The notes below the pieces were generated by a model, which saw only the letters and a list, made by a program, of their open reading frames with translations, was not told the DNA's origin and ran no database searches. Below, one piece after another: positions 1 to 64,000 of a stretch of 64,000 nucleotides of DNA. Location of the stretch: contig JAWOCD010000040.1 in the NCBI GenBank assembly GCA_046483985.1, positions 56,409 to 120,408 of the forward strand. Reading direction: 5' to 3'. How positions within the stretch are numbered: position 1 is the stretch's first letter; every line of letters begins with the position of its first letter. The DNA is from Promethearchaeia archaeon. GTDB lineage: Archaea > Asgardarchaeota > Lokiarchaeia > Sigyniarchaeales > SOKP01. The position numbers and the translations under genes were made by a program.

Positions 1-623
1 TCTTGGAGGAAAGAGATTTGGGATGATATTCCCTCAGCACACCATTCATGAGTATTACTGAAAGTATTTTTCTCCTCATCCAACTGAAATAAGTAAGCAC
101 GACTCGCGTCTACAAATTTTCCAATCTTTCTCAAGGCAAAATTAATCTTTTCATCGAAATTTTTTAATTCTACAAATTTAGAAGAAATCTCGGACAAAAT
201 ACTTTCAAGTTTTAATTTCTGATCCAATTTATGTGTCTTTTTTTTTAGTTCAGAAATGTTATGTAGATACATAATCACATACTTCGGTGGAAAATAGGTA
301 TATATTGCCCTAAAATATAGCCGCTCTTTAGAATCTTTTAGTTTATATTTGATTTTTTTTGAAATTTTTTTCTTTTTCTTATAAGCATTTCCCAAATCAT
401 CCACTATCTCTGGTTGATCTTCATAAAAAGAAGAAGCTGAAACGTCTGAAATGTCTGTGGAATCATATATCATGCCTGCCGAAAATTTATATCCCGCTCG
501 ATTATATCCTGCCAAAATCAGATTTTGATCTTCTTTTTCCCAGATAAAAAAAGGATCAGGAAGATAATTAATCAATTGGGTGAATTTTTCCGGAATTTCC
601 TGTTTTTCGTGTGAATGCTCCAA
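1..623 (-). CDS. PAS/GAF sensor protein, probably a signal-transduction histidine kinase (5' part; runs off the window edge)
   Basis: Manual translation from TTG at 623 stays open to position 1: PAS-like 'LINYLPDPFFIW...YNRAG' then GAF-like 'VDASRAYLFQLDEEKNTFSNTHEWCAEGISSQ'. Not in the ORF track because there is no stop inside the window. Confidence 0.75.
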   Translation of the reverse strand, partial: MEHSHEKQEIPEKFTQLINYLPDPFFIWEKEDQNLILAGYNRAGYKFSAGMIYDSTDISDVSASSFYEDQPEIVDDLGNAYKKKKKISKKIKYKLKDSKERLYFRAIYTYFPPKYVIMYLHNISELKKKTHKLDQKLKLESILSEISSKFVELKNFDEKINFALRKIGKFVDASRAYLFQLDEEKNTFSNTHEWCAEGISSQISFLQ

Positions 624-735
624 GAAACCACAAAATTTTGGTTAAATGAATAGGGATTAGAAAAATATATCAAATATATATTATATATGTTAAAGAATTT
701 CTTTTTATATTTTTGTTTAATTTGTTTACAAAAAA

Positions 736-925
736 TTAAATCCATCCCCAAAACGTTAGGGCTAAGTTGGATCCTTCTTTCTCCCTCAATATTCGTTCTT
801 GCTGGTTAAAAATGGCTTCTTTACGGTTATCATCAATTCCTTTTATATTGTCTCGAATTTCAATTCTTGCATACCCTTCCTCATCTTTCGTTACTTCTGT
901 GATTTTTATGAAAGTTTTGGCTTTT
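736..925 (-). pseudogene. Decayed histidine-kinase ATPase (HATPase_c) fragment
   Basis: Translates 'YARIEIRDNIKGIDDNRKEAIFNQ...EKEGSNLALT', resembling G1 (DNGxG), F and G2 (GxGLGL) boxes with key Gly residues lost; no start codon, in-frame stop upstream. Confidence 0.55.
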
Positions 926-1143
926 TAATGTTTGTTAAGCAATTTTTTTGCCCATTTTAATTGATCTTGGATGGTGCTCAAATTAGATCTTACATTTTTA
1001 TCTTTTTATGACTCAGAAAGCAGCATAAAGATTATATCGAGAGGAAATTGAATGATTTGGGAAATATTTCTAATGTCATGATTAAAAAAAGAAAAGAAAA
1101 AAACGTTGGATGCTTTCACCCGTTTAGATCATTTAGTTAAAAT

Positions 1144-2076
1144 TTATTCGCCTTTGATAATTTTCTCTAGATAAGGGAAAAATCTGGTGTAATGGACTGC
1201 CATGCAATGGATACCGTCAATTAAATCCTTGCTTTTGAGCTCTGTAATAAATGGTTTAAAGTGCTTATAGTTCAGTTCGTCGTACATCTCCCTCTTCTTC
1301 TCTTTATTGGGGGCATTTTTCTTTACGTCTTTCCAACTCGCAAGGACCTCTTTTGGAACATCTACTCCAGGCACAAACATATCAAAACCTTTTGCAATAC
1401 CATAAGATTTCATCGGAAAAATTCCAAGCATTATCGGCACATCATATTTTTTAATTTCTTTTAAAAATTCGATGGTTTTGTCGATATCATAGACAACTTG
1501 TGTTTGAAAGAATTCTGCTCCTGCTTTTGCCTTTCTCTTGATTTTAAGCACTTCAGACATCATCGGATCTGCATTTGGATTCGCAGCCGCACCAACATGA
1601 AGAGTGGGTGGATGTTCGATTTCTTCTCCATTTATCTTCCCAGTATCAACCATTTCTCTTACCATCTGAACAAGAGTAGCGGAATCTAAATCAAATACGG
1701 GTTTACATTCCGGCATATCTCCCATTGCAGGATGATCTCCGGTAAGTGACAGTACATTCCGAATTCCTAATGCATGTGCTCCCATAATCATTCCAGCAAT
1801 GCCTAATCTATTACAATCTCGTACAGTTAATTGCCATACACATTCCAAACCCGTCTCATCTTGGATAATTTTTGTAGCTGCCATCGAATTAATGGTGACA
1901 ATGCCCAGCGGACTGTCGGTGACGTTCGCGGCAGTCACATATGGAGCCATTTCCTTTGCCTCTTCTACTGTATGGGAAAGATCGCATGTTTTCTCAGGTT
2001 CAAGTTCTCCAGTTAACACAAAATCTCCACTAGCTAATTTTTCTCCTAATTTTGAATATATTTTCTTATCTGACAT
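1144..2076 (-). CDS. metF: Methylenetetrahydrofolate reductase catalytic subunit (copy 1)
   Basis: GELEP, NVTD, 'RDCNR', 'LSLTGD', 'KAKAGAEFFQTQ' and 'GIHCM' MTHFR motifs; directly downstream of metV. Confidence 0.9.
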   Translation of the reverse strand: MSDKKIYSKLGEKLASGDFVLTGELEPEKTCDLSHTVEEAKEMAPYVTAANVTDSPLGIVTINSMAATKIIQDETGLECVWQLTVRDCNRLGIAGMIMGAHALGIRNVLSLTGDHPAMGDMPECKPVFDLDSATLVQMVREMVDTGKINGEEIEHPPTLHVGAAANPNADPMMSEVLKIKRKAKAGAEFFQTQVVYDIDKTIEFLKEIKKYDVPIMLGIFPMKSYGIAKGFDMFVPGVDVPKEVLASWKDVKKNAPNKEKKREMYDELNYKHFKPFITELKSKDLIDGIHCMAVHYTRFFPYLEKIIKGE

Positions 2077-2091
2077 TTGTCTAATTCACCT

Positions 2092-2772
2092 CTATCTAAA
2101 TACAACCTCTTGCTGGTGCCCAGTATCTGACCAGTCTCGAGGTTCTCGTAGTTTTTCGAATAAATCTAACCTTCCTAAGGCTTTTAACCGCTCGAAAATT
2201 AGGACCCAGCCGCAATCTCGTTCGTAATCGTCCACTTCACACTTTCCTTCCACCATACCGCCGCATGGACCATTCATAAGTCCTTTTGCGCACGTAGTAA
2301 TAGGGCAGATGCCTCCCGTATAATTTAACAAACAGTCTCCGCAAGCTCCACACCGTTTATAAAAACGTCCGATTCGCTTAGTTTCCCCAATAAATTCTGT
2401 GTTATTGGTAATCAATACGGGAACATCAGCATAATCGGAATGTCTCTTCTGAAGCACATGGGTAATACTGGCAACCCCCAATCCGCAACTTAACGTAAGA
2501 ACCGCATCCATCTCAGGTAATATATCTCTGACCTTTCGAAGGTCTTTCATCATCACCCGATTGTCACAAACATCTTCGGCAACGATGGTGGTTAATACTT
2601 CATAGCCTTTTTCAGTGAGTTTTTCCTCCCACTCTTCAGCACCTTCGGTACCGCCAGTCTGGCAGAGTGCGGCACAAGTCCCGCAACTGACCAACAAAAT
2701 CTTTTCTACGCCAAAATCTTCTAGCGCTTCAAAAACCTCTTCTTTAGGTTTTTTCGTGGTAATAACTACCAT
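2092..2772 (-). CDS. metV: MetV-type Fe-S/Zn subunit of MTHFR (copy 1)
   Basis: 'CGTCAALC', 'CGACGDC...GGICPITTCAKGLMNGPCGG...CEV...CGW' Cys pattern; 15 nt upstream of metF. Confidence 0.88.
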   Translation of the reverse strand: MVVITTKKPKEEVFEALEDFGVEKILLVSCGTCAALCQTGGTEGAEEWEEKLTEKGYEVLTTIVAEDVCDNRVMMKDLRKVRDILPEMDAVLTLSCGLGVASITHVLQKRHSDYADVPVLITNNTEFIGETKRIGRFYKRCGACGDCLLNYTGGICPITTCAKGLMNGPCGGMVEGKCEVDDYERDCGWVLIFERLKALGRLDLFEKLREPRDWSDTGHQQEVVFR

Positions 2773-3263
2773 TTTTATTATACCTCTTTAAGTTATTTAA
2801 TTATTTATGATAACATTTATTTTGTAGTTAGGAAAATTAATGAGAGAAATTAAGGTTAATCCTTACATATCATAAGTGAAATTATAGTAGAGCGATCTTG
2901 TCATCGTGAACATTTTCGCTTTTCAGATATACTTTCTCTTGATTATTGACGAAAATGATAGTTTGAGAGGCTTTTTTATGTCATTTTCAACAAAAGCATA
3001 AATCGAATATGAAAAGTTATAATATTTTTTGAATTGAAGAAAAATTTGGGTATTGTTCAATCAGATCAAAATAAAGACGAATAGGAATTAATGATTGATG
3101 AATAATTAATAAAAAATTCAATACTCCTAAAAAGCTAGATTGAGATTTATAGATTCAAATCGATAATTTTAAATCCTAATGTCTATTATTTCTATGTGAG
3201 TCTTAATAATAAAACGATAAAGGAATACACAAAGAATTGGTGATTTAAATAGCTGTAACTTAC

Positions 3264-4946
3264 ATGAAGAAGCTGGAAGAAGAACCAAGATCATATAAAT
3301 CCCAGTTTACGCAATTAACAAAAGGTATAAACTTAAAAGCTCAAGAATGGATTTTATCGAAGGTCGATACCAACCAATCGATTCTGGAAGCGGGTTGTGG
3401 AACGGGTTTATTAGCACATAAACTAGCCCTTAAAGGAAATACGGTGAGGGCAATAGACAAGAACCCCAAAATGATAGAATTTGCTTCGGACAAATATCAG
3501 CAAGATAAGGAGAACAATCTTACATATCAAGTTGCTTCTATTGAAGATTTACCAGTTGATCAAAGATCACAAGATATCATCATCAGTACCTTTATGCTTT
3601 CGGAATTAAGGCCATTTGAACAGCAAACTTTTCTTCGGAACGCTTGGAAGGCTCTAAAAGAGGGGGGGAAACTAATCCTTGCTTCAGAATTTATAGCCTC
3701 AGGTATATGGAAATTGGGCTTCAAGTTAAAAAGATGGAGATATAAAAAAAAATTAGAACGCCTTAAACTCCCCGCCACTCATCCCTTGGAAAATTTTTAC
3801 CAGTATTTAGAACCAATAGGGTTTAAAATTCTTAACGAAACCAAATGGAATCACGGCACTATCCATGTACTTGAATTACAGAAGACAATTAGAGGAGATC
3901 TGGATCAGAACGATGAGGAAGGATTATCTAAAAATAAACCAGGGTACTATCGTCCAGAATCCCTTAAATTTAAGGGATTAAGTTCACAGTTAAAAATCTA
4001 CCGGTGTCTTTTTACGGGACAAATAGATAATGTGCCGATAGAACCTGGAATTTATCAATCTGGCAATCCTGATAAGGAATCACCAATCATAGTTACGGCA
4101 AACTATTACTACACCTATGCAAAGGTTATGCGCAACTTAGAAGGGATTGATGCTTGGGTTTTATGTGTTGATACAAATGGAATTAATGTGTGGTGTGCCG
4201 CTCGAGGGGGAGACTTCGGTAATCAGCAATTATTAGAAGCGATAAACGCCACCAATATTCAAGACCTAACAGACTCTCGTACCCTGATACTCCCTCAATT
4301 AGCCGCGGGAGGGGTTGCGTTACCCAAACTTCCTGAAGATCCAAAAGATTTTCCATTTTCCGTAGAATATGGTCCGATATGGTCCAAATATCTAAAAGAG
4401 TATCTCAAACAAGAAGGGGGGCAGAGAAAGACTCCCGAAATGAAACGAGCAAAATTTACGCTTTCCCATAGAATCAGGGCGGGAGTGACCCATACCACCT
4501 TTCTATTCCGAAAAATCTTTGCAAAACCTCTGATAGTGATTTTTTTGGCTCTTTTCCTCCTTAACTACTTTAATTTTATAAATAGATTATGGTGGATGGG
4601 GGACCTCATTTTATGGCTTTTAATCCCCAATTTACTCATTCCAATCATATATCCCCTTTCCCAATTTACAAGAAAATTTATCTTTAAGGGAACCTTATTT
4701 GGTACTATAAATATCTTCCTCTCGGGTTTTATCTCATGGGTAATGTATGGATCCTTACTGTATTCTGCACTTAATTCCATACTTTTTTTCTGGATAACTT
4801 TCTTCAGTACAATGTCCTTTAGCGGTTATACGATGTCAACAAACCCCCGAAAAATTCAAGAGGAATACTCAACATTCCGTAAAATCAACGTTATTTTACT
4901 GTTATCAGCGATAATATTAACATTTTTAAGTTTAGTATTTATTTAA
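3264..4946 (+). CDS. hgcA: HgcA-like corrinoid protein with N-terminal class I SAM-methyltransferase domain and C-terminal transmembrane domain
   Basis: N-terminal 'ILEAGCGTG' SAM motif I; central 'EPGIYQSGNPDKESPIIVTANY...LCVDTNGINVWCAARGG...LILPQLAAGGV...YGP' (CdhD/HgcA corrinoid domain with cap-helix NVWCAA); about 5 TM helices ending 'FSGYTMSTNPRKIQEE'; followed by an hgcB-like gene. Confidence 0.82.
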   Translation: MKKLEEEPRSYKSQFTQLTKGINLKAQEWILSKVDTNQSILEAGCGTGLLAHKLALKGNTVRAIDKNPKMIEFASDKYQQDKENNLTYQVASIEDLPVDQRSQDIIISTFMLSELRPFEQQTFLRNAWKALKEGGKLILASEFIASGIWKLGFKLKRWRYKKKLERLKLPATHPLENFYQYLEPIGFKILNETKWNHGTIHVLELQKTIRGDLDQNDEEGLSKNKPGYYRPESLKFKGLSSQLKIYRCLFTGQIDNVPIEPGIYQSGNPDKESPIIVTANYYYTYAKVMRNLEGIDAWVLCVDTNGINVWCAARGGDFGNQQLLEAINATNIQDLTDSRTLILPQLAAGGVALPKLPEDPKDFPFSVEYGPIWSKYLKEYLKQEGGQRKTPEMKRAKFTLSHRIRAGVTHTTFLFRKIFAKPLIVIFLALFLLNYFNFINRLWWMGDLILWLLIPNLLIPIIYPLSQFTRKFIFKGTLFGTINIFLSGFISWVMYGSLLYSALNSILFFWITFFSTMSFSGYTMSTNPRKIQEEYSTFRKINVILLLSAIILTFLSLVFI

Positions 4947-5006
4947 TTAATGGAAATATCTAAAAGAAAGAAATAGAATATAATAATTAAAGAAAAATGG
5001 AAGTGT

Positions 5007-5354
5007 TTGAATGATATGATTCGAAATACAATAAATGACAAAGAGAATTCTAGTTGTTGTTCGTCTCCTAATATGGGAAATATTATGGGGGCACTTGATA
5101 TTCCGGTTTTTATTGATCCGTCAAAATGTGTAGGATGCGGTTTTTGTGAAGAATTATGCCCCTTTGGGCTTCCCAAAAATGACGGAAAGGGAAAATATTA
5201 TGTGGAGGCCCCCGAAGAATGTGTTGAGTGCAGTGCATGTCAGCGAAACTGTCCTGCAGATGCAATCATCTTGGAGGAACAAAAAGGATGTGGGTGTTTA
5301 TGGGATGCAAAAAACCGAATAAAGGAAAAGAATAATACATCTAAATGCTGTTAA
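5007..5354 (+). CDS. hgcB: HgcB-like 2x[4Fe-4S] ferredoxin
   Basis: CxxCxxCxxxCP twice (CVGCGFCEELCP; CVECSACQRNCP), 'GCGC' and terminal 'CC'; immediately downstream of the hgcA-like gene. Exact start uncertain. Confidence 0.8.
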   Translation: MNDMIRNTINDKENSSCCSSPNMGNIMGALDIPVFIDPSKCVGCGFCEELCPFGLPKNDGKGKYYVEAPEECVECSACQRNCPADAIILEEQKGCGCLWDAKNRIKEKNNTSKCC

Positions 5355-5380
5355 CATAATGAGATTTCTCATAAAAATTC

Positions 5381-5565
5381 TCATTTGGATTCTTGTATAG
5401 CAAACTTGCAAAACGCAATTTGATCTTCCAAGAACTCAATAAACCTTTTCTTTTCGTCAGATTTCTCAACAGATTCTAACTTACTCAGTATTTCCTCTAG
5501 TTTTTGGACTACTCGTTTATTTTTAACAGGATTTTTCTTATCTCTTTATTTTTATCATTTGTCAT
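5381..5565 (-). pseudogene. Small helical protein gene with an apparent 1-nt frameshift
   Basis: GGTGAG SD then ATG at 5565 gives MTNDKNKEIRKILLKINE*; another frame continues VQKLEEILSKLE...FAIQESK* to 5381. Span 185 nt, one short of a multiple of 3. Confidence 0.4.
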
Positions 5566-5567
5566 TT

Positions 5568-6299
5568 TTACTCACCATATGATGATTCTGCCATTCGCTC
5601 TGCCAATTCTTCTTTCAATTCTCGAATAAATCGGTTTAGTTCTTCACTTTGAGAAAGAAATTCTTCATTATGCAGCCCATTTATTAAAGAGAGAATATGA
5701 ATTATGCCAGAAACCTCCTTATCACATGTGTGCCCGAACCGAGGTGCTCTGCATTCATGGCAGACACGGAGAGCAAAATCTTGGAGAGTTTCAACATCCA
5801 ACTTCTTATTTTGTATAAACTTAGCACCTGCCTCTGAAGAGCCACAAGGAGAAACTCGTCTAATTTTTATAAACTTTACATCTCCATTATTATCTACTTT
5901 AAGATCAAAATTAGGTTTTCCGAATTTCTCAGCAAAAGCGTCAATCTCTTGAATCCGCATATTGGGTTCTAATGAACACATTGTGCGCGGACCGATTGAT
6001 TTTGAATTTATATCTTTTACTTGCCTTAATAGACCTCTCCCAGGAGTTATCCCTAATATTAATGGTTTTTGAAGTTCTGCGATTTCTAATATGATATCTG
6101 GGTGCCTAACATACACAACATATAAGTCACATTCTGGGATTTTTAAATCTAATCCATCATCAAGCATAATATTCGGTGAAATATCGGGAACTTCAATCCA
6201 GTTAGTGGAAAAAAATCTCTTAAAGTTTTCATAAGCTCTTTCCCCATATTTTCCATCTGTAATTAACCCAATAGTTATGACTCTATCTTCTTCATTCAT
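5568..6299 (-). CDS. DUF166-family protein
   Basis: 'DGKYGERA', 'HPD', 'P..MCSL', 'FGKP', 'RVSPCGS' and a C-terminal Cys/His pattern typical of archaeal DUF166. Confidence 0.65.
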   Translation of the reverse strand: MNEEDRVITIGLITDGKYGERAYENFKRFFSTNWIEVPDISPNIMLDDGLDLKIPECDLYVVYVRHPDIILEIAELQKPLILGITPGRGLLRQVKDINSKSIGPRTMCSLEPNMRIQEIDAFAEKFGKPNFDLKVDNNGDVKFIKIRRVSPCGSSEAGAKFIQNKKLDVETLQDFALRVCHECRAPRFGHTCDKEVSGIIHILSLINGLHNEEFLSQSEELNRFIRELKEELAERMAESSYGE

Positions 6300-6342
6300 T
6301 GTTTAAGCTCTGAGAAAAGGATTTAGATCAAAAATAAATTAG

Positions 6343-6762
6343 TTATTTTGTCCCATAGAGCTCGTCAACTTTTTGAGAGATCTCTTCCGCTATAATTTTT
6401 GCTAATTTCAAACCTTTATCTCCTAAGCGTCTTGAACTATCTGGAATTAATTCTGGGTGGGCATCCATAAATTCTTTAACATTAACCATCGCCGCGGGTT
6501 TTCCACTATATTTATCTACGGCAACCCTTGCACATTCCTCTTCACAGCCTTCTACAGTAATGGTTGGATGATTCTTAGCAAAATCTCTCTCTTCTTGGCC
6601 TCCATGTCTTTCCAAACCCCCAGCCATAAAGAGTGGTTGGCATAAAATGATTGTTCGATTGGGACGTAATTCTTCAACGACCATTCTTGCAGCCGCTCTT
6701 GTTAAGGTACCCCCAACTAAATCTTCTCCACTACAAGCGATAATCCCTACTTTTTTTTTCAA
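6343..6762 (-). CDS. DGC-domain (putative Zn/metal-binding) protein
   Basis: 'IIACSG...C...TVEGCEEECA'; start placed at TTG 6762 after GGAGGAGG SD rather than 6801. Confidence 0.75.
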   Translation of the reverse strand: MKKKVGIIACSGEDLVGGTLTRAAARMVVEELRPNRTIILCQPLFMAGGLERHGGQEERDFAKNHPTITVEGCEEECARVAVDKYSGKPAAMVNVKEFMDAHPELIPDSSRRLGDKGLKLAKIIAEEISQKVDELYGTK

Positions 6763-6763
6763 C

Positions 6764-7186
6764 TTAATCCTCCTCCTTCTCATTATTATGAAGTAATTCA
6801 TCTACTTTAGTAGCTATTTTTTCGGCAAGTTTTTTTGATAATTTTTTTGTATTTTCGCCAATGGGTATAATTTTTTGTTCTGGTTTAAGATCTCGATTCT
6901 CTTTTACCACATCTGTGGTCATAAATTGAGCGTCCACCTTACCAGTAGCTTTTTTGAGGTCGTTAAATGAGCATTTTAGAGGGCATCCATCAACCGAAAT
7001 TACATAATTTTCTTTCATTTTTTTGATTGTTTCGTCTTTCCCCTTAACAATCAATGGTAAACATTCGATTTCTGCTTTTTTTTTAGCCAATTCATCCACA
7101 ACAATATAAGCCGCTTCTCTGCCAATGCTACCAAAAACTTTCCCTATTCCACTACAAGGTATAATATATACTTTTTTCTTATTCAT
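6764..7186 (-). CDS. DGC-domain protein
   Basis: 'IIPCSGIGK...CLP...SVDGCPLKCS' DGC signature. Confidence 0.82.
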   Translation of the reverse strand: MNKKKVYIIPCSGIGKVFGSIGREAAYIVVDELAKKKAEIECLPLIVKGKDETIKKMKENYVISVDGCPLKCSFNDLKKATGKVDAQFMTTDVVKENRDLKPEQKIIPIGENTKKLSKKLAEKIATKVDELLHNNEKEED

Positions 7187-7197
7187 TTCACATACAT

Positions 7198-8073
7198 CTA
7201 TTCTTTTTTATGATGATTTTTTTCCTTTTCCGCTTTATCTTTCATATATTTAAAATAATCTGGACCATCCATCAAAAATTCCTTATCTTCTTCAAAATTT
7301 TCTAATTTTATTTCGGCAAACCACCCTTTTTGATAAGCATCTTTATTCAATAATTCGGGTTGGTCATTTAAGTTGTGATTAATATTTATAATCTCTCCAG
7401 AGGCAGGAGAAATAAGCTGCAGAACCGTTTTTGTAGATTCAAAATTCCCTACGTCATCAAATTGTTCAATCTTTTTACCTTTTTCTGGAAGATCAACAAA
7501 TAAGATATCACCAGCACTATTTTGTAAATAGTCCGAAATTCCAAGAAGTGCAGTATCTCCTACTGGTTTTACCCAACAATCGTTCTCATTAAAATAGTAT
7601 CCCGATTTTGGGACTCGAAATCTGTATTTATCGATAACCGTTTCAAAATAGTTAATTTCATCAAATTCTCTTTCTTTGCCTTCAATTTTCTCCTTAGGCT
7701 CTGTTAATTCGTCCATGATATATTTAGAAATTTTTTCTACTAATTTTTCTCCTTCTTCAGTTAAAGTTAAATCCTTACCAGGTTTCATCTTAAATTTTTT
7801 CAACATCTCCGGTATTGAAACTCTTAAAACAATATTGGATTGAATATTCTTAACTAATTTGGTTGCACAACGTGTCATACATCCATCGATAATTATGACT
7901 TTATAGTTAGTTACCATTTCTTCATATTTTTCGTTTCCCGAATTCAATGATACCGGACAAATAATTTTGATATTATCTTCCATTTCATTGAGTTTTAAGG
8001 CGACTTCTCTTGCGACTACGCCAAGAATCTTATCTAATCCATTACACGGCAAAACACATAGTTTTTCTTTCAT
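7198..8073 (-). CDS. DGC domain fused to a glycine-cleavage-H-like lipoyl domain
   Basis: N-terminal 'LPCNG...ICP...IIDGCMTRCA'; C-terminal 'WVK...LGISDYLQ...GDILFVDLP...FESTKT...SPASGEI...N..L..QPELLNKDAY..GW' with the lipoyl-acceptor Lys (ESTK) retained. Confidence 0.85.
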   Translation of the reverse strand: MKEKLCVLPCNGLDKILGVVAREVALKLNEMEDNIKIICPVSLNSGNEKYEEMVTNYKVIIIDGCMTRCATKLVKNIQSNIVLRVSIPEMLKKFKMKPGKDLTLTEEGEKLVEKISKYIMDELTEPKEKIEGKEREFDEINYFETVIDKYRFRVPKSGYYFNENDCWVKPVGDTALLGISDYLQNSAGDILFVDLPEKGKKIEQFDDVGNFESTKTVLQLISPASGEIININHNLNDQPELLNKDAYQKGWFAEIKLENFEEDKEFLMDGPDYFKYMKDKAEKEKNHHKKE

Positions 8074-8092
8074 AAAGACACCCTAAAATTTT

Positions 8093-8389
8093 TTATTTCC
8101 CTCTAATCTTTTTAATCTGAGCCTTAACGTCTTTTTTATCTGGAAAAGAAAGTGCGTCCAAAGGACATGCTTTTGAACACGCTCGACAAAACACAACACA
8201 ATTATGGGGATGTTTAACAATTAATTTTTTTTCCTCGCTTTCTATTTTTTCAAAGACATCATGCGGACAAAATTCAGTACAATCCATACAAAAATCGCAC
8301 TTATCATAGTCTATTGTTGGATGCCATTCAATTTTATTTCGTGGGACTCCCATAAATGTTTCTTTATTTGAATCATATCCCTTACTCAT
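8093..8389 (-). CDS. 4Fe-4S dicluster ferredoxin
   Basis: CDFCMDCTEFCP and CVVFCRACSKACP; start probably the Met at 8389, overlapping the upstream gene's stop. Confidence 0.85.
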   Translation of the reverse strand: MSKGYDSNKETFMGVPRNKIEWHPTIDYDKCDFCMDCTEFCPHDVFEKIESEEKKLIVKHPHNCVVFCRACSKACPLDALSFPDKKDVKAQIKKIRGK

Positions 8390-8777
8390 TATTCTCATCC
8401 TCCTTGATTTCTTTTAATGTTTTTTCTACTAAATCCACGGCTTCTTGAGTTGTCATTTCTCTTATATCTAGAGGGACTAGATCTTCTTTAACATCTAATC
8501 CCGCCTTTTTAAATGCGTCCTTGAATAGTTTATATTGCATGGTTGCAGCACATCCAGCAACCATATATTTTTTTCCAGCTTTTAGAAAATCATCCCAAAA
8601 CCTATCGCCATCTTCCTCACATAATTGTGGGTGGATAAATCCGTATTCCACGGGTAATTCAATTCGAACTTGGTTAATGAAATCCCAAATATCCATCTTG
8701 GCAAAACCAGGACATTTTCCCGTGCAGACACACATTATAAATCCAATCTTTTTTTCTTCTTGTGCTTCTGAACTCAT
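8382..8777 (-). CDS. Stand-alone HdrA N-terminal-like Cys domain protein
   Basis: 'KIGFIMCVC...LC...MVAGC...LFKDAFKKAGL...DIRE' aligns by eye with 'RIGVFVCEC...YSC...VVAAC...LFQKTIREAGL...SIRE' inside HdrA (22294..25830). Confidence 0.75.
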   Translation of the reverse strand: MSSEAQEEKKIGFIMCVCTGKCPGFAKMDIWDFINQVRIELPVEYGFIHPQLCEEDGDRFWDDFLKAGKKYMVAGCAATMQYKLFKDAFKKAGLDVKEDLVPLDIREMTTQEAVDLVEKTLKEIKEDENNE

Positions 8778-8842
8778 TCAAATCATTCTTAAGTTTAATT
8801 TAGTTTTATTTAATTAAGTTAACTTTTTTATATTTATAAATG

Positions 8843-8953
8843 TATGCATTAATACGCATAGATGCATAAAGTTTCTCTCTTATATTTTAAATTCCTTAAA
8901 CTTATATTAGAATAAGAATATTTTTAATTTGAATATATGTAAAATAATACATA
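8843..8953. promoter_or_regulatory. Two candidate ArsR operator inverted repeats in the divergent promoter region
   Basis: TATGCA-N6-CGCATA (8843-8860) and TATGTA-N6-TACATA (8936-8953); same 6-6-6 geometry, one near each divergent start. Confidence 0.55.
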
Positions 8954-8964
8954 CATAAATCAAA

Positions 8965-9288
8965 ATGGATCTAAAACCACTAAAAATAAAAACATTAAAA
9001 GCATTATCGGATGAAACAAGATTAGAGATAATAAGTCTTCTACGTCATGGTGAGGAGCTTTGTGGATGTGAGCTCGAAAAGGTAATTGATAAATCCCAAT
9101 CGACAATCTCCAGACATTTAAAGAAACTTGAAGAGGCAGATTTGGTCGAAAGGCGAAGAGAAGGAGTTAAAGTACTTTATAGAATTAAAGATCCTAAGAT
9201 ATACAAATTACTAGCTGTTCTTAATAATTTAATAAAAAGGAACAATAAATTTAAAAAAATCGTAGAACTTCAAAAAGAAATAAAATAA
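8965..9288 (+). CDS. ArsR/SmtB-family metalloregulator
   Basis: 'KALSDETRLEII...ELCGCEL...SQSTISRHLKKL...G...Y'; ELCxC alpha3 metal site. Confidence 0.92.
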   Translation: MDLKPLKIKTLKALSDETRLEIISLLRHGEELCGCELEKVIDKSQSTISRHLKKLEEADLVERRREGVKVLYRIKDPKIYKLLAVLNNLIKRNNKFKKIVELQKEIK

Positions 9289-9300
9289 ACAAAAGGTGGA

Positions 9301-9582
9301 ATGATTAAATTGAAAGAAAATGAGAAATTAAAGATCGATATTTATGTGCCATTAAATGTTTGCTCGTGCCAATGGGAGGGTTTTATGAACTCTATATTTG
9401 CAGAGCTTAAAAAATACAAGGAGCATATTGATTTCCAAACAAAAAATCTTAAATCTGAAGAAGCAAGGAAATTAAATTTGCATGGAAATAGTGTAGTTAT
9501 TAATGATGAGGAAGTCGTTAAATCTTCGTTTAATCTCAAGAGAAAATTACCGAAAATCTTAGAAGAAAAGGGCTTGATTTAA
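9301..9582 (+). CDS. Small thioredoxin-fold-like protein with CxC motif
   Basis: 'KIDIYVPLNVCSCQW...SVVINDE'; in the arsR operon. Confidence 0.5.
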   Translation: MIKLKENEKLKIDIYVPLNVCSCQWEGFMNSIFAELKKYKEHIDFQTKNLKSEEARKLNLHGNSVVINDEEVVKSSFNLKRKLPKILEEKGLI

Positions 9583-9584
9583 AG

Positions 9585-10046
9585 TTGAATGAACACAAAA
9601 AAAGTCTTGATAATATAGTTTTAATTCCTTGTTCTGGGTCTGAATATAATGGGGAATTAGCCCGCCAAGTAGCTATTAGATTAAATGACGAGGGAGTTAT
9701 TTCCAAAAATAGTTCTATGTTATGTTCGACTACATTTTTAAAAAACATCTTGCTCGAAAAACAATCCTTGGTGGATATCACAAAAAATAATCTTAAATCA
9801 AGTTTTCTTATTGTAATAGAGGGATGTAAAAGTTCGTGTAAAAGTCTTATCCTTAAACAATTAGGGATAAACCCCGATATGATTTTTCACGTAGATCAAA
9901 TTGTACCCAAAGAAAGATTAAATCTGAGTGATCTTGAGGTCTTTAAAAACCGTCCTCGACTCAGTAATATTAAAAAAGACGATATCTCAAAAATGGTTGA
10001 TTATATTATAAAGAGTCTAAAAGAAAAGGGATATAATCTTAATTAA
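9585..10046 (+). CDS. DGC-domain protein
   Basis: 'LIPCSGSEYNGELARQVA...C...VIEGCKSSC'. Confidence 0.75.
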   Translation: MNEHKKSLDNIVLIPCSGSEYNGELARQVAIRLNDEGVISKNSSMLCSTTFLKNILLEKQSLVDITKNNLKSSFLIVIEGCKSSCKSLILKQLGINPDMIFHVDQIVPKERLNLSDLEVFKNRPRLSNIKKDDISKMVDYIIKSLKEKGYNLN

Positions 10047-10062
10047 ACGATTCGGAGTTTAC

Positions 10063-10100
10063 CACTAGAGTGCGAGAAAGCACCGTCCTTTGTTGTTCAA
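10063..10100 (+). mobile_element. Minimal IS200/IS605-derived element (left-end fragment joined to TTCAA right end)
   Basis: CACTAGAGTGCGAGAAAGCACCGT nearly identical to 14466-14489; ends GTTCAA like the other right ends. Confidence 0.6.
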
Positions 10101-10134
10101 TTAATATAAATGGATACATTATAGGTCGAAAAAG

Positions 10135-10785
10135 TTGGAAGTCAATTTTTTAGTAGCTTTTTTAGCAGGATTAGTAATCGGAGCAACACCTTGTATTTTG
10201 TTAATGCTTAGTGCTTTTGGATCCTCTTTAATATTAAGGGGAGAACGAAAAAATTTCATTAATATTTCCCTCGGTTTATTGTCAGGTTTTGTACTTGGAT
10301 ATATATTTATTTCCATTATCTTTTTATTTTTTGTGCCAATGTTTGAGATGCTCTATTATTTCAAATATATATTTGCGGGAATCTTGATTTTTATAGGAAT
10401 TTGGCAAATTCTTGATTATAAAAATGAGGACAGCAGAGTTTTTAGTACACCCCAAAAGGTAAAATCAGTATTGAAAAATTTTATTAAAAAAAGAACAGGG
10501 ACTTATGCGCTTTTAGTTGGAATCATATTTGTCTTTATTAAAATGCCTTGTTTTGGCGGTGTATATTTGTCCCTTCTTTATAATCTGCATAAAAACCCTC
10601 TTCTTTATGTATTTATAATGTGGTATATAATAGGTATGTTAATGCCTATCACTCTGATCTTGATTTTACTCCGATTAGGTTTAAAATATAAAAAAATTAA
10701 TAATTTCAGATTAAAATATCGGCCATATTTGAGGTTATTAAGTGGAGGAGTTTTAGTATTTCTTGCAATCTATTTACTGATATAG
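10135..10785 (+). CDS. CcdA/DsbD-family transmembrane thiol-redox protein
   Basis: About 6 TM helices with 'TPC' and 'MPC' membrane cysteines. Confidence 0.8.
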   Translation: MEVNFLVAFLAGLVIGATPCILLMLSAFGSSLILRGERKNFINISLGLLSGFVLGYIFISIIFLFFVPMFEMLYYFKYIFAGILIFIGIWQILDYKNEDSRVFSTPQKVKSVLKNFIKKRTGTYALLVGIIFVFIKMPCFGGVYLSLLYNLHKNPLLYVFIMWYIIGMLMPITLILILLRLGLKYKKINNFRLKYRPYLRLLSGGVLVFLAIYLLI

Positions 10786-10786
10786 G

Positions 10787-10818
10787 TTGAACTATTCACG
10801 CCTAAAGGCGTGAGATAC
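10787..10818 (-). mobile_element. Solo IS200/IS605 right-end hairpin
   Basis: TTGAACTATTCACGCC-TAAA-GGCGTGAGAT, a close match to the right end of the tnpB remnant at 45611-45640. Confidence 0.65.
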
Positions 10819-10961
10819 ATATACACTATTGGGTGATCATTACATTTATTTTTCTAATTTTGATTCTGGACCATATAAATCTCAAAGGTTTATTAAACTC
10901 GTGGACACAATTTATAATTAGTAGAAACTTAATTGAATAATCTAATTTTGAGGAGAAGATC

Positions 10962-13900
10962 ATGCTTTCCGAAGACACAATAATATTGTTCGGAATTACC
11001 CCTGGGGTTACCGAATTCCGAAAAGTTTATAATATGCTCAAGTATTTTATGAAGGAAAAGAAGGAAATCGACTATAATGACAGATTTAACATCATCTTTT
11101 TTACTGGTGAGGGGCCCAAGTATTTTGAGGATTTTACTTTAAATCCCGCTCATCTATTAGAGACCCTTAGTGACTCGAAGTCCGAGATAATAGAGGCGGA
11201 TATTGCGGGGGGTATCTTTATCTCTGCTATGTACGTTGTTGAAGTATTTCAGAAGATCTCGGGGAAGTGCTTTCGAATGATTATTCTTTCCGATTCGGGA
11301 TCAAAAAAAATTCCTGAAAAACAAATGTCCTTTCTCTCCGATTTGTTAGAAAAAATTACGGATATACCATTCATTATGGACGCCGTTCGAATAGATGGGG
11401 ATGACCCCCGAGATGATTTACGATTGATGAAATTAGCGCGACGGACTGGAGGAGATCTTTATGAGATTGACGAAATAGATCAAGAAGCTGCAGAAGCGGA
11501 AACCTCTGCTAAGGAAAAGGAGAAAACGGTAATCGAAATGCTTGGAAAGTTATCCCGAACTCCACTCAATCTTGCCAAGAAACTGAAAAAAGAAGTACAA
11601 GAAGAGGAAATGCAGGAAAAAGAACAATTCAGCGACCTCCAAGATGTCTTAAATCATCTAAAGGGCAAAAAGAAGGTGGAAGCCGAATTATTTGAGGTAA
11701 ATAATATGGAAGATATTCCTCCAAAAAAAAGGGTATTTTATGAGGGATTAGGCGAGCCCCTTCAGCCAGTAGGCGGGGAAGGAAATAAACGGTGCATGAT
11801 CTGCTTCACGTCTTTAAAAAATCAAGAGTTACTAAAGTGCCCCAATTGTAAGAATATTGCACATAAAATCTGCTTTGCCATCTGGGCAAAGAAATCAAAC
11901 ATAGGCATTCCCCACATATTTCGATGTCCTAATTGCTATAGTTTAATTAAAATGGACAGCGATTTAATTAAAAAGGTAAATAGAGTGAAAACGCCCACCA
12001 TTGAGGTGTGTAAGGATCTTGAAAACGTTTGCTTGGAAGAATACTTGGAATCCTTGGAATCTCCCGAAGGACCTAAAGTGATTACCTCAGAGGAAGGGAG
12101 TTTTAGTGAAGTGGAAGAAGAGACGGAAGAAGAATCCAAACAGAAAGTGGAAACGGAAGGAGTATCTAAAAGGGCAGAAACAGATGATAAAGAATTGAAA
12201 ATGATATGGTGTCCCAAGTGTGGAAAGATGATTACCAATGAATATAATCGCTGTCCACAGTGTGGATATAAATTAAGAAAAGTAAAACCGAGCGAAGGGA
12301 GGGAAGCAGCATCACAACGGCAAGAAGAAGCAGAGATTTTATCACAAATTAGTGAACTAAAGGTCAAGGAAAAAAGCGATCTAAAGGCCAAAAATCACAG
12401 GCAAGCAATTCAAAAAGCCCAGAAGATTAGAAAGTTGGCCAAACAGTTGGGAAAAGAAGAAATGGTACAAGAACAAGAAAACTTTATAGAGAAAGTAGAG
12501 GAAGAACGGAACCTTGGAGAGATGAGGAAAGATTACAATAGGAAATTCAGTTATTTAAAGAATAAAGTCAGCAATTTACTTAAACACAATGCCATTTCCA
12601 AAGCCTATCAAGCTGTAGAGGATTTCTCTGTACAAAATGAGGATTTAATTTCATCTCTTGCAACCCCCGAATATGAAAAATTTAAAACAAAGATTACAGA
12701 TCTGTATCAAGGAAAAGGTAAACAAGAGAAGAAAAAGACCAAAACAGGAGGGATAAAACAAGTAAGTAGTCAAGCAACTGAAGAAGATATTTGGGAAAAA
12801 TTGGATGAAAAGGAAGGCGAGATTAAATCAAAGATAGGGGAAATAACAAAATTAAACGAAGCTCGGAAACAAATCTCTCAAAAAGTTGAAAATCACGAAT
12901 ATGATGGAGCCATCAAAATTTTAAACTCCGCGATTGATGACATAAGCAGTCAAGAACTTGCAGAATATAAGAGGAGTTTGCAAGAAAAAAAAGCAAAAAT
13001 TCGGAGAAAAAAGAAAAAGCATAACAACTTGTCCAAAAAAATAACAAAGGAACAAAAGAAATATGAGAAGAATCATAAGAAAGATAATCTTTACGCTGCA
13101 TTAAATTACGCCACGAATGTGAAATTGTTGGCAGGACAATTACAAAACGCTGAACTTAAAGAAAAGTATTCCGAAATTGAGAAAGATCTCGTAGAGGAAA
13201 TAGAGGATCAAAAGGAAAAAGATGTCGTTGAAGGAGACGAATTGGAGGAGGACCTGAAATCCTTGGAAGATACCATTAAGATCGAGTATTTTGACGATGA
13301 CCTTATCCCAATTATAAAAAAATACCATTTAGACGAATTAGAACAGAAACACGCGAACTCGGAAAAGATTATTAAGGTTGCTTCCAAACGTTTAAAAGAA
13401 AATCGTAATAAGATGAAAGAAAAAATAACGCAAGAGCTTATAGTATACTCTTCGAATGGTGAAGTTTTCCAAAAGCAAGCCCAACTCGGAATTGAGAGAA
13501 TAGAAAAGAGCAAAAAAGTCAAAAAGGACGTATTCAAAAAGATCGTAGAGTATAAAATAGAGTATAAGCCCAATTTCTCTGCGAAAAGAATTGAAGATCT
13601 AACAATTCAATTGAAGGTACCCTATCACTTCAAATTAACATCGCTTTTTATTCACGAGCAAGAATTTATCAATTTAGCGATAAAACAACCAACTAAAGGT
13701 GGATTAAAATATTCTTTTATATTGGAGGATTTATCCCTTTCACGGGGATTCTCCATTCATTACCAGTTGGAGAGACATATTTCAAGGATTTTGCTCTTTA
13801 CAAAAAAGAACTATCTGTACATGATCAAGTGCTTTTATAACGTTTCAGTCCCTTCAAGTGAAGCAAGCTCGAAGATTTTATTGCCCTTCGATATTAATGA

Positions 13901-14228
13901 TGCACAGGATTTTAATTGGTTAATCATCGAAGATATATTTCCAATAAATTACAGCCCAGTTATTCTTGAACCAGAAAACTTGGAATGCGCAGAATCCTCT
14001 CTGGACGAAAAGGGAAAATTAGTCGGTTGGATTTTGGAAAATTTATCCGCGGGCACTCACTTATTTCAATATTTATTAGTTTCACCAGAGAAACTCGCAT
14101 TACTAACCAATTATCTTCAGAAAAAGCTTCAAAATGCAGATGCATTTTTACAACACGGGAATCTCATAGGTTTCAAAAAAAATGTGGAGGAGCTCAGTTC
14201 GATCATCCGTAAAGAGCTAAAATCATAA
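10962..14228 (+). CDS. Large vWA-like + C4HC3 (PHD/RING-variant) finger + C4 Zn-ribbon + coiled-coil + beta-rich C-terminal protein
   Basis: vWA-like N-terminus ('DRFNIIFF','FRMIILSD','LMKLARRTGG'); CMIC...CPNCKNIAHKIC..W...CPNC; WCPKC...CPQC; long K/E-rich helical region. Confidence 0.65.
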   Translation: MLSEDTIILFGITPGVTEFRKVYNMLKYFMKEKKEIDYNDRFNIIFFTGEGPKYFEDFTLNPAHLLETLSDSKSEIIEADIAGGIFISAMYVVEVFQKISGKCFRMIILSDSGSKKIPEKQMSFLSDLLEKITDIPFIMDAVRIDGDDPRDDLRLMKLARRTGGDLYEIDEIDQEAAEAETSAKEKEKTVIEMLGKLSRTPLNLAKKLKKEVQEEEMQEKEQFSDLQDVLNHLKGKKKVEAELFEVNNMEDIPPKKRVFYEGLGEPLQPVGGEGNKRCMICFTSLKNQELLKCPNCKNIAHKICFAIWAKKSNIGIPHIFRCPNCYSLIKMDSDLIKKVNRVKTPTIEVCKDLENVCLEEYLESLESPEGPKVITSEEGSFSEVEEETEEESKQKVETEGVSKRAETDDKELKMIWCPKCGKMITNEYNRCPQCGYKLRKVKPSEGREAASQRQEEAEILSQISELKVKEKSDLKAKNHRQAIQKAQKIRKLAKQLGKEEMVQEQENFIEKVEEERNLGEMRKDYNRKFSYLKNKVSNLLKHNAISKAYQAVEDFSVQNEDLISSLATPEYEKFKTKITDLYQGKGKQEKKKTKTGGIKQVSSQATEEDIWEKLDEKEGEIKSKIGEITKLNEARKQISQKVENHEYDGAIKILNSAIDDISSQELAEYKRSLQEKKAKIRRKKKKHNNLSKKITKEQKKYEKNHKKDNLYAALNYATNVKLLAGQLQNAELKEKYSEIEKDLVEEIEDQKEKDVVEGDELEEDLKSLEDTIKIEYFDDDLIPIIKKYHLDELEQKHANSEKIIKVASKRLKENRNKMKEKITQELIVYSSNGEVFQKQAQLGIERIEKSKKVKKDVFKKIVEYKIEYKPNFSAKRIEDLTIQLKVPYHFKLTSLFIHEQEFINLAIKQPTKGGLKYSFILEDLSLSRGFSIHYQLERHISRILLFTKKNYLYMIKCFYNVSVPSSEASSKILLPFDINDAQDFNWLIIEDIFPINYSPVILEPENLECAESSLDEKGKLVGWILENLSAGTHLFQYLLVSPEKLALLTNYLQKKLQNADAFLQHGNLIGFKKNVEELSSIIRKELKS

Positions 14229-14387
14229 AGTTCGCACCAAATAAGGAAGAGCAGATACCCAAAAGTACCATTCACGGTATCTATGAAGGTATAGCAAGAG
14301 AGGAGGAGTCTTTTCTCACAGAGAGTGTGTATTTATCTACATCCTCAGCTAATCTAACTTCAAGAGATTCCCTGAAATATTGTTGTC

Positions 14388-14444
14388 GATGCATTTTTGA
14401 AAAGAGAGGAATTTATAGATTTCAAAAAAAACATAAAAGGTTAA
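14388..14444 (+). repeat. Degenerate duplicate of the 3' end of the 10962..14228 gene
   Basis: Encodes DAFLKREEFIDFKKNIKG*, versus DAFLQHGNLIGFKKNVEE starting at 14139; same spacing. Confidence 0.5.
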
Positions 14445-14465
14445 AATAATAAACTCCCATTTAAC

Positions 14466-14684
14466 CGTTAGAGTGCGAGAAAACACCGTTTTTCAAGGCG
14501 TTGATGAATCGCACATATATTTATAAAAGAGCGCTACTATAATGTAATTGATGGACGATAACCAAGTTCATCTCCAACCGTAGGGACTACGGGGCTGGCG
14601 TTTGGAGAAGATGTCAGACTGATGGTATGTCAGCAATCTTTGATGAATTACGAATCCATCGCCCTTTAGGGTGTGGTGGTTCAA
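14466..14684 (+). mobile_element. Non-autonomous IS200/IS605 derivative retaining left end and a TnpB omegaRNA-like right end
   Basis: Left hairpin 'GTGCGAGAAAACACCGTTTTTCAAGGCGTTGATGAATCGCAC'; 'ACCGTAGGGACTACGGGG...GGAGA...GAATCCATCGCCCTTTAGGGTGTGGTGGTTCAA' resembles the sequence usually found 3' of tnpB; no ORF. Confidence 0.75.
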
Positions 14685-14731
14685 ATGTTAAACACAAATT
14701 TTAAAGCAAATTTTTTTCTGAATTGTGATTT

Positions 14732-15898
14732 ATGATGGAAAATACCCGCAGTGAAGATACCCTTATATTCAGTGGTTTAACCCCTGGGATTACAAAGATG
14801 AATGAGATTTATGAGTCCCTAGAGCATTTTTGTAAAATTAAAAAGCAAAATGACCCAAGTGAGCGATTTAATCTCATTATCTTTCAAAAAGATGGACCCA
14901 ATTATTTAGAGAAATTCACTCTTAAACCAGAGAATATAGTAGTCGCTCTAAAATCCCTAGAGCCGATGATTGTTCGGGCAAACATCGCAGGCGGAATTAT
15001 GGTGGCAATTACCTTTATTATTGATGTATTTAAACGAATCCCAGAAAAAACTTTCCGGCTTATTATCCTCACGGATAAAGGTTCACTTAAAATTCCGGAG
15101 AATTATATCCCTGTTTTAAATAATCTAATTGATAAGGTAAAGGATATGCCTTTTTTTATCGATATTGTGCGGCTCGATATCGATGACCCTCGAGAGGATC
15201 TCAAGTTAATGAAACTTGCACGTAGAGCAAATGGAGATATTCATGAAATCAATGATCCAGAATCCTTATCAGCAATTTTGGAAGTGCTTGCTCTGAAGCG
15301 GGAATTAACCTACGAAATCGGAGCAAGAGATCAAGACCTTGAAATCCCAAAGGAAAATCGACCCTTTTATGAAAATCTTGCCGATGAGCCGGTGCCTGTT
15401 TCTAAGGAAGATAATCTCACTTGTTCAATTTGCTTTCAGCAAGAAAAAGCGGAACTGGTCAAATGTCCGAGTTGTAATACCGTTGCCCATAAAAGTTGCT
15501 GGGCAAAATGGGCAAAAAACTCACAAATAGGAATATTTAACGTGTTTCGTTGTCATAATTGCTTTAATCTATTAAAGTTCGATGAAGAATATGTTTTTGC
15601 GATTCAATCGGGAAAGGAGCCAGCTTTAGAAGAGGAAAAAGTGAAGGTCATTGAGGTGCAAAAATACTTAGAAGATTTAGAAACTGATGAGGGGCCAGAG
15701 ATAGTGCAAGTAGAGGATCCAATACCGGTTCCCGGGGAAGATACTGGTTTCCAATTTGAAGAGGAAGAAGAGGACGATTATATTCCTTTGAATGATGAGG
15801 AGGTTAGAATAATCTGGTGTCCTCACTGTAATACCATAACTTCGAACGAATATCGGAAGTGTCCTAACTGCGGATGGTCTTTAAAAGATGTAGATTAA
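14732..15898 (+). CDS. vWA-like + C4HC3 finger + C4 Zn-ribbon protein (short paralog of 10962..14228)
   Basis: Colinear similarity with the first ~440 aa of the upstream gene ('EDT..F.G.TPG','DDPRxDLxLMKLARR','WAK.S.IGI..xFRCxNC','IWCPxC...NEY..CPxCG'). Confidence 0.7.
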   Translation: MMENTRSEDTLIFSGLTPGITKMNEIYESLEHFCKIKKQNDPSERFNLIIFQKDGPNYLEKFTLKPENIVVALKSLEPMIVRANIAGGIMVAITFIIDVFKRIPEKTFRLIILTDKGSLKIPENYIPVLNNLIDKVKDMPFFIDIVRLDIDDPREDLKLMKLARRANGDIHEINDPESLSAILEVLALKRELTYEIGARDQDLEIPKENRPFYENLADEPVPVSKEDNLTCSICFQQEKAELVKCPSCNTVAHKSCWAKWAKNSQIGIFNVFRCHNCFNLLKFDEEYVFAIQSGKEPALEEEKVKVIEVQKYLEDLETDEGPEIVQVEDPIPVPGEDTGFQFEEEEEDDYIPLNDEEVRIIWCPHCNTITSNEYRKCPNCGWSLKDVD

Positions 15899-16475
15899 TA
15901 TGTCATTTTTATTTTTTGAAAATTTTGTGAATTGCCAACTTTTAGAGATCTTAATGTATTTGATTAAGAAAAAAAATTACTATTTGCTGCATCTATATCA
16001 GATATTATGCTTTTAGAACGATAGTATTATTATTTTTTACAGGAAAAGACGAAAATACCCGAAAACTGAAAGAGCATAAAGTTTTAAGCGGGCAAAGATT
16101 TTATTCCCACGGAAGAGAAGAAACGGAAAAAATAGAATTTTTATCGAATTATTTGAGAGTTTTTTTCCGAATGAATCGACAAAATTCCTAATCTTTTTCT
16201 TATTAATGACGGAAAAAGTCAGAAAATCTGAAAAAAATATCAAAAATAATAATTTCATTTTAAAATAAGTACTGAATAATTAGTCTAAAAGATTTTTTTG
16301 GGGGAATTCCGAATTTCGTAAAAATAGGTTCAAAAAAGTTAGTATATCAAGGAGATTGCCATTTTGCGTAGGTTTGGTTAAGAATCTTAGTCCAATAGAT
16401 TTATATATGCGAATATTCTAAATAAATAGTAGAAACAAAAAATTAAATAAAAAATTAGGAGGTTGAAAATAAAAA

Positions 16476-16832
16476 ATGTTTCAGAAAAAAAACAAACAAG
16501 AAGCTAAAATTGAACGAAAAGAAGTTCAATTATCCGATGAACAGAGATCAAGGGTATACAAATTAGCGCAAAATGTCCCTCAAAGAACTCGAGATGAAAT
16601 ATGTCCTGCAATCTTAAATATCTTATTGAAAACGGAAAAGGGTCCTCTCAAGAATGAGTTAGGAAAAGTAATCTTTCATCTTCAAAAACAAGAACGATTA
16701 AATACTGTTATTGGACTCGAGAAACTATTAGATGGCGCATTAAAAGTGGCACCTCAGGAATTATTTGATCTTCTTGAACATGGAGATAAATCTGCTGAGA
16801 GATTAGCTCAAGAAATAAAACAAGTTCTCTAA
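16476..16832 (+). CDS. Hypothetical protein
   Basis: 118-aa ORF with GGAGG SD; no recognised motif. Confidence 0.65.
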   Translation: MFQKKNKQEAKIERKEVQLSDEQRSRVYKLAQNVPQRTRDEICPAILNILLKTEKGPLKNELGKVIFHLQKQERLNTVIGLEKLLDGALKVAPQELFDLLEHGDKSAERLAQEIKQVL

Positions 16833-17103
16833 AAAATTTTTAGTTTTTCTTTTCTATTTTTATTAAGTTGTCGTATCAGAAATCATTCTGAGCCCAGTCT
16901 TCTCCGTCTTCTTCTCTGGAGATACTCTGTAAAGGACTCCAAGAACTCTTGTTCGGAAGATCAATCTCTCAAAAAGACCAGATCAGTTAATACATCTTCG
17001 ATTTTTTTTGCGAACTTTTTTTGGATGAGTTATTATCTTTTTTTCTTGCTTTCTCTAACATCTTATTCAAAAAATTTTTAAATATTTTAGTTATTTCATT
17101 AAT

Positions 17104-18384
17104 ATGAAAGAGAAAATTCCTAAGAATGTACGGTCTCAAATCATATTCATCTCAGTTGCCGCATTAGGCGCCAGCATTTTTTTCTATTTTGAAGGAGGCA
17201 TTTTCAACACTTATATTAACAACATTTTAGGGTTGGAATATTTTTTCATTGCTCTCATGGTAAGTTTATCAGCCATTATGGGGTTAATTTTTACGTTTGT
17301 ATTTGGGGTAATTTCGGATAACACCCGGTCTGAACTAGGACGGAGAAGACCCTATCTCCTTTTTGGAGTTATTGCAGGTATTACAATGATCCTTTATTCA
17401 TTCTCGCCAAGTTATATTTGGTGTCTTATTTTTGATGTGATTATAATTGGTGTGGCAGCAAATGCCTATAATGCAGCTACTAAAGTTATCATTCCAGACG
17501 TGGTCGCCATCCAATACAGAGGGAGAGCAAATGCAATAACTAATCTCACAAAAACCATTGGCGGGCTTATTCCATTAGGTCTTACTTTATTGGCATATGA
17601 ATTTTTTACTGTAGAATCAGAAAGTGGTTTAATTATCTCACAACAAGGATTCTTTTTTCTCCTCTTGTTTGGGGGGGGTTCGTTCATTCTCTGTGCCGTA
17701 ATATCATTTCTTAAGATAAAAGAACCTTTAAGCCCATCGCAATTACCTCCTAGAAAAACCTTTAAACAAGAATTAAAAGAAACATTCAATATAGAAGCAC
17801 TCAAGGAGAATAAGGAAGTCTTTAAAATGATATTAACACTCACCATTTTTAATATAGGTCCTAAAGTGATTTCTATCTACTTATACCTATATATTTTAAG
17901 TTTAGGGTTAGATACCTTATTATTGATATTAGCAGTTGCTGTTCTCGGGCCATTAACATTTCTGTCAACATATTTGGCGGGAAAATTTTCAGACATATAT
18001 GGTCGTAAAAAAGTTGCAATTCCCCTTCTGATTATTTCTGCGATTGGATGCGTTTTCATGCCATTTGCTGGAAGCGGGAACAATGCTATAATTCCTCTTC
18101 TTTTCTTCGGAACCTTTTTTCTATTGCAAGGTATGACCACGGTTAAAGTTCCGATCGATGCTTGGAAACAAGATCTCCTCCCCGAAAATAAACGAGCTCA
18201 ATTTGCTGGCATAATGAATATCGCAAATACTCTCAACCAAATTCCTGCTGCATTTCTTGCTGCAGCAGTTGCTGATACTTTTGGTGTTCAATGGATTTTT
18301 CTCGTAGTTGCCATTTTCTTTGCTATTTCCATCCCCTTCTTCTATAAAATTAATGAAACGTTAATAGAGGACAATTTGAGCTAA
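17104..18384 (+). CDS. MFS transporter (sugar/GPH-like)
   Basis: About 12 TM helices; 'GVISDNTRSELGRRRPY' and 'GKFSDIYGRKK' MFS motif A. Confidence 0.9.
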   Translation: MKEKIPKNVRSQIIFISVAALGASIFFYFEGGIFNTYINNILGLEYFFIALMVSLSAIMGLIFTFVFGVISDNTRSELGRRRPYLLFGVIAGITMILYSFSPSYIWCLIFDVIIIGVAANAYNAATKVIIPDVVAIQYRGRANAITNLTKTIGGLIPLGLTLLAYEFFTVESESGLIISQQGFFFLLLFGGGSFILCAVISFLKIKEPLSPSQLPPRKTFKQELKETFNIEALKENKEVFKMILTLTIFNIGPKVISIYLYLYILSLGLDTLLLILAVAVLGPLTFLSTYLAGKFSDIYGRKKVAIPLLIISAIGCVFMPFAGSGNNAIIPLLFFGTFFLLQGMTTVKVPIDAWKQDLLPENKRAQFAGIMNIANTLNQIPAAFLAAAVADTFGVQWIFLVVAIFFAISIPFFYKINETLIEDNLS

Positions 18385-18512
18385 AGAAGTCCAAGGAAAA
18401 GTTATAATGGGGATACTTTTTTGTCCACTTTTATTTGGACCTTCATAGACTTTTCAAAAAGTTTGTAAGTGAAAAAAGTTCGATTTCTTCTTTAAAAAAA
18501 GAAGGAGAACAA

Positions 18513-18974
18513 TTAGATTATTGGATCCCTATTAGGAGATCGATTTTTGATAGGTTTCAAAACAACACAGACTCTTTCTACACTCTTTATATCGCTCCGT
18601 GCACGAAAGTTTTCTAACAAGGCATCTAATTCATTCATATCGGGTACTCTTACTTTAATTAAAATTCCGCACTCCCCTGCTAAGAAGTAAACCTCCTCAC
18701 ATTGGGGGAGGACCTGCGTCTCACGCAGTAATTCTTTAATTTCGCTGCTGGATTTCGGAATGAGTGTGACAAATGCCATGATACATTTTTCTTCTTCACG
18801 GCAAATATTGATTGTGAACTTTTCGATCACTCCCTTCTCTTGGAGTTTGATCACGCGCTTTCGCACGGTGGACTCCGACAGATCGACTTGCTCGGCAATT
18901 TCTCGATAGGGACGCCGGGAATCCTCGATGAGCATTTCTAATATTTTTTTATCTTTCTTATCTAAATTTTTCAT
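18513..18974 (-). CDS. Lrp/AsnC-family transcriptional regulator
   Basis: 'LDKKDKKILEML..DSRRPYREIA...SESTVRKRV..L...GVI'. Confidence 0.92.
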   Translation of the reverse strand: MKNLDKKDKKILEMLIEDSRRPYREIAEQVDLSESTVRKRVIKLQEKGVIEKFTINICREEEKCIMAFVTLIPKSSSEIKELLRETQVLPQCEEVYFLAGECGILIKVRVPDMNELDALLENFRARSDIKSVERVCVVLKPIKNRSPNRDPII

Positions 18975-19110
18975 ATATTCTCATTCCTCCTTTATTGGTT
19001 CTTATGAAGTTCATATATGATTCTTTTTTGGGTTCCTTTCTATCTTATATAAAAAAAAATTTTAAATTTTTTATTTTTGTGGTTCTCGGGTCTTCCAGAG
19101 ATGTGCATTC

Positions 19111-20049
19111 TTAGAATTCTTTAAGTAAAGGGTCAAAAAGTCGTTCATACTCGACAGCCATACAGTGAATTCCCGCAGCCTTCGTTGTTCTCTTGATTTC
19201 CTTGATAAAGGGTCTGAAAAAGTCCAAATTGATTTGATCAATAGCTTTTTTCTTTGCTTCCTTGTCATCTTTGTAATCTTTCTTGACTTTCTTTAGTGAG
19301 CTCAGTAATTCGTTTGGAACGCTAACACCCGGAATATATTTATCAAAATACCAAGCTATACCGTAAGCTTTCAGCGGGAAGATGCCTAACAATACTGGCA
19401 CGTTGAATTTCTCCAATTCCTTCAAAAACTCCTTCGCCTCGTCAATATCAAACGCAGTTTGCGTCTGAATGAAATCCACACCTAAATCTACTTTCCGAGC
19501 CACCTTAAGAATCTCTGGGGCCCGCGGCTTGCTGTTGGGGTTCGCCACGCAGCCAACGTTCATCTCAACACTCCCACCTTTAATTTCATTTCCCTCAAGA
19601 TCCGTTCCTTCATCTATGATCTTATTGAGCAATTCCAGGAATTGTGTGCTGTCGAGGTCATATACAGCTCTTCCTCGTTTATGGTCGCCAAGGGCCGTAT
19701 GATCTCCAGTAAGGGTAAGTATATTTTTTATTCCAAGTGTTGCCGCTCCCAATATATCTCCGAAAAGCGCCACCCGATTTCTATCGCGAACCGTCACTTG
19801 CCAGACCGTTTCTATGCCCACTTCCTCTTGTACCTTATAACTCGGGACCATCGAACACATGTATGCGTCGCCTTGGGGACCGTCTGTCACATTTACCGCA
19901 GTGATTTGCCCTGAGTCTTTCATCTTCTCTGCTGACTCGAGTATTTCGCTGAGATCCATAATCTTTTTTGGTTCCAACTCTCCTGTGAAGGTAAATTTTC
20001 CATCTCGGAGCGATTTCATCAATTGAGAATATGCTGGCCGTTTAGCCAT
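19111..20049 (-). CDS. metF: Methylenetetrahydrofolate reductase catalytic subunit (copy 2)
   Basis: Same MTHFR motifs as copy 1 (GELEP, NVTD, RDRNR, LTGDH, QTQ, GIHCM); start reassigned to ATG 20049 (MAKRP), overlapping the metV stop. Confidence 0.9.
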   Translation of the reverse strand: MAKRPAYSQLMKSLRDGKFTFTGELEPKKIMDLSEILESAEKMKDSGQITAVNVTDGPQGDAYMCSMVPSYKVQEEVGIETVWQVTVRDRNRVALFGDILGAATLGIKNILTLTGDHTALGDHKRGRAVYDLDSTQFLELLNKIIDEGTDLEGNEIKGGSVEMNVGCVANPNSKPRAPEILKVARKVDLGVDFIQTQTAFDIDEAKEFLKELEKFNVPVLLGIFPLKAYGIAWYFDKYIPGVSVPNELLSSLKKVKKDYKDDKEAKKKAIDQINLDFFRPFIKEIKRTTKAAGIHCMAVEYERLFDPLLKEF

Positions 20050-20755
20050 GTTCCTTCCCCTCCTGCTGCTCTTTTTGGATCTGCTCAAAGGGTTTATTAA
20101 TTTCAATAAACGAAGGGCTGGTTCGAAGCCGGTAATCTCGCGGCGATCGATATTTCCTAAACAAATCGAGCCTGTCAAACTTTTTGAGCCGTTCATAAAT
20201 TTTTACCCACGCACATTCGTGTTCGTAACCACCCACCTCGCACATGCCGTCTACTTGGCCTCCACAAGGTCCGTTACTGAGATGCTTTGCGCATCCCGCC
20301 ATGGGACAAATACCACCCGTTTCCGCCAGAATACATTCCCCGCAAGATTCACAGTATTCCACGAAGGTATTTTCTCCTTTATTTTCGGCACCGCCAAACA
20401 TACTATCTTGCGCCGGAAAGGTTAAAATATCCTTCAAGACGCGATTCATCATAACCACGCCGAGCCCGCACGCTAAAGATACGATGGCATCGTAATCCAC
20501 CACATGAGGACTCACCGTACTGGCCACAATCCGATCATCGCATTGCCGCAGCACTGTAATCGATTTCCACTCCAAGTCATTTCCTTCGGTCTTGGCTTTC
20601 AATTCCAAGAGTTGCCCAAGCACCTTCGCCTCATTAATCGAGCGGGGAGGCTGACAGCAGCCGTCACAGCCCGCAATCAGTATCTTGTCGTACGGTTCAA
20701 TCATCCGATAAATTTTGTCTACTTCCTTTTGTTGAGTAATTATCAAATTATTCAC
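20042..20755 (-). CDS. metV: MetV-type subunit (copy 2)
   Basis: 'GCDGCC', 'CESCGEC...GGICPMAGCAKHLSNGPCGG...CEV...CAW'. Confidence 0.88.
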   Translation of the reverse strand: MNNLIITQQKEVDKIYRMIEPYDKILIAGCDGCCQPPRSINEAKVLGQLLELKAKTEGNDLEWKSITVLRQCDDRIVASTVSPHVVDYDAIVSLACGLGVVMMNRVLKDILTFPAQDSMFGGAENKGENTFVEYCESCGECILAETGGICPMAGCAKHLSNGPCGGQVDGMCEVGGYEHECAWVKIYERLKKFDRLDLFRKYRSPRDYRLRTSPSFIEINKPFEQIQKEQQEGKEHG

Positions 20756-20858
20756 CTTATATGCAATTCATTTTTTTTTTTTTTTTCTTTCCTTCAATTT
20801 GGTTTATTATTTTAAATTTGAATTTGTTTAATTTGCAGTTAAAAAAAATTATTGGTAA

Positions 20859-21740
20859 TTAGGTTTTTAATTTTTCCATCAATTTTGTTGGTCGAATACT
20901 GCGCTTCATCAAGTTTAATTTGTCAACATCTATGCCTAAGGCTATTGCCATGATTTCCGGCAAATATAACACGGGAATGTCAAGATCGCGTTCTGATTTC
21001 CTGGATAACATACGCTCCTTTCGATCATACTGGGTAATGCACGCTGGACAGACCGCTATGAGAGCGTCAATTTCTTGCTCTAGCATGACCAGTTCGGTCA
21101 TTTTCTCTTCAACTAATTCCTCTCCAATTTCATCTTGTAATCGGGCACAGTAACCGCAGCATTCTAATTTTGTTGCAAAATCAATAGTGTTGCCCCCTAA
21201 TTGATCCATAATGATATCAATTTTTTCCGGGCGTTCCGGATCATCAAATTGCATGATTTCACTTGGTCGAATCAAGTGGCACCCATAGTGCACCGCAAAG
21301 TTGAACTCGTCTAAGGGGCGAACGATATTTTCTTTAATGGTTTCAAGCCATTCCGGTTGACTGAAAAGTTCTACAAAATGCCATACCTTGGTGGTACCTT
21401 TATACTCATAGTTGATATTACTGAGGATCTCGTTTACCATATTAAATTTCTCCTTATTCTCATGCAACAGAACTTCCACAGTCTTAAGGGTCTCATAACA
21501 TCCCGAACAAATGGTCATCACATCTAAGCCCATTTGCTCCGCCAATGCCAAGTTACGTGCACCCATGGTTAACCACGCATCGACATTAAGCGATTGCATG
21601 GCAACCGGCTCGGGACAGCAGCTGGCACCTTCTATCTCCTGCATTTCCACACCTAAGACCTTTGAGACCTCTCGAAATGCCTTTTCCAGGTGCGGCATCT
21701 TTAATGGGATGGTACAACCCAAGAATAATGCAAATTCCAT
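20859..21740 (-). CDS. hdrB: Heterodisulfide reductase subunit B
   Basis: Two CCG-type domains: 'FLGC...SCCP...CSGC' and 'HYGCH...ECCG...CPAC'. Confidence 0.93.
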   Translation of the reverse strand: MEFALFLGCTIPLKMPHLEKAFREVSKVLGVEMQEIEGASCCPEPVAMQSLNVDAWLTMGARNLALAEQMGLDVMTICSGCYETLKTVEVLLHENKEKFNMVNEILSNINYEYKGTTKVWHFVELFSQPEWLETIKENIVRPLDEFNFAVHYGCHLIRPSEIMQFDDPERPEKIDIIMDQLGGNTIDFATKLECCGYCARLQDEIGEELVEEKMTELVMLEQEIDALIAVCPACITQYDRKERMLSRKSERDLDIPVLYLPEIMAIALGIDVDKLNLMKRSIRPTKLMEKLKT

Positions 21741-22282
21741 TAGTCATCTCCCTCCTTTTCATGTTTTTGGGCTATCATATCTTTTAATCCCGTTTTCTCC
21801 AGAATATAGTTTATATCATCCAAATTAGGCGCTGATATTTTTGGCAAACCCATATTTTCCCGCCTTCGGTTGATATTTTTCTTCATGCGACCTGTAAAAG
21901 GCACAACAAATCCATTTTCGCTGATCACATCGACGGTCCCCGAATATTCATCCGGAATTCTGCCTTCTTCAGCCGCCAAATTCCGAAGTAAGGCCAAGAT
22001 AAACGAATAATCAACTCCCTTGGGGCAACGTTCCGTACAGCGATGACACAAGGAACAGGTCCAAACGGATTGACTGGATAACACCTCATCTTTTAATCCC
22101 AAAAGACACGATGCTACCACCCGATGGGGTTGCATATCCACATACTCGGTGACCGTGCAACCCGAACTACATACGCCGCATTGAATGCATTTCAAAAGCG
22201 TTTTCGCACCAACCTTTTCGGCAACTTCATACCGAAAATCTTTATCTAAGTCCTTATCCTTTTTAAATAATTGTTCTGACAT
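21740..22282 (-). CDS. hdrC: Heterodisulfide reductase subunit C
   Basis: CIQCGVCSSGC and WTCSLCHRCTERCP; abuts hdrB. Confidence 0.93.
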   Translation of the reverse strand: MSEQLFKKDKDLDKDFRYEVAEKVGAKTLLKCIQCGVCSSGCTVTEYVDMQPHRVVASCLLGLKDEVLSSQSVWTCSLCHRCTERCPKGVDYSFILALLRNLAAEEGRIPDEYSGTVDVISENGFVVPFTGRMKKNINRRRENMGLPKISAPNLDDINYILEKTGLKDMIAQKHEKEGDD

Positions 22283-22293
22283 TTTTTCTCACT

Positions 22294-25200
22294 TCAAACA
22301 GAAACTGTTTTTTCCTCCTTTTGTTCTTTTTCTTTGATATTTTTTTCCTCTTCCAAGGCAAGTTTATCGCCGAATTTCTCATGGTCAGAGAGAGGCCCAA
22401 TTTCTTTAATCTGGTTCACAAAATCCGTGACCACTTGGGCGAAGCGTTTGCCTTCACTCGCAGATACCCACTCAATTCGTAATCGATCTGGATTTATCCC
22501 CACTTTATCTAATATCTCATGCAAGTCACGATATCGGCGGAGGGTATCATAATTACCCTCTAAATAATGGCAATCGCCAATGTGACAACCTCCAATCAAT
22601 ATTCCATCGGCACCTTCTAAAAAGGCTTGAAGTATGTAACTTTTTGGGATACGTCCTGAGCACATCACCCGAATTGGCCTAATATTAGTTGGATATTGGA
22701 ATCGGCTGACTCCGCATGTATCTGCACCAGCATAACTACACCAATTACATAAAAAGGCAATAATGCGTGGGCGCTCATCCACAAATTCTCCTTTTACCGC
22801 CTCTTGAACCATAGGAATCAATTGTTCATCGGCAAAGTGTGACATCGTAATAGCTCCAGCAGGGCATGCAGCCGCACAATCCCCACAGCCTTTACAGAGC
22901 AATGGATTTGATTCAGAGACTAACACTTCCTTTTCAAAATTCACACCGATGGCTCCGAAGTTGCATACTTCTTCACAGCGCTGACATGCAATACATTTCG
23001 ATGGATCAACCACAGAGACTAAAGGCTCATTTTCGACCATCCCCGTGATAAGGGGGATGAGCGCATGAGCTGCCGCCGCTCTGGCTTGTGAAATTGAATC
23101 GGCAATACTCTTAGGTCCGTGGGCAGTACCTGCCAAGAATATTCCGTCTGTTGCAAAATCAACGGGCCGAAGTTTAATATGAGCTTCTAAGAAAAATCCA
23201 TTCTCATCACGAGGAACCTTTAATAACTCCGAAAGCAATTTAGTATCATATGGAATCAAGGGTGTAGATAAAACCACTCTATTAGCTTCAATATCCAAGT
23301 TTGTTTGTGTAAGAATATCCTTTACTGATACTGTGAATGTGCCATTATTGCGCTCAACTTCAGGATACTCATTAAAGCGCAAATAATTGATCTTTTCCCG
23401 CGCATCCCAGTAGTATTGTTCTTCATCCGTACCTACCCGAATATCCCGATAAAGAACATAGATTTCCGAATTCGGGTAATTTTCCTTAACATATAATGCA
23501 TGCCGAATCGATTCCGAACAACAAATGAGGGAACAATACGGAACGCCTTTTTCGGGGTCGGTTTGACGTGACCCGACACAATGTATAAAGACTAATGTTT
23601 CTCCATCTTGTAACTCTTCATTCCTTAATTTTTCTGAGAGTTCTAATTGTGTCATAACGGTATCTTCTGTTCCTTCTTCGCCATAGTGATACCAGCCTTT
23701 TGGCTTATATTCATGGGCGCCTGTTGCTACGATGATAACGCCCGTATTAATTGCAGTAACCTCGTCTGAGGATTTATCGTATATTTTAATGTTAAAATCT
23801 CCAATGGATCCCTTTACATCCTTCACTTTTGAGTTTAGATATGTTGTAATGTTGTCATATGCTTTATATTTCTCTAACTCTTGCGCGAGAAATTCACGGG
23901 AATTAATCCGATCAAAATTAATGCGATAGATCAAATTTAACTGACCGCCTAATTTTTCATCTTTTTCTACTAAATGCACTTTATAGCCTTTATCTGCAAT
24001 CTCCATGGCAGCAGTTATGCCCGCAATTCCTCCGCCAATTACTAGGGCTTCAGGGATTACTTCTCCCTTAATCGGTGTTTCAGGTTTTAAAAAGCGAGCA
24101 CGAGCGACTCCCATGCGAATTAAGTCCTTAGCCTTGTCGGTTGCCTTTTCTTCATTGTTCATATGAACCCATGAGTCCATCTCACGAATACTAACGAAAT
24201 TAAATAAATATTCGTTCAGTCCAGCTTCCCGAATAGTCTTTTGAAATAGGGGCTCATGTGTTCGGGGAGTACATGCAGCCACCACTACCCGATTTAAATC
24301 CAATTCCTTAATTTTCTCCTTGATAATATCTTGGGTCAGACTGGAACAGCTATATTTATTATGCATTGAAAATACAACATCAGGGAGTGTTTCTGAGTAG
24401 TCCACAATCTCGGGAATATCCATATATCCTCCGATATTGATCCCACACTCACAGACAAATACTCCTATTCGTGGTTTCTCTTTTTCCTTTACTGTTTTTA
24501 AAGGAGGAAGTTCTACCTTTTGTTCCTCTTCGCTTAATGGTTCTGCGTGTAATGCCGCTAACGCTGCAGCACCTCCAGCTTTTGCAACGGAATTAGCAAT
24601 ATCATCTGGACTTTGACAAGACCCCGTTACATAAATTCCCTCCCTCGTGGAACGCAGATCCTCCGTGGAATCTTTAGTCTGAAAGAATCCAAGCGGATTG
24701 GTTTGAATACCTAAAATTTTTGCTAGTTCTTCAGTCCCAGCTCGCGGTACAACGGCATTCGCTAATACAACCAAATCAAACCGGCTGGTTTCTACCTCCC
24801 CCGTATCTAAATTTGCGTGTTTTACGAGAACGTCTCGAGCTTCGGGATCTTCACGCACATCTCCCGGAATCCCGTGATTGTATTTCAACCCGTATTCATT
24901 TTTTGCACGTTCAATAAATTTTTCTTGATTCTTACCAATTACCCTTGTATCGTTATAGAAAATTGTAACCTCGGTTTCGGGAGAATGCTCTCTGGTGACG
25001 ACTCCCTCCTTGGCCATATACATGCAACAAAATTTAGAGCAGTAAGCACATAAAGATTCATTTCGTGATCCAACACAACCCACAAATGCCACATTTTGAA
25101 CATGCTTATCATCGGAAGGTCGTATAAGTTCGCCTCCAGTCGGTCCTGAGGCACTCAACAATCGTTCATATTGCATTGCTGTAATGACATTCGGATATTC

Positions 25201-25830
25201 CTCATAATGATAACGAGCCAGAACCGAAGGATCTAAGAGATCATAACCCGTCGCAACTATGACCGAAGCCACATTATATTCAATGATTTCATCTTCCATC
25301 TCGAAATTAATTGCGTCTGCTTCGCATTCCTCTAAACAAAGCTGACATGCGCCCTTGGTTAAGTAAAGGCAATTCTCTTCATCAATCGTTGCTTTTCTCG
25401 GCACGGCTTGCGGAAAGGGTATATAAATCGCTTCCCGATTCCCCATTCCCTCTTCAAATTCATTAGGTATTTTTTTCATCGGGCATTTGGCCGAACATTG
25501 TCCACATCCAGTACATTTATTCCAATCAACGAAGCGTGCTTTTTTTAGTATCTTTACTCCAAAATTACCTACTTTTCCAGATACTTCTTGGACTTCAGAA
25601 TATGTCAATAACTCAATATTTGGATGACGAGCAACCTCCACCATTTTTGGCGCAAGAATGCAAATTGAACAGTCAAGCGTTGGAAAAGTTTTATCTAACT
25701 GAGCCATCCGTCCTCCAATTGAGGGAGACTTCTCAACTAGGATCACTCGATATCCTTGATCCCCCAGCGTAAGGGCAGCTTCAATTCCTGATATTCCGCC
25801 TCCGATTATTAATATATTATTATTTGCCAT
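22294..25830 (-). CDS. hdrA: Large HdrA (two FAD-binding modules) fused to C-terminal MvhD
   Basis: Two GGGIxG dinucleotide motifs, 'KTFPTLDCSICIL', ferredoxin inserts, 'EAHIKLRPV'; C-terminal 'IIAFLCNWCSYAGAD...RVMCSGR...GGCHIGDCHY...SASEG' MvhD domain. Confidence 0.93.
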   Translation of the reverse strand: MANNNILIIGGGISGIEAALTLGDQGYRVILVEKSPSIGGRMAQLDKTFPTLDCSICILAPKMVEVARHPNIELLTYSEVQEVSGKVGNFGVKILKKARFVDWNKCTGCGQCSAKCPMKKIPNEFEEGMGNREAIYIPFPQAVPRKATIDEENCLYLTKGACQLCLEECEADAINFEMEDEIIEYNVASVIVATGYDLLDPSVLARYHYEEYPNVITAMQYERLLSASGPTGGELIRPSDDKHVQNVAFVGCVGSRNESLCAYCSKFCCMYMAKEGVVTREHSPETEVTIFYNDTRVIGKNQEKFIERAKNEYGLKYNHGIPGDVREDPEARDVLVKHANLDTGEVETSRFDLVVLANAVVPRAGTEELAKILGIQTNPLGFFQTKDSTEDLRSTREGIYVTGSCQSPDDIANSVAKAGGAAALAALHAEPLSEEEQKVELPPLKTVKEKEKPRIGVFVCECGINIGGYMDIPEIVDYSETLPDVVFSMHNKYSCSSLTQDIIKEKIKELDLNRVVVAACTPRTHEPLFQKTIREAGLNEYLFNFVSIREMDSWVHMNNEEKATDKAKDLIRMGVARARFLKPETPIKGEVIPEALVIGGGIAGITAAMEIADKGYKVHLVEKDEKLGGQLNLIYRINFDRINSREFLAQELEKYKAYDNITTYLNSKVKDVKGSIGDFNIKIYDKSSDEVTAINTGVIIVATGAHEYKPKGWYHYGEEGTEDTVMTQLELSEKLRNEELQDGETLVFIHCVGSRQTDPEKGVPYCSLICCSESIRHALYVKENYPNSEIYVLYRDIRVGTDEEQYYWDAREKINYLRFNEYPEVERNNGTFTVSVKDILTQTNLDIEANRVVLSTPLIPYDTKLLSELLKVPRDENGFFLEAHIKLRPVDFATDGIFLAGTAHGPKSIADSISQARAAAAHALIPLITGMVENEPLVSVVDPSKCIACQRCEEVCNFGAIGVNFEKEVLVSESNPLLCKGCGDCAAACPAGAITMSHFADEQLIPMVQEAVKGEFVDERPRIIAFLCNWCSYAGADTCGVSRFQYPTNIRPIRVMCSGRIPKSYILQAFLEGADGILIGGCHIGDCHYLEGNYDTLRRYRDLHEILDKVGINPDRLRIEWVSASEGKRFAQVVTDFVNQIKEIGPLSDHEKFGDKLALEEEKNIKEKEQKEEKTVSV

Positions 25831-26387
25831 TTTTAATCATTTTTTTGAATTATTATTCCAATTTTGATTATATTATCTAAAACAATGTGTTTTTTACTGA
25901 TTTTTTGTGGAATCCGATATTTCACCAATGTAATAACGATTAATTCCAGTAAAAATTATTTACCAATATTTAGATGTGATAAATTCATATATAAATCTTG
26001 TGTATTTTTAAGGTTTTCGTCATTCTTGTTCGAAAAAGATCAGAAAAAGTGATAATTTGATCATAAAAAATTATATGATATAAGAAAAAATTAGGAAAAT
26101 CAGAATGTGGGGACGAATTTTTCCATAACAGTAAAAAAATTGAAATTCTCTACTATTTTTAAAATCCTTAAGTAAGTAAACTGATATGCATCCTAATTCA
26201 AATGTTAAACATTTTTCAACGTAAACCATTCTATTAAAAAAGAAAAGTGTTTCATTTGAAATTTGTTTAGGGAAATCAATTGAAAGTGAATCCTATTCAC
26301 TAAACAGAAAACTTTTAAAACTATTTTCATTAATTTTATTGTAAAACTAAAAAATGTTTGATTATCAAATGATGGTTGATTAAAAAA

Positions 26388-28301
26388 ATGGTATCATCAA
26401 AAACTTCAGCAGAAACTATAAGCATTGAAACTGATGTACTCAGTCAAGAGAACCTGGATAAGTTAAAGGCACTAAATAATGAAAAAATATTACAAGTCGT
26501 TGGAGAATTCGTCAAGATATGTAAACCTTCCAAAGTAACCGTAATTACGGATTCCGAAGAGGATATCCAATATGTGCGGGAAAAATGTATTGAAATCGGT
26601 GAAGAGCGAAAATTAGCCACGGAAGGACATACTGTGCATTTTGATGGATTCCAAACTATGGAATATCATGACCAAGCCCGAGATAAAGAAAATACCCGGA
26701 CACTCATTCCTGAGGGCGAATATGAATCACCGTGGATTAATACGATTAATAGAAAGGATGGACTTGACGAGATTCTTGACATTATGGATGGATGTATGCG
26801 TGGACATGAATGTCTCGTCCGATTCTTTTGTCTTGGACCCACAGATTCTAAGTTCTCAATCCTAGCCTTACAATTGACCGATAGTTTTTATGTTGCTCAT
26901 AGTGAAGATCTTTTATATCGCAAGGGATACGAACAATTCAAGAATATGGAAAATTCCGATGATTTCTTCTATTTTATTCATTCATCGGGCGAATTAATCG
27001 GAGATCCCCCTGTGACGAAAAATATCGATAAACGACGTATCTATGTTGACTTAGAAGAGGACCGCGTATTAAGCGTGAACAATCAATATGCAGGAAATTC
27101 GCTTGGACTCAAGAAGCTTGCACTGCGATTAGCGATTCATAAATCCAGTCGCGAAGGGTGGTTAGCGGAACACTTTTTTGTTTTAGGAGTCCATCCCAAA
27201 GATAAGGAGCGCGTTTCTTACTTCTGTGGTGCCTATCCCAGCGGTTGCGGAAAGACCTCAACTGCCATGCTTCCAGGACAAACAATCGTCGGAGACGATA
27301 TTGCCTATTTGCGTCAGTGGGAGGACGGACATTGTCACGCAGTCAATATCGAACAAGGCGTGTTCGGTATCATCCGAGATGTTAATAAAAGGGATGACCC
27401 AGTGATATACGAAACAATTACGAACCCAAAAGAGGTTATCTTTTCAAATGTCTTGATTAACAACGGAGAGCCTTATTGGTTAGGGATGGAAGATGATACT
27501 CCAAAAGAAGGATTTAACTTTTCAGGAAAATGGTGGGAAGGAAAAGTTGATGAGAATGGAAGGAAAATTCCGCTCGCGCATCCAAACGCTCGATATACTG
27601 TAAGAATCGAAGAATTGAAAAATGCAGATCCCAACCTTCATAATCCTGATGGCGTCCCTCTTAATGCAATCTTCTATGGAGGGAGAGATTCAGATACCAT
27701 GCCACCCATATTAGAAAGTTTAAATTGGGAGCATGGAGTTTTCTTCGGGGCCTCCATCGAATCGGAAACCACTGCACAAACTCTAGGGAAAACCGGCGTT
27801 CGCAAGGCCAGTCCAATGGCAAATTTGGATTTTATTGTGGTACCTTTGGGCAAATATCTCAAAAATTATCAAAAGTTCGGAAAAACAATTGAAAATCCCC
27901 CAAGGATCTTTGCAACGAATTATTTCCTAAAAGATGAAGATGGAAATTACTTAAACGGTATGTTGGATAAACTCATATGGGTAATGTGGGCAGAAGGGCG
28001 TACACATGGAGAGTTTGATGCTATCAAGACGCCCGTAGGATATCTTCCAAAATACGAAGACCTCAAGACATTGTTTAAGAAATACCTCAATAAGGAGTAC
28101 AAACGGGAAGCTTATGAAAGGCAATTTGGAATTCGAGTAGAAAATCTCTTAAAGAAAATCGACCGTATTGGCAACATGTTTAAACGAGGAGATAATGTAC
28201 CTCAATTCTTCTGGGATATACTGAACTCCCAGCGAAAACACTTGAAAGAACTAAAGAAAGACAACGGAACGGATATTATTCCACCATCTACGTTCCAATA
28301 A
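26388..28301 (+). CDS. pckG: Phosphoenolpyruvate carboxykinase (GTP)
   Basis: 'YAGNSLGLKK','WLAEH','AYPSGCGKTS','VGDDIAY','HPNARY','YGGRD'; ATG at 26388 preferred over TTG 26376. Confidence 0.93.
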   Translation: MVSSKTSAETISIETDVLSQENLDKLKALNNEKILQVVGEFVKICKPSKVTVITDSEEDIQYVREKCIEIGEERKLATEGHTVHFDGFQTMEYHDQARDKENTRTLIPEGEYESPWINTINRKDGLDEILDIMDGCMRGHECLVRFFCLGPTDSKFSILALQLTDSFYVAHSEDLLYRKGYEQFKNMENSDDFFYFIHSSGELIGDPPVTKNIDKRRIYVDLEEDRVLSVNNQYAGNSLGLKKLALRLAIHKSSREGWLAEHFFVLGVHPKDKERVSYFCGAYPSGCGKTSTAMLPGQTIVGDDIAYLRQWEDGHCHAVNIEQGVFGIIRDVNKRDDPVIYETITNPKEVIFSNVLINNGEPYWLGMEDDTPKEGFNFSGKWWEGKVDENGRKIPLAHPNARYTVRIEELKNADPNLHNPDGVPLNAIFYGGRDSDTMPPILESLNWEHGVFFGASIESETTAQTLGKTGVRKASPMANLDFIVVPLGKYLKNYQKFGKTIENPPRIFATNYFLKDEDGNYLNGMLDKLIWVMWAEGRTHGEFDAIKTPVGYLPKYEDLKTLFKKYLNKEYKREAYERQFGIRVENLLKKIDRIGNMFKRGDNVPQFFWDILNSQRKHLKELKKDNGTDIIPPSTFQ

Positions 28302-28839
28302 ATATTCTTTTATTTCTTTTTTGAAATTTCAAATTCTTCTTAACATCTTATTTTTCTTTTTCATCTTCAATTACTAATTTTCTTTTACTTTCATAATAAT
28401 TGGAATCTTCACATTTTATTAATTAGTATCTTGGGCCAAGAGTCTTATTATCTGAGGAAAGATATATTCGCAAATATCGAGGTTGGAGGCCCCGTGCAAA
28501 TTGATAGGATAACGACCTTCAGCAATCTCTCTGTTTCCTTTAATCAAGCGGACCAGATCCAGGAAAAAATCCTTTGATGGTTCTCGACTGCCATAGTCTG
28601 CTTGGCAGTATCATGCCGAAGTAAATGAAGGAGGAGGTAGAGTTTGAATTCCTCTAAGCGAGGAGGAAATTATTTTTTATTTATTTTTTAAACTAAAAAG
28701 GTCAAAACTTATATATTCAAAAATGTTAGATCAAAACTGAAAAATTCTAAAATTTTTCTAATTTTTATTAAAAAAATTGATTAGAGAATAACTAAGAAAA
28801 ATGAAAAAGAAAATAAATTTAATTAAATGATAGTTGGAA

Positions 28840-30429
28840 TTAAGGTTGGAAGCCTTCTTCTTCAGCCGAACTTGATTTTATGATCCTGTCTATCCTTAGG
28901 ATTAGTGTGGCAAGTTCATTTCCTGATTTAATAATACTTTTCGGGAGCTCTGCGGGTTCCACAAGACCGTATTTTAGATTATTTTGAATGGTATCGGCCA
29001 CTGTATCAATTCCGATCCATTTATCCTCCTCGGTTTTATGCGCTGCGCGTAACTCTGTAATCCGTTCTATTTCTTCTAAACCCGCATTACGAATAAGGGT
29101 AATTGGAATCTCTTCCAAGGCTAATGCAAATCCATTAATTGCCAGAGATTCCTTACCAGATACTTCATTTGCATAGGTTTTCAATTTTTTTGAAAGTTCA
29201 ATATACGTGGCTCCTCCTCCAGCAACAACTTTTTTTGTATCTAATATATGAGCCAGAACAGAAAGCACATCGTGCATTGCAATTTCGGCAGTATTCAGTA
29301 CATTGTCCAAACCTCCTTTCAGTAAAATCGTCACAGATCCGGGATTTTCACAGCCTTCAAAGATAGTGTAATCGTCCATGCCAATTTCCTCAAACCTGAC
29401 CTTCTGAGCATAGCCAAGATCCTCTTCTGAAGTGTTCTTTACGTCATCCACTAATTTTGCGCCCACAGCTTTTTCAACGGTTTCAATGTCATCCTTTCCA
29501 ACATTCTTAATCCCTACGATTCCTTCCTTGGCCAACATTGCATTAAATTTGTCAGCTTGGTCATGGCTATTGATCACCATATCTACCCCCAGATCCGTAA
29601 AGATCTTCAAATAGGATTTAAGCATATTGATTTCTTCATCCTTAAATTTCTGGATATCCTCGGGTTTTTGAATTTTGATATTTGCATCATATTCTCCCGT
29701 GCCTGGCTTTATTTTTTTCCGGATTACAGCAATTTTCGCATCTGTGATAAGATCGGGCATATTCATATGTTCTTTTCCTTTTTTAAGATAGATGCCGTTG
29801 ATCAATTCTGAATCGCTTAATGACTTTCCAGGAGATTTCACCAATTTAATATCATTAACATCAGTCAAGGTTTTATTTCCTTTGACGATTCTTACAGCCT
29901 CTAACGCCAAATCAGCGAAAAAATCTTTAAAACTAAAGACTCCCCGGGAATTCATCGCAGTTTTTGCCGCATTCAATAACATTTCTTCATCTTCTTCGGA
30001 AATCGTCTCTGCGATCTGATCCACTATGGAAATCGCTTTTGTAGCTGCTTTTTTATACCCTCTTGTAATGCTTTGAGGGTGAATCCCTTGTTCGGTTAGT
30101 TCCAACGCTTTTTCCAGCAAAGATGCGGTAAAAATAACGGCAGAAGTGGTGCCATCCCCGATCTCATCATCAATAGACTTGGCTAAATTGACCATCATAT
30201 TAGCACTCACATTTTCGATATCGAGCTGCTTTAAAATCTCTGCGCCATCGTTGGTGATGGTGCTATCTCCAAGAGAATCTACAATCATCTTATCCATTCC
30301 TTTGGGACCAAGTGTGGATCTCACTGCTTCTGCAACTGCTTTCATCGCCTTCACATTGCGTTCTCTGGCTTCCTTTTCTCGCTTTTGTTCTGTACCTTCC
30401 CTCAATACTAATATAGGAACTTGAGACAT
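28840..30429 (-). CDS. Group II chaperonin (thermosome) subunit
   Basis: 'RSTLGPKGMDKM','ITNDGA','GDGTTS','GGGA'. Confidence 0.95.
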   Translation of the reverse strand: MSQVPILVLREGTEQKREKEARERNVKAMKAVAEAVRSTLGPKGMDKMIVDSLGDSTITNDGAEILKQLDIENVSANMMVNLAKSIDDEIGDGTTSAVIFTASLLEKALELTEQGIHPQSITRGYKKAATKAISIVDQIAETISEEDEEMLLNAAKTAMNSRGVFSFKDFFADLALEAVRIVKGNKTLTDVNDIKLVKSPGKSLSDSELINGIYLKKGKEHMNMPDLITDAKIAVIRKKIKPGTGEYDANIKIQKPEDIQKFKDEEINMLKSYLKIFTDLGVDMVINSHDQADKFNAMLAKEGIVGIKNVGKDDIETVEKAVGAKLVDDVKNTSEEDLGYAQKVRFEEIGMDDYTIFEGCENPGSVTILLKGGLDNVLNTAEIAMHDVLSVLAHILDTKKVVAGGGATYIELSKKLKTYANEVSGKESLAINGFALALEEIPITLIRNAGLEEIERITELRAAHKTEEDKWIGIDTVADTIQNNLKYGLVEPAELPKSIIKSGNELATLILRIDRIIKSSSAEEEGFQP

Positions 30430-30754
30430 AATTTTACCTCAGTATAATTTTGTGTCGTGTTTAATTTTCTTTAATTATTTTAAGATTAATTTTATCTATA
30501 TTTTAATTAATTTACCTTCAAATTTATTTATAATGATCTCTAAATCATAATGATCAATAAAAAATATTTCCTATAGAAAAAAAGAGGAAGATTTAAATTC
30601 GAGCTAGGTAGATTCCAGATTTGATATAAATTCACATATCCCTTTTCTTATAAAACCTATTTTCTTTCTCGCTTGCTTTCCTTTTATCCCGTAAAAAATA
30701 AGAAATCTCATATCCAAATTACCCTAAAAGGAAGTAACTCACTATTAACTAAAC

Positions 30755-31225
30755 TCAGATTTGTACGTATGATTCGTTTTTATATTCTTTCAAGACCATA
30801 TTAGAAACAGAACGGGTAACTGGGTCTTTCTCGTTGATTTCTCTTATGAATTTATGGACCTCATCCGATTCTTTGAATCGACAAATGAGCGCTGCGGATT
30901 GCTCTCCTGTTGTATGAAATACGGAGCAAACCTCCTTTCTTTCAGCCAGATTGGATAAAATTTCAGCTGTATGTTTTCCATTAATTTGAATGCGAATTAA
31001 AAAGGTCAGTTTATAGCCCAACTTTTTGTTATTCAAGCGAATGGAATATCCTTGAATAATGTTATTATCCTTTAATTTAGCAATTCGATTGTGAATTGTT
31101 CCAATTGAAATACCCAGTTTATCCTGGATTACCCTGTAACTGGTATTTGAATCTTTTTGTAAAATGCGGATAATATCCCGATCTATGTCATCAAGCTTTT
31201 TCATAATAACATCCTTAAAAGTCAA
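30755..31225 (-). CDS. Lrp/AsnC-family regulator
   Basis: 'LDDIDRDIIRILQKD...SIGTIHNRIAKL...I.GY'. Confidence 0.9.
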   Translation of the reverse strand: MTFKDVIMKKLDDIDRDIIRILQKDSNTSYRVIQDKLGISIGTIHNRIAKLKDNNIIQGYSIRLNNKKLGYKLTFLIRIQINGKHTAEILSNLAERKEVCSVFHTTGEQSAALICRFKESDEVHKFIREINEKDPVTRSVSNMVLKEYKNESYVQI

Positions 31226-31406
31226 TTTCGTCCAGAAAATTTTTCTTCATATACGATTCATTTATAGTAGTGAAAAATATTTAAAATTTTTCTCCATTCA
31301 TCAAACAAAATCTAGAAAATATTAGAGCAAAGTGAAGATTGTTAAAAAAATATCCTAAATGGAAATAGAGAATGAAAAATTTTAATTTTAATATCTCTAT
31401 CAAGTA

Positions 31407-31823
31407 TTATTTATATACATCCTTGGGATCAAATACCATTTTCCCCTTATCGTGAAATTCGCCATCTTCCTCAAATTCTCGATAAAAACAGGAATAATGA
31501 CCTGTATGGCATGCAGCAACTTTTTGTTTGACCTTTAATAGGATCGTATCCGCGTAACAGTCCACGAAAACATGCTGAATTTCTTGGGTATGTCCGCTTT
31601 CTTCTCCCTTTTTCCATAATTTCTGGCGAGATCGGGACCAATAACAAGCAATGCCTGTCCGCAATGATTGCTTCACAGCTTCTTCATTTGCAAAGGCTAA
31701 CATCAAAATTTCATTTGTTTTATAATCTTGGGCAATCATAGGAACTAAATTCCCTTTAATTTTAGAAAAATCGAGTTTCTTGATAAATGTATCAATTTCC
31801 TCTTCTGAAAATGTTTTCGGCAT
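31407..31823 (-). CDS. hisI: Phosphoribosyl-AMP cyclohydrolase
   Basis: 'YWSRSRQKLWKKGEESG','DCYAD' (usually DCDxD),'ACHTGHYSCF'. Confidence 0.92.
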   Translation of the reverse strand: MPKTFSEEEIDTFIKKLDFSKIKGNLVPMIAQDYKTNEILMLAFANEEAVKQSLRTGIACYWSRSRQKLWKKGEESGHTQEIQHVFVDCYADTILLKVKQKVAACHTGHYSCFYREFEEDGEFHDKGKMVFDPKDVYK

Positions 31824-31896
31824 ATGACATCCAACTTTTTTTATTAGTATGTAAGATAAGGATTAGAATTATAAATATATTGACCAAAGAGTGATC

Positions 31897-33048
31897 TTAA
31901 TTTACGTTAAGCAGTTCACGAGCTTTATCAATCTGTTTTTTCTTCTTTTTGCGGTGCTCTTTGATAAACTTAACTACTTTTTCCACGCACTCTTTTTTAT
32001 GAGTTCCGCACAGTAACTCACCTTTTATACAGCGCTCAAAATCTTCCGCTAGTTTTTCATCCGATTCTTCAAATGCATACATCATAATCTTATAAATCAT
32101 ACATTTCTGCGGTTCTCCACCTAATTTCTCTTGCATTTCTCTATTTTTTCTCCCTCCCGTATAGGCCCCCATAATCTTTTTCCGAATGGACTTAATGGGC
32201 TCATCGAAAGTAAAATAGCTGTTGGGATTCCGTTTTGACATCTTATCAGTACCATCTAAGCCAGGTAATAATTTATGATATGTCGCACCTGGCAAGAAAA
32301 ATGCGGGACGGATGACCTTTCCATCCTCTTTTTTTTCTTTATAATAACGTCGTGTGAGATCGCGAGTCAATCGAATATGAGGATCCTGATCAATTCCAAC
32401 CGGGACAACTGTAGGCTGCACCCCATCCTTAATTTGCGGTAAGACTATATCGCCCACTTGGATCAGAGCGGCTAAGTATAACCCAAATGGCTTTTCTCCA
32501 TAAATGGCATTAACCATATTTTGGGTCAGAAGTCTCCCTACTTTAAAGGCAACATCCTTCACGATCGGTTCTTTTGATTGTCTCCAGATATATGCACTAT
32601 CCTCGTCCACTTTCAAGCCAAGAGCGAGGATATCTGCCAAATTATCTACAGCTGTTGCTTGAGCCTCCTCATAGGGGATACCATTATCTTCCCATGATTC
32701 GATATCCGCAATACAATAATAAGCTTTCCCTCCCATCTTCTGAAACTCCACAATTTCCATCGCGGTAGTGAGCGTTCCCAAATGAAAGGAGCCGGACGGC
32801 TTAATCCCACTCATAACAGCCCACGACTTATCTTGATCAATAGCTTTTGCAATGGTCTTAAGCTCTCGATGGCCAAATATAATTTTTCTGCGAATAAATC
32901 GATTTTCCATAAACTTTTGGCGCGTGAGTTCATCAATACGCTCGATTCCGAATTCATCGATTAACCTTGTGTAATCTTCCTCCAAAATGTTTGAAGAAGA
33001 CCACGGGTCTAAGTTAAAATTTCCAGACATTTGATAACCAATTCTCAT
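31897..33048 (-). CDS. trpS: Tryptophanyl-tRNA synthetase (archaeal type)
   Basis: 'PSGSFHLG','VPVGIDQDPH','KMSK','GELLCG'. Confidence 0.93.
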   Translation of the reverse strand: MRIGYQMSGNFNLDPWSSSNILEEDYTRLIDEFGIERIDELTRQKFMENRFIRRKIIFGHRELKTIAKAIDQDKSWAVMSGIKPSGSFHLGTLTTAMEIVEFQKMGGKAYYCIADIESWEDNGIPYEEAQATAVDNLADILALGLKVDEDSAYIWRQSKEPIVKDVAFKVGRLLTQNMVNAIYGEKPFGLYLAALIQVGDIVLPQIKDGVQPTVVPVGIDQDPHIRLTRDLTRRYYKEKKEDGKVIRPAFFLPGATYHKLLPGLDGTDKMSKRNPNSYFTFDEPIKSIRKKIMGAYTGGRKNREMQEKLGGEPQKCMIYKIMMYAFEESDEKLAEDFERCIKGELLCGTHKKECVEKVVKFIKEHRKKKKKQIDKARELLNVN

Positions 33049-33215
33049 ATATTTTTTTAACTTTAATTGGTTAAATAAATTCGTTATTCTTAAAGAGTTT
33101 TCATATCTGAGATTTACTAAGGAAAAGGCCTTAGATTAAGACGAGAGAGAAATTCCAAAACAAAAAGGGATGTTTAAGAATGATTAGAAAGATGGGATTA
33201 TGAAATCATAATTTT

Positions 33216-34154
33216 TTAGACAAGATCTTTCAAAATCACGGTGAGTTCTTCTAGAAAGTCCGGGAAAGTCTCAGTTAAGTTATCTTGCAGTTGTTTTTCA
33301 AGCAAAACAGATACATAAAAGGGGTGATCATTCACAGTTATTCGATGCAAATAGGAGACCAGATTATCTTCCATCATAAAAAAATTGAAATCCGTCTCGA
33401 CCTCTTCTTCCTTCATTCTTTTAAGCAAATAGAGATGTTCTTTAATGGATTCTAGCAGCTCCACGTAAATTTCTGGTTCAATTCGTTGGCTATAAAATTC
33501 GCTCACGATGATCCCATTTTTATCAAATAATATTAAAGATTGACATTCAAATTCATCCAATGTATAGACTTCCAATAATTCAGACAATTCAAAAAATTTC
33601 TTGTCAAAAACTGAGAGGCCATATGAGATTAATTGAATTATAGAAATTATATCAAAAATAGAGGATGATTGGAACAGCAGCTGAAAGGAAGAATATCGTT
33701 CTGAGATTTTTTGTTGTAGTTCTTCCATATTATGAAGGAGTTTTTGATTATTCCGGATTTCGGGATCCATTTTATGAAAAGTCACTATTACTGGAATATC
33801 CATTTCCTCTTCTTTAAAATAGTTCATAATTGAGTCTAAGTAATTAAGAGATTTAGCATATGCTTCTTCATCTTGAATATCAATAACGTAGAGGAATAGA
33901 TCGATATCCGCAAAATACATATCTTTATCCTCAATATATGTAGCCCGATATTTTTTTTGGCCACCCATATCCCAAAAATAGACTTGATTGCCCAAGAAAT
34001 CTGTTTTATGATATTTCACTTTGACCGTTGGTCTTAACTCTTCGATCTCTTGTAGAAAATCAAATTTATTATCAAGTGCGGTCAGAATTGAAGTTTTTCC
34101 AGCGAAATCGAGGCCGCTAATGACTACTTTAATTATATTTGATCTATCTTGCAT
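33216..34154 (-). CDS. Arf/Rag-like small GTPase with C-terminal roadblock/longin-like domain
   Basis: G1 'GLDFAGKTS', G2 'PT', G3 'WDMGGQ', G4 'HKMD', G5 'SSI'; about 120-aa C-terminal extension 'LILFDKNGIIVSEF'. Confidence 0.85.
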   Translation of the reverse strand: MQDRSNIIKVVISGLDFAGKTSILTALDNKFDFLQEIEELRPTVKVKYHKTDFLGNQVYFWDMGGQKKYRATYIEDKDMYFADIDLFLYVIDIQDEEAYAKSLNYLDSIMNYFKEEEMDIPVIVTFHKMDPEIRNNQKLLHNMEELQQKISERYSSFQLLFQSSSIFDIISIIQLISYGLSVFDKKFFELSELLEVYTLDEFECQSLILFDKNGIIVSEFYSQRIEPEIYVELLESIKEHLYLLKRMKEEEVETDFNFFMMEDNLVSYLHRITVNDHPFYVSVLLEKQLQDNLTETFPDFLEELTVILKDLV

Positions 34155-34395
34155 AGTTAATTATAAATCTTATAGTAATGATATAATAAAGGCTTATTGA
34201 AATAGAAAAATATATATAATTTTAGAATTTTTTGATTGGCTCAATTTTTGGATCATTTCTCTACCATCAAATATCGCCCAATTTTTTCATATCCTCCTTA
34301 TATTCCCTTAATAATACAGCGATGTCATAGTATTTAATATAAAATCCTCGGTTAATTCTTTTCAAGAATATTGCTAAAACTAAAAATAATTATAG

Positions 34396-34644
34396 TTGGT
34401 GTATGGAATGGATAAAAATATTGATGATTTTATCGATTCGTTAAACTATCAGTTGCAGATAAAGGAACAGTTTTATAAGAAAATACCTTTTTCAGACCAA
34501 AAGAATATAAACAAAATGAAACCAACCTGTTTTACAGAGGAAGTGAAAGGTACTAAAAAGAATTACCAAGAGATACGGCGTCACAATATTTATAAGGTCT
34601 TAATAAAGGAATATATGCAAAAAGTAAAGAAAAAAAATATCTAA
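34396..34644 (+). CDS. Hypothetical protein
   Basis: Short ORF filling an intergenic gap; no motif. Confidence 0.4.
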   Translation: MVYGMDKNIDDFIDSLNYQLQIKEQFYKKIPFSDQKNINKMKPTCFTEEVKGTKKNYQEIRRHNIYKVLIKEYMQKVKKKNI

Positions 34645-34730
34645 TTTTTTTATTCTCTCTTTTTTTTATTGCGTTTCAGAAATTAAATATAGGCAATTTC
34701 AAATTTTCAGTTATAATGAACGTGATGAAG

Positions 34731-35153
34731 TTAGTCTCCCATAACTGTACAGTATATTTTTCGGTTTCTCGGTTTTTCGTCCAATTCAAGAAAGATAATT
34801 TGTTGCCATGTGCCTAATATTGCCTTTCCATTTTCCACCGGGAAGGTTTCGGAAGTCTTAACTAAAAAGCTTCGCAGATGACCAGCACCGTTGTGATCCC
34901 CCCAAGTATCATGATGCTTGTAATCCTTATCGTATGGAATAATTTTCTCAAGGAATTCTTCGATATCGTGTTTTACTAAACCCGGTTCGTATTCGGTGGT
35001 CGAGATGGCACCAGTAGAGCCAGCCACATGGACATTCACCATCCCTTTATTAATTCCACTATTGCCTACAATTTCTTGCACATTATCGGTCAGATCAATG
35101 ATATCACAATAAGGTTCGGTACTTATCGTGAAACTTTCAATTTTTGTTGGCAT
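34731..35153 (-). CDS. YjbQ/UPF0047-family protein
   Basis: 'GSTGAI...EYEPGL','YKHH','NGAGHLRS','LGTWQQI...ELD'. Confidence 0.9.
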   Translation of the reverse strand: MPTKIESFTISTEPYCDIIDLTDNVQEIVGNSGINKGMVNVHVAGSTGAISTTEYEPGLVKHDIEEFLEKIIPYDKDYKHHDTWGDHNGAGHLRSFLVKTSETFPVENGKAILGTWQQIIFLELDEKPRNRKIYCTVMGD

Positions 35154-35276
35154 ACCAATTCACAGAGGTATTTCTTTATTTGCTGAGAGTAAATAATGCT
35201 TTTTACAACAAAAATTTTATTAAAAATTTTGCGTTATCCAACGAAAGATTATTACATTCAAGAGAAAAGATATATT

Positions 35277-35702
35277 ATGGGAAACGATAAACTCGATGAG
35301 TTTTACGATAAGATTCACGACTCAAAAAATAAAATTCCGAAATATGCATCCATTAGTGTACGGCCAGGAAAAAAGGTGCTTGATTTTAAAATTAAAAAGA
35401 TGGCATCGAAAGTTCTTAAGATTATCGCACATGAAAAGGATAAAAAAGGCTGGTTTACTCACTCCTTTCACGTCCCTATTAAAAACTTAGGATTACCAGA
35501 TGATGCAAAAAATAAACACATCCTTCGATATTTTAACAATCCCCGGAGAATTCGGGGTGATCAAGGGACACGGGAGATATTGGAAGATATCCTAAGGAAA
35601 TACGTGGAAATTCTTCCAAAAAGGAAAAAACACTACTTCCGAACAAAAAGATTCAAAAAGAAAAAGGATTACTCAGCAGGAACGAAAATTAAAGGATTCT
35701 AA
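35277..35702 (+). CDS. Basic hypothetical protein
   Basis: Lys-rich ORF; start probably ATG 35277 (MGNDK). Confidence 0.6.
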   Translation: MGNDKLDEFYDKIHDSKNKIPKYASISVRPGKKVLDFKIKKMASKVLKIIAHEKDKKGWFTHSFHVPIKNLGLPDDAKNKHILRYFNNPRRIRGDQGTREILEDILRKYVEILPKRKKHYFRTKRFKKKKDYSAGTKIKGF

Positions 35703-35756
35703 CAAGCTAGTTCTTATTCAACTTTGTACTAGGTTTCAGAAAATAGATTACCCCGT

Positions 35757-36092
35757 TTATCTTATTTTAGTACCAGACGGGATATGAGCGGCGACATCTC
35801 TATCTAATTTTAAAATATACGGTTGATTGCCCACATCGGCGGCTAATAATAGTCCCTCGCTGCGTTTGCCCATTATTGTTCTTGGTTCGGCGTTTAACAA
35901 AACAATTACCTTGCTATTAACCAGTTGATCTGCAGAAAATCCTTCCGGAAGATTCGAGATAATTTGCCGAAACCCTTCAGTACCGCATTCTAATTCAAAT
36001 CGAAAAAAGTTCCGGGATTTAGGGATTTCTTCACAGGTTACTACGGTAGCAACCCGCAAATCCAACTTTGCCAATTCTCGTAATCTAATCAT
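35757..36092 (-). CDS. tRNA-binding OB-fold protein (Trbp111/CsaA/MetRS C-terminal-like)
   Basis: 'KLDLRVATV','RQIIS','N.EPRTIMG..SEGLLLAA','G.KIR'; start probably ATG 36092, overlapping the trmI stop. Confidence 0.85.
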   Translation of the reverse strand: MIRLRELAKLDLRVATVVTCEEIPKSRNFFRFELECGTEGFRQIISNLPEGFSADQLVNSKVIVLLNAEPRTIMGKRSEGLLLAADVGNQPYILKLDRDVAAHIPSGTKIR

Positions 36093-36990
36093 TTTCTTCG
36101 AGGTATCCTCCACCCAGTGGCATTCCTTCAAAACTGACCTTCTCTGGCTTCTCCGGTTTTATTCCTCTATATGGATTTTCTTGGTCGGCAATTTTTCGTG
36201 CAAAAATAAGATACCCGGTATGGCCTATCATACGGCCATTTGGTCTGGTAGCATTTTCCTTTATCTGTAAGTCTCGTTTTAAGAGTTCGCAGGCATTAAT
36301 TTCAAAAAAGCCTTGTTTTTTAAAGGCAAAATAAGTCTTTTTAACTTGTTCGATGGTTGGGGAAAATGAGACCACCGTCCCACTTAATTTGAGATATTTC
36401 TTTACTTTCTTTATGGCCTTCCATGGCTGAGCCAGATCTAGGACGACCGAGTCAATATTTTGGAACTCAAAATCGTCCTCAATTATATCTCCTTCCTGGA
36501 TGGACACAACCTCATCTAAACCCACTTTTTTTACATTATGCTTTGCTTGTTGCAACGACTTATGACGCACATCATAAGAGTAAATATGTCCATGTGAACC
36601 CACATAGGCACCCAGAATGCATGTTAAAGCACCAGACCCACATCCTGCCTCCAGCACCTTACTCCCAGGACCGATTCCTGAATACATCAAGATTAAACCC
36701 GCATCTTCTGGGTAGATGATCTGCGTTTTTCTCCGGATATGTTGCACATAGTCAGAGATTAACGGTCTTAGCACATAAAACTTGTATCCTTGGGTATCTC
36801 GAGGGCGAGAAAACACAACAGAGCCGTATGGTTTTCCGATAATGTCATCAAATTCGATATATCCCCGATGGGTTTGGAAATTCTCGCCAGGTTTGACTTT
36901 TACAATCCATCTTCGTCTATTATCTAAAATTAAGAATACAATACTATTCTTCTTGATGACATGATCCGATGAGTCGTTAATCGCATTCAT
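36085..36990 (-). CDS. trmI: tRNA (adenine-N1)-methyltransferase
   Basis: 'RKTQIIYPED','VLEAGCGSG','LDLAQPW','FSPTIEQV','HTGYL'. Confidence 0.93.
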   Translation of the reverse strand: MNAINDSSDHVIKKNSIVFLILDNRRRWIVKVKPGENFQTHRGYIEFDDIIGKPYGSVVFSRPRDTQGYKFYVLRPLISDYVQHIRRKTQIIYPEDAGLILMYSGIGPGSKVLEAGCGSGALTCILGAYVGSHGHIYSYDVRHKSLQQAKHNVKKVGLDEVVSIQEGDIIEDDFEFQNIDSVVLDLAQPWKAIKKVKKYLKLSGTVVSFSPTIEQVKKTYFAFKKQGFFEINACELLKRDLQIKENATRPNGRMIGHTGYLIFARKIADQENPYRGIKPEKPEKVSFEGMPLGGGYLEEND

Positions 36991-37198
36991 TTATAAAAAT
37001 TCCTTTAATTTTTTTTGTTCAATTATGTATTAATGTTTTATTTCTTATTTCATTTCTCCATTACTCTGGAAATTTCTTATAATTTGAAAGAATTTAGAAT
37101 TTATTTTCATAAAATATAAAAATTTTAGATTTTTTTCTATAGTAAGATTGAGAAAGAAACAGTTATAAATTCTTTTTATAAACATTCTTTGATTATCA

Positions 37199-38119
37199 AT
37201 GAGTAAGAATAAATCAAAACCTAACTTTTTTCAAATGCCCATTAGTGACTTGCAAACGAAAGTTAATGAATACAGAGAGAAACGGAATAAGTTAAATAAA
37301 AAAACTAAGGAATATATCAAAAATCTCCAAGAGATTGAAGCAAAAATCAATGAATATTTAAAACTCGCCAAAGAGAGATATAAGAAAAAAAGAGATTTGT
37401 GGAATGAACGAGTACAAAAGTTAAAGGACAAGAAGATTGAATATAAAAATCTCTTAAATGAACTGTATGAAAAGAAAAATGCCCAGCATAAGACGAATAA
37501 GGGAAACGATAAAAAGTACTATTCCATCAAAGGAATTGAAAGAAAAATCGAAGCATTAGAACGCAGAATTGAGACGGAAAATCTTGATATCCAAGAAGAA
37601 AACGAAATCGTGGATCAAATTCGGGAATTAGCAAGTGAAAAGAAAAGAATTAAGGAACAACGTAAAGAGGACGAATCATATAAACTAGACCGAAAAATCG
37701 AGATTGTGAAAATTAACTTGGACAAAATTTACGAGAAATTGGATAAATGGAGCAATAAATCTCAGCAAAACCATCAAAAAATGCATGAGATTTATGATAA
37801 AGTTTCAGAACTACGCGAACAAAAGAGTAAATCGGAAGAACAATTAATCGAAAATAAAAAATTAGCCGATGAATATCACGAAAAGTTTTTGAAGGCAATG
37901 CGTGCTAAGCGAAAACGGACCAAAGGGAAAAAGGGATATCGATCCAAGAAACGAAGATCATCACATCGTGACAGAAGAGGAAGAAAAAATTGGAATAAAA
38001 AGCAAGCAGAGATGGAGAAAATAAAAAAATCTAAACTCGAAAAAGCTCTGGAAAAACAAAAAGCTGGGAAGAAGTTAAACATCTTTGAAGCGAGATTGAT
38101 TTTAGAAAAAGGAGATTAA
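37199..38119 (+). CDS. Archaeal coiled-coil protein (COG1340-like)
   Basis: Heptad-rich; 'IEALERRIET..L....E..IV..I','ADEYHE','K.KAGKKL...E'. Confidence 0.75.
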   Translation: MSKNKSKPNFFQMPISDLQTKVNEYREKRNKLNKKTKEYIKNLQEIEAKINEYLKLAKERYKKKRDLWNERVQKLKDKKIEYKNLLNELYEKKNAQHKTNKGNDKKYYSIKGIERKIEALERRIETENLDIQEENEIVDQIRELASEKKRIKEQRKEDESYKLDRKIEIVKINLDKIYEKLDKWSNKSQQNHQKMHEIYDKVSELREQKSKSEEQLIENKKLADEYHEKFLKAMRAKRKRTKGKKGYRSKKRRSSHRDRRGRKNWNKKQAEMEKIKKSKLEKALEKQKAGKKLNIFEARLILEKGD

Positions 38120-38251
38120 TTTTTTTCAAAAAAATTTTTGATCTTTTTATCATTTCTATTTTTCATTATGAGAGAATACTTTACAATAAAATTTAATTTA
38201 AATTCTAAATTCTCTTCTTTATAATCTTGGAAAATAAAAATTTGATGTAAA

Positions 38252-39580
38252 TTGAGTGAAAAGTTATCTAAAATACGGTCTATCCTTAAAGCCCATCACA
38301 AGGAGATGAAAGCGGGAATTCCGCTGATTGCTTCGGAGAATATAACTTCTCCAGCTGTAAAAGAGGCGGTTAATAGTGATTTTAGTCATAGATATGCAGA
38401 GGGGTGGGTTGGACAACGGGTATACGCTGGCTGTAAGTATATCGATAAAATTGAAAGGCTTTGCATAGATTTAATGAAAGATTATTTCGATTGTGTTCAT
38501 GCGGATGTACGTCCTATCTCGGGTGTAATGGCGAACCTGGTTTTGTACAACTGTTTTACATCCGAAAATAATGGAAAGATGTGTGCTATGCCTATCCCAA
38601 AAGGCGGCCACATCTCACATGCTCCCAAATATACCAGTAGCGGAAAGCCAATTCACGGGACTGCGGGCACAGTTAGGGGATTGGATATTAAATATCTCGC
38701 CTTTGACGAAGACGAAATGAATATTGACCCTGATAAGTCAATTAAAATTATTCGTGAATTTGAACCAGAACTGATTTTATTTGGCGCTTCTGTATTTTTA
38801 TTCCCCCACCCCGTAGAAGAATTAAGCGAAGTTGCAAAGGAGGTGAATGCCAATATTGGCTATGATGCAGCGCATGTAGCAGGATTAATTGGTTCAGGCT
38901 TTTTTCAAGATCCGCTACGAGAAGGAGCCGATGCGATGTCATTAAGCACCCATAAGACTTTACCTGGTCCTCAGCATGGGGCAGTTCTCTCTGACAGAGA
39001 GGATTTAATAGAGCCGTTAAAATCTTCAGCATTTCCAGCACTATTTAGTAATCATCACCTTCATAATGTCGCTGGATTGGCTACTTCCGTGGTTGAGATG
39101 CAAGAGTTTGGAGAGAAATACCATAAACGAGTTATAGAAAACGCAAAAGCCTTAGGAGAAGCCTTACATGAGCGTGGTATAAATGTATTATGTGAGCATA
39201 AGGGATTCACTGAATCTCATCAAATTGTCGTCGATATCGCAAATTTCGAGAAGTCTATAGGTCTGGGAGGGGATATTGAAAAACTCTTGGAAAAGGCAAA
39301 TATTATCTTAAATCGGAATTTACTTCCTTGGGATATTCGAGAGGGAAGACATTATATGAATCCTGGCGGTTTGCGGATTGGTACAAGCGAAATTACCCGA
39401 CTAGGGATGGGAAAAAGCGAAATGGTCGATATTGCAGAATTCTTCAAGGAACTATTGGTAGATCAGAAAGATCCCAAAATTGTGAAAAAAGAAATCGCTG
39501 CGTTCAAGGAAGATTTCCAAGAAGTAGAATACTGCTTCCAAAGTTCAAACGAAGCATACAAATATTTGGAATTTTACTAA
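38252..39580 (+). CDS. glyA: Serine hydroxymethyltransferase
   Basis: 'LIASEN','RYAEG','GGHISH','YDAAH','STHKTLPGP'. Confidence 0.96.
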   Translation: MSEKLSKIRSILKAHHKEMKAGIPLIASENITSPAVKEAVNSDFSHRYAEGWVGQRVYAGCKYIDKIERLCIDLMKDYFDCVHADVRPISGVMANLVLYNCFTSENNGKMCAMPIPKGGHISHAPKYTSSGKPIHGTAGTVRGLDIKYLAFDEDEMNIDPDKSIKIIREFEPELILFGASVFLFPHPVEELSEVAKEVNANIGYDAAHVAGLIGSGFFQDPLREGADAMSLSTHKTLPGPQHGAVLSDREDLIEPLKSSAFPALFSNHHLHNVAGLATSVVEMQEFGEKYHKRVIENAKALGEALHERGINVLCEHKGFTESHQIVVDIANFEKSIGLGGDIEKLLEKANIILNRNLLPWDIREGRHYMNPGGLRIGTSEITRLGMGKSEMVDIAEFFKELLVDQKDPKIVKKEIAAFKEDFQEVEYCFQSSNEAYKYLEFY

Positions 39581-39732
39581 GATTCAGAAGAGGTTGAATG
39601 AAGATCTATTTTTTCATCTCTTTTCAATTTCATAACCACCAAGAAAAACATAAAAGGATCATAAAATTTTTCTTTTATAATGTATTTCATAAGTTATTAT
39701 AGTCTATTTATTAATGAGTCCTTTTATTAAAA

Positions 39733-40572
39733 ATGAGTATAGAAGTTCTTAACAAAACAGACAACAAATTAGTCTTTATCGTTGAGGGTCTCTCAATTGA
39801 GATGATCAACGCTATTCGGAGGATTATACTCACTGAGATCCCCACTATGGCGATTGATGAGGTTATTATTCTTAAAAATGATTCGCCCTTATACGATGAG
39901 ATTGTCGCTCATCGCTTAGGAATGATTCCCTTAACCACCGACTTGGAAAGTTATAATTTACCGCTAGAATGCAGCTGTGAAGGATTTGGATGCCCGCTGT
40001 GTCAGACCTCTCTAACATGTGAAATTACCAATAATACAAATAAGCCGATGGTAATCTATTCGGGAGATCTGAACACAAATGATCCAAATGTCAAGCCCAT
40101 AAATCCCAATATTCCTATAGTGAAAATTAACGAGGAGGAGGGAATGATTTTTGAGGCATATGCCGTTCTAGGATTGGGAAGAGACCATGTAAAACATCAA
40201 CCAGTCGCAAGCGTGGCTTATCGATATTACCCCAAGCTTGAATTTGATGATTCTAAATGCAAAGATTGTCCAGAAAAATGTATTGTTGCACAGAGATGTC
40301 CAAAAAAATTATTTGATTTCTCTAACGGAAAAAAACCGAAACTGGCAGAGGACTATTGGAAAACTTGTACATTATGTAACTCTTGTGAGGATACTTGCCC
40401 AGAAGATGCAATAGAAGTAGGATGGGAAGATCAAAAATATATCTTCAACATTGAAAGTGATGGAGTACACTCTTTTGAAACGATCATAAGCAAGACATTT
40501 GAAGTGTTTGAAGAAAAAACCGAAGAGTTTATCGAAAAATTGGAAGAATTAAGTGAGAGCGAAGAAATCTAA
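39733..40572 (+). CDS. rpo3: DNA-directed RNA polymerase subunit Rpo3 (D) with Fe-S domain
   Basis: 'NAIRR...EIPTMAI','N.S.LYDE..AHRLGMIP', ferredoxin-like insert, 'IESDG'. Confidence 0.95.
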   Translation: MSIEVLNKTDNKLVFIVEGLSIEMINAIRRIILTEIPTMAIDEVIILKNDSPLYDEIVAHRLGMIPLTTDLESYNLPLECSCEGFGCPLCQTSLTCEITNNTNKPMVIYSGDLNTNDPNVKPINPNIPIVKINEEEGMIFEAYAVLGLGRDHVKHQPVASVAYRYYPKLEFDDSKCKDCPEKCIVAQRCPKKLFDFSNGKKPKLAEDYWKTCTLCNSCEDTCPEDAIEVGWEDQKYIFNIESDGVHSFETIISKTFEVFEEKTEEFIEKLEELSESEEI

Positions 40573-40642
40573 AAATTATTAAATTATCAAATTTTTATAA
40601 ATAATATATTTTATCAGAACTAAACGAAGAAAGGAGTAAAAT

Positions 40643-40999
40643 ATGTCACATAAAGTCACAGGGCCTTCGAATTTCTACGTCAGAAAACTTATTCGAGACC
40701 TTAAGAAAACGAAAAAAAATATTTGGAGAAAGGTATCTGAGAAATTAAGCAAGCCAAGAAAACATAGAGTAGAAGCAAATTTATACCGGATCAACAATAA
40801 AACAAAAAAGGACGATATAATTGTCGTTCCTGGAAAGGTCTTGGGAACAGGAAATTTGGACCATAAGCTGACCATCGGTTGCCTGGATTATTCACGCTCG
40901 GCAAAGGAAAAGATCGAAGCCTCTGGAAGTACTTTGTTATCAATAGAACAATTATTAAAAGAACATCCAAAGGGAAGTAATGTGAAAATATTTTATTAG
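40643..40999 (+). CDS. rpl18e: 50S ribosomal protein L18e
   Basis: 'IW..V...L.KPR','VVPGKVLGTG','PKGSNVKI'. Confidence 0.95.
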   Translation: MSHKVTGPSNFYVRKLIRDLKKTKKNIWRKVSEKLSKPRKHRVEANLYRINNKTKKDDIIVVPGKVLGTGNLDHKLTIGCLDYSRSAKEKIEASGSTLLSIEQLLKEHPKGSNVKIFY

Positions 41000-41021
41000 C
41001 CCTTAAACTAACTAAATTAAA

Positions 41022-41504
41022 ATGGTTTTAAGAATGGAACGAGAATTTTTATTATTTGATGCAAAAGATAAAATCTTAGGAAGATTCTGTAGCCAAATTG
41101 CAAAGAAAGCACTGTTGGGTTATAATATTGTAATTATTAACGCTAAGGATGCCTTAATAAGTGGAAATAAACGGGATATCAAAGAAAAATATCTGGGCCG
41201 GTTGAATGTTAAGACAAGCACAAATCCGCGAAAGGGACCCTTCTGGAAAAGAAGACCCGATTCGTTAATGAAATCCATAATTCGGAAAATGCTTCCCCGT
41301 AAGAAATTAAGGGGGAAAAAGGCGTTAAAGAGGGTCCACGTATTCATTTCCGATATACCAGATCGGTTCAAGAAGAAATATCCTAACTTACAAGAACAGA
41401 GCCTTCCGAACGCAGATAAAAACCGATTAAGGTATTTTAATAAAATTACGACCCTTGAAACTTTATGCACAAGAATGGGTTGGAAAAAAGGAGTTGAGGT
41501 GTAA
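41022..41504 (+). CDS. rpl13: 50S ribosomal protein L13
   Basis: 'DA...ILGR..S..AK','GP...RRPD','MLP'. Confidence 0.95.
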   Translation: MVLRMEREFLLFDAKDKILGRFCSQIAKKALLGYNIVIINAKDALISGNKRDIKEKYLGRLNVKTSTNPRKGPFWKRRPDSLMKSIIRKMLPRKKLRGKKALKRVHVFISDIPDRFKKKYPNLQEQSLPNADKNRLRYFNKITTLETLCTRMGWKKGVEV

Positions 41505-41508
41505 ATAA

Positions 41509-41925
41509 ATGTCTGAAAAGCAAAAAGTAGTCCAAGCAACAGGAAAAAGAAAAGAAGCAATTGCAAAAGCCACCCTTCGATATCCCGCCAAGAAATCAAT
41601 TAAAATAAATAATGTACCCTTAGAGATTTATCAGCCCGAAGTAGCTCGCCTAAGGATATTGGAAGTCTTACGAGTGGCATATCATGAAAAATTAGATAAA
41701 TCCGCTATAACCATCGAAGTAAATGGAGGGGGGGCTATGGGACAATGTGATGCTGTCCGATTTGCTATTGCCCAATGCATAAACAAATTTATAGGGACGA
41801 AAAGAATGGAAAATACCTTACGGGAATATGAAAACAATCTCTTATCGGGAGACTCAAGGCGGGTTGAACCGAAAAAATTCGGCGGGAAAAAAGCAAGAGC
41901 CCGACGCCAAAAATCATTCAGATAA
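41509..41925 (+). CDS. rps9: 30S ribosomal protein S9
   Basis: 'GKRKEAIA','GGGAMGQ','D.RRVEPKKFGGKKARARRQKSFR'. Confidence 0.96.
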   Translation: MSEKQKVVQATGKRKEAIAKATLRYPAKKSIKINNVPLEIYQPEVARLRILEVLRVAYHEKLDKSAITIEVNGGGAMGQCDAVRFAIAQCINKFIGTKRMENTLREYENNLLSGDSRRVEPKKFGGKKARARRQKSFR

Positions 41926-41954
41926 AATTATAAATTTTTTAATTCCTAACTCCC

Positions 41955-43280
41955 TTAATATTGTTCTGTTTTTATTCCTAATTTTTCTAAATGCTCTAAA
42001 AAGGATGGATAAGAATCATTTACAATTTCTATATTTTCAATTTTTGACGGTTCATTGGCAAATAATGCAGCAACACTACAAGCAAGTGCAATTCGATGGT
42101 CATTCTCATGATTAATATGAGAACCAGTTAATTGTTCACAATGATGGATGGTTAGAGTATCTTCATCCTCCTCAAGTTTAACTCCCATTTTTTTGAGTTC
42201 ACGAGCCATAACCGCAATCCTATCACTTTCCTTAAGCCGTAAATGTTCAGCGTTATATAATACCATCTTACCTTCTGCAATTGCTCCACATACTGCAAGG
42301 ATAGGAAAAAGATCTGGTATATTTTGACAATTCACTTTGATTCCATGCAGGGGATGTTCTTTTCGACCACCGTGTACAATAACTTGATCGGTTTCCTTAT
42401 TAATCTCAATATCTGCCCCCATTTCTCGTAACAATGTAATAATTTTCTTATCTCCTTGAGGGTTATTGAAATCCAGATTATTAATGGTGACTGTGGACGG
42501 CTTTTCAGTTAATGTTGCAGCAGAAATAAGGAACGCAGACGAGGAAAAATCACCTGGAACGGAAAAGACTTGGGGGCGGTATTTTTGATCAAAGGAAATG
42601 TAATATTTTCCGGTTTTTTCCTCATTTAATTTTTCAATCACATTAATTCCAAATTGATTCAGCAAATCTGTAGTGATTTGAATATAGGGATAAGAGACCA
42701 ACGGAGTAGTTACGTTAATTTCAACAAACGTGACATTCTTGCAGACGATCGCGGGACTTAGCATTAAAAGAGCGGTTACAAATTGAGAACTGATATCTCC
42801 CCTTATCGAAATGGCTTCACAGTCCTCATCCACTCTCTCAATAAATAATTGATTTTCTTCCAATCTATATTGAGCACCTAAATTTTTTAAAGCATCCAAT
42901 AAAGGGTGAATGGGTCTTTTTCTTCTAAAAAATTCTCCGGTAAATTTAAGTCCCCCCTTCACGAGGAGACTTAAGGCGGTAAAAATTCGCACAGCGGTTC
43001 CAGAATTATGACAATTTATAACTTCGTGATAAGAATCATATGTATGTTTTCGACCTGAGATTACATAGGAATTATCTTCTCGGGGATTTATCTTTACTCC
43101 TAAGCGTTTTAAGATATCTATAGTAACCGCTACATCTCCAGTAGTAAGAGGATTTTTGAGTATGGAAACTCCCCCACTTAAGGAAGCCGCAATAAAACCT
43201 CGGTGCGAATAGCTTTTTGAAGGCGGTGCCGTTATTTTTCCATTTAAACTTAAAATCGGATTTATCTTGATATTAACCAT
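41955..43280 (-). CDS. aroA: 3-phosphoshikimate 1-carboxyvinyltransferase
   Basis: 'PPSKSYSHR','NSGT','SSQF','PGDFSS','LRLKESDR','DHRIA'. Confidence 0.96.
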   Translation of the reverse strand: MVNIKINPILSLNGKITAPPSKSYSHRGFIAASLSGGVSILKNPLTTGDVAVTIDILKRLGVKINPREDNSYVISGRKHTYDSYHEVINCHNSGTAVRIFTALSLLVKGGLKFTGEFFRRKRPIHPLLDALKNLGAQYRLEENQLFIERVDEDCEAISIRGDISSQFVTALLMLSPAIVCKNVTFVEINVTTPLVSYPYIQITTDLLNQFGINVIEKLNEEKTGKYYISFDQKYRPQVFSVPGDFSSSAFLISAATLTEKPSTVTINNLDFNNPQGDKKIITLLREMGADIEINKETDQVIVHGGRKEHPLHGIKVNCQNIPDLFPILAVCGAIAEGKMVLYNAEHLRLKESDRIAVMARELKKMGVKLEEDEDTLTIHHCEQLTGSHINHENDHRIALACSVAALFANEPSKIENIEIVNDSYPSFLEHLEKLGIKTEQY

Positions 43281-43343
43281 TATTATTAATTAACAATTAC
43301 AAAAATTTAACAATTATTCAACAAAATTATTAATTGATAAAAA

Positions 43344-44450
43344 ATGGCAGATAATAGCTTAGGAAACTTCTTCAAAATTACCTCATTCGGCGAGAGTCAC
43401 GGGAAAGTCGTGGGCATTATTGTCGATGGGGTGCCGGCGGGATTAGAACTGAACCACTCTTTTATTCAGAGTGAACTAAATAAACGAAGACCAGGGCAAT
43501 CTGAAGTTACCACTTCCCGAAAGGAAAAAGATAAAGTGGAGATTTTATCGGGAACTTTTAAGGGCAAGACCACGGGAGCACCGTTAGCCATGATAATACG
43601 GAATAGGGATAAGGATTCGTCAAAATACGAAAAATATAAAAACTTTCTACGACCCTCCCACATCGATTATTCTGCTTTAAAAAAATATGAAGGTTTTGCT
43701 GACTATAGGGGATCGGGGAGGTTCTCGGGAAGGATAACCGCGGGGTTTGTAATGGCTGGGGCGCTAGCAAAACAAATCTTGAAAAAATATAACATTTCGA
43801 TTTTTGCTTATACCCAGAGTATTGGAAACATTGCTGATGAAACTGAATATAAATTAGAAGATATTAATAAGGTTAGGAAATTAAGAGAGGAAAATGTGAT
43901 AAGAGCAATAGATCAGGAAAAAGCAAAAGATATGGAGAATCTTATTAATCGAGTAAAAGAGGAAAAGGATTCAATCGGGGGAGCGATTCATTGTACGGTA
44001 AAGAATTTACCCGCAGGAATAGGCGGTTCAGTTTTCAATAGTTTAGAATCCATAATTAGTAATGCAATTTTTTCCATACCTGCCGTGAAAGGAATCGAAT
44101 TCGGCGCCGGCTTTCAAGCAACAAAAATGAAGGGGTCTCAACATAATGATCCGTGGATTATCGAAAATGAAGCAATAAAGACCTCTAAGAATGATGCGGG
44201 AGGAATTATCGGGGGCATTTCCGTAGGAATGCCAATTACTTTTCGAGTGGCGATAAAGCCCCCTGCTACCATTGGTAAAGTGCAAAATAGCGTTAATATT
44301 AAAGAAATGAAAGAAACTAAGATCCAAATTGAAGGAAGACACGATCCTTGTATTGTTCCAAGAGCGATCGTTGTAGTGGAAGCAATAACCGCCGTGGTAC
44401 TACTAGACAGATTAATGATAGACGGTTTTATTCCAAAAGTGCTTGATTGA
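43344..44450 (+). CDS. aroC: Chorismate synthase
   Basis: 'FGESHG','RRPGQ','RPSHID','GRFSGR','GRHDPC'. Confidence 0.96.
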   Translation: MADNSLGNFFKITSFGESHGKVVGIIVDGVPAGLELNHSFIQSELNKRRPGQSEVTTSRKEKDKVEILSGTFKGKTTGAPLAMIIRNRDKDSSKYEKYKNFLRPSHIDYSALKKYEGFADYRGSGRFSGRITAGFVMAGALAKQILKKYNISIFAYTQSIGNIADETEYKLEDINKVRKLREENVIRAIDQEKAKDMENLINRVKEEKDSIGGAIHCTVKNLPAGIGGSVFNSLESIISNAIFSIPAVKGIEFGAGFQATKMKGSQHNDPWIIENEAIKTSKNDAGGIIGGISVGMPITFRVAIKPPATIGKVQNSVNIKEMKETKIQIEGRHDPCIVPRAIVVVEAITAVVLLDRLMIDGFIPKVLD

Positions 44451-44837
44451 ACTACTCATTCAGATGGCTAAGAAAGAATTTGAGAACTATTATCGGGAGC
44501 GACGAAAACATGCAATGTTTATTATATTAATGTCTCAACCACATCTCTATCTTGCTTATATTGATATTCAGAGCAGAGAAAGGTTCAATCAGTAGGCTTG
44601 ACACTGTTATGACACATAGGACAAGAAGAAGCGGTATATACTTCATTTACTAACACTAACACTATTCCAAACTCTTAAGACTTATTTTGAAGTTTTCTTT
44701 TCTTATTTCTGTAATATTTGGAAAGTTCAGATCTCTAATTCCTTTCCAATTTTTTGATAAATATAAGTTAATTTCTTAAATTCTAAGAAAATATTATATA
44801 TATTAAGAATTAATCATTAAACGAGTACAAAAATAGA

Positions 44838-45068
44838 ATGTCTAAAGATGTTAATACTTCGGGTCAATGGAACGAGTTTTATGTAAAGAAAGGGAAGTAC
44901 TTGGAGGAATTATCTCAAAATCATTACTCCAACAATGAATTTAAAAAATGTTTGGAACTGCTGAGCCAAGCTCATTCGCTGTACGAAAAAGGGAATGCCC
45001 AGGAGTTAGCAGCCAAAGCGAAAAAGAAATTTAACGAGATTAAGGCTAAACATTTTAAAAAGAAATAG
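44838..45068 (+). CDS. Small helical hypothetical protein
   Basis: 76-aa ORF, helical hairpin-like, AT-rich promoter-like region upstream. Confidence 0.55.
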   Translation: MSKDVNTSGQWNEFYVKKGKYLEELSQNHYSNNEFKKCLELLSQAHSLYEKGNAQELAAKAKKKFNEIKAKHFKKK

Positions 45069-45077
45069 CAAAAGCAC

Positions 45078-45569
45078 TCAATTATTAAATAAACCATACT
45101 TCTTCAAGTTCTTCAAAATCCTTTCTATATGACTCCCCTCCCAAAAAATTTTTTCACAGTTTTGACATTGGTAAAATTCATGAAAATACTTGAGGGAATT
45201 TTGATTTATTGAATCTTTTGCTTTTTCTTTATCAATTTTTGACAAAGGCGAATTGCAAACTGAACAGCGAGCAGAATCCATATCAACCCTATAAGAGAGA
45301 TTTAATTTTTTTTTTAATTTTTGTAAATTGATATAGACATCTTCTCCGTCAATGTAAACCGCTCTACTTTTTCCCGCAATTTTATAAAAAGGGAAATCTC
45401 GAGTGATGATAATCCTTTCATGGGACCGTGCATATTCAAGCAATTTTTTATCTGGCACCGGATCTTCTCCAAAATAATCTCTTAATTCTCCAGCATAGAT
45501 GGCATCATAACCAAACATCCGTAAAAATCGTGTCAATTTGCCAAACATTGCATCGAGTAAAAACCTCAA
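45078..45569 (-). CDS. Mut7-C RNase domain protein
   Basis: 'FLLDAMFGKL.R.LR..GYD','RIIITRD','RC..CN','FY.C..C.KIFWEGSH'. Confidence 0.9.
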   Translation of the reverse strand: MRFLLDAMFGKLTRFLRMFGYDAIYAGELRDYFGEDPVPDKKLLEYARSHERIIITRDFPFYKIAGKSRAVYIDGEDVYINLQKLKKKLNLSYRVDMDSARCSVCNSPLSKIDKEKAKDSINQNSLKYFHEFYQCQNCEKIFWEGSHIERILKNLKKYGLFNN

Positions 45570-45610
45570 TTCTTTTCCTCTTCTCTTATTTTATTAGATA
45601 AGAATATTCA

Positions 45611-46272
45611 TTGAACCACTCACGCCTAAAGGCTTGAGATTCATACTTCCTAATGCGTAATACACACACTAGACAATAAAGGGGTGTTCTCCACCCCCGA
45701 GATGAATGTCCCCGAAGGGACGGTGAACGTGATTATCTTTTTTAAGGATATTTATACTTCCTGCTACATCTCGGTCATTTCGATATCCGTATTCCCTACC
45801 CTCGAATGCTTTATCGTTCTGTTTTACTTTAGATTGACACTCTGGACTAGTCGTTATAGAGACCTTGTGGTTTACATTATTGGATTTGAGGGAGTTCCAA
45901 AAGGATTTCCACGATCTGTCCAATTTTCTAAGTATTTGTTGAGAATACGAAGAACCTAACTCTTTATAGTTTTCGTGGGGTTTTAAGTCGCGATATTGCT
46001 CTGTATAGAATGAAACTTCTTTATCCTTATCGAAAAAGGATTGTCTTCTGTAATAATTAGCTAAATTCCAGACAGCACTACTACTGACCAACATAATCTT
46101 TAGAATTTGCTGTTGTTGTCTGTTTGGTTTCAATTCTAAAGTATTAGTCCGAAGCATACATAGTAGATAGTGTTTCCATTATTTAAATCTTTTGGTTAAT
46201 GCCGTTCTTAGGGGAAAATTGGGACAAATTCATCCTCGCCCTTAGGGATGGGGTATTCTTTTGCCTTTAATG
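45611..46272 (-). mobile_element. Internally deleted IS200/IS605-family (tnpB-only) element
   Basis: On the minus strand: TTTAT|CATTAAAGGCAAAAGAATACCCCATCCCTAAGGGCGAGGATGAA left end, a truncated tnpB, then the right end ...CTCAAGCCTTTAGGCGTGAGTGGTTCAA. Confidence 0.8.
45669..46157 (-). pseudogene. tnpB: tnpB remnant (N-terminus joined to RuvC-III tail)
   Basis: TnpB N-terminus 'ELKP...VWN.AN...QQIL..LD..WKSF' fused to degenerate Zn-finger and 'DRDVAGSINI'; RuvC-I/II region missing. Confidence 0.8.
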
Positions 46273-46368
46273 ATAAAATAGAGATTCATATTATTAATTT
46301 TTAGAAATTAAGAGAAAATTTTTTTAAATATCAAGTTCATAATTTAACTAAAAAAAGGTATCATATAA

Positions 46369-46911
46369 ATGACAGATATACAAGAATTAATGAATAAAGC
46401 GGTTCAATTTCATGGACATACATGTCCTGGAGTGGCTTTAGGAGTTTTAGTATCAAAATATATTCTAGAGCATGGAAACGAGTTTTCAATTGATGAAGAA
46501 TTGGTCGCGGTCGTTGAGAATGACAATTGCAGTGTAGATGCACTTCAAACTTTATTGGGCACCACTTTCGGGAAAGGAAACCTCATTTTTAAAGACTATG
46601 GGAAAAACAACTATGCTTTTTACAATAGAACTAAAGAAACCGCGGTAAAATTAATCATGAAAGGAGAAAAATATAGAGATCAGCAATTAACGCGAGAGGA
46701 TCGAATCGAAAAATTACTAAGTTCCCCACCTGAAGAGATTTTTGAAATCAGAGAGATAGAATATAACCCTCCCTCAAAGGCCCAGATCCATGAATCGGTG
46801 AATTGTGGTAATTGCAGGCAACCCACCATGAGTACAAGGATAAAAACGTTTAAGGGGAAGGAATTATGCATTCCTTGTTATGAAAAATTTCAAAAAAAAG
46901 AAAAAGGATAA
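46369..46911 (+). CDS. FmdE/FwdE-family protein with C-terminal Zn finger
   Basis: 'FHGHTCPG','ENDNCSVDALQ','T.GKGNL...DYGK', CxxC...CxxC. Confidence 0.9.
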   Translation: MTDIQELMNKAVQFHGHTCPGVALGVLVSKYILEHGNEFSIDEELVAVVENDNCSVDALQTLLGTTFGKGNLIFKDYGKNNYAFYNRTKETAVKLIMKGEKYRDQQLTREDRIEKLLSSPPEEIFEIREIEYNPPSKAQIHESVNCGNCRQPTMSTRIKTFKGKELCIPCYEKFQKKEKG

Positions 46912-46928
46912 CAAAATTAAGTGTAAAA

Positions 46929-49007
46929 TTAAGTGTTTATGGTATAATTACGGACAATATCGTTGAAATTTAATTCTAATCTCTCATTACCGAATTCTAT
47001 GAGAGTTTCATTGCTTCCAAACTCTTGGGTGCAGAAATCGTTGTCAAATCGGGGATAATCATTAACTTCTATTTCTTTTCCTCCTACTTCAAATGCTCCC
47101 CTCCATCCCACAGTCGCTTTTCCTTGAGAGGGGGAGGTATATTCTACATTATATCCTATTCGTTCTGGCTTGACCTCTAAATCAGAATCCAAAATATTAG
47201 ATTGAAAATCATCAAACGAGTTATAATCTTCTTTACTTCCTAATTCTACAATCCAGACATTTTTTTTACTGTCCACCCGCAATTCATATTCTGTTTCCCA
47301 TTGTGTTGGTTTATACGAATAAAGGGCGATATAGCCTCCATCTTTTTCTCCGAACGTCCATCCGTCTTTCTGATTAACATTATCAAAAGCAGATCGGGGA
47401 AAATATGCGTGTTGGTAAAATTTCATTCCAAAAACCGCATTTAAAATAGTAATCAAGGCTTCTCCTTCCAAAGGCATCATTTCTCTGTCATATTGAATGA
47501 TTCCCATATTTTTATAGAAAACCGCACGGGGCTTCCACCCCCCCATCCAATTTTGATCAAAGTTTTTCGTGATCCCGCTGGGTGAGTTCGTAAACACATA
47601 TGCACTGTCACTTAGACTGGCCTGCCAAATGTGCTCTTGGAATCCATTCATTCCTTTCATATGATCTTGGGCGCCCGAAAGTTGATAGTAGGGGGTTCGG
47701 TAAGTATAAACATCTGCTTCTTCTAAACAAACTCCCCTTGTAAGTAGGCCTAGATCTTCACTGTATTCACCAACCGATTTTCCACGGAAAAGAGCAGAAT
47801 ATTTAAGAAAATCAACTAAGATTTGAGGACCTAATAGATTCATAGGATCAAGATTATATTTATCAATCATATCGAAAGATGTTTCAATGGTCTGCGGTGC
47901 CATCGGGGCCGACATCCCCCACCAAAAAGGCATCTCTTCTTCAGTATATTCTATCCCGTATTTTTCTCCCTCATCCATATTAATACTCTGATGTTCCCAA
48001 TGTTCATGAGATTGGCTCGTATTTTCAGCTATTTTTTCCAATATAGGGGGCGGAACATAATGATCGCTTGTCGCTAATGCATTCGCAGCCTGGTCATCAC
48101 TTTTACAAGGATTATGCTCTCCAACACCAAGCATTAGCCATGCAGACTCTGATACCCCGTCTCTACTGCCATCAGTTCGGCTACCGTCATAACAACGACC
48201 CATACTCGTTGCAAAACGGTTCTTAAAGTAGTTATTTGCGAAGTTAAATGCTATTAAATCCAAAAGCATAGCGGCTTTCTTTGCTATTTGTTCATCCATA
48301 GCAAAATCCACCAAATTAACCAGCGCTGTGATATCTATTTTCAAATAGGTATTTGAATTCCATTCAGAGAATCCGAATTGAGCCCTCCGATCGAGCCAAC
48401 GATTGAGCAAGGATTTGGCATGATCAATATGATCCTGTCCCGTCATACCCGAATAGGTAAAGGTATCATTTGGAAATAATTGACCGATGAGATATTCTGC
48501 GGTGTGACACATGATTTGATGATTTTCGGTATACACAATTGCTGTATTTGAGTCAGTAGATTCAGTAAACCAATATTTGCTCTTACCAAGTGCATCGGAT
48601 ATACTATGTCGATGCTCCTCTTTTAATTTACTCCCATTAATATCCAAATAGAGAATCCGTAAAATCGTATTCCATTTAAAATCCGGCATATCTTCAAAAT
48701 CATAGAGCCCAGGAATATTATCTTCAATTGTATCATTATTTAACGGGTCGTCTACATAGATCCTTGCCGATTGAGAGGGTAATCCGTTACTATACCTACT
48801 ACTGTTAAGATATCTACTCTTCCGTTCCAAGAATCCAGAAGTCGCATTATAATTTGCGGTTAAGTTAAAATTGCGCGGGAAATGGGTACGCATCGAATAA
48901 TCCCAATCTTCCTTTTGCGGTTTAGATACGGCGAGTCCTGAACTTAATTGAGGAAGTAAGATTAAAAAACTAAAAAGGACAACCTTTAGGTTTTTTTTAT
49001 ATTTCAT
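46929..49007 (-). CDS. Secreted/surface protein, possibly heparinase-II/III-like fold
   Basis: Signal-peptide-like N-terminus; 'TENHQI','GFSEWNSNTY','FQEHIWQA'; fold call tentative. Confidence 0.5.
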   Translation of the reverse strand: MKYKKNLKVVLFSFLILLPQLSSGLAVSKPQKEDWDYSMRTHFPRNFNLTANYNATSGFLERKSRYLNSSRYSNGLPSQSARIYVDDPLNNDTIEDNIPGLYDFEDMPDFKWNTILRILYLDINGSKLKEEHRHSISDALGKSKYWFTESTDSNTAIVYTENHQIMCHTAEYLIGQLFPNDTFTYSGMTGQDHIDHAKSLLNRWLDRRAQFGFSEWNSNTYLKIDITALVNLVDFAMDEQIAKKAAMLLDLIAFNFANNYFKNRFATSMGRCYDGSRTDGSRDGVSESAWLMLGVGEHNPCKSDDQAANALATSDHYVPPPILEKIAENTSQSHEHWEHQSINMDEGEKYGIEYTEEEMPFWWGMSAPMAPQTIETSFDMIDKYNLDPMNLLGPQILVDFLKYSALFRGKSVGEYSEDLGLLTRGVCLEEADVYTYRTPYYQLSGAQDHMKGMNGFQEHIWQASLSDSAYVFTNSPSGITKNFDQNWMGGWKPRAVFYKNMGIIQYDREMMPLEGEALITILNAVFGMKFYQHAYFPRSAFDNVNQKDGWTFGEKDGGYIALYSYKPTQWETEYELRVDSKKNVWIVELGSKEDYNSFDDFQSNILDSDLEVKPERIGYNVEYTSPSQGKATVGWRGAFEVGGKEIEVNDYPRFDNDFCTQEFGSNETLIEFGNERLELNFNDIVRNYTINT

Positions 49008-49177
49008 TTAACTTTCCTAAATATGTATAAAATTGTAATGTAATATAGACTTATACCAAATTATATGCTGCATATTGATATAAAATATATTAAACTATAA
49101 TAATTAAAAAGGAAATATTTATTTTTCTTCATATTAAAATTATTTCAAGATAATACTTAATTCTCATATTCAAAACT

Positions 49178-49621
49178 ATGATTGTACGAGAATTTACCGA
49201 GGAAGACATAGATGGAATCAATAAATTAATGAAAGATCTCTGTTCTTTAAAAGGACAAATATTTGATGAAGACCGGTGGCAAAATAGTATCAGAGAAGAT
49301 TTGAAACCGAATAGCAATTCAGAAATTTTAGTAGCTATCGATCAAGACGATAAAAACGTTATTGGAATGGCGAATTGTTCCGTTAAAACGGCAGAAAATG
49401 GTACAAGATTTGGTTATATCTCTAATTTAATTGTGAAAGAAGGTGAACGCGGCAGCGGTGTGGGGGAAAAATTAATGAAAAATATGATAGATTATTTCAA
49501 AAGAAACCATATCCGCTCAATTCGACTTGCCTTGAAAACAAATTTAGATGAAGCAGCCCGATTATTGTTCGTAAAATTGGGATTTAAGGAAATCATAAGA
49601 ATATACGAACTGAAAATTTAA
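49178..49621 (+). CDS. GNAT-family acetyltransferase
   Basis: 'ISNLIV...RGSGVG..LM','A..LFVKLGF'. Confidence 0.9.
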   Translation: MIVREFTEEDIDGINKLMKDLCSLKGQIFDEDRWQNSIREDLKPNSNSEILVAIDQDDKNVIGMANCSVKTAENGTRFGYISNLIVKEGERGSGVGEKLMKNMIDYFKRNHIRSIRLALKTNLDEAARLLFVKLGFKEIIRIYELKI

Positions 49622-49685
49622 AAATGAAGTTCAAATAAAATGCTAAATTATTAAAAAGAAATAGAAAGGAATTATATACTAAAAA

Positions 49686-50990
49686 ATGACTGATAAGGAT
49701 TTAGAGGAAGGTAATACTCTTTTAGTGAAAGGGCCCGCCCGTGTCATAATAAACGAGGGTAAACTGGAGATTTTCGGTAAGGTGTTTACTTCTGAAATTA
49801 AGGAACCGGAAGTGCAAGAAGAAGAGGAAGAAAAAGAAGAAGAGGAAGAAAAAGAAGAAGAGGAAATAGAAATCTATGATGAATCGGAATTTGAAGCACA
49901 AAATGTCTTAATTATTCCAAGCGGTTTTAGATATCCGTTACATGCTTTAGAAGATTTGGAATTAGAAGTTCATGTCAGTAGCGAAGATCAAATGGAAGAA
50001 CTAGAAGAAGATACCATACCAGATGAATGGAAAGAACTAAAAGATACCATGTTAGAAGATATAAAGGAGAAAAAGTTCGAAGAGCCGTTAAAAATTATGG
50101 TAATGGGGCTTAGTGCCGGAAAAACCACATTAATTAAATATCTCGCCAATAAATTATTGGATAAAAATCTCAAGATTGCATATTTAGATTCCGACTTAGG
50201 ACAGCAGACCGTTTATTTTCCGACAACAATAAATATTGGAAAAATTGAAGAGCCAATAGTGGCGAGTGAAGATATTGAAGCGGAAGATACGGTATTTATT
50301 GGAGCCACCTTCCCAAAAGGAAATTATAAGTTCATTGTATCTCATGCATGTGAGAACCTTATTAAGGATTACTATAAAAATAACCCAGAGACCGATGCAG
50401 TCCTTATAGATACCGATGGATGGATTAAAACGGAAGCAGGAATTGTTTATAAAAGTTTTTTCATACAAACTGTTGATCCCGATCTGATTTTAGTTTTTAA
50501 GGACGAGGAGATTGAGGAGTTTGACGAGATCCTTAATAAAGCTGAGGAAAAAGAGGAAAGGGAAATTCTTATCATTGAAGATGAAAATAAGTATTACTAC
50601 GAGAAAAGCAAGGAAGAACGAAGATGGATTCGACAATCAATCTTTTCAAAGGGCTTTGAAAATTTCCAAAAAATCACAATTCCGCTCTCTTCCAATGAAA
50701 TTGAATTTGTAAAGTTAGACTATGACGAGGAGAACGATCAAATTGTAGAAAAAGAACTAAATCCAAGAGAAATTATTGATCTCCCGTACCATTACGTAAT
50801 AATCTCTATTATGGACGAGGAGGATAATATAATTAATTTAGGACTGTTATTTGTCATCAATTTAGAAAAGGATTATGTGTTGGTCTTCTCTGATTTAGAT
50901 TATAAAGAGCAAATGCGTGTAAAAAAGATAATGCTGGGCTCTTTGAGATTGAGCACTAAAGGTAACCACCAAGGATACCTGTACTTATAG
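49686..50990 (+). CDS. Clp1/Grc3(Nol9)-family polynucleotide 5'-kinase
   Basis: P-loop 'GLSAGKTT','YLDSDLGQ','LIDTDGW','ERR..R'; N-terminal 'LLVKGPA' domain with a Glu-rich insert. Confidence 0.85.
   Translation: MTDKDLEEGNTLLVKGPARVIINEGKLEIFGKVFTSEIKEPEVQEEEEEKEEEEEKEEEEIEIYDESEFEAQNVLIIPSGFRYPLHALEDLELEVHVSSEDQMEELEEDTIPDEWKELKDTMLEDIKEKKFEEPLKIMVMGLSAGKTTLIKYLANKLLDKNLKIAYLDSDLGQQTVYFPTTINIGKIEEPIVASEDIEAEDTVFIGATFPKGNYKFIVSHACENLIKDYYKNNPETDAVLIDTDGWIKTEAGIVYKSFFIQTVDPDLILVFKDEEIEEFDEILNKAEEKEEREILIIEDENKYYYEKSKEERRWIRQSIFSKGFENFQKITIPLSSNEIEFVKLDYDEENDQIVEKELNPREIIDLPYHYVIISIMDEEDNIINLGLLFVINLEKDYVLVFSDLDYKEQMRVKKIMLGSLRLSTKGNHQGYLYL
49818..49865 (+). repeat. In-frame 18-nt tandem repeat (about 2.7 copies) encoding EEEEEK
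   Basis: GAAGAAGAGGAAGAAAAA twice, then GAAGAAGAGGAA. Confidence 0.85.
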
Positions 50991-51072
50991 AACTGCAAAA
51001 TTTTTTAAGTTTTTATATTATAGATAATTCCTACAAACAATTAGACTAAATATTTAGGAACGTGAAAGATTT

Positions 51073-52125
51073 TTGCTTCTTAATTTGATTCATAATGTGC
51101 TTTTATTTGTTATACTTATCGCCTTTGCTGTGTATCTCTTCATAATTTCTTATAAATTTCGAGAGGAAAATAGATATGGTTTTAATTCTGTATTATTAAC
51201 AGCCAGCATTTTATTGTTTCTCGCATTTATCATTCTTTCTATCGATTGGTTATTACCTTATCCGCTCAATGCTGCAATAAATATCTGGATTGGAATTATT
51301 TCATTGGTCCAATGCATTTATTACATTATTATGAGAATTAAATTTAAAGAAACAGGAGATAAAGAGAATATAGAAGAAAGCAGTTATGAGAATGGAGAAA
51401 TTAAAGTTAAACGGGAATTATTAAGAAAAAGTTTTCATTCCGTGATTATTTTAGTGATTTTTTGCTACTATTATTTTGCGCCATGGATTAATAGAGTAAT
51501 ATTTCAAGTATATCTTGATGGTCCAGATCTGTATCATTCGATATGGAATATAACCGAGTATCCCTTACCTCCTACCACCTCATCGGATTTGGAAGTAGTA
51601 TTTAGTTGGACATTAATGCTTTTCATTAGTGCGCTGTTATTATTGCTAATTCCAGATGCATTTAGAATTTATAATAGAAAATATTCGATATTCTCGGGAG
51701 TGTATAAAAAGGTAATAAGACTAAAAGAACTATACACAGTGGGACCCCAAATTTATTTAACCTTAGGATGTACCTTCATCTTTCTACTTGCAGTACTTGG
51801 GATCTTTATCCCAAGCGTAACTTTAGCTGCGATGCTGATTGCAGCTTTTGGTGATGCGGCAGCCGCAATATTCGGAAGAAAGTATGGAAAGCACAGATTC
51901 AAAACCGTTTTCCAAAAAGACGAGCTGAAAAGCTATGAAGGGTTAATAGCTGGTTTTCTTGTATCCTATTTTTCGGCATTTTTCATTGTGGGACCATGGA
52001 TTGCCCTAATGGGGGCACTCACTTTTACAGTATTAGACCTCCTTAATCCTAATGTAGCAGATAATGTTTCCAATCCGATCTTATGTACCTTGGTGATGAT
52101 GATTCCTTATTGGATTACCATTTAA
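51073..52125 (+). CDS. CTP-dependent polyprenol/dolichol/diacylglycerol kinase family membrane protein
   Basis: 'RELLRKSFH','FGDAAAAIFGRKYG','KSYEG','DN...P'. Confidence 0.85.
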   Translation: MLLNLIHNVLLFVILIAFAVYLFIISYKFREENRYGFNSVLLTASILLFLAFIILSIDWLLPYPLNAAINIWIGIISLVQCIYYIIMRIKFKETGDKENIEESSYENGEIKVKRELLRKSFHSVIILVIFCYYYFAPWINRVIFQVYLDGPDLYHSIWNITEYPLPPTTSSDLEVVFSWTLMLFISALLLLLIPDAFRIYNRKYSIFSGVYKKVIRLKELYTVGPQIYLTLGCTFIFLLAVLGIFIPSVTLAAMLIAAFGDAAAAIFGRKYGKHRFKTVFQKDELKSYEGLIAGFLVSYFSAFFIVGPWIALMGALTFTVLDLLNPNVADNVSNPILCTLVMMIPYWITI

Positions 52126-52130
52126 TTTAT

Positions 52131-52238
52131 CAAAAAAGGAAAAGAAAACTCCATACTTTAGGATGGAGATGATTTTTGCGTTTAAATCACTAAATTTAGT
52201 GAATATAAATCTTACGCCTTTAGGCGTTAGTAGCTCAA
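52131..52238 (+). mobile_element. 108-nt IS200/IS605 mini-element
   Basis: TTTAT|CAAAAAAGGAAAAGAAAACTCCATACTTTAGGATGGAGATGA left hairpin; internal palindrome TCACTAAATTTAGTGA; right end ACGCCTTTAGGCGTTAGTAGCTCAA. Confidence 0.75.
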
Positions 52239-52354
52239 TGTTATTTCTCCTAAATTATAATATCAATAATAAAAGGATGATTTCAAGGGATTATGTTTAT
52301 ATGAGAAAATTAATTTTAGATTTTTATATATAGTGTGTTTATGATTGATTAGGG

Positions 52355-53809
52355 ATGACTGAAGAAAAGAAAGAGAGATTAACGAGTTTCGTGGATTTAA
52401 TGTCAAAAGGAAAGATCTCTGATTCTGATTTAGAATTAGTGACTCTCGGAAATAATTTGGGATTAGATTTAGTATCCTTTAAAGACTTAAGGGAATCCCA
52501 GGAAGAGGAATTTGCTGATGAAATCAGAGAATCCGCACTTAAGAAATTAAGAGAGAACAACGACAACGAGTTGGAAAAAGATGATTTATTTTATGCGGGA
52601 AGCATAGATTTCATGGTCTGCGATGAACCCAGTGGAAAAAAATATTTTTTACTCGAAACAAATGGTGGATCCAACCGCGGACTTTCAATTATTACGGAAA
52701 AGCAGCAAAGAATGATGTATGGAGGATATTTTGAAGCAATAAGACAAGCAATAAAGAATAATAATCAAGAAGAAAAGCAAATGTTAATTCTCGTAGGTGT
52801 TCCCATTAATGATGGATTAATCCATGAAAAAGCTATAATGCTCGAATATTTCAGAAAACAACTCGAACACGACGGAAAAACAGTTAAGATTTGTAATGTT
52901 CAAAATTTTACAAGCGATCTGGAAAGCAATGTGATTTTCTTAATAGCCGATTATGAGCAACTCTCCACGAGACTCTCATTTAATAATAATTGGGTAATAT
53001 TTCAAGAAGAAAAAGTCCATGTATTAATTGGTGATGGCATTGCCAGAAGATTACAAAATCCTGAATTCCATAAAATCATAGAAAATAATTTTCGGCAGTT
53101 AAATACCATCATCGTCAATCCAATTTTCAAAATCACCGATGACAAATCATTAACCTATTTGGCAAGTTATTTTGCCAGAAAAACCTTGGAAAAATATAAT
53201 TTAAAATATTTACTCTTTTCGAAGGCTTTTGATGAGAAGGATCTCATAGAAAAGTTGGCATACACCATTAAAAATTATGATCGACCGTTCATCATTAAAC
53301 CAAATGGCGGATCTGGAGGGGCAGGAGTAATACCCATTTCACCTCAGGAGGATCCTGCCAATATAGAGAATATTATCGAACAAAGTAAAAAAGAGTTTTT
53401 CGATAAATTCTTGGAAACCCGGGATCCCTATCCATATACCATCCAAGAGATGGCTCAATTCTGCTTGATTGATTGGATGGGGGGGCGTCACACCTTTGAT
53501 ATCCGTATATATCTTGCTCAAAAATCGGGGGAAATCATCCCTATTGGAGGTTTAGCTCGTATTGCGCGGGGTAACTATAGCGGGAGCTTAGATAAGCAAG
53601 AATTTGTGGTCAATCTCTCGGGATATGATGGAAAGATTGAGGTACAACGTGGGAGGGGGATATCTGAAGAGAACGCACAGTTATTGAATCTCTCTAAAAA
53701 GAATCTCGTAGATATATTCTGTATCGGATGTGCCTTATTTGCGAATATGGCCGAAAATTATAGAAAAATAATCAATTTCGATGATTGGGACGAACTTATT
53801 GGGGAATAA
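52355..53809 (+). CDS. Circularly permuted ATP-grasp ligase
   Basis: 'IDFMV...FLLETNGG' (metal-binding D/ExN) near the N-terminus; 'DDKSLTY','IIKPNGGSGGAGV','IQE','FDIRIY','ARIA','VVNLS' later. Confidence 0.78.
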   Translation: MTEEKKERLTSFVDLMSKGKISDSDLELVTLGNNLGLDLVSFKDLRESQEEEFADEIRESALKKLRENNDNELEKDDLFYAGSIDFMVCDEPSGKKYFLLETNGGSNRGLSIITEKQQRMMYGGYFEAIRQAIKNNNQEEKQMLILVGVPINDGLIHEKAIMLEYFRKQLEHDGKTVKICNVQNFTSDLESNVIFLIADYEQLSTRLSFNNNWVIFQEEKVHVLIGDGIARRLQNPEFHKIIENNFRQLNTIIVNPIFKITDDKSLTYLASYFARKTLEKYNLKYLLFSKAFDEKDLIEKLAYTIKNYDRPFIIKPNGGSGGAGVIPISPQEDPANIENIIEQSKKEFFDKFLETRDPYPYTIQEMAQFCLIDWMGGRHTFDIRIYLAQKSGEIIPIGGLARIARGNYSGSLDKQEFVVNLSGYDGKIEVQRGRGISEENAQLLNLSKKNLVDIFCIGCALFANMAENYRKIINFDDWDELIGE

Positions 53810-53817
53810 ACAATAAA

Positions 53818-54981
53818 ATGAACCATAAAACGTTAAAAAAAATTTTAGATTTACCAAATCGGGACTCTTTTTTTGTTGAGATTTTAGATAAATTGGAGGA
53901 CTTTTGTGAGCTAGAATATTGTTCGTTTTATAAATTTGAAACGAATGAGGGGATAATTCCCGCTCTAAAATTCTGTAAAAATAAGAATCTTGAAGCAGTG
54001 AAATATTTAAAAGTCTTTGTCGGTGCGCAGCATAACGAATATAATGGCCTTTTTGGCATTATTGAATTCCTCGAAAAAATAAAGAAAGGGCAAAAAGATA
54101 TAGAAGATATTCTAAGAGACGATCAGCACATTATTTTTTTCCCGCTTATGAATCCGTACGGATTTAAAAATCCCGGTAAAAATAATAAATCGGGATATTA
54201 CCTTAAAAATGGATCAAACCTAAATCGATTTTGGCGGCGTACTTTCGCTCCAGAATTTGAAAATGGAAAAAATGATTTAGATGAGTATTCCATCCCAGAA
54301 CATGCAAAGCACGTAAAATCTTTCCTCTCCCCGTATTGGGAAAAAGAGGATATTACAATTTATTTATTAGATTTTCACGAAACATCTCTTTTAAGACGGT
54401 TTCCAAAAGAGTTAAGTTTAAAATTAAATGAAAAGTCCATAACCTATAAGTTTGACCACTGGCTAAAAGAGGGGATCATTTTAAACGTTATAAAACTCTA
54501 CGATATCCCTTACTATCGAAAACCGCTCTTCTATAAGTGCGATTCGTCAGCAGAACACACCCATTTAAATCTTTCCATCAAACAAATTGACACCGTGTAT
54601 GAAAAACTCCTTCAGTATTTAAGTGAAAATCAGGGAAAACTTCCTTTTTATTTCTGCTATAGTAATAAAAGCGAAGAATACTGCAAAAGATTGGCGAATA
54701 AAGTCTATGAAAAAGTAGGCGACATTTTATGGGATACTTATTACCCAGCATTCGACCACCATTTCCACGATCACGGTTGTTTTGTTAAGATGAGCGATGC
54801 TACTTCGAGAGATAATGTTTTAACAATGGAATTGGAATCGGAAAAGCATTTTTATAAAATATTCGAAGAGGTTAAACTATCAAGGAAAGATCCCCAGTAT
54901 TATGAAGAACGGCTTGATTTAATAAACAAGGGTTTGAAGTTAGCTATCACATCTATAGAAACGATGATCTCACTATTTTGA
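53818..54981 (+). CDS. M14-family (succinylglutamate desuccinylase/carboxypeptidase-like) Zn hydrolase
   Basis: 'GAQHNE' (HxxE-type site),'PLMNPYG','NLNR','LDFHE','TMELE'; ATG 53818 lies 8 nt after the ATP-grasp stop. Confidence 0.78.
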   Translation: MNHKTLKKILDLPNRDSFFVEILDKLEDFCELEYCSFYKFETNEGIIPALKFCKNKNLEAVKYLKVFVGAQHNEYNGLFGIIEFLEKIKKGQKDIEDILRDDQHIIFFPLMNPYGFKNPGKNNKSGYYLKNGSNLNRFWRRTFAPEFENGKNDLDEYSIPEHAKHVKSFLSPYWEKEDITIYLLDFHETSLLRRFPKELSLKLNEKSITYKFDHWLKEGIILNVIKLYDIPYYRKPLFYKCDSSAEHTHLNLSIKQIDTVYEKLLQYLSENQGKLPFYFCYSNKSEEYCKRLANKVYEKVGDILWDTYYPAFDHHFHDHGCFVKMSDATSRDNVLTMELESEKHFYKIFEEVKLSRKDPQYYEERLDLINKGLKLAITSIETMISLF

Positions 54982-54987
54982 AATTTA

Positions 54988-55977
54988 TCATGATGCGTCC
55001 TCAAAGAATCGAAGAGCTGCTGCAATAAGGCTTAGTTCATTCTTCTTTTGGGTGTGTCCCCCCTTTTCGAAAACTAATTGTTTCCGTGGGTCAAGATCCA
55101 AAATATCTCTATTTTCTTGAAAATTCTGTATATCAATAACTCTATCATTTCGAGAATGAATTAAGAAGATGTTATTTGATATTCTTTTCCAAGATTCCGG
55201 AGGGATAGATCTTTTTGTATTCTTAAATATATAATAAGGGGAAAGAAGTTGATTTTCTTCTTCTGAAGGAAAAATTTTTACTCCCTTAAGAGAATAAAGT
55301 AATAATAAGGCAAGATTTAATCTTCTAATGAGGGCTTTATATTTTGAAATCGCAGAGATTGCCACAATTTTATTGATCAATTCATTTTTAAAGGCTGCAG
55401 TGATGGCTATAACTGCGCCAATACTAAATGACACGCAATTGATCTCCATGTTCTTGTATTTATTTTGCGAGGTAATCCATTCAATGATATATTCAAAGTC
55501 TTGAACTCTTTTTTGGAAATCACTTCGATGACCGAGCTGTTTTGACTCTCCAATTCCTCTGGCATCATAAGATAAAATAATGTACCCGTATTCTGCTAAT
55601 GCATATGAAAAATAGTGAAGATCTTCCTTAGTATCCGAAAAACCATGGTTCATGACAACAAAACCTCTGGGGTCCTCATCAGAGTGAATTATCCTTTTTT
55701 GGATTAATTCTGCACTTATATTCCCTTGAGGGACGTTAATTTTAATCTCTTTTTTTTCGCATTTATCGAGTTGTAATTGCGTCCACCGATCAAACCACAG
55801 ATCCCTGAAGCTCCAATAAATTTCAAAGGGTGTGTAAATGATAAGAAAGGTTGTAGAGGAGAGGATTAAACATGTAAGGATTGTATTTCCCCAGGAGGCA
55901 TTCATATGCCAAATAAAACCACTAAAGGCTAAATCAATAATTATTAAGATGAACCGCTTTAGATTTTTGGAAAGCAA
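54988..55977 (-). CDS. Membrane-anchored alpha/beta hydrolase
   Basis: Two N-terminal TM segments; 'HGF','YDARGIGES','SFSIG' nucleophile elbow,'IHSRND.VI','GGH'. Confidence 0.82.
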   Translation of the reverse strand: MLSKNLKRFILIIIDLAFSGFIWHMNASWGNTILTCLILSSTTFLIIYTPFEIYWSFRDLWFDRWTQLQLDKCEKKEIKINVPQGNISAELIQKRIIHSDEDPRGFVVMNHGFSDTKEDLHYFSYALAEYGYIILSYDARGIGESKQLGHRSDFQKRVQDFEYIIEWITSQNKYKNMEINCVSFSIGAVIAITAAFKNELINKIVAISAISKYKALIRRLNLALLLLYSLKGVKIFPSEEENQLLSPYYIFKNTKRSIPPESWKRISNNIFLIHSRNDRVIDIQNFQENRDILDLDPRKQLVFEKGGHTQKKNELSLIAAALRFFEDAS

Positions 55978-56260
55978 AATTAATCACAATTTTTATATCA
56001 AAAGGGAAGAACTCTTTTCTCTTAAAGAGATAAAAAATATGAAATAATAAATAATTTGGTTAAAATTCAAAAATCCACAATTTATTCCCTCTACTAATGA
56101 AAGATTACTTATTTGTCTGCTTTATCAAGTGGGCAACCAAAGTCATCCCGAACTTTACAATTTAGATTTTATTATATGGGATAATGAAAAAAAAGAGCGG
56201 GTAAAATATGGAGATTTAACTCTTAAAAGTTGAAATTCGAAGTTATATTCGTGGAAAGAA

Positions 56261-57556
56261 TTAAATATCTTCGATTTTTACGGCATTTTGTAGGGTTTGT
56301 TTAGCTTTTTCTTGTTCTTGTGACGGCATTTTGCAATTCACATTTAATTTCCAAAACCGGTATTCATGATTTAAATACGCCGGACAAGTTTTTCGTATGT
56401 CTTCTGGGCAATCCATGAGTTGCCAACATTGAAGTTTCTTATCTTCATAAAATTGATGGAATTGTTCGGGTAATTCCTCCCAATTAAACTCAGTTTTTTC
56501 CAAATGATGTTTTAAATCATTTGAATTATAAGTATTCCAAAATAGAACAGTCTTATCCTTATTTTCATCTTCGCGTATAAAATCCAATAAGCCAGCCATG
56601 GCTTTTCCGGTATAGGTTGTTTCTAGCTTAAATCCCATCTCCTTGCCACACAACTCAGTTACTAAATCAACTGCTTTTACGCCTCTTTTCGTTTTAACTC
56701 CATATTCCGAGCCTAAATATCCTTGTAAAATCTCAAAGTCTTCTTCCCTAACGTGAATCTTAGGGATGGAAGGATCTCGTTCTTGGAGGTATTCCAATGC
56801 TTTATTAGAGTTCTTGGCAATTGATTCCGAATTTACGAACATCTCATCACTTACCGCTACCACATGAACTTTTGACTTTAGACCCACTAACTTACACCCG
56901 GCAATTAATCCCGCCGCAGTACCAGTAGATCCTCCAGCTACAAAAATAGCATCGGGTTCGGATGTAATCCCCTCATTAATCTGTGCTTTCAGTTCATAAA
57001 CGGCATTAATAAAAGCGACTGTTCCAAGCGGTGTACCGAATCCTCTTAAATTGGAACCTCCAGGTAAAATTACATAATGTTTTGGATGAAATAATCTGAA
57101 GAATAACGCTTTTAATGCTACTCCGATATAATTTTTAGCATAATGTAATTTTGCGCCGAAGTAATTACCTAATAAAAGCGAGCGTTGCACATGCCAGGTT
57201 AGAGGTTGCTTCGCCAGAAAAAGATGACATTTTAAATCTAATTCCTTACAGATAATGGCAGAAGCAAGGCCGTGATTGGTCCCCACCCCACCAAAAGTCA
57301 TAATACCGGTTTTTCCATTTTGAAGAGCGTCAGCAAAAATAAATTCAAATTTCCGAAGTTTATTGCCCCCATATATATCGTGATCTTTATCATCACGTTT
57401 GATATAAATTTGGGCATTAGAGAGATTTAATTCTTTTTCCAATTCTACTAATCTATCAATTGCCGTTGGTATAATGGTAAGTATTTGAATCCGAGGTACT
57501 TTTTCCTTAAGACCCGGAAATGCTTTAAATAAGGGCAAAACCTGTTGGGAATTCAT
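56261..57556 (-). CDS. PLP-dependent D-cysteine desulfhydrase/ACC deaminase family protein with Cys-rich C-terminal extension
   Basis: 'IYIKRDD...GGNKLRKFEF','GG..TNH','GSTGTAAG','ETTYTGKA'; tail 'CWQLMDC...CPAY...FW....C'. Confidence 0.85.
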   Translation of the reverse strand: MNSQQVLPLFKAFPGLKEKVPRIQILTIIPTAIDRLVELEKELNLSNAQIYIKRDDKDHDIYGGNKLRKFEFIFADALQNGKTGIMTFGGVGTNHGLASAIICKELDLKCHLFLAKQPLTWHVQRSLLLGNYFGAKLHYAKNYIGVALKALFFRLFHPKHYVILPGGSNLRGFGTPLGTVAFINAVYELKAQINEGITSEPDAIFVAGGSTGTAAGLIAGCKLVGLKSKVHVVAVSDEMFVNSESIAKNSNKALEYLQERDPSIPKIHVREEDFEILQGYLGSEYGVKTKRGVKAVDLVTELCGKEMGFKLETTYTGKAMAGLLDFIREDENKDKTVLFWNTYNSNDLKHHLEKTEFNWEELPEQFHQFYEDKKLQCWQLMDCPEDIRKTCPAYLNHEYRFWKLNVNCKMPSQEQEKAKQTLQNAVKIEDI

Positions 57557-57647
57557 ATATATTCTAAATAGTAGATTGTATAAAAAAAAATTGGGAAAAA
57601 CATATTCAAAGCTTGCTTAACTTTCTCGCACTAATATTGGCAATTAA

Positions 57648-58634
57648 TTAATATAAACCTACTCTTTTTTCTATTACACGTGTAATACCTATATCCAGAA
57701 AGTTCCGAAAGGCATTAAGAAAATATTTAATAATATCTCTGAGCTGGTTTTCTTCTTGATGATCTTCCCTATAATTAATTTTTACCAAGAGATCACATAA
57801 CCGCTGTAGTTCTCTTTGAAATTCAGATATCAAATCTAAATCAATTCTCTGATGATTTTCCACAACACCTTTCAATAATTCAGAAATATCCTTTAAAATA
57901 TGGGAGTATTTATGAATAAATTTCTCGGGAACATGTTGAAGATTTAATGCTTCATTAATAAAATCGCGAACATATAATAGAATAACTCGATCCCCTAAAA
58001 ATCGGATAATAGGAAACTTTTTATAACCACTTGAAATAGGATATTTGGAAAGCCCCGTAATAAGAATTCGAGTACCAAGGGAATACTTGCGATCGATTTC
58101 TGCTAATAACATTTCATTATTTTCTCGGAGAGTCCCGTCAAGTAGGTTATTAATAATGCTAGTAAACACATGGGCAAGATCAGACAATACTTCAGGTACA
58201 TCAGTTTTATTGGAATCTAATAAAAAGTTAACATAAAATTCTTGGGTATCTAATGTTTTAAAATCTAATCCAATAATTTCCTTGCGGAGATCAATTAATA
58301 ATGCATATAATTCATCTTTATTTTCCTTGTTATATTTCACGTAAATTTCATCGATATTTAGTTTAAAAGCAGAAATAATGGCTTGCCTAATTAAATTCGT
58401 CGGCCACTCAGAAGAATCTAACTTAAAGACTGTTTTTCTCTCCTCCGTGTCTGCAGATTGCACAACAATAGTTTTATCATCTAAAGGATAAAGTGCCACC
58501 TCTGATTTTGCCTTCAAATTTGCTTTATTGGTCCAATCTTGTGGGAATGTAATAGCCTTTGAATTTCCGAGATTAATTATACTTCTTTTATATTTCTTTT
58601 TAAGATCTTTTATCTTATTTTTTAATTCATTCAT
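57648..58634 (-). CDS. AbrB-type DNA-binding domain + PhoU-like regulator
   Basis: 'R.II.LG.S.AITFP.DW' AbrB-type N-terminus; 'R..ISA', 'EIDR' helical repeats. Confidence 0.72.
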   Translation of the reverse strand: MNELKNKIKDLKKKYKRSIINLGNSKAITFPQDWTNKANLKAKSEVALYPLDDKTIVVQSADTEERKTVFKLDSSEWPTNLIRQAIISAFKLNIDEIYVKYNKENKDELYALLIDLRKEIIGLDFKTLDTQEFYVNFLLDSNKTDVPEVLSDLAHVFTSIINNLLDGTLRENNEMLLAEIDRKYSLGTRILITGLSKYPISSGYKKFPIIRFLGDRVILLYVRDFINEALNLQHVPEKFIHKYSHILKDISELLKGVVENHQRIDLDLISEFQRELQRLCDLLVKINYREDHQEENQLRDIIKYFLNAFRNFLDIGITRVIEKRVGLY

Positions 58635-58817
58635 TTTAGAATTTTATAAATTTAACCGAATAATTTTATGGATAGAATAATATTCACACAATTTTCTTTG
58701 ATTAAATTAATACAATCTAGCTCAATAATATTAATTTATTTTTTAATATATATAAAAATTTGATAAATATATAATTTTCTCATTTTATTATATCACGTTC
58801 TTAAATTTAATATTAAT

Positions 58818-60875
58818 CTATAAAAATCCGTAAGAGCTCAAAATTTGCTTTATTTCTTGACACAACGTGTTATTCCCCGTGAAGGCAATATATTGATCGT
58901 TTATCTTTTCTATGAGCGAGGTTAATTCACGTGAGTCATACACTTTATATGCCGGTAAATCATATCTTGGATTGAAATATTTGAAGGAAAACTGAGGAAA
59001 CACACCTTTTTCTTGGAAAGTCTCGCAAATCTGTGGATATTGATCACGATGTTTCGGAAAATAATGCATGAGCACAAATGAATTTGACAAATCACGAAAA
59101 AATTTAATCTGATCTTCAAATGTGTCAAGAGAGATTTGAGATTTCAAATCCCATTCAAAGGAATGAGTAAGTTCGTAATATAATTGGGAAAGGAATTGAT
59201 TAATTTTTCCAACTCTAGATAAATTTCGGGGAAGAGATCGAGGGAAGGGGAGTCGTTTGATAAAGCTGGCATTATAGCGAAGATATCCCCCTGACATATG
59301 TAGACTGCTAAATAAGGTGTTAAATACTAAATTTAGCAATTTTGAATTGAATATAGTTAATAATGCAAAAAGATCTGCCGAATCCAATGGAGGAATTTGA
59401 AGAAAGTATAATCCCGTAATGTTCATAAAAATGCCGGGATCGTACACGAATGTAAGTCTTTTGGCTATTTCCCGGAAAATCAGTTTTTCTTGAGATAAAA
59501 TTTCAAATTTCTCAGAAAAATGCTCGTGGAGGTTACAATAAGAAATAGGGAGATTATAGCCCGCAATCCGGATTTTTTTTTCATATTTAATGACATAGGG
59601 AGATAAATTTCCAGTTCCAATAAGAAGCAAATCCTTATTGTTGGATTTATTATCAGTGATATCTTCGAAATGCTTTTTCCATTTTGTAAAACCAAAAGGT
59701 CTGTAGATAATCTTTAAATCATCGAAAATGCTATCAATCGGGTCATATTTTTTATAGACTTCAGATACGATTGAGATGTGTTTCGAAGTAGGAATTACAT
59801 GTGAAGGAAACTGATGAATAATCCTTTGGAAGTATTCTGTCTCCTCAAAAGTATCATTACGGAACTTCTTTAAATTATTGCACCGCTTAATCCCAATCTT
59901 GTTGCTCTTTATGTCCTTAGGTTCGGATTTTTGAAGCGTTATAATAATCGGATATGTTGCGGCTTTTTTAAAAACGTCAAGACTTGATACATCAATAATC
60001 TCCCTTATTGTGGTTTTCTTTAACATTAAATTTCTAATCTTAATGCCATAATCTGCTGATAAAAACTTATTTGTTATGAGAAAAGAGATAATACCTTCTG
60101 GCTTAAGGTGTTTTACTGCTTGTTCAATAAAAAGAATGGAGAGATCAAACAACTTATACGCAGAATGAAATTTTTGATATAATTGCTTTTTATAATCCAT
60201 TGCAATAGACTTGTTTTCAATATAGGGGGGATTACCTAAAATGAGGTGGAACTTTTGAGAGGAAAAATTCAAAAGAAAATCATGGTTGGTGATATTAAAG
60301 TTAAGATCGCTCTTTTGATTTAACTCTAAGATTTTATCAATTTGTTCGAAATTCAATGGTTTTTGGAGAGAATCTAATTGAAGATGGTTTTTCTCATTTT
60401 TATAAATCCATAATAGAAGATTTAATTTGGAGATCGTGCATGCACTTTTCTCAATGTCATTTCCATAAATATTGCGTTTAATAATTTTCTTCTTGAGGGC
60501 TAATTGATCTATAGCAGATGAAGAAAGCATTAAATTCAGTTTAAATAACACCCTTGAAACCGAGACCAGCCAGCGGCCAGAGCCACAAGCGGGATCTAGA
60601 ATTTTTAAATTTTTCAAGAAGCGGGAAATTATCTGTGTTTGTGTTTCCTCAATCTCTCCCTCCTGTTCAAAGAAGTACTTAACAGCCTCCTTTCCAAAAT
60701 CGGAAAGTATTATGCGAAAGAGGTGTTCAATAATATTAGTGGTCAATTGCTTCGGTGTATAAACATCTCCAGATTTTTTGCTTTTCTTCTTCCTATTTTT
60801 ATCTATATTTTTCTCGAATACGGAAATGAATTGTCGTAATTGTTGATAATATTTTTTCTTTTTCTCTGCTTTCAT
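58818..60875 (-). CDS. N6-adenine DNA methyltransferase (Eco57I/TaqI-like, gamma class)
   Basis: 'GDVYTP','ILDPACGSG','GNPPY','DL..LFIE', C-terminal target-recognition-like region. Confidence 0.88.
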   Translation of the reverse strand: MKAEKKKKYYQQLRQFISVFEKNIDKNRKKKSKKSGDVYTPKQLTTNIIEHLFRIILSDFGKEAVKYFFEQEGEIEETQTQIISRFLKNLKILDPACGSGRWLVSVSRVLFKLNLMLSSSAIDQLALKKKIIKRNIYGNDIEKSACTISKLNLLLWIYKNEKNHLQLDSLQKPLNFEQIDKILELNQKSDLNFNITNHDFLLNFSSQKFHLILGNPPYIENKSIAMDYKKQLYQKFHSAYKLFDLSILFIEQAVKHLKPEGIISFLITNKFLSADYGIKIRNLMLKKTTIREIIDVSSLDVFKKAATYPIIITLQKSEPKDIKSNKIGIKRCNNLKKFRNDTFEETEYFQRIIHQFPSHVIPTSKHISIVSEVYKKYDPIDSIFDDLKIIYRPFGFTKWKKHFEDITDNKSNNKDLLLIGTGNLSPYVIKYEKKIRIAGYNLPISYCNLHEHFSEKFEILSQEKLIFREIAKRLTFVYDPGIFMNITGLYFLQIPPLDSADLFALLTIFNSKLLNLVFNTLFSSLHMSGGYLRYNASFIKRLPFPRSLPRNLSRVGKINQFLSQLYYELTHSFEWDLKSQISLDTFEDQIKFFRDLSNSFVLMHYFPKHRDQYPQICETFQEKGVFPQFSFKYFNPRYDLPAYKVYDSRELTSLIEKINDQYIAFTGNNTLCQEIKQILSSYGFL

Positions 60876-60948
60876 TAATTAAATTTTAGAATTAGAATAA
60901 TAAATTTTTTTGTAAACTTTAAATATCCGGTTAAATACTCAATAAAAT

Positions 60949-61854
60949 ATGATACAAAATAAGTTTCTAGAAGATTTAATTGCAAAGCCCAATACCATCT
61001 CCGCTCTGGAGTTTGAAAAAATAAAGGAGATAGTAAATAAAGCAACCGAGATCGCTAAGGATGAAAACCGATTAATTGAAATCAACACCCCAAAGAAAGA
61101 GAAGATCTTTGTGTTCGGTGATATCCATGGCAATCTGCATTCGTTAGAGTCAATTTTAAAAGAAATTAAAAGGGAGAAACCACAATATATTATTTCCTTA
61201 GGAGATATCGTGGATCGAGGGTCTTATCAGCTCCAGTCATTAATAATAATGTGTGCCTTTAAAATTCTCAATCCGGAAACCTTTTTTATTCTCAGGGGAA
61301 ACCATGAGACCTTAGAAATGAACAGATCTTATGGTTTTTATAGCAATTTTCTTTCACGATTCGGAGATGCAGATAAATTCGATGTAATCTTGGATTTTTA
61401 TAATGCTCTCCCTTATTGTACTTTAGTAAATGAAGCAATTCTATGCGTTCATGGTGGAATTCCCAAGAATATGGATATTTTAAAGCAACTGAAAAAATTA
61501 AAGACAGAGGAGATAAACGAGATTGATTTAAAAGCCGTTGATAAGTCCTTATTTCAAATGATGTGGAATGACCCAAAAGAAGAAGTAAATCATTTTCAAC
61601 CCAGTTATCGGGGTTCCGACATTTTCTTCTTCGGAGAGGACGCATTAGATGAATTTATGGATGGGAATAATTTAGAAACAATTATTAGAGCTCACGAGGT
61701 CTTTCCAGAGGGCTATCGATGGTTTTTTGGAAAAAAACTAATAACTCTATTTTCGGCGGAAAATTATCGGCCCACGGTTGCTAACCCCGCTGTCTACGCT
61801 ATAATTCAAAATGAAACACAAATACGCGTTAAAGCGTTAGAGAAAGACTTTTAA
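60949..61854 (+). CDS. PPP-family Ser/Thr protein phosphatase
   Basis: GDIHG, GDIVDRG, LRGNHE, HGG, WNDP, RAHE, LFSAENY. Confidence 0.93.
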   Translation: MIQNKFLEDLIAKPNTISALEFEKIKEIVNKATEIAKDENRLIEINTPKKEKIFVFGDIHGNLHSLESILKEIKREKPQYIISLGDIVDRGSYQLQSLIIMCAFKILNPETFFILRGNHETLEMNRSYGFYSNFLSRFGDADKFDVILDFYNALPYCTLVNEAILCVHGGIPKNMDILKQLKKLKTEEINEIDLKAVDKSLFQMMWNDPKEEVNHFQPSYRGSDIFFFGEDALDEFMDGNNLETIIRAHEVFPEGYRWFFGKKLITLFSAENYRPTVANPAVYAIIQNETQIRVKALEKDF

Positions 61855-61873
61855 AGTCTGTTTACATATAAAA

Positions 61874-62317
61874 TTAGCGTTTTACTAACTCTGGAAAGTT
61901 CTTGACGATTTTCGGGTGGTTTTTAATTTCATCTTGCCATCTATCTTCTTTATCCGTTTCATACGAGAGGTCTTCTTCTTGTATGGTCTTTTCCGTGGGT
62001 ACATAAATAAAAGCCTTAATCAGTTTTTGGGTCTTAAGTTTAACTTGAGTCCGTTCACGTCTGTAAATCCCGACATCCACACCTTCATAGAAATCAAGTT
62101 TATCTAATTGGATCTTGGTAACGCTAAATAATAACGCCCAAAAAGCATCTCCTTGTTTGGGTAAAACATAAGGAAAAGGATGACCTTTCGGTAATATTCT
62201 TACATAATCAAGAACTTTACATGGCTTAATCGGGATTCTCTCATAACAATCGTAATATAATTCGGTAATGAAGGTTCCATAGCCCACGACTTTTTTTAGT
62301 TGATTGTGGATAGACAC
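61874..62317 (-). CDS. Gamma-glutamylcyclotransferase (GGCT/AIG2-like)
   Basis: 'GYGT','LDFYEG...Y.R..V','A.IY'. Confidence 0.8.
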   Translation of the reverse strand: MSIHNQLKKVVGYGTFITELYYDCYERIPIKPCKVLDYVRILPKGHPFPYVLPKQGDAFWALLFSVTKIQLDKLDFYEGVDVGIYRRERTQVKLKTQKLIKAFIYVPTEKTIQEEDLSYETDKEDRWQDEIKNHPKIVKNFPELVKR

Positions 62318-62415
62318 CCTACATCATAATAAGGGGATTGATTTAAATAAAATTTTTACAATAAAATATCCAAGGATCCTTCTAATGCATCAAAATTTCC
62401 AACTAGAGGGAACTC

Positions 62416-62691
62416 TTATACGAGTTCATTAGCATCTGGCTTAATAAACAAAAGATTATTTCCCCGAATGAAGATCTCATTATATTTTGCTACTGGCGAA
62501 CCGTCCATAATTTCCGTCGCGTCTTCTAAAATCATATTCATATATGCATCGATTTCCTTTAATAAGCCTCTATATTCGGTCCCATCTTTTAATCTTAAGA
62601 GAATCTGGGAGCTTTGAGCATCTTGTAAAATATTTATCGGATTTTTTGACCTTGTGCGACGTTTTTGATTATTATTCCTTTTTCTTGACAT
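62416..62691 (-). CDS. Sm/Lsm RNA-binding protein
   Basis: 'LKDG..YRG.L...D.YMN..L.DA.E','IFIRGNN'. Confidence 0.93.
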   Translation of the reverse strand: MSRKRNNNQKRRTRSKNPINILQDAQSSQILLRLKDGTEYRGLLKEIDAYMNMILEDATEIMDGSPVAKYNEIFIRGNNLLFIKPDANELV

Positions 62692-62839
62692 ACTTTAAAC
62701 CTTTGAAAAAAATACAATTTATTATTATATATTTATCAATAATACCTTAAAGATAAATTTTTTTAAATTATTAATTTAGTGATTAGATAAGTAAATAATT
62801 GTATTTGATTTTAATTGAATAATACCGGTCTTGTGAGGT

Positions 62840-63508
62840 TTGAAGAAAGAACATAAAAATGCTCAAAAGAAAGAGAAAATCATCAAGAAATATAACTCCT
62901 CTGCTCAGGTTTACGATCGGAGATATAAAGATCTCCAATTTAGAAAATTTAAACTGAGTTTAGGAAAAATTGATCTTTCAGAACGAGTATTGCTGGATGT
63001 AGGGTGTGGCACTGGGCTCTTATTAGACTTTTTAAGCCACTTTACTTCCTCCATACAAACTACTTCCTTTCTCTATGTAGGAACTGATATATCAAGAGAA
63101 ATGCTTTATATTTTACGAAAAAAGCTGAAAGATATGGTTGTTACTAAGAGTAAGATCGAGAAACTTCCCACTTCAATCCACCTCGTAGTGAGCGATGCAG
63201 AGCATTTGCCCTTTCGACCAAAGGTATTTGAAACTATTCTTTCTTTTACTGTGATTCAAAATCTCTCTAATAACAAGCTATTTTTCAGAGAAGTACTCGA
63301 TCTTATTAAAAATAAAGGGGACCTGGTCCTTTCCACTCTTAAAAAGAAAAAAACAGATTTAGAGGATTTTCGTTCATTCTGTAAATCTCGTGTTCACATT
63401 CCAGAAGAAAACGAGATAATCGGCACTGAAGATGTCATCTATGTAGGGAAAACATTGAAGTCTCCCCGCCTAAAGGACGGGAATTCCTACGAGTCCACTA
63501 AGCGTTAG
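62840..63508 (+). CDS. Class I SAM-dependent methyltransferase; C-terminus read from the IS end
   Basis: 'YDRRY','LLDVGCGTG','DAEHLPFR','FTVIQN'; final codons overlap the IS right end at 63455. Confidence 0.85.
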   Translation: MKKEHKNAQKKEKIIKKYNSSAQVYDRRYKDLQFRKFKLSLGKIDLSERVLLDVGCGTGLLLDFLSHFTSSIQTTSFLYVGTDISREMLYILRKKLKDMVVTKSKIEKLPTSIHLVVSDAEHLPFRPKVFETILSFTVIQNLSNNKLFFREVLDLIKNKGDLVLSTLKKKKTDLEDFRSFCKSRVHIPEENEIIGTEDVIYVGKTLKSPRLKDGNSYESTKR

Positions 63509-64000
63509 CTGGTGGGCATATCTTAGGGCTGTGTGTCGTAGAAAATCCGTTCCATTGCTTTAGAAAGGATTCCTCCTTCAAAGAGGGTTGATGCGATAGG
63601 TCAACAGATGTGAGAAACTTTACCATAATATTAACGGCGGAATTTAAGTCTCTATCCATCTTATGACCACATTCACAACTAATATGACGCTCGGACAAAT
63701 CGCGTTTCGCTTTTCTTCCACATTTTGCACAAGTCCGTGTGGTATAAGACTCGTCAATTCTTATTACTCTTTTACCTATTTTTTCTGCCTTATAGGTTAA
63801 GAATTGGACAAATCTCCCCAATGAACCCGTGTTTTGTAGTGAGTGGTTAAGTGTTTTGTTTGCTCTGTTTTGTCTGGGTGATTTTGTACTTTTTTTCTTC
63901 CGTGCCATCTGCTTCACATTCAAGTCTCCTACGATGATCGTGTTTGCTTTTGTATTCTCCACGATTTGCTTGGAAATCTTGTGTTGAAAGTCTCTGAGTT
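63455..64000 (-). mobile_element. IS200/IS605-family element, right part (continues beyond the window)
   Basis: Right end GGAATTCCCGTCCTTTAGGCGGGGAGACTTCAA on the minus strand, downstream of tnpB. Confidence 0.85.
63498..64000 (-). CDS. tnpB: TnpB RNA-guided nuclease, C-terminal part
   Basis: 'IIVGDL','QFL.YKA...G','E.YTT..C..CG','C.CG..MDRD.NSA.NI'; the 5' part lies outside the window. Confidence 0.9.
   Translation of the reverse strand, partial: LRDFQHKISKQIVENTKANTIIVGDLNVKQMARKKKSTKSPRQNRANKTLNHSLQNTGSLGRFVQFLTYKAEKIGKRVIRIDESYTTRTCAKCGRKAKRDLSERHISCECGHKMDRDLNSAVNIMVKFLTSVDLSHQPSLKEESFLKQWNGFSTTHSPKICPPANA

Follow-up and report, generated by a model that had tools for sequence, protein, structure and literature searches.

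Does a gene pair that joins an HgcA-like corrinoid protein, a SAM-dependent methyltransferase domain and an HgcB-like ferredoxin encode a mercury methylase, or a related methyl-transfer system with another target? The pair lies near the start of the stretch of DNA analysed here (64,000 nucleotides from a Promethearchaeia archaeon; hereafter the window, from whose first letter positions are counted).

A methyltransferase-corrinoid fusion beside an HgcB-like ferredoxin

The two genes and the parts of the first are as follows.

3264 to 4946, + strand: fusion gene (560 aa) with a CpaM-type SAM methyltransferase, an HgcA-like corrinoid domain and a 5-TM domain (Pfam, NCBIfam, AF2, Foldseek)
3264 to 3878, + strand: class I SAM methyltransferase domain assigned to the CpaM lineage (aa 1-205; best family NF043040)
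3984 to 4448, + strand: corrinoid-binding domain of the CdhD/HgcA type (aa ~241-395; PF03599, NF040863, NF043039, alignment)
4179 to 4208, + strand: cap helix GINVWCAARG (aa 306-315), with Cys311 at 4194-4196
4461 to 4940, + strand: membrane domain of five TM helices (aa 400-559; AF2 secondary structure), aligning with the TM region of true HgcA
5016 to 5354, + strand: HgcB-like 2x[4Fe-4S] ferredoxin (112 aa from ATG, alternative TTG at 5007; NF040864, tail comparison, 112-aa orthologue)

The fusion gene is a single open reading frame that runs without a break from an ATG start, and both its translation and its domain matches bear out the methyltransferase-corrinoid-TM fusion reported in the initial annotation. 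Pfam matched Methyltransf_25/11 (aa 40-139, E 4e-18) and CdhD (PF03599; aa 242-348, E 5e-16), and the NCBIfam matches to CpaM and HgcA spanned aa 1-205 and aa 258-556, respectively. The AlphaFold2 model (pLDDT 86.2, pTM 0.84) comprised a Rossmann methyltransferase domain, a low-confidence linker (213-219) and an HgcA-type C-terminal domain of five TM helices (400-435, 443-466, 472-495, 498-520 and 528-559), and its best Foldseek match was the HgcAB model 9a0b_A (E 1e-14). The predicted complex of the methyltransferase domain (1-215) with the corrinoid/TM part (236-560) had a median ipSAE of 0.25 (mark 0.32), which is evidence neither way. Motif I of the methyltransferase reads GCGTG (G44, G46 and G48), with D65 as the acidic residue; these four residues were invariant across 53 fusions from two domains of life, together with N308, V309, W310 and C311 of the cap helix and an ILPQL block. 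Cys311, the counterpart of Cys93 in ND132, is the presumed cobalt ligand.

The real start of the ferredoxin is probably the ATG at 5016, and not the TTG at 5007, because the product of a 79%-identical relative is 112 aa long. Its score against NF040864 (HgcB) was 52.3 bits (cut-off 99), and all HgcB sequence features are present, with two CxxCxxCxxxCP motifs, CVECSAC, GCGC and a C-terminal KCC; its N-terminus carries SSCC. The protein is HgcB-like as first annotated, down to the cysteine tail typical of true HgcB: in our tail comparison, the post-cluster GC cysteine and the C-terminal CC were kept only by the window-type clade and true HgcB, and both were absent from fused ferredoxin tails, from the type with three separate genes and from the Anaerolineae type. 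These tail cysteines are crucial in HgcB according to mutagenesis cited in PMC11588087.

Full-length homologues of identical architecture number in the hundreds, far beyond chance, with the same full-length fusion in ~80 of the 301 Asgard genomes and ~10 of the 201 Anaerolineae genomes sampled. The fusion is therefore no rarity, a point on which the initial annotation had called for a survey, and an assembly artefact can be rejected because complete genomes and numerous independent contigs show the same frame. In 4 runs from 2 studies, salt-lake RNA libraries gave contigs that match, with 0-4 mismatches, stretches of the fusion and of hgcB (3285-4099 with gaps, 4924-5092 and 5294-5495); as DNA carry-over is possible, they are a faint pointer to expression that cannot show a transcript.

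Affiliation of the methyltransferase domain

Judged by its sequence, the methyltransferase domain belongs to the CpaM lineage. It scored 127.6 bits against NF043040 (cut-off 180), with the next family at ~59 bits; other fusions reached 222 bits (family f24) and 297 bits (Anaerolineae). In the methyltransferase tree, all 30 corrinoid-associated methyltransferases, the window's domain included, formed one clade (98). Asgard genomes carry the methyltransferase (MT), the HgcA-like protein (A) and the ferredoxin (B) in four layouts, MT-A/B, MT/A/B, MT/A-B and MT-A-B (hyphen, fused; slash, adjacent), which argues that the three parts work together, and the Asgard fusion families branch as (f24,(f9,(f2,f1))) in both the methyltransferase and the corrinoid-domain trees. 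These matching trees, and the occurrence of the parts, fused or adjacent, in every combination, lend strong support to the proposal that the methyltransferase domain acts for the corrinoid domain. Association with a methyltransferase was universal across the non-HgcA clades. Among 80 true hgcA loci, only three had any methyltransferase within 3 kb, none of them CpaM and two of them bona fide ArsM.

The pairing itself is not new, since NCBIfam already catalogues CpaM together with HgcAB-like proteins, and the Asgard MT/A-B and MT-A-B forms score above the cut-offs of both models. These models probably stem from work by Haft and Gwadz in 2023; a literature search on the name CpaM returned only unrelated acronyms. 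SAM methylates Co(I) of purified true HgcAB (KD 33 uM) and Me-THF does not (PMC11588087); true HgcAB thus takes its methyl group from SAM with no methyltransferase domain, and so the role of the extra domain is not self-evident.

Relationship of the corrinoid domain to true HgcA

The fusion scored 182.9 bits against NF040863 (HgcA; cut-off 275), 179.3 bits against NF043039 (HgcAB-like; cut-off 285) and, over the corrinoid domain only, 72.9 bits against NF003195 (CFeSP large subunit; cut-off 306). Its cap helix reads NVWCAARG, with RG in place of the GK of the HgcA motif N(V/I)WCA(A/G)GK. True HgcA has NVWCAAGK in 78 of 80 sequences, and the loss of GK, to which the initial annotation had drawn attention, sets all methyltransferase-associated forms apart from it.

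A related-locus search with a 4-sequence alignment gave true HgcA loci only. In the tree, the fusion lay outside the true-HgcA clade (100/100), with a separating branch of 1.23 substitutions per site, and its corrinoid domain also lay outside the HgcAB-like clade (100/99). The best tree placed the window-type clade as sister of the true-HgcA clade (support 95/87). Forcing all methyltransferase-associated proteins into one clade without true HgcA cost 6.0 lnL and was not rejected by the AU test (p 0.306), so that the sister position is not secured and a nested origin of true HgcA can be put forward only tentatively. The window-type clade is nonetheless the nearest relative of true HgcAB among those found here, and by its sequence the fusion is best regarded as a close cousin of HgcA and not a canonical HgcA. 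What the initial annotation observed was confirmed and its interpretation only in part: identity as HgcA in the strict sense did not hold, given scores below the HgcA cut-off and a position outside the true-HgcA clade, the placement that the annotation itself had named as speaking against its reading.

Arsenic-resistance genes around the fusion and its relatives

The genes that flank the pair in the window are listed below.

1144 to 2076, - strand: metF (PF02219/PF12225 search), divergent from the fusion
2092 to 2772, - strand: metV (PF02219/PF12225 search), divergent from the fusion
5568 to 8777, - strand: convergent operon of DUF166, DGC, DGC, a DGC-GcvH fusion, a ferredoxin and a 131-aa ORF (Pfam)
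8965 to 9288, + strand: ArsR/SmtB regulator with ELCGCEL (Pfam HTH_5, E 1.7e-16), first gene of a rightward operon
9301 to 9582, + strand: small CxC protein, here c5, with the motif DIYVPLxxCxCxW; its relatives have Cys-rich N-terminal tails
9585 to 10046, + strand: DGC-domain protein (PF08859, E 3e-13), same operon as arsR
10135 to 10785, + strand: membrane protein with two in-membrane cysteines (from the translation), same operon as arsR and in the same order in the nearest relative

The window's ArsR carries ELCGC, an As(III)-type motif, and its gene lies ~3.6-4 kb downstream of the ferredoxin, beyond the convergent operon; the operon that it opens ends in acr3 in the nearest relative (L159). 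Neither acr3 nor arsC adjoins the fusion in the window, the genome's only acr3 is on another contig, and no ArsM was found in this genome (97% complete). In the 79%-identical relative the genes are laid out as in the window, and the operon reads arsR-c5-DGC-x-acr3. This relative likewise has the convergent operon next to the fusion, and in 6 of 20 further loci DUF166 is a neighbour of the fusion; the convergent operon is likely linked to the methyl-transfer module proposed below.

Across 20 loci of the same family (6-kb flanks), ArsR was present in 16 and ACR3 (TIGR00832, 274.7 bits) in 12, the latter typically directly upstream on the same strand. Four loci of the family have MarR-FMN_red upstream instead. 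The c5 gene, whose product had no match in Pfam or NCBIfam, directly follows hgcB in 12 of the 20. ArsC was considered as a further conserved neighbour and dropped, occurring in only three loci. The second fusion family (f2) likewise occurs with acr3 and arsR, and around the f24 and f9 fusions no ars genes were found save one ArsR-like HTH (in L027). Synteny accounts for the sharing of the ars context within one family and its sister, so that few of these observations are independent. True hgcAB is itself ArsR-regulated and arsenic-responsive (10.1101/2022.10.17.512643) and is often flanked by acr3, arsC and arsM (PMC7438021). Arsenic, one of the acceptors guessed at in the initial annotation, thus gains support from the ars-operon contexts of the relatives.

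A proposed methyl-transfer module and its acceptor

We propose that the products of the two genes form a membrane-anchored module for methyl transfer, complete in itself and belonging to the CpaM/HgcAB-like/HgcAB superfamily. It would take a methyl group from SAM and pass it via cobalamin to a metal(loid) bound by thiols, probably As(III); read from sequence, this proposal stands in our view at an even chance. From the observed domain make-up, intact SAM motifs, conserved cobalt-ligand cysteine, obligate association of the three parts, phylogeny and gene contexts, we infer every chemical step and the acceptor. The HgcB-like ferredoxin would generate Co(I) by reducing the Cys-ligated corrinoid in the HgcA-like domain, and the fused CpaM-type domain would bind SAM and methylate Co(I) to CH3-Co(III). 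The cysteine pairs in the ferredoxin tail, GCGC and the C-terminal CC, would hold a thiophilic metal(loid), to which the methyl group would then move. The likeliest acceptor would be As(III), with the module as part of an arsenic-handling island: a protein that lies outside the true-HgcA clade and often among arsenic-resistance genes is likelier to target arsenic than mercury. Two points of chemistry count against As(III), namely that a Cys-on corrinoid is believed to promote the transfer of a carbanion to electrophiles, Hg(II) among them, and that ArsM methylates As(III) through nucleophilic attack on CH3+. P. furiosus and M. methylutens have fused HgcAB-like proteins that do not methylate Hg (PMC5893877), a finding with no bearing on arsenic.

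It is unlikely, though worth weighing, that the acceptor is no metal(loid) at all; the substrate methylated at the membrane would then be organic or a lipid, or the module would be a reductive dehalogenase of the corrinoid type. The f24 loci adjoin a PEMT/ICMT-like membrane methyltransferase and a nitroreductase, phospholipid N-methyltransferases (8ys9, TMt 0.76) are among the folds nearest to that of the methyltransferase domain, and CCl4 dechlorination has been reported for HgcAB (bioRxiv 10.64898/2026.04.26.720869). However, only the window-type clade and true HgcB have the Cys-pair tail on the ferredoxin, the contexts hold ELCGC ArsR, acr3, c5 and DGC proteins, and dehalogenation does not need a SAM methyltransferase.

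We also regard as rather improbable that the pair is a functional mercury methylase, that is, an HgcAB orthologue that kept or acquired a SAM-binding helper domain. The sister position in the best tree, the Cys cap helix, the five TM helices and the HgcB-type Cys tail fit this reading, as does SAM being the donor of true HgcAB (PMC11588087). Against it stand the scores below the HgcA and HgcB cut-offs, the long branch outside the true-HgcA clade, the replaced GK and the presence in some Asgard genomes of a canonical HgcA without a methyltransferase (436 bits against NF040863 at locus L033); the locus showed neither mer genes nor others related to Hg. As far as sequence can tell, the module is not a canonical mercury methylase, and some Hg(II) methylation may still occur.

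A third reading, which we find hard to credit, takes the methyltransferase domain as a device for repair (reductive reactivation) only, with methyl-pterin from the adjacent MetVF as the routine donor. The SAM-binding activation domain of MetH is an established precedent, metF and metV lie head-to-head with the fusion both here and in the 79%-identical relative, and the ferredoxin could supply the one-electron step. As a conserved partner, however, metVF was ruled out, being restricted to the window's genus-level lineage (L159-L161) and absent from the other loci. No pterin-binding methyltransferase of the MeTr/MtrH type is present in the locus, and true HgcAB is not methylated by Me-THF (PMC11588087). 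The universal methyltransferase association in non-HgcA clades also fits a main donor better.

Finally, we know of no enzymes for anaerobic demethylation of methylarsenicals, which, with the ars- and organoarsenical-type neighbours (DGC proteins occur in an ND132 organoarsenical operon, and FMN_red lies upstream in some loci), speaks for a module that runs in reverse, with cobalamin taking up methyl groups from MeHg or methylated arsenicals. This is very improbable, as class I SAM methyltransferases serve to donate methyl groups, and in HgcAB the methylation of Co from SAM is in effect irreversible (PMC11588087).

Implications for the origin of HgcAB

The window-type clade bears on two questions about HgcAB, its original role and the reason for its use of SAM, as the closest relative of true HgcAB found here has a dedicated SAM methyltransferase, a ferredoxin tail of the metal-binding type and, in many genomes, a place in arsenic-resistance operons. 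We tentatively raise the possibility, doubtful as it is, that canonical HgcAB descended from a CpaM-fused ancestor and that the window-type Asgard clade is its nearest living sister, with the SAM-loading domain retained. Such an ancestry would explain why mercury methylation is fed by SAM rather than methyl-folate; it would suggest that the lineage with the HgcB Cys tail ancestrally methylated arsenic, a metalloid, in ars operons, and that mercury methylation came later or is a side reaction. Should our proposed module act on arsenic, abundant sediment archaea would have a cobalamin-dependent, ArsM-independent route to methylarsenicals. Environmental surveys that score Asgard hgcA-like genes as mercury methylators may count fusion genes, which current HMM cut-offs rightly exclude.

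Comparison with known systems

The large subunit of CFeSP (CdhE/AcsC, Wood-Ljungdahl) has a homologous corrinoid-binding domain (PF03599; PDB 2h9a, E 3e-9). Unlike it, the fusion lacks the N-terminal [4Fe-4S] domain and the TIM barrel, is membrane-anchored with a Cys cap helix, and would use SAM as donor and not methyl-pterin; the genome's real CdhE lies elsewhere, on C16. ArsM (NF008823) shares the class I SAM methyltransferase fold, the ars-operon context and the proposed overall reaction, As(III) methylation from SAM, but the window's methyltransferase domain scored only 39.5 bits against that model (cut-off 263), and in the window's module the methyl group would travel via cobalamin. The sole cysteine of the domain is in GCGTG, and the As-binding Cys triad of ArsM is therefore missing.

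CpaM (NF043040, 'corrinoid protein-associated methyltransferase') and its HgcAB-like partner (NF043039, known from P. furiosus and M. methylutens as 'fused HgcAB') likewise combine a CpaM-lineage methyltransferase of the same clade, an HgcA-like Cys-cap corrinoid/TM protein with no GK in its cap helix, and a 2x[4Fe-4S] ferredoxin. There, however, the ferredoxin is fused C-terminally as a tail without the cysteine features, whereas in the window the methyltransferase is fused to the corrinoid protein and the ferredoxin is a separate gene with its Cys tail, and both models score under their cut-offs (127.6 vs 180 and 179.3 vs 285 bits).

From canonical HgcA (P. mercurii ND132), the fusion differs in its N-terminal methyltransferase domain of 205 aa (CpaM was found at none of the 80 true hgcA loci), in RG for GK, in its below-cut-off scores and in the long separating branch. 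It resembles canonical HgcA/HgcB in the NVWCAA corrinoid domain with a Cys ligand, the five TM helices, a separate ferredoxin with CxECxAC, the post-cluster Cys and the C-terminal CC, SAM as the likely methyl source, and ties to ArsR and other ars genes.

A methyltransferase fused to an HgcA-like corrinoid protein

One ATG-started ORF at 3264-4946 (+) encodes a 560-aa protein with the following features:

aa 40-139, class I methyltransferase domains (Pfam, E 4e-18)
aa 242-348, CdhD corrinoid domain (Pfam, E 5e-16)
aa 258-556, HgcA match (NCBIfam, 182.9 bits, below the cut-off of 275)
HgcAB-like fusion protein match (NCBIfam, 179.3 bits, below the cut-off of 285)
aa 1-205, match to CpaM, corrinoid protein-associated methyltransferase (NCBIfam, 127.6 bits, below the cut-off of 180)

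Each NCBIfam match is partial and under its curated cut-off, and the second-best methyltransferase family for the N-terminal domain scored 59.5 bits against the 127.6 of CpaM. The cap helix reads GINVWCAARG (aa 306-315). An AlphaFold2 model from 53 homologues (pLDDT 86.2, pTM 0.84) comprised a Rossmann domain, the corrinoid domain and five TM helices, with a linker of low confidence at 213-219; its top structural match was the published HgcAB model 9a0b_A (E 1e-14), and its N-terminal domain resembled ordinary small-molecule and lipid methyltransferases. The SAM-motif residues G44, G46, G48 and D65, along with further residues, were invariant across 53 fusions from Archaea and Bacteria.

The following gene (hgcB) encodes a ferredoxin of the 2x[4Fe-4S] type that contains CVECSAC and GCGC and finishes in KCC. 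The ATG at 5016 is its probable start, given that the 79%-identical orthologue is 112 aa long. Its best NCBIfam match was HgcB, at 52.3 bits below the cut-off of 99. Among the ferredoxin types compared, a cysteine just after the clusters (G(V/C)GC) and a C-terminus rich in Cys, with CC as its last residues, occurred only in window-type ferredoxins and true HgcB; fused ferredoxin tails, ferredoxins of the three-gene loci described below and Anaerolineae ferredoxins had neither. The initial annotation had thus described the ORF, its domains and the ferredoxin accurately, as judged by ORF, Pfam, NCBIfam, model and ferredoxin motifs. Contigs from salt-lake RNA libraries matched parts of the fusion and hgcB almost exactly, a weak hint of expression.

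Relationship to true HgcA

In a corrinoid-domain ML tree (82 rows, 289 columns, LG+C20+F+G4 PMSF, CdhE root), true HgcA, the canonical mercury methylase, was monophyletic (100/100), its long stem measuring 1.23 substitutions per site. A separate clade (100/99) held the HgcAB-like proteins and triple fusions, joined by Anaerolineae fusions at 91/84, and the three-gene forms were basal. True HgcA and the window-type Asgard fusions made up a further group (99/91), inside which families f1 (the window's own), f2 and f9 were sister to true HgcA (95/87). This placement indicates that the window protein is, by sequence, outside both the HgcA and HgcAB-like families; an HgcA identity in the strict sense does not hold, as the corrinoid domain falls outside the true-HgcA clade, an outcome that the initial annotation had itself named as refuting its reading. 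The nested position of true HgcA among methyltransferase-associated forms is suggestive, but not secured, since forcing all methyltransferase-associated rows together cost only 6.0 lnL (AU test, p 0.306). Two independent characters, the cap-helix GK and the ferredoxin Cys tail, agree with the tree: the GK of NVWCAAGK was present in 78 of 80 true HgcA and absent from every methyltransferase-associated form, where RG, CG, AG, EA or GG stood instead.

Thor- and Lokiarchaeota sequences fell in the 'fused HgcAB' subtree of Lin et al. 2023, who had trimmed the first 327 alignment columns (PMC10083202), and no description of the fusion's methyltransferase domain was found in the literature searched. 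The family is partly catalogued already (NCBIfam CpaM and HgcAB-like), yet this clade scores under those cut-offs.

Distribution and co-evolution of the domains

Searching 5.8 billion proteins gave over 1000 matches. Each of the best 120 was 545-578 aa long and combined a methyltransferase with CdhD as the window protein does; their source MAGs were Promethearchaeota (Loki), Hod-, Hermod- and Heimdallarchaeota, and the usual annotation was 'methyltransferase domain-containing protein'. In the window's family 47 of 68 genomes carried the fusion (55-63% identity), which also occurred in f2 (50% identity), f24, f9 and f14 (30-35%). It is neither an assembly artefact nor unique, the two objections foreseen by the initial annotation: about 80 of 301 sampled genomes of the phylum had an uninterrupted full-length match, as did about 10 of 201 Anaerolineae genomes (CpaM score 297 bits). 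One Anaerolineae fusion (L156:121-3096, 991 aa) carries ~450 extra N-terminal residues before the methyltransferase domain.

Domain mapping and NCBIfam scoring sorted related Asgard loci into four arrangements, which tie the three parts to one another: methyltransferase and HgcA-like part fused with a separate ferredoxin (window type); three separate genes; a separate methyltransferase beside an HgcA-like-ferredoxin fusion, the catalogued pair (CpaM 250 and HgcAB-like 378 bits, both above cut-off); and a triple fusion (CpaM 248-261, HgcAB-like 348-385 bits). The triple fusions, single polypeptides of 596-655 aa ending in the ferredoxin tail (L028, L029, L040-L042), come from two separate Asgard lineages.

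Named organisms, among them Methanoregula, Chloroflexota, Syntrophales and Bacillota, supplied a control set of 80 true hgcA loci, whose HgcA proteins were 43-77% identical to an Asgard true HgcA scoring 436 bits. Only 3 of the 80 had any methyltransferase within 3 kb; none of the three was CpaM, and two were bona fide ArsM. These two arsM genes lie within 2 kb of true hgcAB in two Chloroflexota genomes (L046:5558-6370, 307 bits; L049:2181-2978, 297 bits, directly upstream; cut-off 263). In the methyltransferase-domain tree, all 30 corrinoid-associated methyltransferases fell into a single clade (98) that excluded ArsM and the other methyltransferases of the genome. Asgard fusions branched there as (f24,(f9,(f2,f1))), an order matched in the corrinoid-domain tree; the two domains have thus evolved as a unit.

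Genomic context and the arsenic link

The fusion and hgcB lie among the following genes:

upstream of the fusion, divergent: metF/metV
5568-8777 (-), convergent operon after hgcB: DUF166, DGC, DGC, DGC-GcvH, ferredoxin, 131-aa ORF
beyond it, rightward operon: arsR (ELCGCEL), c5 small CxC protein, DGC protein, two-Cys membrane protein

The convergent operon is tightly packed and kept beside the fusion in the 79% relative; its GcvH part is a lipoyl carrier, with no glycine-cleavage partners nearby, its 131-aa ORF has no family, and in a relative DUF166 weakly matches the DfsP selenoprotein family. The 79% relative shares the island, and its arsR operon terminates in an ACR3-type (SBF) gene (L159:15734-16885) that is missing from the corresponding place in the window (~10800-10960). 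The only acr3 of the window's genome stands alone on another contig (C101:104840-105988), and the genome, 97% complete, yielded no ArsM. After the arsR operon lies a 1088-aa ORF (10962-14228 (+)), whose counterpart in the relative has a faint zinc-ribbon match.

Across 20 other loci of the family (6-kb flanks), the usual order was arsR, [DUF166], arsR, acr3, fusion, hgcB, c5, c6, with ArsR at 16, ACR3 at 12 (TIGR00832 274.7 bits, cut-off 282.8), c5 at 12, c6 at 11, DUF166 at 6 and ArsC at 3. Sister family f2 also had acr3 and arsR; f24 and f9 loci had no ars genes, save for one locus with an ArsR-like HTH immediately upstream. Four loci of the window's family had MarR-FMN_red upstream of the fusion instead. 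FMN_red, an NADPH-dependent FMN reductase fold (the ArsH fold), lies directly upstream in one such locus (L133:7898-8485) and divergently upstream in the 79% relative (L159:7014-7544), and is absent from the window spacer 2773-3263.

Two small protein families recur here. The c5 proteins (window 9301-9582 (+); L131:8038-8310; others) have the motif DIYVPLxxCxCxW, many relatives bearing N-terminal tails such as SCCGxSxSCC, and no Pfam or NCBIfam match; their position after hgcB or arsR makes them candidate metal(loid) chaperones. The c6 proteins (L131:8452-8697, others; 80-120 aa, often ending QLQPDVGC) follow c5, match no family and have three distant copies elsewhere in the window's genome.

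The arsenic link is thus real, but concentrated in one order and partly inherited synteny; it is kept across two different gene arrangements. It parallels published findings on true hgcAB, which is under ArsR control and responds to arsenic (10.1101/2022.10.17.512643) and is frequently flanked by acr3, arsC and arsM (PMC7438021); the 80 control loci had ArsR at 16, ACR3 at 5 and ArsC at 6.

Proposed mechanism and comparison with known systems

In purified HgcAB, Co(I) is methylated by SAM, not by Me-THF, and the lower ligand is a Cys thiolate (PMC11588087). By analogy, in the window system the ferredoxin would reduce cobalt, the fused CpaM domain would deliver the SAM methyl, and CH3-Co(III) would hand this on to a metal(loid) bound at the ferredoxin cysteine pairs, with As(III) as the best-supported candidate acceptor. 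One main rival gives the methyltransferase a repair function like that in MetH, with methyl-pterin as the donor; others are a non-metal acceptor or dehalogenation, and a module working as a demethylase. A further main rival is that fusion and ferredoxin are a true mercury methylase. Fused HgcAB-like proteins of two cultured archaea make no MeHg (PMC5893877). Compared with the catalogued CpaM/HgcAB-like proteins, the window clade has a different fusion topology, and it alone has the HgcB tail in common with the true mercury methylase.

Follow-up and report, generated by a model that had tools for sequence, protein, structure and literature searches.

Does the group of ten genes around an arsR in this Promethearchaeia archaeon form a single system, and does it handle a metalloid on its own account or serve the mercury-methylase-like genes beside it? 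The window (the whole 64,000-nucleotide stretch of DNA that was analysed) had been read by a first-pass annotation as holding a set of cysteine, lipoyl and Fe-S proteins under an ArsR of the As(III) type. An ORF check located all ten genes as that annotation had placed them (Table 1), tightly spaced in a leftward operon of six genes, from the HdrA-N-like gene to DUF166, and a rightward one of four, from arsR to the CcdA-like gene, with the ferredoxin start overlapping the HdrA-N-like gene by 17 nt and the DGC B gene overlapping the DGC A gene by 38 nt, and the ArsR carries at alpha-3 the site EELCGCE, a type that binds As(III). The statement that ArsB, Acr3, ArsC and MerA are missing was upheld for the last three; neither these nor ArsG or ArsP are found within the window.

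Table 1. Genes and candidate regulatory elements of the cassette and its neighbours in the window.
Feature	Positions	Strand	Basis and remarks
SAM-methyltransferase-HgcA-like fusion	3264-4946	+	cap helix NVWCAARGGDF
HgcB-like ferredoxin	5007-5354	+	neighbour of HgcA-like fusion
DUF166 protein	5568-6299	-	PF02593 E 2.9e-29; accessory
DGC protein B, 152 aa	6343-6801	-	PF08859 42 bits; fifth core gene
DGC protein A, 140 aa	6764-7186	-	PF08859 59 bits
DGC-GcvH fusion	7198-8073	-	PF08859 58.5 bits and PF01597 120.6 bits
2x[4Fe-4S] ferredoxin, 101 aa	8093-8398	-	Pfam Fer4 families; second core gene
HdrA N-terminal-domain-like protein, 131 aa	8382-8777	-	profile match to HdrA; first gene, core cassette
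Candidate ArsR operator, inverted repeat	8843-8860		TATGCGTATTAATGCATA on minus strand
Second, looser repeat copy	8934-8957		TATGTATGTATTATTTTACATATA on minus strand; just upstream of arsR
ArsR/SmtB repressor	8965-9288	+	PF01022 E 1.7e-16; NCBIfam HTH_metalloreg 93.6 bits
CxC thioredoxin-fold protein, 93 aa	9301-9582	+	no Pfam match; AlphaFold model
Fourth DGC protein, 153 aa	9585-10046	+	PF08859 50 bits
CcdA-family membrane protein, 216 aa	10135-10785	+	Pro-Cys motifs in TM1 and TM4

To evaluate conservation of the neighbourhood, 80 related loci were fetched, drawn from 343 species genomes in at least eight phyla, with carriers among Asgard archaea, Bathyarchaeia, Bacillota, Actinomycetota, Bacteroidales and others. 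The order HdrA-N-like Fe-S protein, ferredoxin, DGC-GcvH, DGC, DGC was kept in essentially all of them. The ferredoxin was gene two in 80/80 loci, DGC A was gene four in 74 (the best match always being the DGC A paralog) and an orthologue of DGC B was gene five in 73-74, and each of the three core DGC positions was orthologous across loci. The conserved unit is this five-gene core and not a single ten-gene system, and the window holds a local, Asgard-style version of a widespread cassette. The ArsR-CxC protein-DGC group and DUF166 are add-ons, mostly of Asgard genomes: the CxC protein was found in 24 of the 80 loci, the fourth DGC protein was always coupled with it in Asgard loci (18 loci have the pairing), and DUF166 followed the cassette in 11, mainly in its Lokiarchaeial versions. 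The tenth gene is real but is not co-conserved with the cassette. The CcdA-like protein itself had no Pfam or NCBIfam match, and its family, of about 90 Asgard proteins, is named CcdA by NCBI and includes some members with PF02683; the gene lay beside none of the 80 cassettes, and only 1 of 26 CcdA-like loci had a cassette nearby. An 88-nt gap with a TATA-like box precedes it, and it is probably a neighbour with its own promoter. No publication describing the five-gene cassette was found in the searchable literature, whose coverage is incomplete, nor, as the first-pass annotation had supposed, any described system of the ten-gene composition.

The core proteins retain predicted cofactor-binding residues and conserved cysteines. 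The HdrA-N-like protein gave no match in a Pfam search, but its profile matches HdrA residues 4-93 (chains 7bkb_A, E 0.003; 9sfi; 5odc), and with five invariant cysteines (C16, C18, C22, C53 and C76) it is presumed from sequence to be a [4Fe-4S] electron-transfer module; the family comprises 1365 proteins, 65-91% identical across phyla and domains of life, among which no fused forms were found. DGC-GcvH contains a complete GcvH-type lipoyl carrier, with the lipoyl lysine K215 in the motif ESTK, and K215, E212 and the DGC cysteines C65 and C69 were invariant in 60/60 orthologues, while C10 was present in 57 and C39 in 54. A separate, housekeeping-type GcvH is encoded on contig C17. DGC A is modelled (pLDDT 93) with a flavodoxin-like fold, in which its four conserved cysteines (C11, C42, C68 and C72) immediately follow strands 1-3 and occupy the beginning of the next helix, and the fourth DGC protein belongs to the same family (hhalign 97%). 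Among the accessories, the CxC protein, also unmatched in Pfam, has CxC where CxxC would be expected, P17, C21 and C23 being invariant; the top matches listed for its AlphaFold model (pLDDT 90) were almost all thioredoxins, glutaredoxins or other thioredoxin-fold proteins, with probability 0.8-1.0. The DUF166 protein carries the motifs CGSS and CHECRAPRFGHTCDKE.

The candidate operator is separated by 2 bp from a TATA-like box (8833-8840) and stands ∼56 nt upstream of the first cassette start codon. The same repeat stands at an identical 20-nt offset from the TATA-like box in the window and in seven related Asgard loci, and otherwise matched only two loose, chance sites in the 64-kb window; the two-site arrangement recurs in loci L010, L012, L025 and L034. 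When ArsRs adjacent to cassettes were compared, 48 of 64 fitted the loose pattern [E/L]xCxC[D/E/Q], the majority as ExCxC[D/E]. Two metatranscriptome studies of salt lakes yielded RNA-library contigs that match parts of the cassette, three of these contigs being free of mismatches; this speaks weakly for the arsenic reading, as it shows presence in RNA libraries only.

The genes within 10 kb of the cassette in the 80 loci were then counted. ArsR was near it in 62-70 loci, mostly carrying the ExCxC[D/E] site of the As(III) type, Acr3 in 36-37, ArsG-family permeases in 22-34, often 2-5 in tandem (NCBIfam ArsG 316 bits against a cut-off of 200), and low-molecular-weight ArsC in 15-20. An LplA-type lipoate ligase was present in 16 and a rhodanese in 12, and a dihydrolipoyl dehydrogenase (TIGR01350, 522 bits) stood directly upstream in 7. 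In 13 loci, mostly short contigs, no ars gene was seen in the fetched DNA. Since the neighbours of the cassette in other genomes are arsenic genes, the soft-metalloid role proposed earlier stands as the best reading, and we put it at somewhat better than even that the cassette is an arsenic-regulon redox relay of thiols, lipoyl and Fe-S centres. It probably handles arsenic through protein thiols and lipoic acid, rather than feeding the mercury-methylase-like neighbours.

Gene order, co-occurrence, cofactor-binding residues, folds and operator come from computation; for the direction of the electrons, the substrate and the hand-over we infer the following scheme. ArsR would occupy the inverted repeat abutting the TATA box and be released once As(III) binds its CxC site. 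The two Fe-S proteins would accept low-potential electrons, for which the upstream dihydrolipoyl dehydrogenase of some Firmicutes could substitute as a source, drawing on NAD(P)H. By way of the DGC domains with their four cysteines, the electrons would keep the lipoyl arm and the CxC protein as dithiols, which in turn would either bind trivalent arsenicals or reduce the pentavalent kind. The arsenicals would then be handed on for export, by Acr3 or ArsG-family permeases in other genomes and by an unlinked Acr3 in this one. Against the arsenic reading, the window itself lacks Acr3, ArsC and ArsG, this sole Acr3 of the genome lies on another contig with neither ArsR nor the operator nearby, the 13 loci noted above showed no ars gene, and no informative structural relative of the DGC fold was found. 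The regulator of hgcAB in ND132 responds to S-adenosylhomocysteine too, and the ability of ArsR-family CxC sensors to answer other ligands likewise counts against it.

A narrower version of the same explanation, which we consider unlikely as it stands, would make the cassette specific for organoarsenicals, reducing pentavalent methyl or aromatic arsenicals to the trivalent state in which pumps of the ArsG or ArsP type export them; within it, the dihydrolipoyl arm might alternatively trap trivalent organoarsenicals. Dihydrolipoate has an especially high affinity for monosubstituted As(III), which is a point for this version, as are the frequent, tandem ArsG-family permeases and the ArsC-ArsM-like fusions present in Bacteroidales islands. 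An arsenic-induced operon of P. mercurii ND132, arsR-arsP-arsE-DGC, also joins a DGC protein with ArsP and the thioredoxin-like ArsE (bioRxiv 10.1101/2022.10.17.512643), and it counts for the broader arsenic reading as well. However, the commonest neighbour of the cassette is Acr3, a pump for inorganic As(III), and the window lacks both ArsG and ArsP.

The first-pass annotation had the relay plausibly feeding an adjacent HgcAB-like methylase, capturing or reducing a metal(loid) substrate for the HgcA-like/HgcB-like pair; re-reduction of its corrinoid would be another such service. The adjacent genes are indeed present, but both products fall under the NCBIfam cut-offs (HgcA 183 against 275 bits, HgcB 52 against 99), and the CpaM cut-off was not reached either. 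A supply line of this kind, which we regard as quite unlikely, draws on the adjoining of the gene sets here, on 7 Bacteroidales loci in which true hgcAB (NVWCAAGKG) shares an arsenic island with the cassette, no more than 10 kb away from it, and on true HgcA elsewhere in 11 of 50 further cassette genomes. DUF166, moreover, is needed for the corrinoid-dependent CODH/ACS of M. maripaludis (bioRxiv 10.1101/2024.03.05.583561), and the separate ArsR operons that house the HgcA-like fusion in Lokiarchaeial relatives contain, besides Acr3, paralogs of both DUF166 and the CxC protein. Yet no HgcA lies within 10 kb in 73 of the 80 cassette loci, no other Lokiarchaeial locus has an HgcA-like gene within that distance, and 39 of the 50 genomes lack true HgcA. 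In eight other Lokiarchaeial genomes the fusion is found on other contigs, which lack the core cassette, and in the window the two gene sets are convergent with different promoter motifs, AAATCGATAATTTTAAAT at 3157-3174 fitting the ATCGAT-plus-TATA motif of the relatives' HgcA-like operons. What brings the cassette next to the ars-type HgcA-like operon here is their common membership of the arsenic gene pool, with DUF166 and CxC-protein accessories shared between them, and their adjacency is not evidence of a dedicated supply line.

We give still less credence to a sulfur or persulfide relay, in which the lipoyl arm would serve as a carrier of sulfane sulfur or as a reductant of polysulfide or thioarsenate, with ArsR as a persulfide-type sensor. 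Such a relay would resemble the sHdr-LbpA system. The cassette combines a lipoyl carrier having its own LplA-type ligase with an HdrA-derived module; the rhodanese in 12 loci, the weak matches of the window ArsR to BigR and TsoR models, and those of four window proteins to the NCBIfam Tso and DfsP selenoprotein families point the same way. But HdrB/HdrC CCG domains, the FAD-binding HdrA body, DsrE and TusA were not detected among recurrent neighbour families, the ArsRs bear the As(III)-type site, and Acr3, ArsC and ArsG dominate the neighbours. Sulfur chemistry fits the rhodanese, the TlpA-like redoxins and the sHdr-LbpA analogy equally well, which was counted against the arsenic reading.

Finally, it is highly improbable that the cassette is a module for low-potential redox or lipoyl-protein maintenance in general, hitch-hiking in mobile islands of metal resistance and taking no direct part in metalloid chemistry: its components are generic electron carriers, and the high identity of the first protein across domains, together with a patchy phylogeny, suggests mobile DNA, but hitch-hiking would leave the dedicated ligase and dehydrogenase unexplained, and the association with ArsR is near-universal and extends to a conserved operator that overlies the promoter of the cassette itself.

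Every gene that the first-pass annotation had named in this region was recovered in the ORF list and in Pfam and NCBIfam scans, and the genes lie in two divergent arms separated by a spacer of 187 nt. The leftward arm begins with the five genes referred to here as the cassette, which encode an HdrA-N-like Fe-S protein, a ferredoxin, a DGC-GcvH fusion, DGC-A and DGC-B. Two metatranscriptome studies of salt-lake material include contigs that cover part of the cassette and of arsR, and three of these contigs show no mismatch; the organism, or a near-identical strain, is present in salt-lake RNA libraries, a presence that does not in itself prove transcription.

Features of the divergent arms and their surroundings, in window coordinates
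Feature	Coordinates	Strand	Basis or remark
MetV-MetF pair	1144-2772		diverges from the fusion gene
Match to ATCGAT-plus-TATA motif	3157-3174		~90 nt upstream of the fusion gene
SAM-methyltransferase-HgcA-like fusion	3264-4946	+	weak CpaM match; HgcA-like corrinoid and membrane domain
HgcB-like ferredoxin	5007-5354		
DUF166	5568-6299	-	Pfam/NCBIfam scan
Region partly covered by RNA-library contigs	5590-9285		
DGC-B	6343-6801	-	38-nt overlap with DGC-A gene
DGC-A	6764-7186	-	Pfam/NCBIfam scan
DGC-GcvH fusion	7198-8073	-	PF01597 120.6 bits for the GcvH part
2x[4Fe-4S] ferredoxin	8093-8398	-	17-nt overlap with HdrA-N-like gene
HdrA-N-like five-Cys protein, 131 aa	8382-8777	-	ORF; no Pfam match
TATA-like box	8833-8840		
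Candidate operator, 18-bp inverted repeat	8843-8860		2 bp from TATA-like box
Looser second repeat copy	8934-8957		adjoins arsR
ArsR, EELCGCE	8965-9288	+	PF01022 E 1.7e-16; NF033788 93.6 bits (cut-off 55)
CxC protein, 93 aa	9301-9582	+	no Pfam match
Fourth DGC protein	9585-10046	+	Pfam/NCBIfam scan
CcdA-like membrane protein, 216 aa	10135-10785	+	88 nt after fourth DGC; no Pfam match
Two tandem paralogs	10962-15898		unrelated to cassette

Since the HdrA-N-like, CxC and CcdA-like proteins had no Pfam match, profile, structure and family checks were run on these three. The HdrA-N-like protein aligned by profile to HdrA residues 4-93 (7bkb_A, E 0.003) with the cluster cysteines in register, so the earlier label "mini-HdrA" was apt: per this alignment the protein is the HdrA N-terminal [4Fe-4S] domain alone, and it keeps the four cysteines of that domain. 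Compared with full HdrA, it lacks the FAD-binding thioredoxin-reductase-like body and the ferredoxin domains of the ~650-aa chain, as well as HdrB/C, and compared with the HdrA of Mvh-Hdr (5odc, 7bkb) it stands alone and has an extra invariant cysteine, C22. A search for longer fused homologues of this protein found none. The CxC protein had been called thioredoxin-like, which was upheld by the fold matches of its model (pLDDT 90) and by C21 and C23, which are invariant and placed before helix 26-37; the top Foldseek matches listed were almost all thioredoxins, glutaredoxins and other thioredoxin-fold proteins, with probabilities of 0.8-1.0 and TM scores of 0.45-0.64 among them. It is not a member of PF13192, having no Pfam match at E 0.01 and a CxC rather than a CxxC motif. 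A predicted complex of this protein with the fourth DGC scored 0.56, against 0.49 for the control, a difference that speaks neither for nor against a complex. In a PDB sequence search, no match was found for the DGC, DUF166 or CxC proteins.

Gene neighbourhoods were obtained by a related-locus search followed by ORF calling, phmmer and clustering, in which all neighbour ORFs were clustered without bias and the recurrent families were then annotated by Pfam and NCBIfam. For the HdrA-N-like protein we counted 1365 relatives (65-91% identity), and 343 species genomes were positive in a pattern scan. Among the 80 related loci fetched, the order of the five cassette genes was kept essentially without exception, with carriers in Promethearchaeota, Heimdall-, Frey- and Jord-archaea, Bathyarchaeia, Bacillota and Negativicutes, and further in Actinomycetota, Bacteroidales, Armatimonadota, Acidobacteriota and Synergistia. 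Some carriers can be cultivated, for example Lucifera butyrica, 'Ca. Formimonas warabiya' DCMF and strains of Desulfofundulus or Dehalobacterium. Co-conservation of the gene set, which the first-pass annotation had put up for checking, holds for its five-gene core, but the CcdA-like gene is not a conserved partner.

Recurrent neighbour families of the cassette, as loci out of 80 (ranges are from two counting methods)
Neighbour	Loci	Remark
ArsR	62-70/80	
Acr3	36-37/80	
DsbD_2-fold permease	22-34/80	ArsG family 316 bits (cut-off 200); often tandem
LMW-phosphatase ArsC	15-20/80	
LplA-type lipoate ligase	16/80	mostly directly downstream; none in window
Rhodanese	12/80	
Dihydrolipoyl dehydrogenase	7/80	TIGR01350 522 bits; directly upstream, Firmicutes
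TlpA-like redoxin	present	5-18, varies widely by counting method
DUF169	present	5-18, varies widely by counting method

These neighbours also bear on the earlier remark that no arsenic pump or reductase is found here, which is correct for the window but confined to it, as ars genes adjoin the cassette elsewhere. The genome's Acr3 is on another contig, with no ArsR or operator nearby. This gene (G000:C101:104945-105922; L081:4841-5989 in the fetched locus) is the only Acr3 of the genome, and its product has a short N-terminal rubredoxin-like cysteine motif (weak PF21349). We also observed a protein of ~95 aa, "c11" (e.g., L004:8177-8461; among loci L001-L030), which comes after Acr3 in 14 loci and has no Pfam or NCBIfam match; with few exceptions, these loci are Asgard arsenic islands beside the cassette.

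The regulator carries the cysteine site typical of arsenic-sensing ArsRs. The ExCxC-type site is the R773-type As(III) site, and 48 of 64 cassette-nearest ArsRs carry a CxC site under the loose pattern [E/L]xCxC[D/E/Q], most as ExCxC[D/E]. The window ArsR has a winged-helix HTH_5 domain and the alpha-3 ELCxC cysteine pair (R773 Cys32/Cys34 type), and it is missing the third cysteine, Cys37 of the R773 type, which is known to be dispensable. Archaeal repressors usually block initiation from a site that overlies BRE and TATA box, and the spacer contains a candidate operator, the inverted repeat TATGCGTATTAATGCATA (minus strand), immediately beside a TATA-like box and ~56 nt before the first start codon of the cassette. 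The repeat stands at an identical 20-nt offset from the TATA-like box in seven related Asgard loci and the window. It was absent upstream of the genome's unlinked acr3, second DGC pair and second DUF166, where the neighbours are unrelated genes.

The DGC-A model (pLDDT 93) has a flavodoxin-like three-layer fold. Its four conserved cysteines come directly after strands 1, 2 and 3 and at the beginning of the helix that follows, positions at which folds of this kind bind cofactors. Foldseek gave no match to the DGC fold at E <= 0.001, and a wide search gave generic flavodoxin-like matches alone (best 3pu6_A, Z 8.5), with no informative relative. MvhD (5odc_D) was among the weak fold matches of the DGC model, at rank 33. 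The idea that all four small cysteine proteins are MvhD-like paralogs was dropped, because an hhalign comparison did not relate DGC to the HdrA-N-like protein (probability 0.5%). Across the 80 loci, each DGC without exception matched the window gene of its own position best, so that the three cassette DGCs are, judging from these matches, old and non-interchangeable paralogs, which suggests a hetero-oligomer. A second tandem DGC pair in this genome (G000:C11:6046-6694; L082:6028-6820) lies between GH63-like and GH38 genes, without ArsR or Fe-S partners.

In the DGC-GcvH fusions, the lipoyl lysine K215 and its ES-K context were invariant (60/60), and a further cysteine of the H-domain, C166, was conserved in 55/60. 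The GcvH domain matched at full length just over the NCBIfam GcvH cut-off (118 vs 117 bits), and in place of the fusion, Bathyarchaeia have DGC and GcvH as two separate proteins. Compared with the GcvH of glycine cleavage, the cassette protein is fused to DGC, has the extra C166 and lacks adjacent gcvP, gcvT and gcvL; GcvP and GcvT were not among the conserved neighbours of the 80 cassette loci, and another, stand-alone GcvH is encoded elsewhere in the genome, as is one lipoate ligase (contig C29). Because of its ars neighbours, the CxC sites of the ArsRs and the invariant K215, the cassette is an arsenic-island resident with a lipoyl arm that clearly appears functional.

We favour, with modest confidence, the reading that the cassette is an arsenic-regulon redox relay. 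The list of parts, the cofactor residues, the logic of regulation and the gene context are read directly from the loci; for the chemistry we infer that the Fe-S proteins, or dihydrolipoyl dehydrogenase where present, would supply the electrons that hold the lipoyl arm, the cysteines of DGC and the CxC protein in reduced form, and that the reduced dithiols would bind or reduce arsenicals ahead of export. Lipoic acid is a textbook target of arsenite poisoning, and a conserved ArsR-controlled lipoyl-carrier operon shared by hundreds of anaerobes, archaeal and bacterial, would add a new branch to arsenic biology. The cassette might serve in reductant supply, as a dithiol trap or chaperone, or as a reductase for pentavalent organoarsenicals, for which, to our knowledge, no reductase has been identified. 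An arsenic role would also provide a first functional context for DGC (PF08859), for the HdrA-N module as a stand-alone protein and perhaps for DUF166. A narrower function, specific for organoarsenicals, is suggested by the ArsG-family neighbours; it seems unlikely to us.

The relay reading can be compared with "operon C" of Pseudodesulfovibrio mercurii ND132, which is arsenic-induced and has the order arsR-arsP-arsE-DGC, with a Trx-like ArsE (PF13192) and a PF08859 DGC (bioRxiv 10.1101/2022.10.17.512643). Common to this operon and the rightward arm are ArsR control and a small Trx-fold protein followed by a DGC, and arsenic pumps adjoin most related cassette loci. In contrast, the window divergon has no pump, its Trx-fold protein carries CxC with no PF13192 match, and the ND132 operon as described lacks the five-gene lipoyl/Fe-S core.

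The cassette had been proposed to feed the adjacent HgcAB-like methylase. Like HgcAB, the neighbouring pair has a corrinoid domain with a cap-helix cysteine, a transmembrane domain and a 2x[4Fe-4S] partner with a C-terminal cysteine. It differs in that a SAM methyltransferase is joined at the N-terminus, and the cap helix is NVWCAARGGDF rather than the NVWCAAGKG form of N(V/I)WCA(A/G)GK, with the cysteine kept and GK replaced; the fusion scores 182.9 bits against the HgcA model (cut-off 275) and also falls short of the HgcAB-like and CpaM cut-offs, so that it clears none of the three curated thresholds. No HgcA-like fusion lay within 10 kb in any other Lokiarchaeial cassette locus, and eight of those genomes carry the fusion elsewhere. 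The fusion, with cap helix NVWCAARG[G/N/D][D/N]F, and the HgcB-like ferredoxin, with a conserved GCGCLW and a Cys-rich tail, are widespread in Lokiarchaeial genomes (loci L084-L091).

At four of the eight places, the fusion sits in an ArsR operon with Acr3 or ArsC and a CxC paralog, arranged as ArsR / DUF166-Acr3-fusion-HgcB-like-CxC protein (twice), ArsR / Acr3-fusion-HgcB-like-CxC protein (once) or ArsR / fusion-HgcB-like-CxC protein-ArsC (once); a fifth place has DUF166 only (DUF166-fusion-HgcB-like, once). Because of these operons, the fusion and HgcB-like pair is a candidate corrinoid-dependent arsenic enzyme. In the relatives, the promoters next to ArsR in the HgcA-like operons have an ATCGAT-plus-TATA motif in common, unlike the cassette operator, and AAATCGATAATTTTAAAT, upstream of the window fusion, matches this motif. 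No ArsR adjoins the window fusion, and in this genome contigs C101 and C82 carry the nearest homologues of the relatives' ArsR type. A MetV-MetF pair diverges from the fusion gene; as a conserved HgcA-like partner it was rejected, there being no MetF or MetV in the eight relatives' loci or the 80 cassette loci. Because the pairing is absent from all eight of the relatives' HgcA-like loci, it looks like a local juxtaposition and not a conserved methyl-supply unit.

True hgcAB (NVWCAAGKG) shares an arsenic island with the cassette in 7 Bacteroidales loci, after ArsR and an ArsC-ArsM-like fusion, and a true HgcA is found elsewhere in the genome in 11 of 50 further cassette genomes. The hgcAB linkage recurs indirectly in these Bacteroidales loci; among the Asgard loci examined, adjacency is confined to this genome. 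The HgcA-like ArsR operons and the Bacteroidales islands with hgcAB and cassette place both the cassette and the HgcA-type genes, by their gene contexts, in the arsenic gene pool; two accessory families are common to both in Lokiarchaeia. Linkage of hgcAB to ars genes has been published, with the cassette unmentioned there (PMC7438021, PMC10349881, PMC11984097), and the ArsR/ars linkage of the HgcA-like genes parallels the published hgcAB neighbourhoods (PMC7438021, PMC11984097). Set beside the fusion-free surroundings of the other Lokiarchaeial cassettes, a role as supply line for HgcA-type enzymes seems to us quite unlikely. It would be a long shot that the Lokiarchaeial cassette, DUF166, the CxC protein and the fusion/HgcB-like pair form an anaerobic corrinoid-dependent pathway of arsenic (de)methylation, with As(III) or methyl-As held on the dihydrolipoyl arm; if true, the HgcAB family would originally have acted on arsenic, with mercury methylation a side activity. 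That Lokiarchaeial HgcA-like genes lie in ArsR-Acr3 operons and share accessories with the cassette is relevant to the function for which HgcAB evolved. In the Bacteroidales arsenic islands, we noted directly upstream of true hgcAB a gene for a 410-aa protein in which an LMW-phosphatase-type ArsC is joined to an ArsM-like SAM methyltransferase (L061:11489-12724; L075, about 12838).

The sHdr-LbpA system consists of a sulfur-oxidation Hdr-like complex, GcvH-like lipoate-binding proteins and dedicated lipoate ligases. The cassette resembles it in that a lipoyl carrier of the GcvH type stands apart from glycine cleavage, in its Fe-S module derived from HdrA and its ferredoxin-type clusters, and in the dedicated LplA-type ligase at 16 of 80 loci. 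A sulfur relay of this type is nevertheless improbable: the cassette has only the ~130-residue HdrA N-terminal domain without the FAD domain, DGC domains replace the missing parts, and the context is arsenic and not sulfur oxidation. HdrB/C CCG-domain proteins, DsrE and TusA were not among the recurrent neighbour families of the 80 loci. Least probable of all, when set beside the CxC-type ArsRs and the operator of the Asgard loci, is a general redox module hitch-hiking in arsenic islands.

The Tso "three selenoprotein operon" includes a rhodanese/DsbD-like protein, and rhodanese and DsbD_2-type permeases flank the cassette in Bacteroidales. The NCBIfam families of Tso and of DfsP (DUF166) are reportedly tied to work by Haft and Tolstoy of 2025 in mSystems, as cited in PMC13188914. 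Four window proteins weakly match TsoR (ArsR type), TsoX (small Trx-like), a GcvH-related protein and DfsP, with scores far under the cut-offs (43 vs 115, 19 vs 52, 47 vs 150 and 47 vs 200 bits), and unlike Tso, the window genes have no selenocysteine codons. Full-text literature searches found no description of the cassette gene set, the source papers of the Tso, CpaM and ArsE/F/G families aside, in agreement with the earlier statement that no described system of this composition is known.

The remaining genes are mostly Asgard additions. The divergent arm of ArsR, CxC protein and DGC is kept in about 18-24 loci, almost all Asgard, and DUF166 follows the cassette in 11/80. The window DUF166 groups with cassette-linked copies (70% identity to the copy in locus L025), and the sole experimental lead for this family is its requirement for corrinoid-dependent CODH/ACS in Methanococcus maripaludis (bioRxiv 10.1101/2024.03.05.583561). 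The CcdA-like protein belongs to an Asgard family named CcdA by NCBI, in which a few homologues match PF02683; the window protein itself matched no Pfam or NCBIfam model, and it has invariant Pro-Cys motifs, TPC and MPC, in two helices (TM1 and TM4). Its inclusion in the gene set had to be withdrawn, and operon membership was rejected for want of a conserved link: the gene was at 0/80 cassette loci, and only 1 of 26 metagenome loci with CcdA-like relatives had the cassette nearby, ~5 kb upstream. The 88-nt gap before it contains a TATA-like box. Beyond the CcdA-like gene, the window carries two tandem paralogs, unrelated to the cassette, that combine a vWA-like region at the N-terminus with a RING/PHD-like finger and a zinc ribbon; one of the two paralogs, of 1088 aa, contains a long stretch of coiled coil.

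Follow-up and report, generated by a model that had tools for sequence, protein, structure and literature searches.

What does a lipoyl-carrier domain of the glycine-cleavage type do in a cell that lacks glycine cleavage, and why is it fused to a cysteine-rich domain? The question is raised by P0001, a protein of 291 residues encoded at 7198-8073 on the reverse strand of the window (the whole stretch of 64,000 nucleotides that was analysed) and defined by an ORF translation free of stops, Pfam matches, an alignment and an AlphaFold2 model. In P0001, a DGC domain (residues ~1-125) is followed by a helical linker and a disordered stretch (126-141) and by an extended H-protein domain (142-291). 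Pfam places DGC (PF08859; E 7.7e-16, 58.5 bits against a cut-off of 27), a flavodoxin-like alpha/beta fold, at residues 6-114 (7732-8058, reverse strand), and GCV_H (PF01597; E 4.8e-35, 120.6 bits against a cut-off of 22.2) at residues 159-279 (7237-7599, reverse strand). Membership of the DGC family is indicated both by this score and by four conserved cysteines that include the DGC motif: C10 (codon 8044-8046), C39 (7957-7959), C65 (7879-7881) and C69 (7867-7869), all on the reverse strand. An alignment of 45 fusions shows no variation at C39, C65 or C69 and at least 90% conservation of C10. These four residues could alternatively be ligands of zinc or of an Fe-S cluster.

The lipoyl-acceptor lysine, K215 (codon 7429-7431, reverse strand), sits in the E-S-x-K hairpin (E212-S213-T-K215, within FESTKT at residues 211-216) and is invariant in the 45 aligned fusions as well as in nine fused, split and free forms. 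The clade-specific C166 (codon 7576-7578, reverse strand, motif FNENDCW) occupies the column of the glutamate in the canonical H-protein 'HEW'; it is invariant in the 45-sequence alignment, and the position is T, V, L, A or F in other, more distant Asgard variants of the cassette described below. Because C166 varies in this way, an As(III) site built from three thiols, C166 and the dihydrolipoyl arm, was demoted to a clade-specific possibility. The AlphaFold2 model (mean pLDDT 91) superposes in its C-terminal half on the pea H-protein (1dxm_A; Z 22.8, rmsd 1.0 Å over 131 residues) and predicts an additional N-terminal beta-hairpin (residues 142-155) in this domain. For the DGC domain the nearest solved structure is 3pu6_A (Z 9.3) and the other matches are generic flavodoxin-like folds (Z up to 8.6); a resemblance to the LMW-PTP arsenate reductase (ArsC, 1jf8; Z 7.7) is no better than these generic matches, at the noise level of the tool, and was dropped. 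A PDB profile search with DGC returned no match at E up to 10, and an ESM Atlas search with a stand-alone DGC protein returned no usable match.

The fusion is not a component of the glycine cleavage system (GCS). The genome (4.06 Mb, 97% complete) has no match anywhere to GcvT (GCV_T) or GcvP (GDC-P), the T- and P-protein partners that an H-protein would serve, and none to an E2 (2-oxoacid_dh) or another lipoyl domain (Biotin_lipoyl): every classical lipoyl enzyme partner is absent. Since GcvT and GcvP are missing and a second, free-standing GcvH is encoded, an ordinary GCS role was rejected. This agrees with the original prediction, in which a DGC domain was joined to a complete H-protein domain with its acceptor lysine and the lipoyl arm was placed outside glycine cleavage; the possibility it had raised, that P0001 might be the only H-protein of the genome, is removed by the free-standing GcvH. 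Its statement that the window lacks gcvP, gcvT and gcvL extends to the whole genome for P and T, but not for the L-protein: a dihydrolipoyl dehydrogenase (LpdA) is encoded on contig C60 (TIGR01350, 479.8 bits against a cut-off of 408.8). A lipoate assembly operon, LplA-LipS1-LipS2, is also present and unlinked to the cassette (LipS1 260.9 against a cut-off of 230, LipS2 341 against 270, and the LplA catalytic domain). Given the invariant lysine, these assembly genes and LpdA, and the LplA and LpdA genes that lie beside the cassette in Bacillota, lipoylation of K215 is plausible. GcvH is matched in 190 of the 201 sampled Asgard genomes and the fusion is patchy, found in at least 30 of them, which is what would be expected of an accessory resistance trait.

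P0001 is the third gene of a leftward operon whose first five genes form a collinear cassette: an HdrA-N-terminal-like Fe-S protein, a 2x[4Fe-4S] ferredoxin, DGC-GcvH, DGC and DGC. The search for the DGC and GCV_H architecture and its gene neighbours that had been proposed from the sequence recovered this cassette in 61 loci from two domains of life (Asgard archaea, Bacillota including cultured acetogens, Bacteroidota, Chloroflexota and Actinomycetota), and the fusion was always found embedded in it. The partners named in the original prediction, a mini-HdrA protein and a ferredoxin, are indeed encoded directly upstream. The first (8382-8777, reverse strand) is a Cys-rich protein of 131 residues that resembles MvhD and the N-terminal domain of HdrA, as judged by phmmer and Foldseek, and matches no Pfam or NCBIfam model. 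It has five invariant cysteines (C16, C18, C22, C53 and C76) and 72% mean column identity across Archaea and Bacteria. In phmmer it pairs with residues 5-94 of HdrA (7bkb_A), the cysteine columns in register, a weak match (E 0.17); the best six Foldseek matches are all HdrA chains (probability 1.0, E 1.6e-3 to 5e-2), followed by MvhD, and VIA-align returned generic folds only. The protein is a single domain, devoid of the FAD/thioredoxin-reductase domain and of the ferredoxin inserts of HdrA. Common ancestry of this protein and DGC was considered and found unsupported (hhalign probability 7.6%). The ferredoxin (8093-8398, reverse strand, 101 residues, Pfam Fer4 families) overlaps its upstream gene by 17 nt (the gaps up to the fusion are -17 and +19 nt), and it is kept in 59 of the 61 loci.

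Downstream of the fusion lie two stand-alone DGC proteins. DGC_b (6764-7186, reverse strand, 140 residues, Pfam DGC at 59 bits) has orthologues directly after the fusion in 58 loci, with the four cysteines and Arg23 invariant; DGC_c (6343-6801, reverse strand, Pfam DGC) has orthologues in 59 loci and measures 152 residues as the longest ORF, its true start probably lying a few codons further downstream. Some bacterial DGC orthologues carry a Cys-rich, GCxCG-type tail at their C-terminus. The operon closes with a DUF166 protein (5568-6299, reverse strand, 243 residues, six cysteines, Pfam DUF166), which accompanies the cassette in some Asgard loci only (3 of the 8 that span at least 9 kb, hereafter long loci) and matches the DfsP DUF166 (seleno)protein model weakly, below its cut-off. 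Another pair of genes, a SAM-methyltransferase-HgcA-like fusion and an HgcB-like ferredoxin, is found in the window 200 bp downstream of the operon's end.

On the other side of the intergenic region, and divergent from the cassette, is a repressor of the ArsR/SmtB family (8965-9288, forward strand, 107 residues; Pfam HTH_5, NCBIfam HTH_metalloreg 93.6 bits) that carries a cysteine pair at the ELCxC position, as in ars operons. Its ELCGCEL motif resembles the As(III) site of the R773 ArsR, ELCVCDL. Regulators of the ArsR/SmtB family can also respond to other metals, to persulfide or to the redox state, and the protein matches the NCBIfam models of BigR and TsoR below their cut-offs. The region between the two transcription units contains an inverted repeat, TATGCAT-N12-ATGCATA (8843-8868), adjoining a TATA-like box (TTTATAAA), a candidate ArsR operator. 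The block is kept at the same position in four Asgard loci (L006, L007, L013 and L014); its TATGC-N16-GCATA form occurs once in the 4.06-Mb genome, and the shorter core ATGCAT-N12-ATGCAT has one further, unrelated copy, on contig C2. The promoter of acr3 contains a different motif, ATTCAAATCGA, which recurs at the ArsR paralogue of contig C101, at the HgcA-like gene and at a stand-alone DGC pair. A single operator for the cassette and acr3 was rejected for this genome; the promoters share short AT-rich words only.

Three further genes on the forward strand continue the thiol theme. A small CxC protein (9301-9582, 93 residues, 'VCSCQW') has no family match above cut-off in Pfam or NCBIfam and possibly adopts a thioredoxin fold; its orthologues adjoin ArsR in 5 of the 8 long Asgard loci. 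It is followed by DGC_d (9585-10046, 153 residues, Pfam DGC at 50 bits), the fourth DGC protein of the window, and by a candidate membrane thiol:disulfide transporter of the CcdA/DsbD type (10135-10785, 216 residues). This assignment comes from the sequence, with one 'PC' cysteine in each of two transmembrane segments, and Pfam gives no match; DsbD_TM proteins are recurrent neighbours of the cassette elsewhere (19 of 61 loci).

The surroundings of the cassette are rich in arsenic-resistance genes. When genes within 8 kb were counted in the 50 long loci, ArsR was present in 43 and at least one core ars gene (Acr3, ArsC, ArsM-like, ArsP, ArsA or ArsD) in 34, leaving 16 without a core ars gene over that distance. 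This gives strong gene-context support to the idea, also part of the original prediction, that the lipoyl arm deals with metalloids. The association extends over three phyla and two domains and also holds for a split gene arrangement in other Asgard lineages, where a CxxC protein of the Trx_3/ArsE-like type replaces both Fe-S proteins ahead of DGC, DGC and a GcvH that is not fused, next to ArsR, Acr3 and ArsP. The split variant suggests that the Fe-S pair behaves like an exchangeable supply of reductant and that DGC and GcvH are partners even when they are not fused. In the genome studied here no arsenic pump adjoins the cassette, Acr3 being encoded on contig C101. Lipoyl genes recur in the neighbourhood as well: 13 Bacillota loci have LpdA directly upstream of the cassette, and 7 loci have LplA in the 8-kb flanks, where in two cases (L026 and L043) it is the gene directly downstream. 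Cultured carriers include Clostridium ljungdahlii, Eubacterium callanderi/limosum, Acetobacterium fimetarium, Caloramator fervidus, Clostridium tepidiprofundi and 'Formimonas warabiya'. A full-text literature search, which did not cover some ArsEFG/Tso work, returned no published description of the DGC-GcvH fusion or of the cassette. In Pseudodesulfovibrio mercurii ND132, RNA-seq is reported to show that arsenic induces an ArsR-ArsP-ArsE operon, which the same preprint predicts to include a DGC-domain gene too (10.1101/2022.10.17.512643).

We hypothesize that a thiol relay under ArsR control, responsive to arsenic or other metalloids and unrelated to glycine cleavage, is built around the fusion as its core, a reading to which we give an even chance. 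K215 would be lipoylated by the cell's LplA/LipS1/LipS2, and the resulting dihydrolipoyl dithiol would act together with the tethered tetracysteine DGC domain and with the DGC proteins of the two adjacent genes. To keep these sulfurs reduced, reduced ferredoxin would deliver electrons by way of the 2x[4Fe-4S] ferredoxin and the HdrA-N-terminal-like protein; NADH could also be a donor, through dihydrolipoyl dehydrogenase. The reduced set of dithiol and tetrathiol might form thiolate complexes with As(III) or organoarsenicals, or it might reduce pentavalent arsenicals or arsenic-blocked protein disulfides; the ars-island proteins for efflux or methylation (Acr3, ArsP, ArsA/D, ArsM) would then receive the product. 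This hypothesis is favoured by the architecture and its conservation, by lipoyl machinery in a genome free of GCS and of classical lipoyl enzymes, by the collinear cassette and its ars context, and by the split variant; the GCxCG tails, the palindrome beside the TATA box, the induction reported in ND132 and the patchy distribution point the same way, as does the second promoter motif, which links acr3, the ArsR paralogue and the stand-alone DGC pair. It is weakened by the location of Acr3 on another contig behind a different motif, by the long loci that have no core ars gene, by the breadth of signals sensed by ArsR/SmtB proteins and the below-cut-off BigR and TsoR matches, and also because the DGC cysteines could hold zinc or an Fe-S cluster, the likeness of DGC to ArsC is generic and C166 is not universal. 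More tentatively, and with some doubt, the protein-bound lipoyl dithiol could be the working part of an undescribed arsenic-detoxification machine in anaerobes of both domains of life, a relay driven by ferredoxin or NADH. Electrons would then run from ferredoxin through the HdrA-N-terminal-like Fe-S protein, or from LpdA, to the lipoyl-GcvH domain and on to the tetracysteine DGC proteins. The relay would serve either to reduce arsenicals or to free poisoned dithiols of their As(III), which it would escort to Acr3, ArsP or ArsM.

Other functions could be built on the same parts. The cassette could be a module for sulfur or persulfide trafficking, or for general disulfide stress, that works like sHdr-LbpA: the lipoyl arm would carry sulfane sulfur or reducing equivalents between DGC, acting like the DsrE/TusA-type carriers, and the Hdr-like Fe-S protein, with the ArsR-family regulator sensing persulfide or redox state instead of arsenic. 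To us, the three tandem paralogous small alpha/beta Cys proteins of the cassette do recall DsrEFH/TusBCD. Its HdrA-N-terminal-like first gene, the rhodanese in 9 of the 18 long Bacteroidota loci, the class-V aminotransferase (cysteine desulfurase-like) in 4 Bacillota loci and the BigR match of the window's ArsR are all compatible with such a module, for which a GcvH-like LbpA with its own LplA/LipS1/S2 pathway offers a precedent (PMC10332631). We nevertheless consider it unlikely: no HdrB/HdrC (CCG), TusA or DsrE family was detected in the locus, where the Hdr component is the HdrA-N-terminal-like protein only, so that the LbpA-type sulfur carrier that had been suggested at the outset is now the less supported option. 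The recurrent neighbours are, moreover, overwhelmingly core ars genes, and the carriers are fermenters and acetogens, not sulfur oxidisers. The ELCGC motif of the regulator, which is presumably of the As(III)-sensor type, also speaks against this module.

The same thiol chemistry could instead serve a soft metal or metalloid other than arsenic (Hg(II), Sb(III), Se, Te or Cd/Zn), here possibly coupled to the HgcAB-like corrinoid methyltransferase. Dithiols bind mercury and antimony as well as arsenic, the HgcA-like fusion and HgcB-like ferredoxin are close to the operon's end, and CDF cation-efflux genes occur in 7 long Bacillota loci; this is improbable, however, since no HgcA-like gene recurs in the gene families that flank the cassette across the 61 loci, and since Acr3, ArsC, ArsM, ArsP, ArsA and ArsD dominate the recurrent neighbours, from which MerA, MerB and MerT are absent. 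Similarly, the ars association itself might be incidental, the DGC domain binding zinc or an Fe-S cluster for purely structural reasons and the cassette being a small oxidoreductase linked to ferredoxin, with some unrelated task (as a scaffold for lipoate relay or salvage, for example), that hitch-hikes with ars islands. DGC is described as a probable zinc site in Pfam, the GcvH of Bacillus subtilis serves as a lipoyl relay, and the long loci devoid of core ars genes would fit; but hitch-hiking hardly accounts for an association with ArsR and ars genes that spans phyla and domains and persists in the split arrangement, or for a fusion that is patchy while a separate GcvH is widely conserved, and we hold it to be quite improbable. 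Finally, an ordinary H-protein with an extra domain would agree with scores at the family thresholds (NF002270, 118.4 against 117; TIGR00527, 115.2 against 115.85) and with a fold identical to that of the pea protein; set against the missing GcvT and GcvP, the separate GcvH and the constant Fe-S/DGC setting, it has next to no likelihood.

Lipoic acid is a classical cellular target of arsenite, and arsenic resistance has so far been explained by efflux, thioredoxin- or glutaredoxin-coupled reduction, methylation and chaperones. If the arsenic-responsive relay is real, a lipoyl-carrier system linked to ArsR would reverse the picture of lipoate as a victim and add a cofactor-based mechanism to arsenic resistance. 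It would also provide a first function for the uncharacterised DGC family and a role for a stand-alone HdrA-N-terminal-like Fe-S protein, and it would help explain why Asgard archaea and other anaerobes that have neither 2-oxoacid dehydrogenases nor glycine cleavage enzymes keep lipoate synthesis and dihydrolipoyl dehydrogenase. Because cultured bacteria carry the cassette, and some of these can be manipulated genetically, the arsenic question is directly testable.

How far does the cassette depart from systems already described? While the fusion shares with GcvH (PF01597, TIGR00527) its fold, the ES-x-K lipoyl-lysine hairpin and scores at the family cut-offs, it differs by the fused DGC domain, the predicted extra hairpin and, within the clade, the replacement of the 'HEW' glutamate by cysteine; unlike the GcvH of a GCS, it belongs to a genome devoid of P- and T-proteins and its gene lies inside an Fe-S/Cys cassette under ArsR. 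A closer parallel in use is LbpA, a GcvH-like lipoyl carrier outside glycine cleavage that is linked to an Hdr-related Fe-S protein. The sHdr LbpA lipoate-binding proteins have their own sLpl(AB)-LipS1/S2 assembly pathway (Tanabe et al., 2023, PMC10332631), and LplA with LipS1/LipS2 is likewise the dedicated assembly route of this organism, encoded apart from the cassette. In contrast to sHdr, the locus offers the 131-residue HdrA-N-terminal-like protein only, with no HdrB/C, FAD domain, TusA or DsrE3; none of the locus proteins has a CCG or FAD domain, and linkage to the sHdr genes hdrC1B1A-hyp-hdrC2B2 was not found there. The partners of the fusion are DGC proteins, and its setting is that of ars islands in anaerobic fermenters. 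GcvH-L of the SirTM/macrodomain operon of Firmicute pathogens (5a35, Z 14.5) is another H-protein paralogue with a stress-related role outside GCS, but the cassette has no sirtuin or macrodomain neighbours and involves other partners and another regulator. Weak matches to NF045810 ('GcvH-related protein') and to Tso models hint at a comparable neighbourhood of regulator, Trx-like and GcvH-like proteins; the comparison is with the Tso selenoprotein neighbourhood (TsoR, TsoX), reportedly the subject of work by Haft and Tolstoy in mSystems in 2025. Membership of these families was rejected, as all scores fall far below the cut-offs (46.6/150 for the GcvH domain, 42.6/115 for the ArsR and 18.8/52 for the CxC protein).

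The accessory thiol proteins of ars operons provide a last comparison: the ArsD metallochaperone, Trx-coupled ArsC and the pair of ArsE (Trx_3/MTH895 family) and CcdA-like proteins. The cassette proteins have no sequence relationship to ArsD or ArsC, and the full-text literature search found no description of a lipoyl cofactor or an Fe-S protein in any ars system. They are nevertheless alike in being small and Cys-rich and in belonging to ArsR-controlled operons beside Acr3, ArsA or ArsP, the very setting in which stand-alone DGC genes also occur.

The open reading frame at window positions 7198-8073 on the minus strand runs for 291 codons without an internal stop and encodes a DGC domain (residues 6-114; Pfam, E 7.7e-16) followed by a complete GCV_H domain (residues 159-279; Pfam, E 4.8e-35), with the lipoyl-acceptor lysine K215 (codon 7429-7431) in an FESTKT motif at residues 211-216. 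An AlphaFold2 model built from a 45-sequence alignment has a mean pLDDT of 91; its C-terminal half superimposes on the pea H-protein (1dxm; Z 22.8, rmsd 1.0 Å over 131 residues) and its N-terminal half has a flavodoxin-like alpha/beta fold. The original prediction of a DGC domain joined to a complete H-protein domain that retains its acceptor lysine is thus borne out. Among solved structures, the N-terminal half comes closest to a Wolinella protein that is uncharacterised (3pu6_A, Z 9.3); the hits ranked below it are generic (Z ≤8.6), and a DGC-sequence profile matched no solved structure. Four cysteines and one arginine are kept in all DGC paralogues.

The genome to which the window belongs, surveyed for glycine cleavage and lipoyl genes, comprises 4.06 Mb in 128 contigs and is 97% complete; no Biotin_lipoyl domain or 2-oxoacid dehydrogenase E2 was found in it. 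The only detectable lipoyl acceptors are two H-proteins, the fusion and a free-standing GcvH of 139 residues on contig C17 (L003:9420-9839), which has 'HQW' instead of 'HEW' and a 10-residue insert ahead of its ES-x-K motif; an OST3/OST6 gene lies in the same retrieved locus (L003:11216-11746). Also encoded are LplA with LipS1 and LipS2 on either side (L004:5443-8299, contig C29; LipS1 and LipS2 above NCBIfam cut-offs) and a dihydrolipoyl dehydrogenase (LpdA; L068:5870-7381, contig C60; TIGR01350, 479.8 bits against a cut-off of 408.8), so the cell should be able to make and redox-cycle protein-bound lipoate. The proposal that the lipoyl arm works outside glycine cleavage holds at the sequence level: the fusion is not the only H-protein of the genome, and neither GcvT (GCV_T) nor GcvP (GDC-P) was found in it, which makes an ordinary glycine-cleavage H-protein hardly credible.

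A word-indexed protein search with the fusion returned 513 clusters, with the same DGC+GCV_H architecture in nearly all of the best 120, and an exhaustive search found 32 representatives at E ≤1e-30 among 1.84 billion; the names on the homologues are Lokiarchaeota/Promethearchaeia and other Asgard archaea. Scanning a single genome from each species yielded 61 loci, in which the fusion sits inside a collinear five-gene set: a Cys-rich protein of 125-131 residues (mini-HdrA), a 2x[4Fe-4S] ferredoxin of about 97 residues, DGC-GcvH, DGC and DGC. Hosts are Asgard archaea, Bacteroidota, one Dehalococcoidales genome, one actinomycetotal genome and Bacillota (Clostridium ljungdahlii, Eubacterium callanderi/limosum, Acetobacterium, Moorella/Neomoorella, Caloramator, C. 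tepidiprofundi and 'Formimonas'). In the fusion tree the main Asgard group stands opposite the bacteria with moderate support only and with two long-branch Asgard variants left unplaced; Bacteroidota branch within Bacillota. L007 (DATKTW010000027.1) and P0100 come from contigs labelled 'Candidatus Nanopelagicaceae bacterium' and 'Deferrimicrobium', whose cassettes share 62% and 50% identity with the Asgard cassette; L007 falls inside the Asgard clade, which suggests mis-binned Asgard contigs. Some GcvH match occurs in 190 of 201 sampled Asgard genomes but the full-length fusion in only about 30, including 7 of 41 in the window's own family, a patchy spread that is the pattern of an accessory trait.

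The first cassette gene (8382-8777, minus strand) matches no Pfam or NCBIfam model, is exceptionally conserved, with column identities averaging 72% between archaeal and bacterial sequences, and keeps five invariant cysteines. With phmmer it aligns to residues 5-94 of HdrA (7bkb_A) with matching Cys columns (E 0.17), and a Foldseek search with its structure model (pLDDT 83) placed HdrA chains from three Hdr complexes in the best six positions (prob 1.0, E 1.6e-3 to 5e-2) and MvhD next; VIA-align returned generic folds only. The name mini-HdrA is fair for what is a stand-alone HdrA-N-terminal/MvhD-like Fe-S domain; a true HdrA is ruled out, as the FAD domain is missing, and kinship with DGC is not detectable (hhalign probability 7.6%). 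The third DGC protein of the cassette carries Cys-rich C-terminal tails of GCxCG type in some bacterial orthologues (L024:3352-3804, L037:9241-9720, L046:9253-9705, L051:9260-9700 and L057:9256-9705), with sequences such as GCGCGCGCGC, GCCCGS..C and GCSCGS that are reminiscent of soft-metal-binding tails.

When the flanking ORFs of all 61 loci were clustered and the recurrent families annotated, the commonest neighbour was ArsR (45/61), followed by Acr3 (21), DsbD/CcdA (19), an LpdA-like Pyr_redox_2/dim flavoprotein (15), Thioredoxin_3 of the MTH895/ArsE family (15), LMW-PTP ArsC (11), an ArsM-like methyltransferase (11), rhodanese (9), LplA (7), ArsA (6) and ArsD (6). In the 50 loci that span 9 kb or more, ArsR is present in 43, ArsP in 14 and one or more core ars structural genes in 34, against an ars gene in about 1% of random 17-kb stretches, a rough estimate from 1-2 ars loci per genome and not a computed control. 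In the same 50 loci, LpdA is immediately upstream of the cassette in 13 from Bacillota, and LplA lies inside the 8-kb flanks in seven (six bacterial), in some immediately downstream. The 'Formimonas' locus (L043) reads LpdA, mini-HdrA, (ferredoxin), DGC-GcvH, DGC, DGC, LplA, ArsR, then ArsR, Acr3 and ArsM-like; a Bacteroidales chromosome (L057) has, on a single strand, Trx_3, CcdA, mini-HdrA, ferredoxin, DGC-GcvH, DGC, DGC, ArsR, ArsC, ArsM-like and Acr3; and in C. ljungdahlii (L032) the cassette adjoins Acr3, ArsA, ArsC and ArsR. Other Asgard lineages have a split variant (L069:6049-7773, L070:5050-6398, L071:6109-7881) with a CxxC Trx_3/ArsE-like protein (128-131 residues), DGC, DGC and an unfused GcvH (150-163 residues), adjoining ArsR, Acr3 or ArsP and lacking the mini-HdrA and ferredoxin genes. 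DGC and GcvH are therefore partners, fused or not, and a thioredoxin-like protein can stand in for the Fe-S pair, consistent with that pair serving as a reductant supply.

In the window, the leftward operon comprises mini-HdrA, ferredoxin, DGC-GcvH, DGC, DGC and DUF166 (junctions -17, +19, +11, -38 and +43 nt), and a divergent rightward operon encodes ArsR (ELCGCEL), a small CxC protein, the fourth DGC protein of the window and a CcdA-like membrane protein bearing two 'PC' cysteines; the gene for the latter is immediately followed by a 1088-aa ORF with no Pfam match (10962-14228, plus strand). The intergenic inverted repeat TATGCAT-N12-ATGCATA (8843-8868) adjoins a TTTATAAA box and is a plausible candidate ArsR operator; four other Asgard loci keep the palindrome block, and within the genome its TATGC-N16-GCATA form is confined to this site. 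The single Acr3 is on contig C101, not on the cassette's contig, and its promoter has two copies (C101:104752 and 104772) of a motif that differs from the cassette's palindrome, the 11-mer ATTCAAATCGA. Near acr3 (L067) are also a Ras/Roc-family small GTPase with a zinc-ribbon tail (2124-2732) and a 482-aa leucine-rich-repeat protein (8778-10226), typical Asgard 'eukaryotic signature' genes. The 11-mer occurs 10 times in the genome, including the promoter of an ArsR paralogue (C101:86181-86615; copy at 86652), C18:75814, C87:35184 and C74:59561 (window about 3153), upstream of the MT-HgcA-like gene; a palindromic variant, GGATTTGAATCGAAATCC, precedes a stand-alone DGC gene pair (C11, about 5950). 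We consider ATTCAAATCGA a candidate operator of a second ArsR regulon, a common motif that ties the DGC family to arsenite efflux in this genome; the cassette, for its part, looks like a divergon of its own under local regulation. The MT-HgcA-like gene (3264-4946, plus strand) encodes a 560-aa protein in which a SAM-dependent methyltransferase (CpaM/ArsM/TehB-like, residues 1-205) is fused to an HgcA-like corrinoid domain (HgcA_corrinoid 182.9 bits, under the 275 cut-off); an HgcB-like ferredoxin gene follows (5007-5354, plus strand), and these two genes run towards the end of the convergent DGC operon. MetF-like MTHFR and MetV-like (MTHFR C-terminal domain) genes lie upstream (1144-2076 and 2092-2772, minus strand), and a second MTHFR is at 19111-20196 (minus strand).

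Gene context ties the cassette strongly to arsenic islands; for the mechanism, which we infer, the best reading, held at about even chances, is a dithiol relay that responds to arsenic or metalloids. In it the H-protein domain would carry lipoate, and ferredoxin, via the two Fe-S proteins, and/or NADH, via LpdA, would keep both the dihydrolipoyl arm and the four-cysteine DGC sites reduced. The reduced sulfurs could then act as ligands for As(III) or organoarsenicals, or as reductants for pentavalent arsenicals or disulfides blocked by arsenic, and the product would be handed on to the island's pumps or methyltransferases. The anatomy, conservation, synteny and context of the cassette and the presence of lipoate machinery are observed; lipoylation, the ligand and the direction of electron flow are what we infer. 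C166, invariant in the fusion alignment, takes the alignment position of the Glu in the canonical H-protein 'HEW', a residue that Cohen-Addad et al. reportedly found in 1995 to touch the docked end of the lipoamide arm in the pea H-protein. C166 might complete a three-thiol As(III) site, in a clade-specific manner only, being absent from the more distant cassette variants compared.

A sulfur or disulfide-stress module of the sHdr/LbpA type seems unlikely: the cassette shares with the sulfur-oxidising Hdr-like system (sHdr) a non-GCS H-protein, without HdrB/C or the HdrA flavoprotein. The same chemistry directed at a different soft metal, perhaps coupled to the neighbouring HgcAB-like genes, is quite unlikely, and an unrelated small oxidoreductase or lipoate scaffold hitch-hiking on ars islands is very unlikely.

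The kinds nearest to the cassette are the non-GCS H-protein paralogues, LbpA of sHdr (PMC10332631) and GcvH-L (5a35), and the accessory thiol proteins encoded in ars operons (ArsD, Trx-coupled ArsC, ArsE/CcdA-like). It belongs to none of these: unlike GcvH-L it has no sirtuin and macrodomain partners, and its proteins bear no sequence relation to ArsD or ArsC. In P. mercurii ND132 a DGC-domain gene of unassigned function is predicted within an ArsR-ArsP-ArsE operon, which is reported to be arsenic-induced (preprint 10.1101/2022.10.17.512643). A full-text literature search, whose reach excluded Haft and Tolstoy 2025, gave no account of the DGC-GcvH fusion or the five-gene cassette, and NCBIfam has no model for the fusion, the DGC proteins or mini-HdrA; weak NCBIfam matches under cut-off to the TsoR, TsoX, DfsP and 'GcvH-related' models point to that paper. 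The use of a lipoyl carrier in the cassette is real, conserved and apparently undescribed, and its nearest class is that of the non-GCS lipoyl carriers.
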